Shown here piece by piece: positions 1-42,977 of a DNA stretch of 42,977 nucleotides. A program made the translations under genes and the position numbers. The DNA lies in contig JBEQAY010000005.1 in the NCBI GenBank assembly GCA_041640075.1, positions 1-42,977 of the forward strand, given 5' to 3'. Source of the DNA: Candidatus Nanohaloarchaea archaeon (lineage in GTDB: Archaea > Nanohalarchaeota > Nanosalinia > Nanosalinales > Nanosalinaceae). Under the pieces are notes generated by a model. That model made no database searches. It had not been told where the DNA came from and saw nothing but the letters and a program-made list of their open reading frames with translations. How positions within the stretch are numbered: the stretch's first letter is position 1; the number at the start of each line of letters is the position of its first letter.

Positions 1-69
1 GTTCTGTGCCTTTCTCGTGTACGGCTGGTTAGGCTGCTCTCTGTAAATGCTTGCAGGTCGATCTCCCAT
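1..69 (-). CDS. rpl10e: 50S ribosomal protein uL16/L10e, N-terminal fragment (runs off the window)
   Basis: Manual translation from ATG at 69 gives MGDRPASIYREQPNQPYTRKAQN, matching the archaeal L10e N-terminus (xPAxxYR...PYTR). Not in the ORF track. Confidence 0.8.
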   Translation of the reverse strand, partial: MGDRPASIYREQPNQPYTRKAQN

Positions 70-122
70 AGTTTTTGAACCTCGTACTCATGCACGTGAA
101 GTGAAATTTTAAATAGGGTTGG

Positions 123-518
123 CTACTTGTCATACTTAGCGACAATTGAATGCATCAAAATCTCTTCTCTTTCAAACCCTTCCTCGCCCAATGCTTCAAC
201 CATTTCATAAGCCTCGTCTATGCCACCTTCCTCAGCTGTATGCTTTATGCTCTTGAATTTGTCGAACATTTCATCATAATCAACCTTGTCGAGGTTTATC
301 CAATCAGAATCGACTTCATCACTCGATTCTAAAAACTCAGCAAGATGCTCGTAATCTTCATCCATGCATCGTTCATGAAATTCTCTGTAGAACTCATCAT
401 CTCTCATGGACTCGAGGTGGGATCGCATCACTTCTGACTTGCTGTAATCCGTATCATCTGTGTATTCGTCAAGCCAGTCAGCGAGGTCATCGTCAACTCT
501 AAAAGTGATTTTAGCCAT
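123..518 (-). CDS. Ribbon-helix-helix (CopG/Arc-like) protein with acidic C-terminal domain
   Basis: N-terminus KITFRVDDDLADWLDEY...SKSEVMR follows the RHH strand-helix-helix pattern. Confidence 0.75.
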   Translation of the reverse strand: MAKITFRVDDDLADWLDEYTDDTDYSKSEVMRSHLESMRDDEFYREFHERCMDEDYEHLAEFLESSDEVDSDWINLDKVDYDEMFDKFKSIKHTAEEGGIDEAYEMVEALGEEGFEREEILMHSIVAKYDK

Positions 519-537
519 TGCTACTTATTAATAGCAA
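518..537. promoter_or_regulatory. Inverted repeat TTGCTA-N8-TAGCAA, candidate operator in the divergent intergenic region
   Basis: TTGCTA at 518-523 and TAGCAA at 532-537 abut the RHH start codon. Confidence 0.4.
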
Positions 538-593
538 ACTGTAATCTTTTTATTTGAATCGGAATTTTAAACCTGGAAAGAAAACCTAGAGAT

Positions 594-1871
594 GTGAGAG
601 AGGTCAAAATTTTCCAGATCGGGCTTGGAAGCTTCGGGAGACATGGCTTTGAGAAGTTCATAGAGATGGAGAACAATCTTCCCGAGGCTGATGTAGAGTT
701 CGTTGGCGTGGCAGATACCGACCCCGAGAAACTTGAGTCCGCTGAAAATTTTGCAGAGACACATAACCTGGAGATCGAAACCTTCCATACTGCAGGAGAG
801 CTATATCAGCGGGCCGAGGAAATCGATAGTCAGGAGAACGAGATACTTGTCTATGACGCCGGTCCGACACAGTCCCACTCCAACCATATCTACGAGTCCG
901 TACATCGTGGTTTCTACCACCTCTCGGAGAAACCCTCTTCGATGACCCGTGAAGAACACATACGAGAGAAAAAACTTGCAGAGGACCGGAACGTTACCTG
1001 GATGGTGGACTTCATAGAAAGGGAGAACCCTGCCGTCCGGAAAACTCTTGAACTACTGGAGGACGAAGATGTAGAGAAAATTGAAGTCTTCAGAGAATCC
1101 TCTATTGGACTCCAGAAACTTTACAACCCTGTAAAACGGGCTGGAGTGAAAGGTGGAGACATACTGGATAAGATGACACATGAAGTCTACGTACTGGACT
1201 TCCTGGAGAAACTGAACGGTGAATTCAAGCTTGAACTTCAGAAGGCCGAGCCAGAGGTCTTCATGCCTAAAGATTTTAACTCGGATAAACTGATGACTAC
1301 CGGCGGAGGTTACACAGAAACTATAGAAGATAATACCGCCACAGGTATGACTTACGCCCGATTTACTTCTTCAGAGACTACTGTGGAGCTTAACTCTTCT
1401 TGGCTGGGTCTGAGTGAAGGTGCTATGCACCATGCGCGGGAAGTCAGAAACAATATTGGCGAGGAGATACTTGAACGTGACTTCGTGGAGCAGGAGGATG
1501 AAGCCTTCCTTGACGAGGAAGCAAGATTCTTCGTAACACATGGTTCAAGAAATCTAATAGGTGATATGCTTCACGGACGGCTTTACGACCTTGATAAAGA
1601 GGAGGAGATTGAGACCAGGGATTATACTCACGACCAGCTGTACAGGGTGCTTGAAAACGCTGTACTGGAGCCTGCCGGTCTTTCAGAGAACCCTGTGTCT
1701 GAGAAGGAGACTGATGTTTTCATGAACGCTGTCTTTGATGTCAGGGATGAAGTTACCTTGGAAGAAGATTTCTATGATGAGCTTGAGAAGGCGAGAGATA
1801 AGATTGAGAGCCTTGTTATCCGGGATGGAAAGATACTTGAAAATGAGGAATCTGAAAGAATAGCAGGATGA
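594..1871 (+). CDS. Gfo/Idh/MocA-family NAD(P)-dependent oxidoreductase (divergent)
   Basis: Rossmann GLGSFG, LSEKP motif, and GGDILDKMTH (DxxxH catalytic motif). Confidence 0.8.
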   Translation: MREVKIFQIGLGSFGRHGFEKFIEMENNLPEADVEFVGVADTDPEKLESAENFAETHNLEIETFHTAGELYQRAEEIDSQENEILVYDAGPTQSHSNHIYESVHRGFYHLSEKPSSMTREEHIREKKLAEDRNVTWMVDFIERENPAVRKTLELLEDEDVEKIEVFRESSIGLQKLYNPVKRAGVKGGDILDKMTHEVYVLDFLEKLNGEFKLELQKAEPEVFMPKDFNSDKLMTTGGGYTETIEDNTATGMTYARFTSSETTVELNSSWLGLSEGAMHHAREVRNNIGEEILERDFVEQEDEAFLDEEARFFVTHGSRNLIGDMLHGRLYDLDKEEEIETRDYTHDQLYRVLENAVLEPAGLSENPVSEKETDVFMNAVFDVRDEVTLEEDFYDELEKARDKIESLVIRDGKILENEESERIAG

Positions 1872-2971
1872 AAGCAGTAATTCCATGTGCACTGAAAGAA
1901 GAGCAACTTTTCCCTTTCTCAGAAACACTGCCTACAGCACTTATGCCTGTGATGGGTATACCGATAATCGAACACTTGATACAGGATCTTGAGTCAGCAG
2001 GTGTAGACGAGTTCTACATCGTGGCAAACCACCTCGAGGAAAAGTTCGAGGAGAGATTCGAGAAAAATCCTAACGTACACGTCGTGCACCAGGAGGAACT
2101 AACAGGGACCGGATCCGCACTACAGGCAGTTGATCCTCTGGATGAAGAGTTCTTTGTGGTCAACGGCGATGTAGTGGTCTCAGACCGAGACCTGGATCAT
2201 CTGCAGAAAAAATTCCATAACTCTGGTTCAAAGGTTTCGATGCTTGCGGCCGGAGAGGAAAAACCGGAAAAATTCGGTGTGCTCAGCATCACTAACGACA
2301 TGGTCACGGGAATAAATGAAAAACCAGATGAACCAGACAACTCACTTGTCAACACCGGTATCTACATGTTCGAACCAGAGATAATCGATCTACTTGAAGA
2401 CCTGGAAGACGGACAGAACTCGCTTGTGGATGCAGTAAAGGAACTTGCCGAGAAAGAAGAAGCTACTTTCGAGCTTGTAGAGGATTACTGGGTCGACATA
2501 GGAGATCCAAAAACTCTGAAAAAAGCTGACGCAGTGAAAAGAGAGTTCGAGATAACTGAAACAGAGATCGCAGACTCTGCAGAAGTACATGAAAACGTTG
2601 AGATCATCGGAAACGCAGAGATTGCTGAAGAAACAGTACTGAAACCTGGTACAGTTATCGAGGGAGATGTCTACATAGGTGAAGGCACAGTAGTAGAGCC
2701 AAACACACGGCTGAAGAACTGTTCAATATCCCGTAACGGAGTAATAGATGCTGAATCCGTCCGAGAATCAGTAGTTTTCCAGGAAAATATCGTGGACCCT
2801 GGGGTATGCATCGAGAACTGTATAATAGGAGAGGAATCCGATGTACGCTCCGGTTCAGTTATCCGTGAAAGTTTCATAGGTGCAGGAAGCTACATAGAGA
2901 TAAATAATTCCATCTACGGCGTCAAGTTCGTACCTGATGCCAGGACAGACCTGCATGAGATAAGCAAGTAG
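1868..2971 (+). CDS. Sugar-phosphate nucleotidyltransferase-like protein with hexapeptide beta-helix; catalytic signature degenerate
   Basis: GTG, VNGD, EKP, NTGIY and WVDIG motifs plus C-terminal hexapeptide repeats. The N-terminal GxGxR...K loop reads PCALKEEQL...PTA. ATGA overlap with the upstream gene. Confidence 0.85.
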   Translation: MKAVIPCALKEEQLFPFSETLPTALMPVMGIPIIEHLIQDLESAGVDEFYIVANHLEEKFEERFEKNPNVHVVHQEELTGTGSALQAVDPLDEEFFVVNGDVVVSDRDLDHLQKKFHNSGSKVSMLAAGEEKPEKFGVLSITNDMVTGINEKPDEPDNSLVNTGIYMFEPEIIDLLEDLEDGQNSLVDAVKELAEKEEATFELVEDYWVDIGDPKTLKKADAVKREFEITETEIADSAEVHENVEIIGNAEIAEETVLKPGTVIEGDVYIGEGTVVEPNTRLKNCSISRNGVIDAESVRESVVFQENIVDPGVCIENCIIGEESDVRSGSVIRESFIGAGSYIEINNSIYGVKFVPDARTDLHEISK

Positions 2972-2996
2972 AATGTTTTAAAGAGCTCCTTGCGGT

Positions 2997-3866
2997 TTGA
3001 ACTTTATGGAGATAGGTATCCTGATGGCTCTGATCTCTGCATTTACCTCCTCACTGAGAGAATCAATCAGGAAGCATATCTCCTCCGATTTCAGCTCCGT
3101 GGAGATAGGCTACATGACCCAGGTCTACGGAGCCGTGATACTGGCCCCGTTCGCATCATACTACTTCATACAGTCCTCAATAACTTTCACACCGGAACTC
3201 ATCCTTGCACTTCTGCTCTCTGCAGGAGGTGTTCTCTCCACCACGTACATCTACGTCGAGGCCATGAGGATCTCTGATCTATCCGTCACCGAGCCATTAC
3301 GGCAGATGACTCCGTTGATAGTGGCCCTTCTGGAACCGGTCTTCCTGGCAACAGATTTCTCGGCAACCGTTCTCGCAGCAGCGCTCCTGGGAGCAATCGG
3401 CTCATACATCCTCGTCTCCGACAAAGGCTTTAGAGCGCCTCTGCAGAATCTGAAAAATAGGGGTGCTTTGATGGCGGTACTTGTAGCAGTTATATTTGCA
3501 GTACTGGCCATAGCAAAGAGGTTTGGATCTACAAACATCGAGCCCCTGCTTTTCACCTATTTCACGTATGTAATAGGGCTCATCGGCTTCTGGATCTGGA
3601 AGAAAAAGAAAGGTGATTCACCTTGCATAGAATCTTTCATGAGGAAAGACGTGGCTACCATGGGAACAGTAACTGCAGTAGGAGCTGTTATAACTATCTA
3701 TGCCTTCTCAATGATCTCTGCGTCAGAAGTAGTCGTAATAAAGCAGACCTCTGGAATATTTGGCATACTTATCGGAAGAAGATTCTTCAAGGAGGAAGCA
3801 ATAATCAGAAAACTTCTGGGCGCCCTTGTAATAATAACTGGAGTCTTAATAGTTACTTTAATCTGA
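2997..3866 (+). CDS. EamA/DMT-family transporter
   Basis: About 10 hydrophobic segments in two repeats; the C-terminal FFKE...KLLGALVIITGV pattern is typical. Start may be ATG 3006. Confidence 0.85.
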   Translation: MNFMEIGILMALISAFTSSLRESIRKHISSDFSSVEIGYMTQVYGAVILAPFASYYFIQSSITFTPELILALLLSAGGVLSTTYIYVEAMRISDLSVTEPLRQMTPLIVALLEPVFLATDFSATVLAAALLGAIGSYILVSDKGFRAPLQNLKNRGALMAVLVAVIFAVLAIAKRFGSTNIEPLLFTYFTYVIGLIGFWIWKKKKGDSPCIESFMRKDVATMGTVTAVGAVITIYAFSMISASEVVVIKQTSGIFGILIGRRFFKEEAIIRKLLGALVIITGVLIVTLI

Positions 3867-4718
3867 CTAGAGTTTCTCGACGATCTGAACCTCTTCTATA
3901 CTGTGTTTTGTACCGTAGCCTCTGACTACAGCACCTTTTTCACCTAATTCCTCTGCTCTAGAGGAAAGTGCTTCTATTGCTGCCGAAGTTCCGAGTCCAA
4001 AAAGGCCTGCTACTACCATCCTTGGTTCTCCATCGATTTGTGTCTTCGCTATGAACCCGATTTCATCACCGGAGTAACTGTTTTCTTCCGTAATTATCCT
4101 GTCGTGAGTTTCTGTGAACTTGGCCGGCATCTCGGAGTTGAGTTCCTCTGTGAGCGTGTTGACCAGGGGTCCTGCTACCGAGATCAGAGGTCTTTCCCGG
4201 ATTTTTTCGTCAAGTTCTGTATCTGTATGGATTAGTTGCTGTCTTCTCCTGCCGTAGTTTCCAAGTATCGCTGTGATCTCTCCGGCCCTGTACGCATTTT
4301 TGTGCCTCCTGTCATGTTCACCATGAGGATACGGCGCACCAACGATTACTCTCGCCTCTATCTTACTTTTTTGAACAAAACCCTGTAGAATATCCGGTAC
4401 GTTCTCCAGCATCAGTGGATTTTCCTCCGGTTCTACAGAATCAGGTGTGAAATAAAAAGCAGAGTTCTCTGCACTGAAGTAACGTGGTCTTCCCTCAGAG
4501 GCTTCAAGTAGACCTGAATCCAGCATATCTTCGACGTGGTAGTAAGCAGCCTGCTTTTTTATATCAAGACTTTCCATCAGATCCTCTACGGAAACCTTCT
4601 TCTCCGAAGCCTCTTCCAGTATCTTCCTCCTAATCTTGGAATCCAGGACCTTCAGTCCCTCTTCATCAACTTCCTTTGCCGGCAGGAACTCGTCTTCCTT
4701 TACCAGGTAATGGAACAT
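3867..4718 (-). CDS. ArsR-like winged-HTH transcriptional regulator with C-terminal putative ligand-binding domain
   Basis: KVLDSKIRRKIL...KQAAYYHVEDMLDSGLL HTH; C-terminal alpha/beta domain containing ISVAGPLVN. Confidence 0.75.
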   Translation of the reverse strand: MFHYLVKEDEFLPAKEVDEEGLKVLDSKIRRKILEEASEKKVSVEDLMESLDIKKQAAYYHVEDMLDSGLLEASEGRPRYFSAENSAFYFTPDSVEPEENPLMLENVPDILQGFVQKSKIEARVIVGAPYPHGEHDRRHKNAYRAGEITAILGNYGRRRQQLIHTDTELDEKIRERPLISVAGPLVNTLTEELNSEMPAKFTETHDRIITEENSYSGDEIGFIAKTQIDGEPRMVVAGLFGLGTSAAIEALSSRAEELGEKGAVVRGYGTKHSIEEVQIVEKL

Positions 4719-4721
4719 GTT

Positions 4722-4770
4722 TTGTAAACTTCTTCACAACTATCAAAAGTTTTTCGAAAAAAATTTACAA
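4722..4770. promoter_or_regulatory. Divergent promoter region with palindromes (candidate operators)
   Basis: Perfect palindrome TTTTTCGAAAAA at 4750-4761, plus inverted pair TTGTAAA (4722-4728) and TTTACAA (4764-4770). Confidence 0.35.
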
Positions 4771-4816
4771 CCCACTATTTTAAGCTGCTGATACTGTTGT
4801 CTCTATGTGATAATAA

Positions 4817-6382
4817 ATGAGTGCTGGAGATAGAGGGAATCTGACTGTTTCAGTACTTGGAGCAGGAGGACATCAAGGAAAGGAGACGCTGAATACCTTT
4901 ATCGACAATGTCTGGAATACAGACCTCGAACACGGCCTTCTATCGAAGAGAGACGAAATTGAGAGGATTGTAGCTGTTGAAAGATCCGAGGAAGAATACA
5001 AGGATATAGAGGAGGCCCTGAGCGATAACCCTGAAGAGTTTGAAGATCCTGAAGAGGCCTTCATATTTGAAGAGGAATGGGACCTGGTTGAAGAGGACTG
5101 GCACTCAAAAACATACAGGAACGAAGATATAGACGTTGAACTAGAGTTTGTGAACGAGGATGCTGTAGATTACCTTCAGAAAGGTTTTGACGGAGGCCTT
5201 GTGTACGACGGCGTATGGACCGATCAGAGGGAGAGAGTAACAAAAGCTATGGCAGATCGTCTGGAAGGAGAAAATAGTGCATTACTCTCTGAATCAGTGG
5301 CAGAATTATTCGAGAAACCTTCAGGCGTTGCACGCAGTGAAATTTTTCGTTTGATGGAGCTTGATATTCCCCTCTCAGAGAACCAGGTTGAGATGTTCTC
5401 TAAACAGAAGAAAACGACAATCCAGAAAATAAGAGAGTCTGATTCAGATGTCAAGAGGATAGAGACTTACAGGATGTCTGAGCCTATCAAGATGGTTCCA
5501 AAAAACGAAGATGATCAAGAAAGGAACCTTCTGAAACATAACTCAGGATCAATGATGGACAAAGGAGTCCACGACTGGGGTAAAATCCTTACCACGCTTA
5601 AAGCGGACGGAAAGTTCGGCGAAAACGAATCCGTGGATATTGATGAAGATAAATCAGTTTACAGGAAAGCAATAGCCTCCCTGGAGGAAAAAGATGTAGC
5701 TTACCGCGAGGATGGAATTCGAATCTCAGACACCGAACTTGAAGATCCTAGCTCAGATGAAAGGATAAACGATGCATACTCTGAAGCAAAGGCTGAAATA
5801 AACGGAGTAGATGTAAAGGTAGCAACCTCTCTTACTGGATGGGATGAAGAGGTAGAGGAAAGAGCAGAGGAACTCGAGCAGAAGTTCTCGTTAAATGACC
5901 ACCATGTCGAACTAGCAGAAGGAGTGGAAGATAGTGAAGAAGTTATTGAGAGCATAGAGGAGTCTGAGCTGATATACGGGAGAGATGGTGGACATGAAAT
6001 CCGCGCAGAGTATATAGAAACTGATGAAGCTGAGTACCTTGTATCTACGGGCGGAGAGATGTACACACTGAGAAAAGACGACGAAGGCATAACTGTACTG
6101 GCCTATGGGGGCTCAGACTGGCACGCAGAGTTCCTGGAAGAGGGAATTGATGCAGCAGCGCGTGGAGAAGAGATGACAGTCGATATAGCAAGCGCCGTAG
6201 AGACCAACAGAATTCTGGAAGAAGTAACGGATTACATCCACAGAAACTCTCAGGGAAAGCCTATGCGTACAGATGTATCAGATTACGAAGGTCTCAGAGA
6301 AGTAATAGCTCCTGAAACAGAGAAAAAGGAAGAAGAAAGTATAGAGCTCGTGGAAAATCCGGAAACCTATTCAGAAGCATGA
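4817..6382 (+). CDS. Highly divergent, very acidic Gfo/Idh/MocA-like oxidoreductase
   Basis: VSVLGAGGHQG Rossmann-like loop, FEKP motif, GSMMDKGVHD (DxxxH). Confidence 0.6.
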   Translation: MSAGDRGNLTVSVLGAGGHQGKETLNTFIDNVWNTDLEHGLLSKRDEIERIVAVERSEEEYKDIEEALSDNPEEFEDPEEAFIFEEEWDLVEEDWHSKTYRNEDIDVELEFVNEDAVDYLQKGFDGGLVYDGVWTDQRERVTKAMADRLEGENSALLSESVAELFEKPSGVARSEIFRLMELDIPLSENQVEMFSKQKKTTIQKIRESDSDVKRIETYRMSEPIKMVPKNEDDQERNLLKHNSGSMMDKGVHDWGKILTTLKADGKFGENESVDIDEDKSVYRKAIASLEEKDVAYREDGIRISDTELEDPSSDERINDAYSEAKAEINGVDVKVATSLTGWDEEVEERAEELEQKFSLNDHHVELAEGVEDSEEVIESIEESELIYGRDGGHEIRAEYIETDEAEYLVSTGGEMYTLRKDDEGITVLAYGGSDWHAEFLEEGIDAAARGEEMTVDIASAVETNRILEEVTDYIHRNSQGKPMRTDVSDYEGLREVIAPETEKKEEESIELVENPETYSEA

Positions 6383-6407
6383 AAATCAAATCAGAGGATA
6401 AAACACA

Positions 6408-7172
6408 GTGAAAGCACTGGTATTAGAGCCCCATGACGATGACCTGATCATCGGAATGGGCGGGACAGCACTGGAACTGATGGAGAAGGACTGGGAGTTC
6501 CGTACCGTTCAGATGACGGATGGTAGGCACGGCAGCAACGAGATAGAACCTCAAGAACTCATCGAGATCCGCAGAGAGGAGAAACAAAAAGAGATAGACT
6601 ACCTAGGAATCAAATGTGACTTTCTCGACTACGAGGACGGTACTCTCTGGGAGGAGATTCAGGAAAACAGGGATGAGATAGTTTCAGAGATAAGAGAGAT
6701 ACTTTCAGAGTTCGAACCAGACATAGTCTTCATGCCCGCGAGGAACGAAGGCCATCCCGATCACAGGGCAACGAACTTACTGGCGAGCAGAGCCGTACAT
6801 AGTTCCGAGATCGAACCCTTGAAGGCCTCTTATATAGTATGGCAGATGCCCTTCCTGGAAGGCGAGAACCTCGCCAGTAAAGTGATCAGAACCGAAGTAG
6901 AAGACGTTTTCGACCAGAAAATAGAAGCTTTGAGACTTCACGAATCGCAGATCAAAGAAGGAAGATACGATGAGATGGTGGAGAAGTTCAACAGCTTCCT
7001 CGGATTGCTCTACTCATCGTACGACGACAAAATTGGTAGATCCGAGGTACTGGGCATCCAAGATCCTGAGAAAATGGAGAATCTTGAAGGCCTTGAATTT
7101 GAGGACTTTACAAGAATGAGCCATGGGAGGTCAACAGAGAATATAGATCTTGAGGAGGTGAACGAAGATTGA
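6408..7172 (+). CDS. PIG-L/LmbE-family N-deacetylase
   Basis: PHDDD and HPDH metal-binding motifs, TDG and HESQ; GTG start. Confidence 0.92.
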   Translation: MKALVLEPHDDDLIIGMGGTALELMEKDWEFRTVQMTDGRHGSNEIEPQELIEIRREEKQKEIDYLGIKCDFLDYEDGTLWEEIQENRDEIVSEIREILSEFEPDIVFMPARNEGHPDHRATNLLASRAVHSSEIEPLKASYIVWQMPFLEGENLASKVIRTEVEDVFDQKIEALRLHESQIKEGRYDEMVEKFNSFLGLLYSSYDDKIGRSEVLGIQDPEKMENLEGLEFEDFTRMSHGRSTENIDLEEVNED

Positions 7173-7855
7173 GAGGATTTGACCAGGAGTATTTTGATGA
7201 AAAATTTGAGGACTCGGAATGGGGATTCTTTGAAAGCGAATACGAGCAGAGAAAATACGACAGGACATTGAGGAGAGCGGTGGAGAGACAGCCTGACCCA
7301 GATTCGATACTTGAGCTTGCAACAGGGCCGGGTGCGTTCACTGAGAAGGTTCTTCACCAGTATCCTGAGGCAGAGTTCACTGGTGTAGATATCTCTGAGG
7401 TCGCGGTCGAGGAAGCAGAGGAATTGATTGAGGACTCACCTAATCCGGACAGAGCTCAAGTTCTGCAGGATGACATGGTGGACTTTGCCCGTGAAAACGA
7501 TGAAGCATATGACCTAGTATTCATGAGCGAGTCAGTGTACTATCCTGCTGAGAACGAGTCTGGGGAAGTTTTCAGGAACTTCGCTCGCGACCTGGGGGAC
7601 ATGGTTGCAGGGGACGGACACCTGGTCTCAGCTAACATACACAGGGAGGTCGAAGACGGCGAATACAAGAAAAACGACAGTGCGCGGATGGATGAGATCC
7701 GGCAGGAGCTTGAGACAGGAGGGCTTGAACTTGTAGAAAACGCTTTCTTCCCAGATGAGCCGAAAACCTACGGAGATAAAGGTTACAGAGAACACGACTA
7801 TGCTATCTGGGTCCTCGCTCCCGGAAGTGATCAACTTCAAAACTCTCACGTGTAA
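7169..7855 (+). CDS. Class I SAM-dependent methyltransferase, NodS-like
   Basis: WGFFESEYEQRKY, LELATGPGAFTEK, YDLVFMSESVYY and GHLV resemble NodS-family motifs. TTG start in a TTGA overlap, with GAGGTG upstream. Confidence 0.85.
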   Translation: MRGFDQEYFDEKFEDSEWGFFESEYEQRKYDRTLRRAVERQPDPDSILELATGPGAFTEKVLHQYPEAEFTGVDISEVAVEEAEELIEDSPNPDRAQVLQDDMVDFARENDEAYDLVFMSESVYYPAENESGEVFRNFARDLGDMVAGDGHLVSANIHREVEDGEYKKNDSARMDEIRQELETGGLELVENAFFPDEPKTYGDKGYREHDYAIWVLAPGSDQLQNSHV

Positions 7856-7882
7856 AGACTAAACCACGAGGCAAGAACTTCA

Positions 7883-9142
7883 ATGAAAGCAGTGATCCTT
7901 GCAGCAGGCCAGTCCAGCAGGTTCAAACCCCTCAGCGATAACAGGCATAAAGGCCTTACCGAAGTCCTTGGAAAGCCTATCATAGAACATACTATAGAAG
8001 AACTGAGAAACGCTGGCGTAGATGAAGTTATAATTGTTCAAGGACCGGACAAGGAGATAGAGAAAGAGCTGGGCAACTCCGCAGATCACTACGTCGTACA
8101 GGAAGAACCTAGAGGCATGGGAAACGCTCTGAGACAGGCTGAAGACCTTTTGGACGAAAAATTCCTTGTTTTAACTCCTTACAGGGCAAACGCAGACCAG
8201 TTCTTCAAGCCTATGATAGAAAAGGCCGAGAAAGAGGACTCAGACATAGTTTTCGTCTCAACACCGACCCAGGAACCGGAGAAGTACGGCATCCTGGAAC
8301 TGGATGAAGATGGTAAAGCCGTTGACATGGTTGAGAAGCCCGACCCTGAGGAAGCTCCTTCGAACCACAAGATAGTGGGTATGTATCTACTTGATGAATC
8401 CTTCTTTGGTTATCTTGATGATGTTGAGACATGGGAGTACCAGTACGAGGATGCGTTGAGTGAGCAGATGAGCGAGGAACCAGCCTCAGTCCTGAAGATC
8501 GAGGAAGAGACGAACTCCATCAAGTATCCGTGGGACCTGTTTTCCGTAGTTGAGGAGTTGATGGAGGAGAGAGATCAAAATATCTCGGAAGATGCCTCGA
8601 TAGCGGAATCTGCTAAGATAGAGGGGAACGTGATAGTTGAGGACGGCGCAAGAATATTTGAGAACGCCGTTATTCGAGGCCCTGCCTACATCGGTGAAAA
8701 CGCAGTTGTAGGGAACAATGCCTTGGTTAGAGATCACGTAGCAATCGAGAAAGATGTTACTATAGGTACTAATTCTGAGGTGAAGAACTCTGTCTTCCAG
8801 ACTGGTTCTTCACTACATTCAGGTTATATCGGGGACTCGATTATCGGTAAATATACCAAGATAGGTGCTGAGACGGTTACAGCCAACAGAGGATTCAGAG
8901 AAAACGGTGAAAGGCCTCATATAGAGTCAGATCTTATCGGGAAAGACTACGGGAAAAATACTGGCAGAAAGTTCATGGGTGCAGTTATAGGAGATAACGT
9001 GGATATAGGTGTAAACGTTTCACTGATGCCAGGCATCCAGATCGGCAGCGATGCAAAGATAGGGCCGGGAACAGTCGTTCATGAGAACGTGGAACAGGGA
9101 GAAACCGTCTATGTTGATCAAGAACAGGTGAAAAAAGATTGA
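7883..9142 (+). CDS. glmU: Archaeal-type bifunctional sugar-1-phosphate nucleotidyltransferase/acetyltransferase (GlmU-like)
   Basis: LAAGQSSRFKPL...HKGL with Arg and Lys retained, EKP, YPWDL, long hexapeptide beta-helix, YIGDSIIG and GAVIGD. Confidence 0.85.
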   Translation: MKAVILAAGQSSRFKPLSDNRHKGLTEVLGKPIIEHTIEELRNAGVDEVIIVQGPDKEIEKELGNSADHYVVQEEPRGMGNALRQAEDLLDEKFLVLTPYRANADQFFKPMIEKAEKEDSDIVFVSTPTQEPEKYGILELDEDGKAVDMVEKPDPEEAPSNHKIVGMYLLDESFFGYLDDVETWEYQYEDALSEQMSEEPASVLKIEEETNSIKYPWDLFSVVEELMEERDQNISEDASIAESAKIEGNVIVEDGARIFENAVIRGPAYIGENAVVGNNALVRDHVAIEKDVTIGTNSEVKNSVFQTGSSLHSGYIGDSIIGKYTKIGAETVTANRGFRENGERPHIESDLIGKDYGKNTGRKFMGAVIGDNVDIGVNVSLMPGIQIGSDAKIGPGTVVHENVEQGETVYVDQEQVKKD

Positions 9143-9990
9143 ATCCTGAGTATAGAGATAAGGCTGAGGCAATAGTCGAGGTTTTGAATGGGTCAGCCAA
9201 GAAGCTTGAAGAATACGATACCTCCGGATACGAAACTAAAGACGGTAAAGGCGGCATAGACCTAGTTACACAGGCAGATAAGGATGTTCAAGAATATATC
9301 ATCAATTTTTTCCAGGAAGAGTTTCCTGAAACCGGTATAATTGCTGAAGAAGATCATGGAGTAGAGGAAAAAGATAGAAACTTCATCATCGACCCTATCG
9401 ATGGTACGACAAACTACTCAGCAGGAAGAGATTATTTCTGCACGTCAATAGCGTATCAGGAAGACGGAGAGGTAGTCGTGGGAGGAATAGCATCTCCTAG
9501 ATTTGAGGGCGGAATGATCTCCCTTGGAATAAAAGATGAAGGCGCTTGGTTTGAGACCGAATACAGTTTCGACAAGACCTTAGAACAGATAACAGATTCA
9601 GAGAGAATGAAGGCCACATCAGACCGAGAATCATTAGAAGAGTCTCTCGGAATGGTAGAGGCCTCGTCAGTCGAAGATATAGAGGATAATATGAGTGAAA
9701 TGAGGAAGCATATCGATGCAAGCTATGTTCAGCCAGGCTCAGCAGCTCTGGAACTTGTAGAGATAGCAAGAGGCAACATAGATTTTAGAATAGATACAAT
9801 AGATATCTGGGACTACGCAGCAGGACATCTAATTGTTGAAGAGGCGGGGGGCAAAACATTATCTAGAACCTACCATTCTAAATCAATCGAAAGAGATCTA
9901 AATTTCACAGTAGCAGCAGGAAAAGAAGTTATGGAGAAAATAAAACCAGTAATACAAAATTCTGAATTTATAGAAGGTGGGGATAGATGA
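9139..9990 (+). CDS. Inositol monophosphatase family protein
   Basis: DLVTQAD, AEE, IIDPIDGTTNY, GSAAL and WDYAAG motifs are intact. TTG start in a TTGA overlap. Confidence 0.93.
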   Translation: MNPEYRDKAEAIVEVLNGSAKKLEEYDTSGYETKDGKGGIDLVTQADKDVQEYIINFFQEEFPETGIIAEEDHGVEEKDRNFIIDPIDGTTNYSAGRDYFCTSIAYQEDGEVVVGGIASPRFEGGMISLGIKDEGAWFETEYSFDKTLEQITDSERMKATSDRESLEESLGMVEASSVEDIEDNMSEMRKHIDASYVQPGSAALELVEIARGNIDFRIDTIDIWDYAAGHLIVEEAGGKTLSRTYHSKSIERDLNFTVAAGKEVMEKIKPVIQNSEFIEGGDR

Positions 9991-10478
9991 AGATAGGTGT
10001 TGATTTCGACCGCGTGCTTTTTGATACTGATAGTTTCAATGAATACCTGAAGGATGAAACAGGTCTTCACCATGTCGAAGAGGATGTCTACGATGAATAC
10101 GGGTGTTACTCACCGGAGAAACATGCTGAAGCTTGTGATATAGACGTGGAAAAAATTTATGCCACCATGAATAATCTGAATCAGTTTCTTTACAGCGACC
10201 TTGACAGTTTAAGAAGTCTAAAGCCAGAGCACGAGCTTGTGATAGTTACAAGAGGTGAAGAAAAGTTCCAGAGGGAAAAGGTCAGGAACTCCGGTGCTCA
10301 GAGGCTTTTTGACCAGCTCCTGATTGTTCAGGGTGCGACCAAGGATGTCGGCGATATTGATTTCCTCGTAGATGACAGGAAGAAGGAGATTAAAAAGGCG
10401 AACGTGCCTGGAATGGTGTTTGACAGAGAGAAACATGATATAGATAATCTCATTGAGAGGATACGTGATCTGGAATGA
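9987..10478 (+). CDS. HAD-superfamily phosphatase (small)
   Basis: GVDFDRVLFD (DxD), VTRG, and LVDD motif IV. Confidence 0.75.
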   Translation: MKIGVDFDRVLFDTDSFNEYLKDETGLHHVEEDVYDEYGCYSPEKHAEACDIDVEKIYATMNNLNQFLYSDLDSLRSLKPEHELVIVTRGEEKFQREKVRNSGAQRLFDQLLIVQGATKDVGDIDFLVDDRKKEIKKANVPGMVFDREKHDIDNLIERIRDLE

Positions 10479-11788
10479 AACCTGAGAAAGTTTTCAAGAG
10501 ATACGACATTAGAGGAAAATACCCTGAGGAACTGGATGAGGAGTTCGCCGAGAGACTTGGAAAAGCTCTTGCAGCTTTTACACGCGAAAACTTCTCTAAA
10601 CGTATAGTGGTATGCAGAGACAACAAGGAGAGCTCCGCAAAGCTAAAGGAGAGTCTTATCCAGGGACTGAAGTCCTCGGGGATGAAGATACTTGACATCG
10701 GGGAAGGACCCACTGATTACGCTGCCTACCTCGGGAAAAAGCATGGCTGCGTCTCGGTACAGGTCACCTCATCTCACATGCCGCTGAGCTTCAACGGCTT
10801 CAAGTTCATGTATCCTGAAGGAAACGGATTCGTCAATGAGGACCTGAACCAGGTGAAGGAGAACTTCAGAAAGGAGAGATTCGTGAGAGGGGATGGAGAG
10901 GTCGACAGGATAGAGTCAACGTCCAGGAGAAAATACAAGGATGAGCTTAAGATGACAGCGACACGGAACAGCTCTGCAAAGATCGAAAGGAAGATAGTGG
11001 TCGATACCATGGGTGGTGCAACACGTGAAGTCCTGCCAGATCTTCTTGACAACCTTGGAGCGACTGTGGTGGATCTTGCGGATGAAAAAGATGAGGAGAT
11101 GCCATACCGTGATCCTCCAAATCCAAAGCCAGAACTACTTGACGAACTTGTGGAGAAGGTTGAAGAGGTGGAAGCAGATCTTGGACTTGCCACTGATATG
11201 GATGGTGATCGTGTAACAGTTTACTACGATGGCGAGTTTCTGTCCGGTGACGAAGTCTTCTGCATCATCGGACAGCTTGTGGGCGGCGACTCGGTTGCCT
11301 CAATTGATACCTCAAAGGCTCTCGAGGACCTCATGGAGGAAAGTGACGGCAGAGTATTCTACACGCGTGTCGGCGACCCTTTCGTCATGGATAAAGCTCT
11401 TGAGGAAAACGTGAATTTTGCAGGAGAGCCTAACGGACATTACTCTGTTCTCAACTTTGTGCCGTACAACTCCGGTACCCTGACGGCTCTGATGGTTGCA
11501 GGAACCGATATAGATCAGAAGCTGGAGCAGATGCCTTTTTACAGCGTCCAGCGCGACAGCCTGGAGGTCAAAGACAAGGAAAGAGTCATGGATGCACTGC
11601 GTGAAGGCCTCGAGGAAGAAGACATAATCTCGGAGAAGGATGGCGTGAAGGCGAAGTTTGGGCACGCAGAGGTTCTGATGCGGCCTTCAGGTTCATCTCA
11701 GAAGATAAGGGTGATCTCGGAAGCCCAGAATGAGGAAACGGCTGGGGCTGGTCTTGAGGAAGCTAAGGAACTGATCCGGAACTCATAA
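10475..11788 (+). CDS. Phosphohexomutase (PGM/PMM/GlmM family)
   Basis: FKRYDIRG, TSSHMP phosphoserine loop, DMDGDR metal loop, GEPNG and RPSGS. Confidence 0.93.
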   Translation: MKPEKVFKRYDIRGKYPEELDEEFAERLGKALAAFTRENFSKRIVVCRDNKESSAKLKESLIQGLKSSGMKILDIGEGPTDYAAYLGKKHGCVSVQVTSSHMPLSFNGFKFMYPEGNGFVNEDLNQVKENFRKERFVRGDGEVDRIESTSRRKYKDELKMTATRNSSAKIERKIVVDTMGGATREVLPDLLDNLGATVVDLADEKDEEMPYRDPPNPKPELLDELVEKVEEVEADLGLATDMDGDRVTVYYDGEFLSGDEVFCIIGQLVGGDSVASIDTSKALEDLMEESDGRVFYTRVGDPFVMDKALEENVNFAGEPNGHYSVLNFVPYNSGTLTALMVAGTDIDQKLEQMPFYSVQRDSLEVKDKERVMDALREGLEEEDIISEKDGVKAKFGHAEVLMRPSGSSQKIRVISEAQNEETAGAGLEEAKELIRNS

Positions 11789-11813
11789 AACCCTCTAACC
11801 TTCTAACTTTTCC

Positions 11814-12029
11814 ATGTCAGAACTTGTATACGAATTCGAAGACGGACCGTACGACATCCTGAAATACTCTGTAAAGATGGAGGACGGGAAAGCCGTTATC
11901 GAGCTTAACGAAAACGATCTAGGTAGATTAACTATTGAAAGTGTTGAAGCTGTTGAAGAGCTACGGAGCGCGCTTGACAGAGTTGAAGAAGAGCTTGAAG
12001 AGGTCAAAAGACGGCAGGAAGAACTCTAG
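11814..12029 (+). CDS. Small acidic hypothetical protein with C-terminal coiled coil
   Basis: 71 aa ORF with typical acidic composition filling the gap between genes. Confidence 0.6.
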   Translation: MSELVYEFEDGPYDILKYSVKMEDGKAVIELNENDLGRLTIESVEAVEELRSALDRVEEELEEVKRRQEEL

Positions 12030-12087
12030 TTTTAAGGAAAAATGAATAAAAGGGAAAGAGGAAGAAATTTTTATTAAGCGAGAGACT

Positions 12088-12255
12088 TTAAACGTCTCTT
12101 GCTTTTACGGTCTTGCGTCCGTTTTCCTGAGCTCTTTCTACTGCTCTCTCGACTAGGTCCTTTACTTCGTCGTCTAGAGCATCGTAGAAATCGGAACCAA
12201 CGTTGACTCCGTCTGCAGCGTCACGAACGCCTGACTTCTTAAGTACATCTACCAT
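12088..12255 (-). CDS. Short histone-fold protein (55 aa, DUF1931-like / non-nucleosomal type)
   Basis: MVDVLKKSGVRDAADGVNVGSDFYDALDDEV...RAQENGRKTVKARDV has the RKTV..RD histone signature. GGAGG lies upstream of ATG 12255. Confidence 0.85.
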   Translation of the reverse strand: MVDVLKKSGVRDAADGVNVGSDFYDALDDEVKDLVERAVERAQENGRKTVKARDV

Positions 12256-12400
12256 TGTGAAATCCTCCAATAAGGTATTGTCGAGCCTCTTTTTTATAGG
12301 TAGGGGGGTTAAAGCCTGAAAACCGATTCATTCAGGTCTGTGAAACCAGTTTAGTCTTCAGAAAAACTGTAGGATTTAAAAAGTAGAAAGAAGAAAGTTT

Positions 12401-13084
12401 TTAGCTGAAGTCAGAAATTCTCTCCACTCTGCCCTGTATCTCCGGGTTCTCGTCTCTGATCTTTCCGGGATCCTCGGTTCCATTCACGTTAACAATATGA
12501 ACTTCGCCACGGGAACCAGAGTAGACATCCTGGAAATCATACACAACTCCGATTACATCTACGTCTTCAGGTATTTCATCCGATTCGACCAAGAAGTCAA
12601 CCTCCCTGTCAACGTTGTACTCAACGAGATGGTTGACTGCCTCAGACTCAGTCAAATCTTCTGGTAGCTGCTCTGCGCCCTCTTCGATCCTCTCCTCCAG
12701 AAGATCTATACAGTGCCTGATACCTGAGGGCTCGTTAAGATGCTCTGAAATATCCTTGTAGGTTGCAGTTACTGCACCACAGCCTGTATGCCCTACAACG
12801 ACAACAGTCTTTGTTCCCGTATGCCTGACAGGGTAAAGAACGTCACCTGAAACTTTTTTACCGTCTACAGTGCTCTGAAAGACTCTGTTTCCGATGTTGC
12901 TGCAGGTGAAAACTTTTCCCGGGTGTTCATTACCCCACATGTGATCCTGTAGCACTCGTGAATCCGAACAGCAGACTGTAACAAAATCAGGCTCCTGCGA
13001 GTCCTGAACTTCATCAAACCGGTTCTGGAAGATTTTAGCGTGTTCAAGATTAGATCTCAAAAGTTCAACAGTTTCATCCTTCAT
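12401..13084 (-). CDS. Beta-class carbonic anhydrase
   Basis: CSDSR and HTGC zinc ligands plus NIGN. ATG 13084 is preferred over GTG 13093. Confidence 0.92.
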   Translation of the reverse strand: MKDETVELLRSNLEHAKIFQNRFDEVQDSQEPDFVTVCCSDSRVLQDHMWGNEHPGKVFTCSNIGNRVFQSTVDGKKVSGDVLYPVRHTGTKTVVVVGHTGCGAVTATYKDISEHLNEPSGIRHCIDLLEERIEEGAEQLPEDLTESEAVNHLVEYNVDREVDFLVESDEIPEDVDVIGVVYDFQDVYSGSRGEVHIVNVNGTEDPGKIRDENPEIQGRVERISDFS

Positions 13085-13250
13085 TTCTATCACTCTGAAA
13101 AACTTTTGAACAACACTCTCCGAACCGATTTTAAACTATTCCTGCTCGAAGAATTATCGCAGGTATTTTAACTTTACGATACCACTTGCAATAATACATC
13201 AAAGCTATCCTATTCAAGCAAAAATACACTTTCCAAGTATGTGAATCTAA

Positions 13251-13703
13251 ATGGCATCATGTGAACTCTGTGGAAAAGACACCGATTCTTTGAAAAAGGC
13301 AAAAATCGAAGGAGCAACCCTGAAGGTCTGTGATTCCTGTGCAGACATGGGAGAAACCGTCGAAACAGGCGGTAAAAAGACAAGGAAAAAGAAGAAAAAG
13401 AAATCACGCACCAGAAAGAAGAAAACGAAAACACTTGACCCCAACTACGGAGACAAGGTAAAACAAGCACGTGAAGGGGAAAAACTCTCTATAACCGAAG
13501 TTGCAGACGATCTCAACGAAAAAGAGTCTGTCATCAAAAAAGTAGAAGGAGAGGAGCTGAAGCCTGATCGTTCCCTGGCTTCAAAACTCTCCAAAAAATT
13601 CGGGATCGACCTCTACACGAATCCAGACGTTGCAGACGTAGATACCGACTCCGGAGACACAAGGAAAGCAACATTAGGCGACGTGGCAGAAGTAAAAGAC
13701 TAA
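13251..13703 (+). CDS. mbf1: Archaeal multiprotein bridging factor 1 (Zn ribbon plus HTH)
   Basis: CELCG...IEGA.L.VCDSC zinc ribbon, basic linker, Cro-type HTH, and C-terminal TLGD. Confidence 0.92.
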   Translation: MASCELCGKDTDSLKKAKIEGATLKVCDSCADMGETVETGGKKTRKKKKKKSRTRKKKTKTLDPNYGDKVKQAREGEKLSITEVADDLNEKESVIKKVEGEELKPDRSLASKLSKKFGIDLYTNPDVADVDTDSGDTRKATLGDVAEVKD

Positions 13704-13733
13704 ACGTCCTTAATCCCCAGTTTTTAGTTTTTT
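13704..13733 (+). terminator. T-rich archaeal-type terminator between convergent mbf1 and ROK genes
   Basis: GTTTTTAGTTTTTTC tract after the mbf1 stop. Confidence 0.4.
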
Positions 13734-14624
13734 CTATTTATCTGAAGTATATTTCTCGTTGCAGACCGCACGTAGACCATGTAAAACTGCTTTTTCTCTC
13801 AAGTCACAGAGTGTGATTTCAGGTCTAATGTTAACCGAATTTTCCTCTACCTGTTCTTCAAGGGGGTCAAGCATAAGCTCCGGATGATTTAAAGGCAGTG
13901 CACCACCTAAAACTATTTTCTCTGGATTATATAGATCTGCAATGTTACCTAACCCATGGCCATTGATCTCGTGCATCTTGGCTATAGTTTTCTCAGCCTT
14001 GGAATTTTTGTTATTATATTCGTCAAAGATTTCTCTAGAGTTTTTGAAATCTGCATTGAATAGCTTTTCAGCCATCTGAGGCATGTTTTCTCCGGAACAG
14101 TATGCCTCCCAGTGTCCTATTCCTCCACATCCGCATTCAAGCTGCTCTCCGATTTTCATATGTCCTACCTCTCCAAAGTTACCATCTGTGCCCTCCACAA
14201 GTTCGCCATTGATTATTACACCTGCCCCGATACCTGAGCTTATTGTCACGTAGACGAGGTTCTCTACATCATGGTCACCATAGTGATACTCCCCCAGTGC
14301 TGCGGCAGCACAGTCGTTCACTATCTGAAGTTTTCCGGTGAAATCAAGAAGCTCACCAAGGTCTATTTCATCCATTCCAGACTCTTCAGAGATGTTTGGT
14401 GGATAGAAAATCTTTTCCTCTCTATCTATAGGTCCTGCTGCAGCTACAGCAACATCTTCAATATCCTCTTGGGTATAATCAAGATCCTCGATAGCTTGAT
14501 CCAGTGCAGCATCGATATCACTTAGGAAGCGTTCGGATCTCATCTTCTCAACGACCTGAAAATCACCGTTTCCAACACCGAAGAGGGTATTCGTACCACC
14601 TATATCGACACAGAGAAAAGCCAT
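13734..14624 (-). CDS. ROK-family sugar kinase (glucokinase-like)
   Basis: VDIGGT, NDC..AALGE, SSGIGAG, GEVGH and CGCG..GHWEAYCSG. Confidence 0.93.
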   Translation of the reverse strand: MAFLCVDIGGTNTLFGVGNGDFQVVEKMRSERFLSDIDAALDQAIEDLDYTQEDIEDVAVAAAGPIDREEKIFYPPNISEESGMDEIDLGELLDFTGKLQIVNDCAAAALGEYHYGDHDVENLVYVTISSGIGAGVIINGELVEGTDGNFGEVGHMKIGEQLECGCGGIGHWEAYCSGENMPQMAEKLFNADFKNSREIFDEYNNKNSKAEKTIAKMHEINGHGLGNIADLYNPEKIVLGGALPLNHPELMLDPLEEQVEENSVNIRPEITLCDLREKAVLHGLRAVCNEKYTSDK

Positions 14625-14686
14625 AATACATCGTAATACTTTTCATTAATTAATCTTTCTGCCATGCGGAAAAGAGTTTGAAGCTA

Positions 14687-15430
14687 CTAGTCAAGTTTTG
14701 AGGTCATCCTGTCCCAGTAGAGCCCTACCAGAAGCAGTGAAAGAAATGTCATCGCTGCGAAGTACGAGGACGTGGCGAAGTAATTTCCTTCTGTCAGCAG
14801 CATGCCGAACTCATCCATGAAAATCCCGAGACCTGTACCGTAAAGTCCGCCTGCGTAGTACCTGGATATGTTTTCCCTGAAAAGCAGTATCCATCCAGCC
14901 AGGATCAACGCCATGAAACCAAAGAAAAAGTGATGTACGTGATAACCTGAGATCCATACCTCGTTAATAGGTAAGAACCCTGCCATACCAGAAGTTTCAG
15001 GGCCTACTATACCTGAAAGAATAACTGCAACTCTTGCAACCAGAAAAGACAGGAAAAAAGTAGATAAAACAACCATCCGCAGCCTTGCAGTCTCAGAATA
15101 CGACGAAACATCCTCCAAGACACCCAGATACACATCTATCAAAAAGTGAAGTATCAAACTTAGCGAAAGCAGTGTGAAACCAGCTATCAAGCTGAAAAGC
15201 TGTTCACCGACAACCAGAGCGTCCATAAAAACCTGTGAATACTCTCCCAGTACAGCAGAGTAAAACGCCGCCGGAAAACGAGGAAAAAGCAGTGCAGAAA
15301 AAGTAGCGGAGAAACCAATTACAATACCGAGCGTGGATATACTTCTAAACAACTCCAGTTCAGACCTGCCAACACCTACACCAGAGAAAAAATCCTCCAA
15401 TACAGATGTCAACCGATCCAGCAACTCCAT
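14687..15430 (-). CDS. Multi-pass membrane protein of unknown function with HxHH...DE motif
   Basis: About 6-7 hydrophobic segments; YHVHHFFFG and GIFMDEF. Confidence 0.7.
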   Translation of the reverse strand: MELLDRLTSVLEDFFSGVGVGRSELELFRSISTLGIVIGFSATFSALLFPRFPAAFYSAVLGEYSQVFMDALVVGEQLFSLIAGFTLLSLSLILHFLIDVYLGVLEDVSSYSETARLRMVVLSTFFLSFLVARVAVILSGIVGPETSGMAGFLPINEVWISGYHVHHFFFGFMALILAGWILLFRENISRYYAGGLYGTGLGIFMDEFGMLLTEGNYFATSSYFAAMTFLSLLLVGLYWDRMTSKLD

Positions 15431-15547
15431 ACACCAAAATTTTCACGTAAATTTTAAGCAATCTCTGCAAGATGATAGAAAATTAGAGAAAAGATATGTA
15501 GGGTTTATTTTGAACCCTTCGGCGCGTATCGATTGAGCAAGACCAAT

Positions 15548-15635
15548 CGCCGGGGCCGGGATTTGAACCCGGGAGGGCGGTGAAGCCCAGTAGCTTAGCA
15601 AGCTACCGCGATAAACCATACTCTGCCACCCCGAC
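15548..15635 (-). tRNA. tRNA-Ser (anticodon GCT), no intron, CCA not encoded
   Basis: The reverse complement GTCGGGGTGGCAGAGTATGGTTTATCGCGGTAGCTTGCTAAGCTACTGGGCTTCACCGCCCTCCCGGGTTCAAATCCCGGCCCCGGCG folds into a cloverleaf. It has a GTAGC/GCTAC anticodon stem, a long variable arm, a GTTCAAATC T-loop and discriminator G. Confidence 0.96.
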
Positions 15636-15643
15636 ATGTGTTT

Positions 15644-16051
15644 TTACAGGTGTTTAAACTGTGTAAAGGTTAGCGCCATCTTGTTGGTGATAGTCTTGTA
15701 AAATATTCTTGTTGTAGGTGTGGATTCATGGTGAACTTCTTTCAAAACGTCTTCGTGCTTATTTCGGACCGGTTCGTAGAGACTAACAGCTTCTTCCTTG
15801 GTCACTCCTGTTATATCTGTATGTTCTGCGTCCCTGATTTCTCTTGTGATCTGTTCTCTCTTCTCAAGGAATTTTTCCGGCTTCATCTCTCCTGCCAGAT
15901 ATGCCTCTGTTATCTGTTCGAGTTCTTCTAGGTGTTCCTGCCAGGTTTCCTGGTCGATTCTGCCTGCTCTGAGGTGGTCCACAACTATCTTCTGCTCTGT
16001 TCTAAGGTATGAGTGTGTGAACCCTTCCGCAATTTTCTCTTTTAATCGCAT
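15644..16051 (-). CDS. Hypothetical helical protein
   Basis: Open frame with gene-like composition. ATG 16051 (MRLKEK) is the likely start. Confidence 0.55.
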   Translation of the reverse strand: MRLKEKIAEGFTHSYLRTEQKIVVDHLRAGRIDQETWQEHLEELEQITEAYLAGEMKPEKFLEKREQITREIRDAEHTDITGVTKEEAVSLYEPVRNKHEDVLKEVHHESTPTTRIFYKTITNKMALTFTQFKHL

Positions 16052-16167
16052 TTTGAAGCCGCTGTTGAAGATATGGGTAGAAAACAACTTAAAAACCCTG
16101 CGAAACCGGGTTCGGGCAAACTATTTAAGTTTCTGAGAAGCATTTTGGATTATAAAGTGGTAAAATA

Positions 16168-16455
16168 ATGGCTGAAAATATAATGGACTTCTCGGACATA
16201 GTAGATAAAGAGGTTTTCACGGAGAAAGGCGCTTACTGCGGCGAAATCAAGGATGTAGAAATGCAACTTGACAAGTTCGCGGTGAGAGCAGTAGTCGTAG
16301 CTGCAGAGAAAGGAAGCTATCTAGCCGAGAAAGTCGGAGGAGCCAAAAACGTCGTCATCCCGTACAGAATGATCGAATCAATTGACGACATCATCATCAT
16401 GAAGGACTTCCAAACAAGTGAGGCCGAAGAAGCCTCCTCTGCAGAGGAAGCCTGA
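16168..16455 (+). CDS. PRC-barrel domain protein (CdpB-like cell-division candidate)
   Basis: KEVFTEKGAYCGEIKDV...VIPYRMIESIDDIIIM is the PRC-barrel pattern. Confidence 0.85.
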   Translation: MAENIMDFSDIVDKEVFTEKGAYCGEIKDVEMQLDKFAVRAVVVAAEKGSYLAEKVGGAKNVVIPYRMIESIDDIIIMKDFQTSEAEEASSAEEA

Positions 16456-16526
16456 AACTTCTAAATTTTTCTCACGGTTTTCTATCAATCCCGTCATTTA
16501 TTACTTAAGCTGAACTGTTTCTAACC

Positions 16527-16829
16527 ATGGCAGCAGTAAACTCTCTCATAGGCTTCATGTACGAAGTCGTCCAGTCCTCATGGCTGGTCGCCTCAGCAGT
16601 CATGAAGTACTTTGTAGCAGGAGTTATCCTGCGCTCCCTCCAGCTGAAAGATCTAACACTTGAAGGTTTAGACCAGCGTACACGTGAATACGGCAGGTAT
16701 GCAGTCCTTGGTACTGGAGTCCTTGGTCTAGTGGCTACTCTGACAGGTTTTAATGTCCAGCCTTTATTCCTCTTCCCAAGTCAGCTCTTAGCCGTAGGAG
16801 TACTGGGATACCTTTTCTGGAAATACTGA
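16527..16829 (+). CDS. Small membrane protein, hypothetical
   Basis: Three hydrophobic segments; ATG start. Confidence 0.6.
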   Translation: MAAVNSLIGFMYEVVQSSWLVASAVMKYFVAGVILRSLQLKDLTLEGLDQRTREYGRYAVLGTGVLGLVATLTGFNVQPLFLFPSQLLAVGVLGYLFWKY

Positions 16830-16857
16830 ATCAGAAGAAAAATAGACATTTAATTTT

Positions 16858-17184
16858 TTACGAGAGTTTTTCCTCGACGTCCTCATACCATTCCGAGATT
16901 GTCTCTCTGGTGAGTTCCTTTATCTCGTCCCAGGGCAGAGTTGTGTAGACATAGTAAACTGTTTTATCCGTTTTACCTTCTCTCAGAATCAGATCTTTCT
17001 CAAGCATCTCCTGTAGGGCTCTCTGAACTGTTGAACGGCTTCTGTCGACTTCTTCCTTTATCTGTTTGACTGTCATCTGCTGGTCGCGGATTTCCTGGAA
17101 GATTTCCCTCTGAAGATCGTTCAACTGGAAGGCTTCAAACACTATGTCATCGGAATCCTTCCCCTCCAGATCTAGAAGACTCAT
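16858..17184 (-). CDS. Winged-HTH transcriptional regulator (TrmB-like N-terminal type)
   Basis: TVKQIKEEVDRSRSTVQRALQEMLEKDLILRE...YVY. ATG 17184 is the likely start. Confidence 0.8.
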   Translation of the reverse strand: MSLLDLEGKDSDDIVFEAFQLNDLQREIFQEIRDQQMTVKQIKEEVDRSRSTVQRALQEMLEKDLILREGKTDKTVYYVYTTLPWDEIKELTRETISEWYEDVEEKLS

Positions 17185-17222
17185 CAGTAAATAGGAGTTC
17201 AATGTAAACAGTAAAAAATCTT

Positions 17223-17528
17223 TCAGTCACCGGATCCAGGAGTACCTGAACCCTCGATTCTTTCACTGTATTTCTCCAGAGATTTTTCCAGGGCTTCACC
17301 GGCATCGACACCTAGATCTGACGCAACAGCCAGTAAAGAGAAAAGTACGTCACCAATCTCATCCTCCTTCACATCGATTTTATCCTCTTCAAGACCGTAG
17401 TCAGCTGACTTCGCTGCGTCAGACGCTATCTCGCCGACTTCAGCTGTAAGATCCAGAATCCTGAAAGCTGTCGTGCCTTCAAGATCATTTTCCTCAATAA
17501 ATTTCTCAACTTTCTCCTGCTCCTTCAA
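17223..17528 (-). CDS. MazG-like nucleotide pyrophosphohydrolase
   Basis: EVGE...DEIGDVLFSL (ExxE...ExxD). TTG start with GAGGTG upstream. Confidence 0.85.
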   Translation of the reverse strand: MKEQEKVEKFIEENDLEGTTAFRILDLTAEVGEIASDAAKSADYGLEEDKIDVKEDEIGDVLFSLLAVASDLGVDAGEALEKSLEKYSERIEGSGTPGSGD

Positions 17529-17531
17529 CTT

Positions 17532-17936
17532 CTACACCTCTTCAAGCTCTTCTACCATTTCAACTGCGCTTTCAACCGCCTGAGCTGCGTAGTCGATCCT
17601 TTCCTTTGCTTCCTCTGCAGTCATTCCTGGACCTGTTATACCCAGCATAACCGGTTTATCCCTGTCCAGACTTATCTGAGAAAGTTTCTGGGCAGCAGTA
17701 TCACCTATAATCCTGTCGTGGTCAGTATCTCCTTTTATTATTGCACCAAGAACAACTACAGCATCTACACTTTCCTTCCTGGCAAGCCTATCAGCTCCGA
17801 GAGGTGTATCATAAGCACCTGGAACCTCCAGAACATCAAAACCGGCGTCAAGCTCTTCAGCCTTCTTTTCTGCAGACTCAAGCATTTTATCAGTTATACC
17901 GGCGTTGTACTTTGCTTTCACTATGCCTATATTCAT
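17532..17936 (-). CDS. ribH: 6,7-dimethyl-8-ribityllumazine synthase
   Basis: VPGAYDTP, LGAIIKGDTDHD and PVMLGITGPG, an archaeal-type RibH. Confidence 0.93.
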   Translation of the reverse strand: MNIGIVKAKYNAGITDKMLESAEKKAEELDAGFDVLEVPGAYDTPLGADRLARKESVDAVVVLGAIIKGDTDHDRIIGDTAAQKLSQISLDRDKPVMLGITGPGMTAEEAKERIDYAAQAVESAVEMVEELEEV

Positions 17937-17981
17937 ACAAGAAACAAGTTTCTGCGAGTTTTAAGTCAGTAACCGGGAAAT

Positions 17982-18842
17982 TCAGATGTCGATGATATCG
18001 TTTCTGGCAGCGTGGAAAAGATATTCCTGTGCGTAGCCAGCTTTTTCTCCAAAGTAATCTCTCATATTCCTGGAGGCTTCATCATAATCATCAGAGTGAA
18101 GTTCCGGATAATTTTTCTCCAGTGCTTTCTTCGCCCACGTATCAATAGGATACGCTTCATGATAACCCTGAGAGAAAAGCAGTACACAGTCAGCAACCTT
18201 ATCACCAACGCCGTAAAGATTCTTCATGTGCTCGCGAGCCTCCTCATAATCCAGTTCCTCAAATTTCTGTTCCTCAAACTCTTCCTGAAGTATCTTGATA
18301 GACTCAACGATGTACTTGGCGCGGTACCCCACACCCAGGTCTCTGAGCTCGTCCTCCGAAGCCTGTGAAAGCTCTTCAAGAGTAGGGAACCGTCTCATCT
18401 TGATACCGTCAACTTCTCTTACTTCTCCAAACTTTTCCGCCATGTCATTGTGCATCTGTTTGATACGGGGAATCCTCATCTGCGGAGAACAAAGATAGGA
18501 AATCAGGCACGGGAAGAACTCGTCCTGAATTATTCTCAAGCCCCAGAGCTCTTCACTGGCTTTCTCCAAGTTTTTGTCCTCGGGAAAAGTAGAGAAGATC
18601 CCTTCCAGATCATGGTGAAGCCCGAGAGCCCTTTCAACTTCTTTTCTTGGAAGCTCTGTCCTTGCAATAACTTCTTCATCTATCTGTTCCACGATCAATG
18701 GCTTACCGTCTCTGAAAGTGTAGAAATGTGGCTCACCTTCTTCGTAGAGCTCTCCGTTTATACGGTGCCAGCAGAAGGTCTGGCCACACGTCATCGTTAG
18801 TTCAAGGTCAAAATTCTCAGCTTCCAGAGAGTATTCTTTCAC
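17982..18842 (-). CDS. ogg: 8-oxoguanine DNA glycosylase, Ogg1 type (HhH-GPD)
   Basis: N-terminal CGQTF.W, FPT, GVGYRAKY, HhH GVGDKVADC with catalytic Lys, PIDTW and AGYAQEYLF. Confidence 0.9.
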   Translation of the reverse strand: MKEYSLEAENFDLELTMTCGQTFCWHRINGELYEEGEPHFYTFRDGKPLIVEQIDEEVIARTELPRKEVERALGLHHDLEGIFSTFPEDKNLEKASEELWGLRIIQDEFFPCLISYLCSPQMRIPRIKQMHNDMAEKFGEVREVDGIKMRRFPTLEELSQASEDELRDLGVGYRAKYIVESIKILQEEFEEQKFEELDYEEAREHMKNLYGVGDKVADCVLLFSQGYHEAYPIDTWAKKALEKNYPELHSDDYDEASRNMRDYFGEKAGYAQEYLFHAARNDIIDI

Positions 18843-18888
18843 GTTCAGAAAAGCTGATAGAAACTTTATCAGCCTGTCCTGTAAATTT

Positions 18889-19083
18889 CTATTCCTCGCT
18901 TTTAGACCCGTCTTTCCTGCTGTACTTCTTGAAACCGGATTCTACATCCTGTGGCGCTTTCCGGCTTGTCTTCTTGGCGTCTCTTTTCAGGTAACTGCGG
19001 CCGCATTTATGGCACTCCACCCGTTTCTCGGCCTTGCTTCTCTGCTGGTAACCACAGTCCGGACAGGTGAAGTATACAGCCAT
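18889..19083 (-). CDS. Small basic CPxCG-type zinc-finger protein
   Basis: CPDCG...CHKCG; ATG 19083 is the likely start. Confidence 0.7.
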   Translation of the reverse strand: MAVYFTCPDCGYQQRSKAEKRVECHKCGRSYLKRDAKKTSRKAPQDVESGFKKYSRKDGSKSEE

Positions 19084-19163
19084 ATACTGGGAAAGTTCTC
19101 TGATTGTCAAAAGCTTTGCGGATACCCGGAGAATTTTTCATTCATAAACCTCAAATCTAGTGT

Positions 19164-19445
19164 GTGGACCAGCGTTTGAAGTATGGTGCGGCACTTGGGA
19201 CAGTTTTTGCCGGTATAGCGTACCTTATAGCTGATTTCAGAGGTTTCAACAGCTCAAGTTTCCTGCCGATACTGTATCTTTACGTTGTGCTGGGAGTTGT
19301 CTCAAGGTTTAAACTGGAGGATGCAGCCGGGTACTGGGACCGTCTTGAGAAAATCATGATTGTCGCCAATGAGGAGGAAACAAAGCTGAAGAAAGTGGTC
19401 ACCGGCGAGGAATACGAGATAGATGGTACAGTAAAGAAAGTCTGA
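19164..19445 (+). CDS. Small membrane protein, hypothetical
   Basis: Two hydrophobic segments and a soluble tail; GTG start. Confidence 0.55.
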   Translation: MDQRLKYGAALGTVFAGIAYLIADFRGFNSSSFLPILYLYVVLGVVSRFKLEDAAGYWDRLEKIMIVANEEETKLKKVVTGEEYEIDGTVKKV

Positions 19446-19454
19446 AAGCGAAAT

Positions 19455-20237
19455 CTAGTAGGAGTCCTGGTCTACTTCCTCCCCCTGCAGGTTGAAGAGT
19501 GTGGCTGTATCCGAGTTGTAGTCCCAGTCCGTGCCGGTTCCGTAGACGTAGATATTTTCTTCGGACTCGCTTACGTTCAGTTCGTCCTCAGACGCAGTGT
19601 AAACCTCCATCGTAGCCCTAGCCGGTATCTCGATGTCTTCAAAGGTGTATGTGTCGCCGTCCGAGTTCAGTATCTGCCAGCCTGATAGCTCAACTGATCG
19701 GGTATCGTCATTGTCTATTACAAGTCTTTCATCTTCGTCGTTTGCCTTGCTTTTTGTTATACGTATCTCTATATCCGGCAGCATCTTGTCCCGTGCCATT
19801 TGCCTGTAGTTACTGGCTTCAGACTTCATCTCGTTCATGATGGCCAATAATTTAGATCTGTTAGCGCCTTCAAATTTTGAGTATGTTTTACCGTTCCTAA
19901 TACCTTTCTTCAGTGTACCGTATGGAGATTTAATAACTGAAATCCTAGTATTGTTTGTCCTCTTGATCTTCAGCTCTGCTTCCGGCGTTTCTATCTTTTC
20001 CAGTCTTCTCTGTGGTGTTTCCTCAACACTGTAAAGCGTATCATGCCTTTCAACTGTTACTGTTGACGGATCTTCGTGATCGATATCAACTTCTACATCT
20101 GTGATTGTTTCCGTTGAAATTACAGGTGAAGAAGTATCTGTTGTATCACCGTAGTTTATATCCTGAGAAGCTGTAGGGAAGATCAGGAGTACTGTCAGCA
20201 CTGCTGCCGTGAGTAAGGCATCCCTGTTAGAAGCCAT
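19455..20237 (-). CDS. Secreted protein with C-terminal lamin-tail domain
   Basis: N-terminal signal peptide; E.L.I.N....V.LSGW.I.NSDG.TYTF...W...SDTATL.N..GEEVD matches the lamin-tail domain. Confidence 0.75.
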   Translation of the reverse strand: MASNRDALLTAAVLTVLLIFPTASQDINYGDTTDTSSPVISTETITDVEVDIDHEDPSTVTVERHDTLYSVEETPQRRLEKIETPEAELKIKRTNNTRISVIKSPYGTLKKGIRNGKTYSKFEGANRSKLLAIMNEMKSEASNYRQMARDKMLPDIEIRITKSKANDEDERLVIDNDDTRSVELSGWQILNSDGDTYTFEDIEIPARATMEVYTASEDELNVSESEENIYVYGTGTDWDYNSDTATLFNLQGEEVDQDSY

Positions 20238-20290
20238 TACTATTCAGTAACTAGTTCCGGCAGGGTTTAAATCTTATCTTATTTTGAGCT

Positions 20291-21292
20291 TTACAGTTCC
20301 TCGTAGTGCTCTATGAATACTGTGAGGACTGATTTTAGTGCTCCGAACGATATCGGACCTATGAAAAGTCCTGGAGCGCCGAAAACCGTTACACCACCAA
20401 GAACACCGATTATTATGACGGCGGGATGTAGATCGGCTTCATCGTCCACAACCAGAGGTCTGAGGAAGTTGTCAGTCATACCGACTATAACAAATCCGTA
20501 GATCAGCAATCCTACAGCAGCCCCGACACTTCCTGAGAGGAACAGGTAAACTGCAGCAGGCAGCCAGACCAGCATGCTTCCAACAATCGGAATCACTCCT
20601 AACAAGACCATGATGAACGTCCAGAACAGGAAATTTGGAACACCGAAAACTCCCAGCCCTATACCTGCTATCACTCCCTGAGCCAGTGCGACCAGTAGAT
20701 GGCCTTTAAGCACTGCTGAAGTTGTAAAGGAAAGTTCTTCGATTAGTTTATCCTCCATATTTTCTGGCAGGGTTGAAACATCCTTTGTCCATTTTACAAG
20801 ACCTGTACCGTCCTTGATCAGGTAGTACGTGAGGAAAAGTGTCAGTGAAAGACCTAGTGTAACACCTACTGCAAGGTTTATCGCCTTTGAAAAGCCTCCG
20901 AAGGCTCCTGAAGTGAACTTTGATATAGCAGAGGTTGCTCTTGCCTGTATATCCACTTCTACTCCTGTAAGTTCCTCTAACTCCATCTCAATGGATTCAA
21001 AGTCTATGACGTCTGTAGTATTTATTCCTTGTACAACTCCTCGGGCATCGTCCGCTACTGCTGCACCCACAATGATCAACGGGACTACAGCAAGAAGTAT
21101 AGTTGAAAGCGTGAGGAAGAATGCCGAGAATCTTTCTCCAGTGTATTTTTCCAGGTATTTATGCGGTTTGTGGAGTATGAACGCGAGTATCGCTGCCCCG
21201 AGCAGGTAAGCTGTGAACGGTCTAAGCATCATAAAGGCTGCGAGGCCGAAAACCAGTATAAGAGCCAGCAGAAATCCTTTTCTATCGTTCAC
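20291..21292 (-). CDS. AI-2E (PerM/UPF0118) family transporter
   Basis: YYLIKDG, IPIVGSMLVWLP, DNFLRP, LHP...GVLGG...FG..GLFIGP. Confidence 0.92.
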   Translation of the reverse strand: MNDRKGFLLALILVFGLAAFMMLRPFTAYLLGAAILAFILHKPHKYLEKYTGERFSAFFLTLSTILLAVVPLIIVGAAVADDARGVVQGINTTDVIDFESIEMELEELTGVEVDIQARATSAISKFTSGAFGGFSKAINLAVGVTLGLSLTLFLTYYLIKDGTGLVKWTKDVSTLPENMEDKLIEELSFTTSAVLKGHLLVALAQGVIAGIGLGVFGVPNFLFWTFIMVLLGVIPIVGSMLVWLPAAVYLFLSGSVGAAVGLLIYGFVIVGMTDNFLRPLVVDDEADLHPAVIIIGVLGGVTVFGAPGLFIGPISFGALKSVLTVFIEHYEEL

Positions 21293-21314
21293 ATTTACCT
21301 TATCCGGGATCTAT

Positions 21315-22508
21315 TTACATAAATATGCCGATTCCTGCGAATGAAAGAATCGAGGGCACGATAAGCACGACCATACAGGCTTTTCTTTCATCGAAGCGCA
21401 TCGCCGTCATCCCGATAAACGAGGAAACTACAAACAACAGCAAACCCATCACACCAGTCAAGGCCACAGTAGTCAGCAAAACCGATACAAGAACAATATA
21501 GAGAATAAACTGCATCTCAAACCTCTGAAGCAATTCCTGATATCTCCTGGAAACTTTCAGAGCGACCGGTATGGAAACGATGACTGATAGAACTGCTAGC
21601 AACATGAAAAAGAGAATCTGAGAGCCATATGGACGGCTTATAGCCTTTAAAGCTACTGAAACACCCGATCTTGCTCTTCCTATCAGTGCAAGAGAAATCA
21701 GAGAGAATATTATATCCGAAGTATTGACGGCACCCATAGCTTCCAGAAAACTTTTCTTGGATCTGTCCATGAGCGGTGTCATGAATGAAGTCGATACAGC
21801 TGCACCTATACCAGGTATAGTCCCTGCAAGAAGCCCTGCCAGTGTTCCAGCTATGCCAGAACTTGAAAAATCAAGAATAGATTCCTCTGGAACTTCCTGT
21901 TCAGGTATCTGGAAGTTTTCACCCATCATGGAGACTATACCAGGTACTGCAAAAAGTCCTGAGAATATAGGTACGAGTACGAACTGTTGATTTATGTTGG
22001 ACTGGAAGGCTATGATGCCCAGAGCACCGGAAAATATCGAGACCAGGATAGATTCTTTAACAGAGTCTGAATGGAACACTATGTAGAAAAGAAAGAAAAC
22101 CAGGATATACTCCATGAAACCTGAGATAAAACTGTAGGCATCCTGCATCAAAAAGTAAAGCGGGAAAGCCAGCAAAGTTATCGATATTACAGAGCTCAGG
22201 CCTCCTTTTACCGTATAGATGAATGCCTCAAGCCCTTTTCCTTTTTCAACCATCTCAGGCGCAGCTACCACAGAGAGGGCGGCTTCAGCGTCCGGTGTTG
22301 ACAGAAAGATCGCTGGAAGAAAGTCGTGGAAAGTATGGGATACTGAAAGCCCGGTGACATATGAGATGTACAGTCCCTGAGTTACCGATGTGGAGAGGTA
22401 AAGCGGTAGAGACGTGAATATCACTGTGTTCGGGTGTATGCCAGGTATGAGCCCTGTGATTACTCCTGAGACTACTCCAAGTATACAGGCTGTGATGTAT
22501 ATAAGCAT
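21315..22508 (-). CDS. TctA-family (DUF112) membrane protein
   Basis: GLIPGIHPN, HTFHDFLPAIFL, second repeat GTIPGIG, and RSG. Confidence 0.85.
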   Translation of the reverse strand: MLIYITACILGVVSGVITGLIPGIHPNTVIFTSLPLYLSTSVTQGLYISYVTGLSVSHTFHDFLPAIFLSTPDAEAALSVVAAPEMVEKGKGLEAFIYTVKGGLSSVISITLLAFPLYFLMQDAYSFISGFMEYILVFFLFYIVFHSDSVKESILVSIFSGALGIIAFQSNINQQFVLVPIFSGLFAVPGIVSMMGENFQIPEQEVPEESILDFSSSGIAGTLAGLLAGTIPGIGAAVSTSFMTPLMDRSKKSFLEAMGAVNTSDIIFSLISLALIGRARSGVSVALKAISRPYGSQILFFMLLAVLSVIVSIPVALKVSRRYQELLQRFEMQFILYIVLVSVLLTTVALTGVMGLLLFVVSSFIGMTAMRFDERKACMVVLIVPSILSFAGIGIFM

Positions 22509-22571
22509 ATTTCCCTGTGGTTAGGTAGCCTGGTGGCGATTTAAAAAGAATGGCAGTGAATAAGAGTAGTT

Positions 22572-22895
22572 ATGTTCGGCGGAAAGGATATGGCACAGAT
22601 GATGAAGCAGATGGGCGTAGACATGGATGAAATCGATGCTGACAAGGTGGAGGTACACATCGGGGACCAGAAACTTGTCTTCAGCAATCCTTCACTTTCA
22701 AAGATCGATGCCCAAGGCAACGAAATCTTCCAGCTACAGGGAAACTACAGCAAAGAAGAGAAAAGCGGAGAAGAGGAAGTAGCAGAGGAAGACATCGACC
22801 TGGTTGTTGAAAAGACAGGTGCTGACAGAGATGAAGCAGAAGAAGCTCTGAAAGACAGTGATGAAGTCGCAGACGCCATCATGCAGCTTCAATAA
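22572..22895 (+). CDS. nac: Nascent polypeptide-associated complex protein
   Basis: MMKQMG, NAC barrel, and UBA-like C-terminus EEDIDLV.EKTG...A.EAL.....ADAIM.L. Confidence 0.93.
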   Translation: MFGGKDMAQMMKQMGVDMDEIDADKVEVHIGDQKLVFSNPSLSKIDAQGNEIFQLQGNYSKEEKSGEEEVAEEDIDLVVEKTGADRDEAEEALKDSDEVADAIMQLQ

Positions 22896-22923
22896 CTTTT
22901 TTCTTAATTAATTATTGACCCAT

Positions 22924-24549
22924 TTATTTTTCCATACTTTCCAGGATCTTTGCGAAGGCAGGTCTTGTGATAGCGATTCCTACCATAATTCCAACTATCG
23001 TAGTTGTCGCGAACTCCTGGATTTGCTGTAATGGAGTCAGTGGGAACTGGTAGGCTACTGCTGCAACCATCATGGCAATAATACCTACTGCTATGTAGTG
23101 GTTGTTCGCCTTTGAACTGTAACGCGAGTAACCAAGCAGCCCAAGCCCTGCAGCTCCAACCATAAGCGTGGAGAACTGGGGTGAAAGGATTGGTGTCATC
23201 GCTCCGATCGTGGAGGCTGCAGATGTAAAGATAACGAAGAATGCCGTCTTCATACGTGCAGCCCAGTCCTTTATGGACTCTGTCTCGGACTCATCCGTGA
23301 TGATTATCTGGTCGTCGACTCCTGTACCTACTGCTGCAATTATACCTGCAATAGCTGAAAGGTTTAAAGTGGCAAAGTTCGTGAACCAGGCGCCGAGAAG
23401 TATGAATACCTCTGAAGCACCTGTGAAAACAATAGGTAAGACTAGTTTAGGATTTCTGTACCTTAGGAAGATTATGATTCCGACTGCGATAAGTGAGCCG
23501 ATGATTGATATGACTGAAGCTGTCATGAACTGTGATCCGATCGTGCTGGAGATTCTCTCCGAGCTGACTACTGTTACAGGTTCAGGTAGCCTACCTGACT
23601 GGAGCAATCCTTCAACCCTGTTCATCCTCTGTCTGAGATCTCCTTCATCTGTACCATCAAGGTTGATGGTTGGCTGAGAGACCGTTCCCTGCTGGAAACT
23701 TTCGTCTACTGTAAACTCCCTAATTTTCTCATCATCTATGTAGATAGTTAGATTAGTAGTTTGGCTGTTTTCCATTACCAGAGCACCTGCTGACACCTGG
23801 AAGTTGTTAGCCACCTGTTGCATCCTGTCCTTAGATTCCTGCGACACGATGAGAGGTATAACTGCCTGATAACTGTTAGTTCCCTGTCGTCTTACCGCAG
23901 AGTTAGATGTATCCACTGAGTCAATGTCCTGGTTGTCGTAGACAACAATCTCCATCATGGAGTAGCCCTGGTAAGGGCCCGAGTATCTTATGGTTGTGCC
24001 TCCTGCCTCTAGAGAACTGCTCTCGTTCAGATTTCCAAGATCTGTGAGTTCTCCACCTTCGCCGTATCTGCTTACCTTTACAGCATCATTTACTCTCTCA
24101 AACCTGTATGTGTCATCCAGCGAGAAGTTCGCCGAGTCCTGGAAAATGAAAGGCATCGTGGCCTCGAAAGCTCCTTCCTGTGCGATAAGACGCTCTACAC
24201 GTGACTGATTCGTTTCTGGAGTCGTAACACCTATCCTCCATTCCCCTCCGATGTTTCTGACAGCAAGGTCAGTTCCACTGAGGCCTAGATTGTTTACACG
24301 GGATTGAAGTGTTGTAACAACTCTTTGAGTCATTGCCCGGGAATCATTGTTTTCTACACGAAGTGTAAGCTGTGATCCCCCTGTAAAGTCTATTCCAAGG
24401 CTTCCATTCAGGCCATTAAGAGTGTAGGTATCCCAGGTCCCGTCATTATCAGAGTCCAGAGGTTGTGGCGCTAGCATCACAAATGAAACTACGAGTGTTA
24501 TAGCCAGAACCCAGATTCTCCATTCCTTGGCCAGCGACTTTACTTCCAT
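22924..24549 (-). CDS. secD: Protein translocase subunit SecD
   Basis: GIDFTGGS, LQSGRLP, AGIIAAVGTGVDDQIIITDE and ITRPAF. Confidence 0.92.
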   Translation of the reverse strand: MEVKSLAKEWRIWVLAITLVVSFVMLAPQPLDSDNDGTWDTYTLNGLNGSLGIDFTGGSQLTLRVENNDSRAMTQRVVTTLQSRVNNLGLSGTDLAVRNIGGEWRIGVTTPETNQSRVERLIAQEGAFEATMPFIFQDSANFSLDDTYRFERVNDAVKVSRYGEGGELTDLGNLNESSSLEAGGTTIRYSGPYQGYSMMEIVVYDNQDIDSVDTSNSAVRRQGTNSYQAVIPLIVSQESKDRMQQVANNFQVSAGALVMENSQTTNLTIYIDDEKIREFTVDESFQQGTVSQPTINLDGTDEGDLRQRMNRVEGLLQSGRLPEPVTVVSSERISSTIGSQFMTASVISIIGSLIAVGIIIFLRYRNPKLVLPIVFTGASEVFILLGAWFTNFATLNLSAIAGIIAAVGTGVDDQIIITDESETESIKDWAARMKTAFFVIFTSAASTIGAMTPILSPQFSTLMVGAAGLGLLGYSRYSSKANNHYIAVGIIAMMVAAVAYQFPLTPLQQIQEFATTTIVGIMVGIAITRPAFAKILESMEK

Positions 24550-25478
24550 ACAATCACCTTTTCCAAGCCTTTGTCTACTCTTATATCTCCTTCAACATAC
24601 TTTTTGAGGATTATTGCGTTTCCGAACCACGTGAACGGCATGTCGGCAAGTAGTCCGATAACCATCACAGATGCAAGCTGTGAAAGAGTTGAAGGACCTA
24701 CTATCATCATTGAAACCGTGTAGAGGATAGCAAAACCTGCAATTCCTCCTGCACTCATAGTCACACCTGTTTTGGTGGAGCTCCAGATCCTGTCCTTTAT
24801 ACTTCCTTTCTTCTGTTTCAGGACACGTGAAGACAGTACGATATCTGTGTCAACCGAGTATCCTATCAACATCAGTAGTGCAGAGAGAGATCCTGGTGTT
24901 AAAGGTATGTTAAGGAACGACATCGCAGCTACTGCGAAAAGTATGTCCGCTGATGCCGCGAAGATAACTGCTAGCGAAGGTATTAGATCCCTGAATGATA
25001 TGAAAATTACCAGGCTCATGATTGAGAATGCCAGGATGAAGGTCCATGTGGCCAGCATGAGCAGTCTTTCCCCTAGCTGTCTTTGGGAGAAGTTTCTGCT
25101 CAGTATATCGTTTTCCGTTATATCAAAGCTCTGTATAGAGTTGTTCGAGAGAATACTTACCGCTTCAGCTCTGCTTATCTCTGGAGGTGGTGCTGTTACC
25201 TGAAGCATGCTCTGGTTCTCTCCCACAGTTACTGCACTGGAACCTGGATAACCTGCCTGTGCGAATATCTGGTTTATAGTATTCGTATCGTATTCCTGAT
25301 CTACCTGGTATGTTATGGTGGTTCCTCCCGTGAAGTCCTGTCCAAGGTCAAGTGCTGAACCTGGTGTGAGGTATCCGAAAGCCAGAACTCCTATTGACAG
25401 GATTATAAGCGCAACCGGGATATAGAGGTACTTGTCGTAGTCCTCATATATATCATTGAAGAGGTCTTTCGGGTTCAC
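24540..25478 (-). CDS. secF: Protein translocase subunit SecF
   Basis: GQDFTGGT, LMLIGYSVDTDIVL and GLLAD...TWFGN; overlaps the secD start. Confidence 0.92.
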   Translation of the reverse strand: MNPKDLFNDIYEDYDKYLYIPVALIILSIGVLAFGYLTPGSALDLGQDFTGGTTITYQVDQEYDTNTINQIFAQAGYPGSSAVTVGENQSMLQVTAPPPEISRAEAVSILSNNSIQSFDITENDILSRNFSQRQLGERLLMLATWTFILAFSIMSLVIFISFRDLIPSLAVIFAASADILFAVAAMSFLNIPLTPGSLSALLMLIGYSVDTDIVLSSRVLKQKKGSIKDRIWSSTKTGVTMSAGGIAGFAILYTVSMMIVGPSTLSQLASVMVIGLLADMPFTWFGNAIILKKYVEGDIRVDKGLEKVIVWK

Positions 25479-25571
25479 TGTTTCCAGTTTATCCGGTGAA
25501 CCATTTTAAACACTCCGGAGTCTTCCACCAGTGAAATAAAAAAGATGAATACCGAGTAACGTGTTATAGTT

Positions 25572-28226
25572 ATGAATTTAGAAAACTATGTAGAGCGCGT
25601 TAACGATTTTTTCACTGTTGAGGGATTGAAAAACAACTGGGCGGTTCTCACCGTTGTATCAATTTTTGGGTTAGCACTCTGGCTCCGATACCTTCCGGAG
25701 CAGGGTATGCAGCATCTTCAGGCACTTGACCCTTACTATATATTTAGGGTGTCACAGCACCTTGCCTACGAGGGCAGTATACCACAGACTGACTTCCTGA
25801 TGTACTTCCCGTATAACGCACCTTTCTACCTCCACAACCTTGGAGAAATCGTTATCCCTGCCATCGGCTACTGGTTCGGAGGATCATTCCTTTTCTCAAA
25901 CTATCTTGAATGGGCTCAGTTCTATCCAGCACTGATGGGAGCGCTCTCCACAGTTGCAATGTACTTCTTCGGTAAAGAAGTCTACGATAGGAGAACAGCT
26001 TTTTTCGCAGCTTTCTTCCTTGCAGTAATTCCTGGAGTTATGAGGCGTTCCTCAGCAGGCTTCTTCGAGAAGGAGCCGACCGGAACGTTCTTCATGATGC
26101 TGACACTCTACTTCTTCACCCGTAGCTGGAAGAGAAAAGACAGGATGGCCGGTATCCTTTCAGGTCTTTCACTTGCAATGTTCACAATCTCCTGGGGAGG
26201 ATCAAAGATGCTCTGGCTTCTACTGCCGATGGTTGTCGGCTCTGTAATGTTCATCGACGAAGATATCAAGAGCCTATTGATAGCATATACTCCTACTGTT
26301 TTGATCGGTGGAGGAGTTGCATCGACATTGAATCCGAACAAGTTCTGGTTCACAGGCACGTTCTTGGTGGTGAACCTAGGCCTTCTAGGTCTTCTCTGGG
26401 CTCGCTATGGAGTCGAAGAGTTCGAAGTTGTAGATTCCTCTAACCTGAAGTACTTCGTCCCAGGAGCATCACTACTTGGAGGACTTGCACTACTACTTTC
26501 ACCACTTTACTCAGAGTTCCTGACCTCTAAACTGCAGAGCCTTATGAGCGCAGCAACACAGTCTTCCACAGGTGGAGTCATTGGAGGAACAGTTGCAGAG
26601 AACACAGCTCCAGGTCTTGGAACGATTATCAGCAGCCTGGGTGCCAATTACGCTGGAAGTCTGCATCCTTCTCTGACTGTTGTTGCAAATATACTCGGCA
26701 GCTGGCCGATGATGATGATAGGAATAGGTTTCATGCTGGCCACAGTAGGATTCATGCTGATGCAAAAGTATGGTTTAACTGAAAAAGAAATCTCCGACTA
26801 CATATTTATCGGGGGATTTGAGGCAACTTTCGTGGCGTGGTCTCTGATTCTGATAGGTTTCTTCCAGCAGAGCTTCGTCTTTGGAATGGTTGGAGGTGCA
26901 GCGGTACTGGCGGTATTCCTTGCATTCGTCATATACTTGGACAACGAATCAGTTTTCAAGCTCACCAGTATGATTCTGGGATCGGTTATGATTCTGGAAC
27001 TCCTTCTGTTCTTCGGAGGTTCACAGATAGCTTACGCCTTGCTTCCTGCATCAGTCATGATACTTGCAGGGGCAAGCTACATGCATCTGAATGAACTCTA
27101 CTCCTCCAGAACCATCGATTTGAACTGGTACACGATTATTCCTGTACTCTGGGTCGCCACAAATCTGCTTGGAGCAGTAGCAAAGAGCAGACTTGTATTC
27201 CTGTCAACTTTCTCGGTAGCTTTTGCAGCAGGATACGGTTTCTCCAGAATATATGGAGGTATAGAAAGTCTAGACTTTGAGAAGGTCTTCGAAACCGAAC
27301 AGGATCTTACAGACCTGAAGAGAGGTATCCTGGTATTTATTACAGTCCTGATGGTAGGAGTCAACCTTGGCGCAGGATACGTCGCAATACAGGGTATCGG
27401 TGGATCTCCTAACCAGGCCTGGGATCAGAGCCTGAACTACATGGACGAAGAGACTCCTGAAGGCTCCGCTACAATGTCCTGGTGGGACTACGGATACCAC
27501 TTCGAATCCATAGGAAGACGACCTTCCACAGCCAACGGATGGAACGCAGGATACTACACTCAAGGTGTCGAGAGAGCTGTTAACATGCCACTGGCCGACT
27601 TCCTGACCTCAGACAATCCTTTCAACAGGACAGGATTGACCAACTTCCTCGAGAAACACTCTGTGGACTACATAGTACTTGACAACACCATGATAGGAAA
27701 GTACAGCGCAGTCAGCACGATCTCAAACGGCGCCACAAACCTCCCTAACGAGACGGAGGGAGAGCCCACATCCATGATCACGCTCTCCAGCTCGCAGGAT
27801 ATCAGGAACTCACTGAGCCAGAGTGGAAACTTTACAACTCTGCAGATGAGTGACTCCAGAACAGGTCTAAGCGTCTACGCACCTGTAGAAATCAGCAACA
27901 CATCTGTAAGTTATTCAGGTGCTCCTTCAGTCCAGACACAGGGTCAGAGAATACAACTTGACTGTCTGATAACTGAAGATGGTACGCAGACCTTTGACGT
28001 GGACTCACAGATGGATTACTGCCTTGCAGAGGATCCCTACTACAGTCTTGACAGAGGATTCAGTTCGAACCAGATTCAGACAAGAGGAGTACTGGTTCCA
28101 AAATCCATCATGAACTCACAGCTCGTTGAACTTTACCTTGCAGATGGAGTAGATTTGAACTACGTTGAGAAAGTTGAGGAAGCATCCAACGACTACGTGA
28201 AGATGTGGAAGGTTACCGAGAGATGA
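25572..28226 (+). CDS. aglB: Oligosaccharyltransferase AglB (STT3 family)
   Basis: DPYY, GFFEKE, TVAE, SWWDYG and DxxMxxK (DNTMIGK) motifs; many TM segments. Confidence 0.95.
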   Translation: MNLENYVERVNDFFTVEGLKNNWAVLTVVSIFGLALWLRYLPEQGMQHLQALDPYYIFRVSQHLAYEGSIPQTDFLMYFPYNAPFYLHNLGEIVIPAIGYWFGGSFLFSNYLEWAQFYPALMGALSTVAMYFFGKEVYDRRTAFFAAFFLAVIPGVMRRSSAGFFEKEPTGTFFMMLTLYFFTRSWKRKDRMAGILSGLSLAMFTISWGGSKMLWLLLPMVVGSVMFIDEDIKSLLIAYTPTVLIGGGVASTLNPNKFWFTGTFLVVNLGLLGLLWARYGVEEFEVVDSSNLKYFVPGASLLGGLALLLSPLYSEFLTSKLQSLMSAATQSSTGGVIGGTVAENTAPGLGTIISSLGANYAGSLHPSLTVVANILGSWPMMMIGIGFMLATVGFMLMQKYGLTEKEISDYIFIGGFEATFVAWSLILIGFFQQSFVFGMVGGAAVLAVFLAFVIYLDNESVFKLTSMILGSVMILELLLFFGGSQIAYALLPASVMILAGASYMHLNELYSSRTIDLNWYTIIPVLWVATNLLGAVAKSRLVFLSTFSVAFAAGYGFSRIYGGIESLDFEKVFETEQDLTDLKRGILVFITVLMVGVNLGAGYVAIQGIGGSPNQAWDQSLNYMDEETPEGSATMSWWDYGYHFESIGRRPSTANGWNAGYYTQGVERAVNMPLADFLTSDNPFNRTGLTNFLEKHSVDYIVLDNTMIGKYSAVSTISNGATNLPNETEGEPTSMITLSSSQDIRNSLSQSGNFTTLQMSDSRTGLSVYAPVEISNTSVSYSGAPSVQTQGQRIQLDCLITEDGTQTFDVDSQMDYCLAEDPYYSLDRGFSSNQIQTRGVLVPKSIMNSQLVELYLADGVDLNYVEKVEEASNDYVKMWKVTER

Positions 28227-29356
28227 TCTTCCTGCTGCTTTCCCTGGCACTGGGATTCCTGGTAACTTTTGCAGGAACACCCTACGCTAGGAAGTATCTC
28301 CTCGACTCGGGGATTTACGGCGTTGACCAGCAGAAAAAAGAAAAGCCTAAGATACCAACTTCAGGCGGCATCAGCGTAGTCTTCGGCTTCCTTGTTGCAA
28401 CAACTTTTTATCTTGGCCTTAACTCTTTCTTTACAGCACCAGGTGTAGAGGTAAGTCTTATACTGGCTGCACTAAGCTCTGTATGTATAATAACATTGAT
28501 TGGTTTGGTAGATGACATCCATATCAATATAACAAAGCTTATCCAGGATGAAACAGATCTTGACAGCGATGAAATAGATCTTGAACTACCAGAAACCAGA
28601 GACTCTCCTCTGGAAAAATTAACTGTGCTTCTAAGTTGGGATCTTTTCTCTGAGAAAGATGACTCTGGAGACGTCCATAGGGCAGGTCTAAGGCAGAACC
28701 TGAAGATGCTTTTCGTTCTACCAGCCGCATTCCCCTTGATCGCTGTAGGAGCTGGTTCCTGGAGCATGACAGTTCCAGTACTGGAGATGACTATTAACTG
28801 GGGGATTCTTTACCCACTGCTGCTGCTTCCTATCGGCCTACTGTTTGTATCAAACATAGTGAACATGCTTGCAGGAACAAATGGTCTTGCAGCAGGCATG
28901 AGTCTAGTAGCCTCCTTCTCACTGGGAACTTTCGCAATCATGAACGGAGAAACAGAGGCAGCACTTATCGCATGGAGTATTTCAGCACCGCTTGCAGCAT
29001 TCCTTTACTTCAACTTCTACCCTGCATCCATTCTTCCAGGAGACTCACTGACCTACCTATGTGGTGCCGCCATGTTCTCAGCGATGGTAGTCGGCAACAT
29101 GGAGAAGTTCGGAGTATTCATCTTCACACCATGGATAATGGAGTTCTTCCTCAAACTTCGAAGCGGCTTTGACGCCCATTCCTGGGGTATAATACAGGAA
29201 GACGGATCACTTGAATCTCAACATGATAAAATCTACTCTCTGACCCACGTCTTCATGAGGAGAGGATTCACTGAGAGACAGATAACAGTCAGTTTAATAA
29301 CTGTAGAAGCCCTTATCTGCATTACGGGACTTCTACTATTCACCGTGGTACTATGA
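28223..29356 (+). CDS. aglH: UDP-GlcNAc:dolichyl-phosphate GlcNAc-1-phosphotransferase (AglH/Alg7-like, MraY superfamily)
   Basis: G.D..K, PTSGG, GLVDD, NIVNMLAGTNGL and PASILPGDS. ATG 28223 forms an ATGA overlap with the aglB stop. Confidence 0.85.
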   Translation: MIFLLLSLALGFLVTFAGTPYARKYLLDSGIYGVDQQKKEKPKIPTSGGISVVFGFLVATTFYLGLNSFFTAPGVEVSLILAALSSVCIITLIGLVDDIHINITKLIQDETDLDSDEIDLELPETRDSPLEKLTVLLSWDLFSEKDDSGDVHRAGLRQNLKMLFVLPAAFPLIAVGAGSWSMTVPVLEMTINWGILYPLLLLPIGLLFVSNIVNMLAGTNGLAAGMSLVASFSLGTFAIMNGETEAALIAWSISAPLAAFLYFNFYPASILPGDSLTYLCGAAMFSAMVVGNMEKFGVFIFTPWIMEFFLKLRSGFDAHSWGIIQEDGSLESQHDKIYSLTHVFMRRGFTERQITVSLITVEALICITGLLLFTVVL

Positions 29357-31161
29357 GCGACATGGACATAGACGACCTGAAACAGAAAATGCAGGAAACG
29401 TTTCAGAACAAGTACTTCCTGGTTTTATTTGGAATAGTGGCTTTCTCAGCTTTAATTCGATTCAGATACGCCTTTTTCGAAGGTATGTGGGTAGACGAAT
29501 CAATCCATGGCAGGCTTGCGAAAGAACTTCCACACCACCTTCTTGAATATGCTTTACCAGAGATGAAAGGTCAACTCACCAAGAGACCTCCAGTGTATAA
29601 TTATCTGATAACCCTGTCAAACATGACTCTTGGCGGGCTCCTGGGGACCGATACAGCGATAAGAATAGTCAGTCCCATCATGGGAACACTGAGCGTTGTT
29701 TCAACGTACTTTCTGGGACGGGAAATACTGAATAAAAGAACAGGTTTAATTGCAGCAGCACTCGTATCGGTAAACGGAATAATGTGGTTCCTGAGCGAAA
29801 GAATTCTAATGGGCGCAACCTTAACATTCTTCTTCACAACATCACTTCTGGCATTCTACTACGGACTGCAGGATAAAAAATACTCTAAATACGCAATCTG
29901 GGCCTGGGGACCACTCATATTCCTGACAGCTCTCTCAAAACAACCAGGATACGTACTTGGACCAGTAATAGTAATCTTCTTCCTCTACATGAAGAGAAGT
30001 GAACTCAGCGACTACTTCATGACAGATAAAGACCTGAAAGACTCCAAACTATGGGAGGAACTTACAAACAGGAACTACTACATCGCTTTAGGGCTTTTCG
30101 CCTTACTGATGCTTCCATGGATGGTGAGAAACATGAGGGTATGCGGTTTCCCACTTTGCTCTGTTCAGACGGCTCTTCAGATTGTGGAATCAACCACTGG
30201 AAATCTTGATGTACGTGGGACTTTCTTCTTCCTCACAGGGATGCCTGGAATACTGACTCTGCCCGTTGCCGCAGTGACAGGTGTTAAGATCCTGAAAAAT
30301 TTCTTTGACTCTTTCAGCAGAGACGCTGATCTATTCGTCAAGAAAACAGTAATTTCTTTAGTACTTATTTCAGGTGCTTTCTTCCTCCACAGAGAACTTA
30401 CACCGCTTATGATAGTCGGTTCTCTGGCTATGTACGCAGTCAGAGACGGCGAAAAACTTCTCTGGGTTGCAGCGGCTTTCGGTCTGGGAATAATGTCGGT
30501 AAACCAGACCAAGGTTCCACGATACATAGTATTCGCAATACCTGCCATCCTGACAGTAACCGCTATAGGAATAGAGGAGTTCAGTTCACAGATCGCCGAG
30601 CTTCTGAGCGGAAAACTCAATAGTACGGATTTTGAACCAGAATACATAGCCGCCCTCATCCTGATTCCTCTGCTCGGCTTCTCCTATCTTAACGGGCTGG
30701 GGATGGTCTCCAGCAACGGATTTGAATCCCTGGAACCTGCCGGAGAATGGTTAAATGAGAACACTGACAAAAACGACAGATTCATCGCTACCTCGCCACA
30801 GTATAGATACTGGACACATCCAAGAACGCCTGTATCAGCCGCAGGAAGGATACCCGGAAACGAAACCGATTTCAAAAACTTCCTGAGGGATGAAAACATA
30901 TCTTATGTTATAACAGATGTCTACGAGAGAACCCAGCCAGACTGGATAAATACAGGTATCCCTCCCTATCGCATGACACGAAGTCTTGCGCAGCAGATTC
31001 GTTCAGGCCAAATTACAGCTCAGGACGCCTTTAACCAGTTCCAACAGGAACCTAACTACCTTGTGCCTGTACAGAGTTTTGGAGAAACACGAATGCCTTT
31101 AACAGAGCAAACCCAGCCAGCAGTGGTTATTTACCAGGTTAACAGGAGTGCCTTGCAGTGA
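29353..31161 (+). CDS. GT-C fold glycosyltransferase (ArnT/PMT, GT39/GT83-like)
   Basis: WVDE after TM1, KRPPVY, multiple TMs, PRY motif and a soluble C-terminal domain; ATGA overlap. Confidence 0.85.
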   Translation: MSDMDIDDLKQKMQETFQNKYFLVLFGIVAFSALIRFRYAFFEGMWVDESIHGRLAKELPHHLLEYALPEMKGQLTKRPPVYNYLITLSNMTLGGLLGTDTAIRIVSPIMGTLSVVSTYFLGREILNKRTGLIAAALVSVNGIMWFLSERILMGATLTFFFTTSLLAFYYGLQDKKYSKYAIWAWGPLIFLTALSKQPGYVLGPVIVIFFLYMKRSELSDYFMTDKDLKDSKLWEELTNRNYYIALGLFALLMLPWMVRNMRVCGFPLCSVQTALQIVESTTGNLDVRGTFFFLTGMPGILTLPVAAVTGVKILKNFFDSFSRDADLFVKKTVISLVLISGAFFLHRELTPLMIVGSLAMYAVRDGEKLLWVAAAFGLGIMSVNQTKVPRYIVFAIPAILTVTAIGIEEFSSQIAELLSGKLNSTDFEPEYIAALILIPLLGFSYLNGLGMVSSNGFESLEPAGEWLNENTDKNDRFIATSPQYRYWTHPRTPVSAAGRIPGNETDFKNFLRDENISYVITDVYERTQPDWINTGIPPYRMTRSLAQQIRSGQITAQDAFNQFQQEPNYLVPVQSFGETRMPLTEQTQPAVVIYQVNRSALQ

Positions 31162-32279
31162 CAGACATAAGTCTTGTAATTCCGACCATGAATGAGGAGG
31201 AAGGTATAGGAGAATGTATAGAAAGGGCGCAGAACGCTTTTAACGAACTTGGAATGAATGGAGAGATAATCATAAGCGACAGCTCCTCTGACAAAACCCC
31301 TGAAATCGCCAGAGAAAAAGGTGCAAAAGTTGTAACACCAGACAAGCCAGGTTACGGATACGCATACCGGTACGGATTCGAAAGAGCAGAAGGAGACCTC
31401 ATCGCAATGGGCGATGGAGATACAACATACGATTTCGAGGAACTCCCGGAGCTTATCCAAAAAATGAGGGATGAAGACGCTGATATGGTCATGGGCAGCC
31501 GTCTGGATGGAGATATAAAGCCCGGATCAATGCCCAAACTCCATAAATACATCGGCAACCCGTTACTCACAAAGTTCCTGAACAGGTTCTACGGCGCAGG
31601 AGTCAGCGACGCACACAGCGGTATGAGGGTAATCAAAAAAGAATCTCTAGACAAACTTGACCTGAAAACAGATGGAATGGAGTTTGCCTCAGAGATGATA
31701 ATGGAGGCAGGAGCCAGAAACCTGAAGATAGTTGAAAAACCTATAATATACCATGAAAGAGAGGGAGACGCCACACTACATAGTTTCAGGGACGGATGGC
31801 GACACGTAAAATTCATGCTACTGAATGCACCTAGTTATATCTTCTCAGTACCCGGGCTGATTCTAATGACGCTTGGCGCTTCATTACTGGGAATCTCCTT
31901 TCTGGATATAAGCCCACTAGGACAGCAACTTGGTGAAAACACCACTATAGCCGGATTACTGCTCTTTCTAATCGGATATCAGGCAGAGAGCCTCTCAATC
32001 TTTACTTCAGTGACCTCAGACCCAATAAAAGATCCTGGGGGACGCATAAACAACTTTATACTCGAAAAATTCAGCTTCGAGAAAGGAATAGCAGCCGGTT
32101 CAACCTTGTTTTTCCTGGGAGCAGGTTATGCAATATACCTTACCTACAACTGGTACAGCACCGGCTTTACCGCCATACCAAATATAAACCAGAGTATAGC
32201 TGCATTTACAGGTATATTCACAGGCATACAGACGATATTTTACTCAATGTTTTTGACTATAATAATGGACAAAGAATAA
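31158..32279 (+). CDS. GT2 glycosyltransferase (dolichol-phosphate hexose synthase-like) with C-terminal TM helices
   Basis: VIPTMNEE, SDSSSD, GYG, DGDTTY, GSR and DAHSGMR; GTGA overlap. Confidence 0.92.
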   Translation: MTDISLVIPTMNEEEGIGECIERAQNAFNELGMNGEIIISDSSSDKTPEIAREKGAKVVTPDKPGYGYAYRYGFERAEGDLIAMGDGDTTYDFEELPELIQKMRDEDADMVMGSRLDGDIKPGSMPKLHKYIGNPLLTKFLNRFYGAGVSDAHSGMRVIKKESLDKLDLKTDGMEFASEMIMEAGARNLKIVEKPIIYHEREGDATLHSFRDGWRHVKFMLLNAPSYIFSVPGLILMTLGASLLGISFLDISPLGQQLGENTTIAGLLLFLIGYQAESLSIFTSVTSDPIKDPGGRINNFILEKFSFEKGIAAGSTLFFLGAGYAIYLTYNWYSTGFTAIPNINQSIAAFTGIFTGIQTIFYSMFLTIIMDKE

Positions 32280-32291
32280 ACGGTGGGTCAA

Positions 32292-33569
32292 ATGCAGAGC
32301 GAATACAGTAATGTAATACTTTTAAGCGTGGATGCATTACGCAAAGATAGAATTAACGGTAGTTACGAGAGGGATGCAGCTCCTTTCCTTTCAAGACTCG
32401 CTGAAGAAAACATGGAGTTTACTAACTGTATTAGTACAAGTTCTCACACTCGTGAAGCAATGTCAAGTATGCTCACAGGAGTTTATCCATATAAAGCGAA
32501 TAAAAAAGGTCTTATACCAAAGAAAGCACCGGGTGGAGGATTCCACCTAAATCAGAAGACCATAAGTTCGTATCTGGACATCGAAACAGGTGGTTTCCAT
32601 TCAAACCCTTTTCTATCAAGGTCATTTGGATATGGCGAAGACTGGAATAAGTTTGACGATGACATGTATCTGGGAAATAACAAGATTCTAACTCTATTAA
32701 ACCGGTTTATTGGAAAGTTAACCAATAGACATTATTCAAGCGCAGAAAAGATCAATGAAAAATCCCTTGGATGGTTGGATTCAACAAGCGGTAACTTCTT
32801 TCTCTGGAATCATTACATGGATCCACACGGCCCATATCAACCACCGAAAGAATTTAGAGGAAGATACCAGGAAACTCCTTTAAGCAACAGGAAAGCACAG
32901 AATCTGCTAAAGAAAGCGATAACATCACCTGAAGAAATCTCCGAGGATGAACAGCAGAGTCTCATAGATCTGTACGATGAAGAAGTTAGTTACGTAGACA
33001 GCAAAATCAAAGAATTATTTAAAAGTCTAGAAGAGCGAGATCTACTGGCTGAAAGTCTTATTTTAATCGTGGGAGACCACGGAGAAGCATTCGGAGAAAA
33101 TAAATTCTTTGAACATGGCGGAGCCTTGACCGAAGAACTTGTTAGAGTTCCACTAATTATAGTGGATGGGAAGAATATGACTTTAGATACTCCTGCTTCT
33201 GTAATTGATATTGTTCCGACAGTTTTAGCAGCTTTGGGAGAGGATATACCGGAAGATCTCGATGGAGAGAATCTTCTGGAAATAGCTGAAGAACCTGAAA
33301 AATTCAAAGACAGGACTGTTTTCTGTCAGGAAACTAAAAACCAGAATTTGCTTTTCGGAGGTTTCAAAGATGAAGAGATTTTTACTCTAGAGGTTGAAGA
33401 CCGCAATAAAGAATTATCTACAAACTCAGAAGGTATAGAGAAGGAAGTAAGATCTTACGCCGAAAAAGTTCTACATGGAAAAGAGTCAAATGAAAATGAA
33501 GACGAAGTAGAAGAAGAGGTAAAGGAAAGACTTGAGGCTCTAGGATACACCGGAGAAAAATCTCGATGA
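32292..33569 (+). CDS. Sulfatase-like alkaline-phosphatase-superfamily enzyme, Thr at the nucleophile position, C-terminal ERLEALGY tail
   Basis: VDALR.D, HTREAMSSMLTG, HYMDPHGPY, GDHGEAFGE, VPLI and DIVPT. ATG 32292 or GTG 32283 start. Confidence 0.88.
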   Translation: MQSEYSNVILLSVDALRKDRINGSYERDAAPFLSRLAEENMEFTNCISTSSHTREAMSSMLTGVYPYKANKKGLIPKKAPGGGFHLNQKTISSYLDIETGGFHSNPFLSRSFGYGEDWNKFDDDMYLGNNKILTLLNRFIGKLTNRHYSSAEKINEKSLGWLDSTSGNFFLWNHYMDPHGPYQPPKEFRGRYQETPLSNRKAQNLLKKAITSPEEISEDEQQSLIDLYDEEVSYVDSKIKELFKSLEERDLLAESLILIVGDHGEAFGENKFFEHGGALTEELVRVPLIIVDGKNMTLDTPASVIDIVPTVLAALGEDIPEDLDGENLLEIAEEPEKFKDRTVFCQETKNQNLLFGGFKDEEIFTLEVEDRNKELSTNSEGIEKEVRSYAEKVLHGKESNENEDEVEEEVKERLEALGYTGEKSR

Positions 33570-34492
33570 GAAGTAGAAATCTAAAAATAATTCGCTACAG
33601 CATCACAGCAGCTTTACTTGTTTCACTAGTCTACATAGCAGATGTTAAGAGTATAACTTCTCATCTACTGAATTCTAACCTGAAGATATATGGTTTATCT
33701 GTTCTCGTATTTCTAACTATCTATATTTGGTCTGCTTTAAGATGGAAATCGCTAATAAGCGGTCTAGGATACAGTATAAGCTTTACAGACTCAGTTAAAA
33801 TAATTGCAATGTCATATGGTTTTAATAAGCTGCTACCTATGAACGCAGGCGACCTAACAAGATCAAAGCTTATGGAAAGATATACTAGTATCGACAGTCA
33901 CGGCAAAGTCCTTGGAGCTGTAGCTATGGAGCGTTTCCTTGACATACTGCTGCTTGGAACCGTAACAGCCATATCAGCATTCTATATTTTGGGAAATGCT
34001 GGAGGCCTGAAATGGTTGCTTCTAGCAGCAGCTGCTCTAGTAGTTCTCATGATTTCTATTAGACTGAAGAATAAATTATTCATCAGAATTATCGGACTGA
34101 GCAAGTCGATGGGAGTACCAGCAAAAGTAACTGAGTTTATGGAAGATGGTCTGCGGGGTTATAAAGAGATACCTCGTTCGGATTTAGTGGTGGTATTGAT
34201 CTGGCATTCCTTTAGATGGCTCTCCGGAATAATAGTGCTATATCTACTGGCTATATCTTTAGGCACCCCAATTTCACTGGCAGGAGCAGCACTCGTCACT
34301 GGAGTAATGAGTATGGTGGCTGCCCTACCGATAACTCCGGCGGGTATAGGGCCTGTTGAGGCTCTAGGAGCAGGTAGCCTGATTGTATTAGGTTTATCTA
34401 CAAGCCAAGCTGGTGCTCTGGTAATTCTACAGAGAAGTCTGGGTTTCATCCTGATGGGTGCTTTAGGCGCACTAGTTTACTCCCTCGACTAG
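33566..34492 (+). CDS. Flippase-like membrane protein (lysylphosphatidylglycerol synthase TM / UPF0104)
   Basis: RW..L, N.LLP..AGD..R, ERFLD and P.TPAGIG..E. Confidence 0.88.
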   Translation: MRSRNLKIIRYSITAALLVSLVYIADVKSITSHLLNSNLKIYGLSVLVFLTIYIWSALRWKSLISGLGYSISFTDSVKIIAMSYGFNKLLPMNAGDLTRSKLMERYTSIDSHGKVLGAVAMERFLDILLLGTVTAISAFYILGNAGGLKWLLLAAAALVVLMISIRLKNKLFIRIIGLSKSMGVPAKVTEFMEDGLRGYKEIPRSDLVVVLIWHSFRWLSGIIVLYLLAISLGTPISLAGAALVTGVMSMVAALPITPAGIGPVEALGAGSLIVLGLSTSQAGALVILQRSLGFILMGALGALVYSLD

Positions 34493-36036
34493 AAATCTAT
34501 CCCTTCAAGCTCTTTTTCTTCGTATTTCACATTCCTCTCATCTCTAAAAGCTTCTGTAATTGGCTCTCCATCTAAATCTCTCGGTACAGGAAGGTTGAGG
34601 AGGTTCAGAATTGTCGGAGTTACATCTGTAATCTTTAGTTCCTCCAGTTGTTTACCCTTTGAGATGTCTGGGCCTGACACGTGGAATATACCCTTCATTT
34701 TGTGGTGCCCTGTTCTTGAAGGACTTGATTTTATCTTCTTATTTGAACCGAATTCAAAGTGACGCCAGGACATGTACTTGAGATCCTTGGTGAAGAACAG
34801 CAAATCCGGTGCTCTGTCAAGCTCCGGACCGTGATACCTTTCCTCTTTTCTTTGGACGTTTTCAATTATTCTTTCACCTGTCTCAGGATCTTCAAAGCTG
34901 TCAAGCAATTCCTTTACTTCTTCAATAGTTTTCTCACGCTGATCTCCTTTTAGGTCTTCTTTGAGATATATCTGGCCGAAGTTTCCTTTAACAAAAGCTC
35001 TAGTGTTTTCCCAGTCGATATCGTCTTCGGAAAGAACCGGTAGTTCTGCCAGCTTCCCCAGTATTCCGCTTTCCTCCTTCTGTTCGCTCTGGACTATATA
35101 CTCTTCCAGCCCCAGTTTTGATATTAGCCTGTATCCTCTATCCGGTGTTATACCTGCTTTCAGGAGGCTTCTCCGCATCATTGTCAACGGTTTATCCTTG
35201 AACTCGAGTAATCCTTCTTCACGGAAGAGATTGTTGAGATAGATGTTTTTGTGAACCGGGCCGAATCCGTGATCAGACATAACAATCAGATAATCGTCTT
35301 CATCAAGTTTCCTCATTAGTTTTCCAAGTATCTCATCCATCCTGATGTAGACGTTCTTCAGACAGTCCTTGTACTTGTTCCCTTCTGGATGGTCTGGATG
35401 GTCTTCGTCGATGTACTTCCACATCCAGTGCGCCATGGTATCTGTATTAGGGAACAGGACCATGTTCAGATCCAGTTCATGCTGTTCTGTCAAACTGAAG
35501 AAGACCTTCTCCATCTGATCGATCTGGTCGTGATGAGACTGTATGTACTCCTCCTCGTTGTCACCGGTAAAAGTTGAGGCATGGATGGAAAGGCCTCCTA
35601 TCTCCTCTATATCTTTCCACAGCTCCCGCGGATATACTTTATCTTCGTCTATCCTGTCGATAGGAAGCCCTGAGATCATGTACCCATCTACTTCCTGTGG
35701 TGGATACGTGAGAGGTATCCCCAGCGAGCCGACAGATTTTCCATGCCTGTTCATCAGATCATATATTGTATCGGAGCCTACATCAGAGGATGTAACTATC
35801 CCGAAATCGCCGTCTTCCTGTTTAACCGAGAAATCGTAGATACCGTGTTTCCCAGGGTTTTTACCTGTTAGAAAAGATGTCCAGGCACAGGGTGTTATAG
35901 GTGGAAAAACGGTTTCAAGGTCTGCATAGGCAGACTCATCTCTTAACTTCTCAAAGTTAGGTAGATCTCCGTCCTCTATATATTGGTCTATGAGTTCAGG
36001 GCTGGCTCCGTCTATACCGAAAACGTAGACAGTCAT
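34489..36036 (-). CDS. Type I phosphodiesterase / nucleotide pyrophosphatase-like AlkP-superfamily protein
   Basis: GIDGA, PPITPCAWTSFLTGKNPGKHGIYDF, D..AH, SDHGF, GHH and DVTPT. GGAG RBS. Confidence 0.9.
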   Translation of the reverse strand: MTVYVFGIDGASPELIDQYIEDGDLPNFEKLRDESAYADLETVFPPITPCAWTSFLTGKNPGKHGIYDFSVKQEDGDFGIVTSSDVGSDTIYDLMNRHGKSVGSLGIPLTYPPQEVDGYMISGLPIDRIDEDKVYPRELWKDIEEIGGLSIHASTFTGDNEEEYIQSHHDQIDQMEKVFFSLTEQHELDLNMVLFPNTDTMAHWMWKYIDEDHPDHPEGNKYKDCLKNVYIRMDEILGKLMRKLDEDDYLIVMSDHGFGPVHKNIYLNNLFREEGLLEFKDKPLTMMRRSLLKAGITPDRGYRLISKLGLEEYIVQSEQKEESGILGKLAELPVLSEDDIDWENTRAFVKGNFGQIYLKEDLKGDQREKTIEEVKELLDSFEDPETGERIIENVQRKEERYHGPELDRAPDLLFFTKDLKYMSWRHFEFGSNKKIKSSPSRTGHHKMKGIFHVSGPDISKGKQLEELKITDVTPTILNLLNLPVPRDLDGEPITEAFRDERNVKYEEKELEGIDF

Positions 36037-36047
36037 TAAAAACTCCT

Positions 36048-36260
36048 TTAACCCATGTAGCCGAGATCTTCCAGTTTTTCCTTCACTTTCTCCTCCTGCT
36101 CTTCGCTGTACGAGGATTCACTTCCCTGCTTCTCCTTCTTTATCTTCTGCACTACCTGCTCAAGAAGGTGTTCGATATACTCCTCTGTCTCATCAAAATC
36201 TTTCTCCTCAGCCCTTAATTCCAGAACTTCATATAGTTCATTTTTTATCTCGACTTTCAT
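36048..36260 (-). CDS. Small RHH-like protein with C-terminal EKLEDLGY tail
   Basis: N-terminus VEIKNELYEVL..RAEEKDF..TEEYIEHLL (RHH-like) and C-terminus EEKVKEKLEDLGYMG; lies 11 nt upstream of the phosphodiesterase. Confidence 0.75.
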   Translation of the reverse strand: MKVEIKNELYEVLELRAEEKDFDETEEYIEHLLEQVVQKIKKEKQGSESSYSEEQEEKVKEKLEDLGYMG

Positions 36261-36328
36261 GGGTTATCACGTAAAAAGTGGATATGTGATGTTTAAACAA
36301 GTTTCAGAATCTCAGTGTTGACAAAAAT

Positions 36329-36703
36329 CTATTCGTCTTCTTCTCTTTCCTCGGCGTATGGGTCTTCTACTCTTGTGATGTCGCCTGGTTTGTATGGGAA
36401 TGAGATTTCGAGGATTTCTGCTACTTCGTCGTCGATGTTCTGTAGCTGGTGTTTTTCCTCTGATCTGACGACTTTGGCGTTGCCTTTTTCGAGTTCTTTC
36501 ATGTCGCCTTCGTGTCTGAGAACTATGTTGCCTTTTTCCAGGTAGATGATGTCTGCCTGGTGTTCGTGGTAGCTGTAAGATGTCATTTCATCAGCGTTTA
36601 TGACGAGCCTTCGGATTCCAAGCATTCCTACCTGGTCTCCGACGTCTACCTGTGTCATGAGGACCTGTTCCTCGTATCCCCATGGCTTCTCTATCTTTCC
36701 CAT
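36329..36703 (-). CDS. Cupin-domain protein (mannose-6-phosphate isomerase type II C-terminal-like)
   Basis: KPWG, S..YH, H.L.N, LEIS and DITRVEDPY. Confidence 0.8.
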   Translation of the reverse strand: MGKIEKPWGYEEQVLMTQVDVGDQVGMLGIRRLVINADEMTSYSYHEHQADIIYLEKGNIVLRHEGDMKELEKGNAKVVRSEEKHQLQNIDDEVAEILEISFPYKPGDITRVEDPYAEEREEDE

Positions 36704-36728
36704 GGAAAAGTTATAGGCTTGAAACTTC

Positions 36729-37667
36729 TTATACGTGTTTCCTGTAGTACTCTACTGTCTTCTTCAGGCCTTCCTCAAATCCGTGCTGAGGTGTCCAGTC
36801 CAGAAGTTCCTGGGCTTTATCGTTTTCAGCCCTGTGCTGTTCCACGTACTTGTCACGCGGATTTTCGATCTTCTCCGGCTCTATATCCTTGCCAAGTACA
36901 TCGTTCAGTTTCTCTACAACTTCATTGAATGTTACAGGACTTCCGCCTCCTACGTTGATGACTTCTCCATCCAGTTCAGGCTTCGTCTTGGCGGCGGAGA
37001 TGTTGGCCTCTGCCACGTCTTCAACATAGACGAAATCTCTCTCCTGCGTTCCATCTCCCCATATCACAGGTTGTTCGTCGTTTTGCATCTTCCACAGGAA
37101 CTGGGTGACCACGTTAGCGTACTTTCCCTTCGACCTCTCATGAGGTCCGAAAACAGAGAAATACCTGAGACCGGTAGTCTCAATCTTATCCGTATAGGAA
37201 TAGCATCTGGCATACAGCTCCCTGGACATTTTGGAAGCTGTGTAAAGATTTGTAGGTTCAAGATCCATGTCCTCTTGGTGAGGTGGTTCTACACTGCCGT
37301 ACATGGAGCTTGTGGAGGCATAAACTATTTTCTCAACTTCTTCATCTATCGCTGCCTCGGCAACACTGATGAAGCCTTCAATATTTACTCTTGCGCCCTC
37401 AGCAGGGTTTTCCTTGTGCATCGGCGAGGAGCTCCTTGCTGCCTGGTGAAATACCACATCTACTCCCTGCATCGCTTCACTTACTTTTTCATCGTCGAGC
37501 ACCGATCCTTCGATAAACTCTATCTCGTCTCTTACCTTGGATAGGTTATCCTCACTGCCCAGAAATAGGTCGTCGAGCACAACTACCTCAACGTCTCTTT
37601 CGACAAGTTTCTCTACGATATTGGAGCCTATGAATCCTGCTCCCCCTGTAACCAGCGCCCTTTCCAT
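36729..37667 (-). CDS. NAD-dependent nucleotide-sugar epimerase/dehydratase (extended SDR)
   Basis: TGGAGFIGS, YASTSS, YTASK, LRYFSVFGP and GDGTQERDF. Confidence 0.93.
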   Translation of the reverse strand: MERALVTGGAGFIGSNIVEKLVERDVEVVVLDDLFLGSEDNLSKVRDEIEFIEGSVLDDEKVSEAMQGVDVVFHQAARSSSPMHKENPAEGARVNIEGFISVAEAAIDEEVEKIVYASTSSMYGSVEPPHQEDMDLEPTNLYTASKMSRELYARCYSYTDKIETTGLRYFSVFGPHERSKGKYANVVTQFLWKMQNDEQPVIWGDGTQERDFVYVEDVAEANISAAKTKPELDGEVINVGGGSPVTFNEVVEKLNDVLGKDIEPEKIENPRDKYVEQHRAENDKAQELLDWTPQHGFEEGLKKTVEYYRKHV

Positions 37668-37671
37668 AACA

Positions 37672-38538
37672 CTAATTTGAGTCCAGTGAGTTTTTTAGTT
37701 CCTGCCTTGTCGGAAGTGCAGCCATGGCACCTTTCTCCCGGATGGAAAGCGAGGCTGCATGCACAGCCTTTTCGAGAGCTGAATCGATACCTTCAGCCCT
37801 GAAAGCCAGGTATGCTCCTGCCAGTGCATCTCCTGCTCCTGTAGTATCCTCTACATCCACTTCTGGAGGTTTTACAGAGTGAGTTTCATCTCCTGTAATC
37901 ACTTCTGCTCCTTTCTCACCTCTACTAACCACTATCTCCTCAACATCTTCCAGAACTTCCTCAACACCTCCAAGTTGCCCTACCTCGTCTTCCGCGGCGA
38001 AAAGAATATCTGTATGTTCTATTACCTGTTTCAAGGTACTGAAGTATTCATCATCTACAAGTTCCTCTCTCAGATTTGGATCGAAGCTCACCATTGAATC
38101 AGTTTTCTCAAGAGCTTCAAGTATGTATTCCGCTGTTTCTTTATGCGTCAAGGGAAGGGAACCTACGTGAAGGATTTCCTGTTGATGGTCTATCTGTTGG
38201 CGAGTTATCTTCATATCTGCGCCTCTGTGAAAGCTGAAATCCGGCTCTGCATTCTCCTTGAGTGATACAAACGCCAGGGTAGTGTTATCCTCTATCTTTC
38301 TTATGGAAGATGTGTCTATATCTTCCTCTTCGAGCTTCTGAACCATGAGTTCTCCAAAGTGATCTTTTCCTACTGTAGCCGTCATTTTAGTGTCTGCTCC
38401 AAGTCTTGAAGCTGCCACTGTCAGATTTGCAGGCGCTCCTCCCGGCCTTCTGTGGTATTCCTGTACTTCTCTGAGTTTTTCTCCGTCTTTCCCGATCATG
38501 TCGACCAGGACTTCCCCTATACTGTTTATTTGAACGAT
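37672..38538 (-). CDS. PfkB-family carbohydrate kinase (fructokinase-like)
   Basis: PGGAPAN, SFDPNLR and DTTGAGD. The conserved N-terminal IGEVLVD lies upstream of the first ATG (38499), so the start is placed tentatively at ATC 38538. Confidence 0.88.
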   Translation of the reverse strand: MVQINSIGEVLVDMIGKDGEKLREVQEYHRRPGGAPANLTVAASRLGADTKMTATVGKDHFGELMVQKLEEEDIDTSSIRKIEDNTTLAFVSLKENAEPDFSFHRGADMKITRQQIDHQQEILHVGSLPLTHKETAEYILEALEKTDSMVSFDPNLREELVDDEYFSTLKQVIEHTDILFAAEDEVGQLGGVEEVLEDVEEIVVSRGEKGAEVITGDETHSVKPPEVDVEDTTGAGDALAGAYLAFRAEGIDSALEKAVHAASLSIREKGAMAALPTRQELKNSLDSN

Positions 38539-39413
38539 TTTCGGACACCTTCTAAGTATTCTTCAGCTCTTTCAAGCTCTTCAGTTTTTTCCTCGTCAGC
38601 GAGTTCTCCAACCATTATCTCGCCCTCTGGTTCTTCAAGCCCCCATTCCCTCATCTCCTCGTCAGCTACAGGTTGCTCGTGAGTGAGAAAGTTCAGTACC
38701 CATCCCGAGGTATGATGGTCATCGTCTTCATCGTTGCCGACGTATACCGTGGCCTCATCCACTTTACTCACTGCCTGATCCAGATCATCACCTACAGCCA
38801 CCCCGAAACCACCCAGTTCATCTGCCAGCCTTATAGCCTCCAGATCCCCGTTGCTATCCCCTGTATAGACAGGTTCGTGAGGATCTCGCCCGACCTGCTG
38901 TCGGTAGAACTCCTTGAGATTCTCTGGTTTCTGTGGACGGCCGTTGTAGAAAGGTTCTTCACCCACATCACCAGCTATTATACCATCAAAATGGCCGTTA
39001 GTCTGGGCCCGTGCAAGAGGCTGGAAACCAGCAGTAGAAAGAACGTTCAGACCTCCACGGTCCGATCTCGCACCTAAAACCGCTTCAAAACCTTTTCTAG
39101 GCTCCAGATCCAGTTCATCAACGTTTTGACGTGCGTACTCTGCAAAATCAGGGTTTTCGTACAGGAAAGTCACGAGAGGGTTGCTGTGGCCTCTGGGTTT
39201 TTCATCCGTCACCGCCTCCATCAAGGTGTCAAAATCATTTCTTTCATAGAGTTCCTGTCCTGATGGAAGATTTTCTCCAACCACTGTATCCGGCACGTAC
39301 TGGAACTCACCGTTGAAATCCGCTGAAGCTCTCAAAAGCTCATAACCCGAATCCGTGCCTATTACAGTATTATCCCAGTCCGTGACATAGTCTCTTGCTG
39401 CTGATTCACTCAT
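38526..39413 (-). CDS. HAD-superfamily hydrolase-like protein
   Basis: TDWDNT (DxDxT), STAG, K, and YTGDSNGD motif IV. Confidence 0.7.
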   Translation of the reverse strand: MSESAARDYVTDWDNTVIGTDSGYELLRASADFNGEFQYVPDTVVGENLPSGQELYERNDFDTLMEAVTDEKPRGHSNPLVTFLYENPDFAEYARQNVDELDLEPRKGFEAVLGARSDRGGLNVLSTAGFQPLARAQTNGHFDGIIAGDVGEEPFYNGRPQKPENLKEFYRQQVGRDPHEPVYTGDSNGDLEAIRLADELGGFGVAVGDDLDQAVSKVDEATVYVGNDEDDDHHTSGWVLNFLTHEQPVADEEMREWGLEEPEGEIMVGELADEEKTEELERAEEYLEGVRKSFK

Positions 39414-39477
39414 CAAGTTATCACCGCAAACACAATTCGTATTACGATGTATTACTTTGATCCTTTATAAATCCTTC

Positions 39478-40257
39478 TCAGAAATCAAGAACCATCAGAT
39501 CTTCCGCTACCACGACCTCTCCATAGAAAATCTCCTGTGCCTGAGGCTTCAGATCCTCCTTCTCTGCCTGCGGATACAGGTGTGAAAGAACCAGAGTTTC
39601 AACACCTGCTCTTTCAGCAAGCCTGGCGCACTCCTCGGCGTTCATATGGCCTTCAACCTCCTCTCCAGCGGGACGGGAGCAGTCAGCCACCAGCAGATCA
39701 GCACCATCGGCAAAACTTTCGAGCTCGGGGTTGTAGTCGGTATCTCCCGTAAAAACCACACTTTTCTCGCCGGAATCAAATTTTAGTGAAAGACATTTGA
39801 AGCCTTCAGGACCATGTAAAGCCTCTACAGAACGCATCACAAGATCTTCAGATATCTCCTGTTCATCCTTTATCTCCTGTATATCAACAGCAAAATCGAA
39901 CTTTTCCTGCATTTCAGAGGGTTTCTCCATCATCTCATGATGAATCCTGTCCTCAAGATATTTTACATGGCCTTCAGGACCGTAAAGAGTTAAACTCTCC
40001 TCTTCAGCTGAGAAAGACCGTACTACCTTGTCCTGTATCACAGGCAGCAGATCTGAGATATGATCAGCGTGTCTGTGTGTATTTACGACTGCATCGATAT
40101 CCTGCACTGAGTAATCAGTGTCGGGAATGTTCCCTGTGCTTCCTGTACCTGTATCAACCATCAGAACTTTTCCAGCCATCTCCAGTACGTATCCTGAGGA
40201 TGCTCTGTGGTTCTGTTCTATCACGCACGATCCTGAGCCCAGTACTGTAAGTTTCAA
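39478..40257 (-). CDS. Metallo-beta-lactamase-fold hydrolase (RNase Z/ElaC-like)
   Basis: LTVLGSG, DTG.G, THRHADH, H, FTGDT, GH and LSHLYP. TTG 40257 with AGGTG upstream is the likely start. Confidence 0.88.
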   Translation of the reverse strand: MKLTVLGSGSCVIEQNHRASSGYVLEMAGKVLMVDTGTGSTGNIPDTDYSVQDIDAVVNTHRHADHISDLLPVIQDKVVRSFSAEEESLTLYGPEGHVKYLEDRIHHEMMEKPSEMQEKFDFAVDIQEIKDEQEISEDLVMRSVEALHGPEGFKCLSLKFDSGEKSVVFTGDTDYNPELESFADGADLLVADCSRPAGEEVEGHMNAEECARLAERAGVETLVLSHLYPQAEKEDLKPQAQEIFYGEVVVAEDLMVLDF

Positions 40258-40262
40258 GAAAT

Positions 40263-41015
40263 TCACCTTTCGGAAAAATCCTTCCATTCGCCGCCGTAGA
40301 TATAGCCTGAAAGTTTTCTCTGGTCTGAAAGTCTTTCGAAGACGGCTTCAAGGCTTTCCTTACCTAGTTGATCAAATATCTCTGGTTCAAGCAGGTAAGT
40401 CCCGGCGTTGATAAGCCTGGAAGGCTCCTCACCAGATGAAGGCTTCTCCTCGAATCCAAGAATCGTTCTACCCTTTAGTCTAGCCACACCATACTCTGAA
40501 GGGTTGTTTACAGTGGTTAAAGCCATTGTAGCTACTGCTCTCTCGTCCCTGTGGACTTCAAGCATGTCTTCAAGGTCGACATCGCTTATAACATGTCCGT
40601 TGAGGGCAATAAATGTGCTGTTTATCCTGTCCTCTACTTTGGCAAGTGCTGCCGCCTTTCCCTTTGGTTCCTCCTCGGAAACGTACTCCAGATTTACGCC
40701 TCTATATCTTGAGCCAAAGTGTTCCTCTATTTCCTCCCTGTTCTTTCCTGTCAGAAGTATAACCCTCTGGATATCCTGCAGATCGAGATTATCTATTATA
40801 TGGGCGAGTACAGGTTTGCCTTCGTATTGGTTCATGGACTGGAGGTCTTCCCCTCCGCAGAAGATGACTGCGGTCCTGATCGACCTGTTCCTGAAGTATT
40901 CTTTGATTATGGTCTCGACCTGTCTAGAGCGGTTGACGTCGTTCATATCTGCTTCCGCGTCTATCGTGTCAACAAGCTCCTCTTCCAGAGTCAGTGAGAC
41001 GCGTTTCTTCGACAT
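40263..41015 (-). CDS. RHH DNA-binding domain fused to a degenerate sugar-phosphate nucleotidyltransferase domain
   Basis: N-terminus KKRVSLTLEEELVDTID...NRSRQVETII, then GKP, NGHV, YGV, FEEKP, INAGTY and W.D. The GxGxR loop is truncated. Confidence 0.85.
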   Translation of the reverse strand: MSKKRVSLTLEEELVDTIDAEADMNDVNRSRQVETIIKEYFRNRSIRTAVIFCGGEDLQSMNQYEGKPVLAHIIDNLDLQDIQRVILLTGKNREEIEEHFGSRYRGVNLEYVSEEEPKGKAAALAKVEDRINSTFIALNGHVISDVDLEDMLEVHRDERAVATMALTTVNNPSEYGVARLKGRTILGFEEKPSSGEEPSRLINAGTYLLEPEIFDQLGKESLEAVFERLSDQRKLSGYIYGGEWKDFSER

Positions 41016-41067
41016 ATCAAGAGTTTATGCCTCTACGTTTTAATTACTCACTCACGAAAAAACCGGT

Positions 41068-41973
41068 ATGAAAGTCGCAGTCACAGGTGGAGCAGGATTC
41101 ATAGGATCCCATCTAACCGAGGAACTCCTGGAAAATCACGATGTAAAGATAATCGACAACCTCTCCTCAGGACAGGAAGAAAACATACCGGAAGAAGCAG
41201 AGTTTTTCGAAGCAGATATCAAGGAAGACGATCTCGAAAAAATACTTGAAGACGTAGAAGCAGTTTTCCACCTTGCAGCGAACCCGAAAGTCAACACTTT
41301 CCCTGAAGACCGTGAAAAAGACTTCAACGAAAACCTGAAAGGAACGAAAAGAGTTCTGGAGGCCTGTGAAAGAACAGGCGTAGAGGAACTTGTCTTCGCC
41401 TCTAGTTCAGTAGTTTACGGTGAGGACACAGAGATACCGACACCCGAGGACGCAGATATGGATCCTATCTCGATGTACGGAGCGACGAAAGCTGGTGGAG
41501 AGCATATGTGCCAGGTATACCAGCAGATCTTCGACATAGATCTTACAATCGTGCGTCTGGCGAACATAGTCGGCGGCAGGAATCAGAAAGGAGTAATCTA
41601 CGACTTCATACACAAACTCAGAGATGAGCCGGAAAAACTGGTTATCCTTGGTAACGGGAAGCAGAGAAAATCATACCTACATGTTTCCGACACTGTCTCC
41701 GGGATTCTAAGCGCCTGGAAATCGAAAGAAACTGTTTTCAACATCGGATCCGAGGACTCCATCGATGTGGACGGTATAGCGGAGATCGTCGCTGATGAGA
41801 TGAATCTTGACCCGGATTACGAGTACACCGGCGGTGAAAAAGGGTGGGACGGTGACGTGCCGGAGATGCGGCTGGATATCGAAAAACTGAAGGAAACCGG
41901 CTGGAGACCTGAACATGATTCTGGTTCTTCAGTGCGTAAGACAGTTAAAGAACTGATCTCAAAACTGGATTGA
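41068..41973 (+). CDS. galE: UDP-glucose 4-epimerase-like extended SDR
   Basis: TGGAGFIGSH, ASSSVVYG, YGATK, GNGKQRKSY and GWDGDVP. Confidence 0.88.
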   Translation: MKVAVTGGAGFIGSHLTEELLENHDVKIIDNLSSGQEENIPEEAEFFEADIKEDDLEKILEDVEAVFHLAANPKVNTFPEDREKDFNENLKGTKRVLEACERTGVEELVFASSSVVYGEDTEIPTPEDADMDPISMYGATKAGGEHMCQVYQQIFDIDLTIVRLANIVGGRNQKGVIYDFIHKLRDEPEKLVILGNGKQRKSYLHVSDTVSGILSAWKSKETVFNIGSEDSIDVDGIAEIVADEMNLDPDYEYTGGEKGWDGDVPEMRLDIEKLKETGWRPEHDSGSSVRKTVKELISKLD

Positions 41974-42692
41974 TGGAGTACTTCAACGAGTTAACGGCTT
42001 TTGCAGCAGGTATAGTTCTGGCTTCAGTCCTGATAGCGCCGACTCCATCGCTTGACAGGCCTTTTGACGGTACACGTGAAGCCTCAGCCAATATAGCCGC
42101 TGTCTCAAGCGTAGGAACCGGAAGCCTTGGAGCAGTCAACGTCAAGGTCGGTCCTGGGGATGGAAGTGTGCTTCTGAATGCAGATCCTTTCATCGAGACG
42201 GATACACAGGTCTCCGCGAAGACTGCCAAGAAAGTAGCGGAAGAAGTGACTGGAGAAACTCTCGAAGGTAAAGACGTGACCTACAGATTCCAGATAAACG
42301 GAGAGTACGTTGGAGGGCCTTCTGCAGGTGCAGCCATGACACTGGCAACTATAGCAGCAACTGAAAACAGGACTGTACCTGAAGACGTCGCTGTAACAGG
42401 TACAATAAGAGCTGATGGCACCATTGGAAGAGTAGGTGGAATAATCGAGAAAGCAGAGGCAGCAGGAAGAAATGACCTTGAAACCTTCTACGTACCGGAC
42501 GGACAGGCAAACATCACCTACTACACACAGAAAATAGACAGAGAGGTAATCTATCCTGGCCTCTACACGTCAGAAGTTGAGTACGAGCAGAGAACCTTCT
42601 CAGTGAACAACTACACCCAGAGCGAGTACAACATGACCACCAGAGAGGTTTCAAATATTGAAGAGTTATACAGCGATGCCTGGAACAGGTAG
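41973..42692 (+). CDS. Lon-like S16 serine protease domain protein, exported or membrane-anchored, no ATPase domain
   Basis: N-terminal hydrophobic segment, GGPSAG (Ser), TGTI..DG.IG.VGGI.EK (Lys). Confidence 0.88.
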   Translation: MEYFNELTAFAAGIVLASVLIAPTPSLDRPFDGTREASANIAAVSSVGTGSLGAVNVKVGPGDGSVLLNADPFIETDTQVSAKTAKKVAEEVTGETLEGKDVTYRFQINGEYVGGPSAGAAMTLATIAATENRTVPEDVAVTGTIRADGTIGRVGGIIEKAEAAGRNDLETFYVPDGQANITYYTQKIDREVIYPGLYTSEVEYEQRTFSVNNYTQSEYNMTTREVSNIEELYSDAWNR

Positions 42693-42738
42693 AAAAGAAA
42701 ATAAGATAAAAAGAAATTGAATGAAGGCCTGAAAGCCT

Positions 42739-42977
42739 CTACATATAGCCCAATTCTCTGAGGCGGTTCATGATCTCCTCATCGTCCTTGTTCTGGGCTC
42801 TGCCTGCTCTCTCCTTCGTGTTCTCCACATCCTGTAGCCATGCAGGGATCTCATCAGACTTGTCGGTCGATACCTCTGATCCAAGGCTTCTGAATCCTGC
42901 CCAGTACTTCGGACTGATCGGTACGTCGTCCTTTGAAAGTCCTTCCGGCAGATCTGATTCGTCTTCAGGGTACTCTT
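42739..42977 (-). CDS. cysD: Sulfate adenylyltransferase subunit 2 (CysD), C-terminal fragment
   Basis: Manual translation ...VPISPKYWAGFRSLGSEVST...NTKERAGRAQNKDDEEIMNRLRELGYM* shows the CysD-type RSLG and ER.GRAQ motifs. Not in the ORF track. Confidence 0.82.
   Translation of the reverse strand, partial: EYPEDESDLPEGLSKDDVPISPKYWAGFRSLGSEVSTDKSDEIPAWLQDVENTKERAGRAQNKDDEEIMNRLRELGYM

Follow-up and report, generated by a model that had tools for sequence, protein, structure and literature searches.

A C-terminal LxxLGY tail on AlkP-fold, CysD-like and small CopG/RHH-like proteins as a candidate arm linking sulfate activation to glycan sulfation

Three unrelated proteins encoded in the window (the whole stretch of nanohaloarchaeal DNA analysed here, 42,977 nucleotides), namely an AlkP-fold enzyme, a 70-aa protein and a CysD-like stub, shared an acidic-helix C-terminal tail with the core L-x-x-L-G-Y. 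We propose, with a probability of roughly 45%, that this tail serves as a plug-in arm coupling sulfate activation to transfer onto surface glycans. The proposal builds on the sequence and distribution of the tail, gene order and natural fusions, and on binding predicted by a complex model.

Occurrence and conservation of the tail

The features of the window discussed below are as follows.

25572..32279, + strand: glycosylation genes (Pfam) for AglB/STT3, a GT4-type transferase, a PMT-type GT-C and a GT2
32283..33569, + strand: 428-aa AlkP-fold enzyme with tail 1 (Pfam Sulfatase PF00884, E 6.8e-36, 124.5 bits)
33531..33548, + strand: LxxLGY core of tail 1, residues 417-422 (L417-Y422) of the 428-aa enzyme; helix at 407-420, acidic linker before it
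33566..34492, + strand: flippase-like membrane protein (LPG_synthase_TM) without a tail, overlapping the stop of the 428-aa enzyme; context
34489..36036, - strand: 515-aa NPP-like AlkP enzyme with Thr nucleophile and variant tail (PF01663, E 3.2e-43)
34492..34512, - strand: variant tail E-L-E-G-I-D-F at the C-terminus of the 515-aa enzyme, same register, without Tyr
36048..36260, - strand: 70-aa CopG/RHH-like protein with tail 2 (Atlas CopG-family cluster, 0.92; 24 homologs)
36057..36074, - strand: LxxLGY core of tail 2, residues 63-68 of the 70-aa protein
42739..42977, - strand: C-terminal 78 codons of a CysD-like gene, R-x-G-R followed by tail 3, clipped by the contig end
42745..42762, - strand: LxxLGY core of tail 3, in the CysD-like stub

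The three tails reported in a preliminary description of this DNA were all found in place, and its statement that no other protein of the window ends in this way also held, as only three of the 51 selected ORFs end in L-x-x-L-G-Y and the 515-aa NPP-like enzyme carries the tyrosine-free variant. A sigma-70 promoter scan was uninformative for the archaeal host. The motif scan that the description had proposed was run on the genome and on metagenomes. LxxLGY occurred within the last 12 residues of 9 of 1,232 selected ORFs of the genome versus 0.27 expected from composition, which rules out a chance origin. One of the nine was a hydrophobic look-alike and eight were acidic-helix tails, two of them on near-identical CysD-like copies. 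All eight lay on CysD-like, AlkP-fold or small RHH-like proteins, the class of a 129-aa stub on contig C40 being assigned through a full-length AlkP relative. In the metagenomes, 108 of 114 ORFs with the motif belonged to the same classes or to APS kinases. The tail was restricted to sulfate-activation, AlkP-fold and small RHH-like proteins, and the AlkP enzyme of this genome with a true S-x-P-x-R sulfatase motif had none.

The tail was kept family-wide, excluding a local invention, and its tyrosine was conserved in 117/117, 25/25, 53/53 and 110/111 members of the tail sets, unlike several other Tyr columns where Phe was common. The tyrosine-free variant ended 41 of 85 AlkP/NPP ORFs versus 8 of 586 other ORFs, and both tail types were found inside one subfamily. 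Neither the Pfam nor the NCBIfam library has an entry for the tail, the best PDB match of its profile had an E-value of 0.35, with no structure entry for the tail, and searches of the open-access literature, supplements aside, for the motif, CysN-less CysD, nanohaloarchaeal sulfation and AlkP-fold sulfuryl transfer found no mention of it.

Tailed proteins and routes of sulfate activation

The 428-aa enzyme has the core fold of the AlkP superfamily, and its top PDB sequence matches are sulfatases. The C/S-x-P-x-R formylglycine motif is absent at its nucleophile position, so that it does not qualify as a type I sulfatase; the enzyme and its homologs carry Thr there (S-S-H-T-R-E-A), and the other tailed AlkP enzymes have W-T-L-P-S in place of the motif. 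Haloarchaeal homologs share about 40-45% identity with it. The L, L, G and Y of the tail were invariant in all 117 aligned homologs, as were four further tyrosines of the family. AlphaFold gave pLDDT values mostly of 85-99 for the body and of 56-62 for the linker and tail, and in this model the tail has no confident packing on its own body, which for this tail speaks against an integral part of the fold. The enzyme is probably an Agl30/Agl31-type glycan sulfotransferase.

The L-x-x-L-G-Y of the 70-aa protein was invariant in 25 of 25 aligned sequences (the protein and its 24 homologs). Its earlier designation as an RHH protein agrees with the CopG Atlas cluster but is weak for the window protein itself, which had no Pfam match at E 0.01; five of 25 homologs were weakly FitA-like RHH proteins. 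Its gene lies next to that of the 515-aa enzyme, which begins 12 bases downstream.

The contig end cuts the CysD-like gene and leaves just 78 C-terminal residues inside the window, so that the identity of the protein rests on a full 305-aa copy on contig C40 with 98% nucleotide identity to the stub. The CysD label given earlier stood in part. The best PDB match of the family profile was CysD (1ZUN, E 1.8e-47, versus 2.7e-24 for the best reductase), but the 305-aa copy scored below the curated CysD cut-offs (70.7 versus 195 bits for NF003587 and 42.1 versus 396.6 bits for TIGR02039). The PP-loop and R-x-G-R are present, the latter invariant in the family, and the tail Tyr follows R-x-G-R by 19-21 residues in a tail that lacks Cys. 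A reductase was ruled out, as the only Cys of the copy is residue 60 and the C-terminal ECG(L/I)H is missing; no Fe-S motif was present either. The tail is the native C-terminus; in the alignment it falls at the very end of canonical CysD, which has G-Y there without the leucines, so that part of the tail conservation is internal to CysD.

In this genome (89% complete), no CysN was found above the cut-off; the best TIGR02034 match (265 bits versus 336) is probably EF-1alpha. Neither Sat, APS kinase (PF01583) nor PF13469 was detected in the genome-wide search, which did not extend to PF00685, and a route through PAPS and a classical sulfotransferase was set aside on this basis. Among 41 related genomes, Sat and a true APS kinase were each found in the same seven. 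The CysD-like gene was present in 22 different genomes, and as a contig-end fragment in one more, with no overlap; the two routes were mutually exclusive. The tail was borne by the last sulfate-activating enzyme in either case. Five of six APS kinases examined were tailed, and the sixth adjoins a P-loop sulfotransferase in a genome without an AlkP match. Natural AlkP/NPP-CysD fusions made up 25 of 150 CysD-like representatives (Pfam confirmed 13 among 26 scanned), and 23 of the 25 end in L-R-x-x-G-Y, mostly keeping one C-terminal tail.

Predicted docking and its interpretation

A tail-less 261-aa NPP is encoded beside the CysD-like gene outside the window, and none of 120 homologs of it bore the tail. 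Next to the activator gene, a tail-less NPP is encoded not only in nanohaloarchaea but also on a Halopiger plasmid and in several cassettes from metagenomes; among metagenome loci of at least 3 kb, with imperfect ORF calling, only 3 of 14 CysD-like and 6 of 10 APS-kinase loci had such an NPP nearby. The 515-aa NPP of the window was set aside as a receptor, as its own family bears tails. The co-folding suggested earlier was carried out for one pair, the tail of the 428-aa enzyme with the 261-aa NPP, and gave an ipSAE of 0.74 versus 0.02 for the best control. In the calibration of the tool, 116 of 157 solved complexes and 2 of 215 mismatched ones attained the pass mark; this single complex, modelled with its own alignments and zinc, lies outside that calibration. 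The runs agreed in at least 93% of contacts, with a partner pLDDT of at least 72. The tail is thus predicted to dock in the active-site cleft of the NPP, where L420 contacts the invariant His157, a Zn ligand by homology, and Y422 contacts F65/V66; Ser44 was not listed among the contacts. F65 aligns with the Asn of H-G-I-V-H-N in Xac NPP, a mapping made indirectly via the 515-aa enzyme with weak alignments because the hub profile had no match among PDB sequences at E 0.01. Conservation of the interface (0.73) hardly exceeded that of the remainder (0.70). Since near relatives of a genuine partner pass as well, the natural ligand could be the CysD or RHH tail instead.

According to the proposed coupling, the tail would be a tethered arm that plugs into AlkP-fold active-site clefts, its invariant Tyr completing the site where NPPs hold a phosphoryl-binding Asn. 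The CysD-like protein, judged by gene content, would produce APS with neither CysN nor APS kinase and dock through its tail on the adjoining NPP. For tailed transferases, the 428-aa enzyme among them, the arm would go to the NPP hub, to their own cleft or to that of a partner, and the RHH-like protein would act at this cleft as a sensor or competitor, in a CymR/CysK-like manner. Should a single cleft serve all tails, binding would be sequential and would not yield one stable complex. Of the portable docking tag conceived in the preliminary description, the restriction to a few classes and, by prediction, the binding of a partner were retained; the tail proved to be a family-wide element, on CysD the native C-terminus. 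The assembled complex would likewise give way to successive binding to a predicted receptor encoded outside the window.

The tail Tyr might instead be a covalent carrier, taking sulfate from APS in the CysD-like site and handing it, as a hypothetical sulfotyrosine, to the Ser/Thr nucleophile of AlkP enzymes, with the tail-less NPP swapping sulfate between tail tyrosines by a ping-pong reaction and the RHH protein reading the sulfation state. The near-complete conservation of this Tyr would fit such chemistry, Phe being common in several other Tyr columns. An analogy exists in APS reductase, in which the tail Cys and the first Arg of R-x-G-R lie 14 residues apart (10.64898/2026.09.04.749436), compared with 19-21 for the CysD-like Tyr. 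Fusions keep one terminal tail even though docking would then be needless, a trap for APS would help where CysN is missing, and many tails for one cleft would suit exchange in turn. Against this, the model has no contact of the Tyr with a nucleophile, Ser44 included; nearly half of the AlkP/NPP ORFs end in the tyrosine-free variant, even within a subfamily that also has the LGY type; canonical CysD, which releases APS, likewise ends in G-Y; the 428-aa family has four equally invariant tyrosines; and no way is known for APS kinase or RHH proteins to sulfate the tail themselves. We consider the carrier unlikely. The same doubt applies to its general form, a widespread relay without a classical sulfotransferase, in which Tyr-O-sulfate on the 15-residue tail would be loaded from APS/PAPS, exchanged by the Ser-NPP, delivered to glycans by the Thr-AlkP enzyme and read out by the RHH protein.

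The tails could also be elements internal to each family, the CysD end closing its own site and the AlkP tails serving as lids in cis or as arms within a dimer, with the likeness due to tail shuffling or mimicry and no shared receptor. The tail is indeed kept throughout each family, and a swapped dimer arm would be invisible to a monomer model. In one genome (G023, 96% complete), an AlkP enzyme bears the tail although no CysD-like gene, Sat, APS kinase or 261-aa hub was found, and three single-contig genomes (G018, G022 and G024, 96-99% complete) keep the CysD and RHH tails beside tail-less AlkP enzymes, with no ortholog of the 261-aa NPP found. This reading nevertheless appears improbable, as APS kinases are tailed where AlkP enzymes occur and untailed in the one examined genome with the P-loop sulfotransferase, G007 and G017 have truncated CysD remnants that retain the tail, a regulator of 60-70 aa lacks any cleft that its tail could close, and the cross-protein model passed. 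Least probable, and by a wide measure improbable, is a different receptor shared by the tails, for instance a membrane scaffold, a TPR protein or a protease, with the NPP model as a false pass. Flippase-like membrane genes often flank tailed enzymes, but only the tail-less NPP tracks the tail across loci by inspection, false passes were rare in the calibration, and Agl30/31 tagged at the C-terminus still gave sulfated glycan, so that a free C-terminus is not needed.

Significance and comparison with known systems

In archaea as well as bacteria, the tail would link Agl30/31, identified only in 2025, with an uncharacterised NPP, a small regulator, APS kinase and a CysD-like protein that does without CysN. 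Through it, single mutants in an existing genetic system could be used to test how archaeal glycans are sulfated, and it offers a simple marker by which probable sulfotransferases can be picked out among the many entries labelled as sulfatases or phosphodiesterases. The Tyr-O-sulfate relay, if true, would be the equivalent, for sulfate, of known swinging carrier arms and would add a new type of carrier to group-transfer chemistry; ATP sulfurylases that work with no CysN would then be accounted for.

Agl30 (VNG1056C) and Agl31 (VNG1057C) of Halobacterium salinarum (PMC11980604) and Agl7 (HVO_2046) of Haloferax volcanii (PMC3892788) are AlkP/sulfatase-like proteins of N-glycosylation clusters whose loss removes glycan sulfate. 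Agl30/31 are genetically shown glycan sulfotransferases, active with a C-terminal StrepII-His tag, and the accessible text of their paper names no PAPS, APS, donor, mechanism or tail (PMC11980604). By the published primers, Agl30 ends in HLEDLGYL and Agl31 in LEELGYT, and the last codons of VNG1063H encode KELGYIE; by these sequences, the only proven AlkP-fold glycan sulfotransferases of archaea bear the LGY tail and resemble the 428-aa enzyme in fold, cluster and tail.

The copG-Sat-pApase-NPP-APS kinase cluster of Pyrococcus yayanosii, without a classical sulfotransferase and with an NPP guessed to degrade pyrophosphate, has the gene set of the Sat/APS-kinase cassette of the relatives; the passages on this cluster mention no tail (PMC8268124). 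In the present genome, one gene, the CysD-like one, stands in for Sat and APS kinase alike. APS/PAPS reductase (CysH) has a homologous fold, and its flexible ECG(L/I)H tail after the phosphosulfate-binding R-x-G-R is described as taking the sulfur of APS covalently on a nucleophilic Cys (10.64898/2026.09.04.749436); the CysD-like tail has Tyr instead of Cys, 5-7 residues further out.

Canonical CysD of CysDN (1ZUN) is the best structural relative by sequence, with PP-loop, R-x-G-R and terminal G-Y aligned, whereas the CysD-like protein has leucines for its charged end residues, no CysN above the cut-off and scores below the NCBIfam cut-offs. The C-terminal peptides of CysE and CymR dock in the CysK active site and need a free carboxylate. 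There too, a C-terminal peptide that inserts into the active site of a hub enzyme is common to a regulator and to unrelated enzymes of a single sulfur pathway, although fold, sequence and chemistry differ and tagged Agl30/31 work without a free C-terminus. The 261-aa hub model best matched the NPP family (Xac NPP and ENPP1/4/7; Z 22.5-21.7, rmsd 3.1-3.4, 242-247 residues aligned; TM 0.67 with Xac NPP), from which it differs by a Ser where the family has Thr, by Phe/Tyr at the position of the conserved Asn, by a length about 120 residues shorter and by a predicted peptide-binding cleft.

Tailed proteins in the locus and beyond

The window corresponds to contig C5 in an assembly of 0.98 Mb (89% complete), and the nearest named relatives of its proteins are Nanohaloarchaea. 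The region encodes AglB, several glycosyltransferases, two epimerases, a flippase-like protein and two AlkP-superfamily enzymes (Pfam). A check of the sequence located the three tails where the preliminary description had placed them, on the 428-aa AlkP-fold enzyme, the 70-aa CopG/RHH-like protein and the CysD-like protein. Its statement that no further window protein ends this way also held, as the LxxLGY end was found on 3/51 selected window ORFs, exactly these three. In the whole genome it occurred on 9/1,232 selected ORFs against 0.27 expected. One of the nine was a hydrophobic look-alike. Of the other eight, four were AlkP-type ends, two belonged to small RHH-like proteins and two to CysD-like copies almost identical to each other. 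The window CysD is a 78-residue stub, where the contig ends. Contig C40 carries a CysD-like 3' end 98% identical to that of the window and a second flank of approximately 99% identity, and therefore looks like a strain variant of the window locus. C40 has, in order, an RHH-like gene with the tail, DUF2061, a 261-aa NPP that lacks the tail, and a CysD-like gene that has it. The following features were also observed in the window.

594-11788: sugar-phosphate cluster with an oxidoreductase, two nucleotidyltransferases with hexapeptide repeats, a PIG-L deacetylase, a methyltransferase, an inositol monophosphatase, a phosphomannomutase and an unannotated 521-aa ORF (4817-6382)
34492-34512 (-): variant end, hydrophobic-x-x-[LIV]-[DE]-[FIVL]-COOH after an acidic linker, present also in many related loci
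40263-41015 (-): fusion of an RHH domain with a nucleotidyltransferase-like domain seemingly without the usual N-terminal signature, kept beside epimerases in most related loci
41783-42977: both flanks shared with C40 at 98-99%; between the epimerase gene and the CysD-like gene the window has a 240-aa Lon_C-like gene and C40 a 571-aa protein that weakly matches a metallopeptidase, and this site is probably strain-variable

A C-terminal motif scan was carried out with the degenerate pattern E-x-hydrophobic-x-x-R-L-x-x-L-G-Y-hydrophobic-stop, which matched at least 119 metagenome and 8 viral stretches; the matches listed comprised 114 and 7 unique ORFs, respectively. Classes were assigned by Pfam (61 ORFs) together with BLAST, motif and size rules. 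The 114 metagenome ORFs among the matches listed were 30 CysD-like, 19 APS kinase, 24 AlkP/NPP, 32 small and 9 unassigned ORFs; inspection by eye marked 29 small ORFs and 6 unassigned ones as RHH-like. Four classes thus took in 108/114 of those listed. The other six were four short fragments, an end without assignment and an end resembling that of a P-loop sulfotransferase. As the metagenome sample is redundant and the pattern itself fixes the tyrosine, the scan informs on class restriction only. The seven viral ORFs were three CysD-like and four others, including an IrrE-like match probably due to chance. Further tailed proteins were seen at the following loci.

L227, L229, L230: viral contigs with tailed CysD-like proteins, a DUF2061 gene lying beside one
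L223, L225: viral, unclassified 140-170-aa Cys-motif protein with the same LGY end
L198:304-642 (-): LGY-tailed fragment like a P-loop sulfotransferase C-terminus, with no Pfam match at E 1e-5; classical sulfotransferases may sometimes bear the tail
L014:1753-2397, L091:7465-8103: proteins of about 212 aa with an RHH-like N-terminal start, unknown middle and LGY tail, immediately upstream of a tail-less NPP

Sulfate-activating enzymes bearing the tail

Sat and true APS kinase co-occurred in the same 7 of 41 genomes, which are related and not independent, and a CysD-like gene was present in 22 other genomes, plus one contig-end fragment. The tail ended 5/6 of the APS kinases examined, Sat being tail-less; the sixth kinase adjoined a P-loop sulfotransferase, confirmed as such by Pfam, and its genome gave no PF00884 or PF01663 match. 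Two of the seven Sat/APS-kinase genomes contained only truncated CysD relics that retained the tail. These relics, LGY-tailed and approximately 205-220 aa long (L093:9475-10092 in G017 and L053:1501-2157 in G007), occur in hosts using Sat and APS kinase, and are possibly catalytically dead adaptors. Neither Sat, APS kinase, CysN nor PF13469 was found in the 89% complete genome of the window, so that the CysD-like protein, which scored below the curated CysD cut-offs, likely replaces Sat and APS kinase there, with APS as the likely donor. The same design was found on a Halopiger plasmid encoding a tailed CysD-like protein, one tail-less NPP and five tailed proteins, four of them annotated as sulfatase or alkaline phosphatase family and one 44% identical to the 428-aa enzyme. 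The Sat version of the cluster has been published for Pyrococcus, where the accessible text presents the NPP as a guessed pyrophosphatase (PMC8268124).

Among the best 150 CysD-like representatives, 40 were long, and BLAST identified 25 of the 40 as AlkP/NPP-CysD fusions (in the 26 proteins scanned with Pfam, 13 were confirmed). These fusions ended in L-R-x-x-G-Y in 23/25 cases and had a tail at the domain junction in 0/25, while five of the 25 contained look-alike hexamers within a domain. CysD-like proteins also carried an EF-Tu-like GTPase domain at the N-terminus (P0307, P0354 and P0366, one being NPP-GTPase-CysD), were joined to APS kinase (P0298, P0313), or contained LAGLIDADG inteins (P0300, P0302, P0375).

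Tail anatomy and predicted docking

An alignment of 117 homologs of the 428-aa enzyme showed the tail L, L, G and Y to be invariant and the preceding stretch to be largely variable; the homologs were recovered with the full protein as query, which favours tailed matches. In the AlphaFold monomer, pLDDT was mostly 85-99 over the body and 56-62 over the linker and tail helix, which is consistent with a tethered arm. The CysD-like tail, located 19-21 residues after an invariant R-x-G-R, aligned to the canonical CysD end, which has G-Y but charged residues at the leucine positions.

The 261-aa NPP encoded on C40 was chosen as the candidate receptor from gene order. None of its homologs had the tail (0/120). 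The protein retains the bimetal ligands, with Ser44 at the nucleophile position, and its model was a minimal NPP (pLDDT 94; against ENPP7, Z 22.5, rmsd 3.4, 247 aligned). Co-folding with the C-terminal 30 residues of the 428-aa enzyme and two zinc ions scored 0.74 versus 0.02 for the best control, with at least 93% of contacts agreeing between runs and partner pLDDT of at least 72; the pass mark is reached by 116/157 solved and 2/215 mismatched pairs, counts that are only rough here. In the model, V413 and L417 lay on NPP residues 65-71, 100-101 and 113-117, L420 on His157, G421 on 211 and 215, and Y422 on F65 and V66, Ser44 being absent from the listed contacts. F65 aligned with the conserved, phosphoryl-binding Asn of Xac NPP. 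Conservation at the predicted interface did not clearly exceed that of the remaining NPP residues, and the pass may stem from resemblance to CysD or RHH tails.

We read the tail, with a rough probability of 0.45, as a plug-in arm for AlkP-fold clefts. The arm would bring the APS source to the tail-less NPP as a hub, or to a transferase, its tyrosine would complete the active site, and the RHH protein would sense or compete. The stable complex of the preliminary description is less plausible than binding in turn, because two tails cannot fit one cleft. Several results stand against this reading. A tyrosine-free hydrophobic-x-x-L-D-F end, by a pattern defined after examples had been seen, was present on 41/85 AlkP/NPP ORFs versus 8/586 others, including the window's 515-aa NPP-like enzyme beside the small gene, and both tail types occurred inside one subfamily. 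G018, G022 and G024 had tailed CysD and RHH proteins and tail-less AlkP enzymes, and the 261-aa ortholog was not found there. G023 (96% complete) had a tailed AlkP enzyme, with no activator or hub found. A tail-less NPP lay near only 3/14 CysD-like and 6/10 APS-kinase metagenome loci. A tailed AlkP enzyme, again with no activator found, was present in G002, G011 and G015 as well, of which the first is 77% complete and the others have the relevant locus interrupted at a contig end. Among nanohaloarchaeal AlkP/NPP enzymes, about half bear the variant end, which is Tyr-free and in the LxxLGY register. Such enzymes are usually adjoined by the 70-aa tailed protein, which could supply a tail in trans.

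A covalent version, in which the tail is a tyrosine-sulfate swinging arm, is rather unlikely. The conservation of the tail tyrosine (117/117, 25/25, 53/53 and 110/111) and the AlkP/NPP-CysD fusions fit it, as does the parallel with APS reductase, whose tail cysteine, 14 residues after the same R-x-G-R, accepts sulfur from APS according to the accessible text (10.64898/2026.09.04.749436). We consider it improbable that the tails have family-internal roles, and still more so that they address another receptor.

Comparison with known systems

Agl30 and Agl31 of Halobacterium salinarum combine the AlkP fold with an LGY tail, as does the 428-aa enzyme, which has Thr at the nucleophile position and lacks the formylglycine motif; the single AlkP enzyme of the genome with S-x-P-x-R was tail-less. 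Deletion of Agl30 or Agl31 abolishes glycan sulfate, no clear sulfation phenotype being seen for VNG1063H, and the published primers translate to HLEDLGYL, LEELGYT and KELGYIE, respectively; the accessible text gave no match for PAPS, APS, donor or tail (PMC11980604). Agl30 and Agl31 with C-terminal tags still yielded sulfated glycan in Haloferax according to the same source, indicating that a free C-terminus is not required. Agl7 of Haloferax is annotated as sulfatase-like. The accessible text of PMC3892788 describes it as an additional sulfation gene.

No paper among open-access texts and no Pfam, NCBIfam or PDB entry was found for the tail. AlkP-fold glycan sulfotransferases and the copG-Sat-NPP-kinase cluster are already known kinds, and so are C-terminal peptides docking in active sites. 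The shared tail uniting these parts appears to be undescribed, and only a sulfate-carrying tyrosine would make it categorically new.
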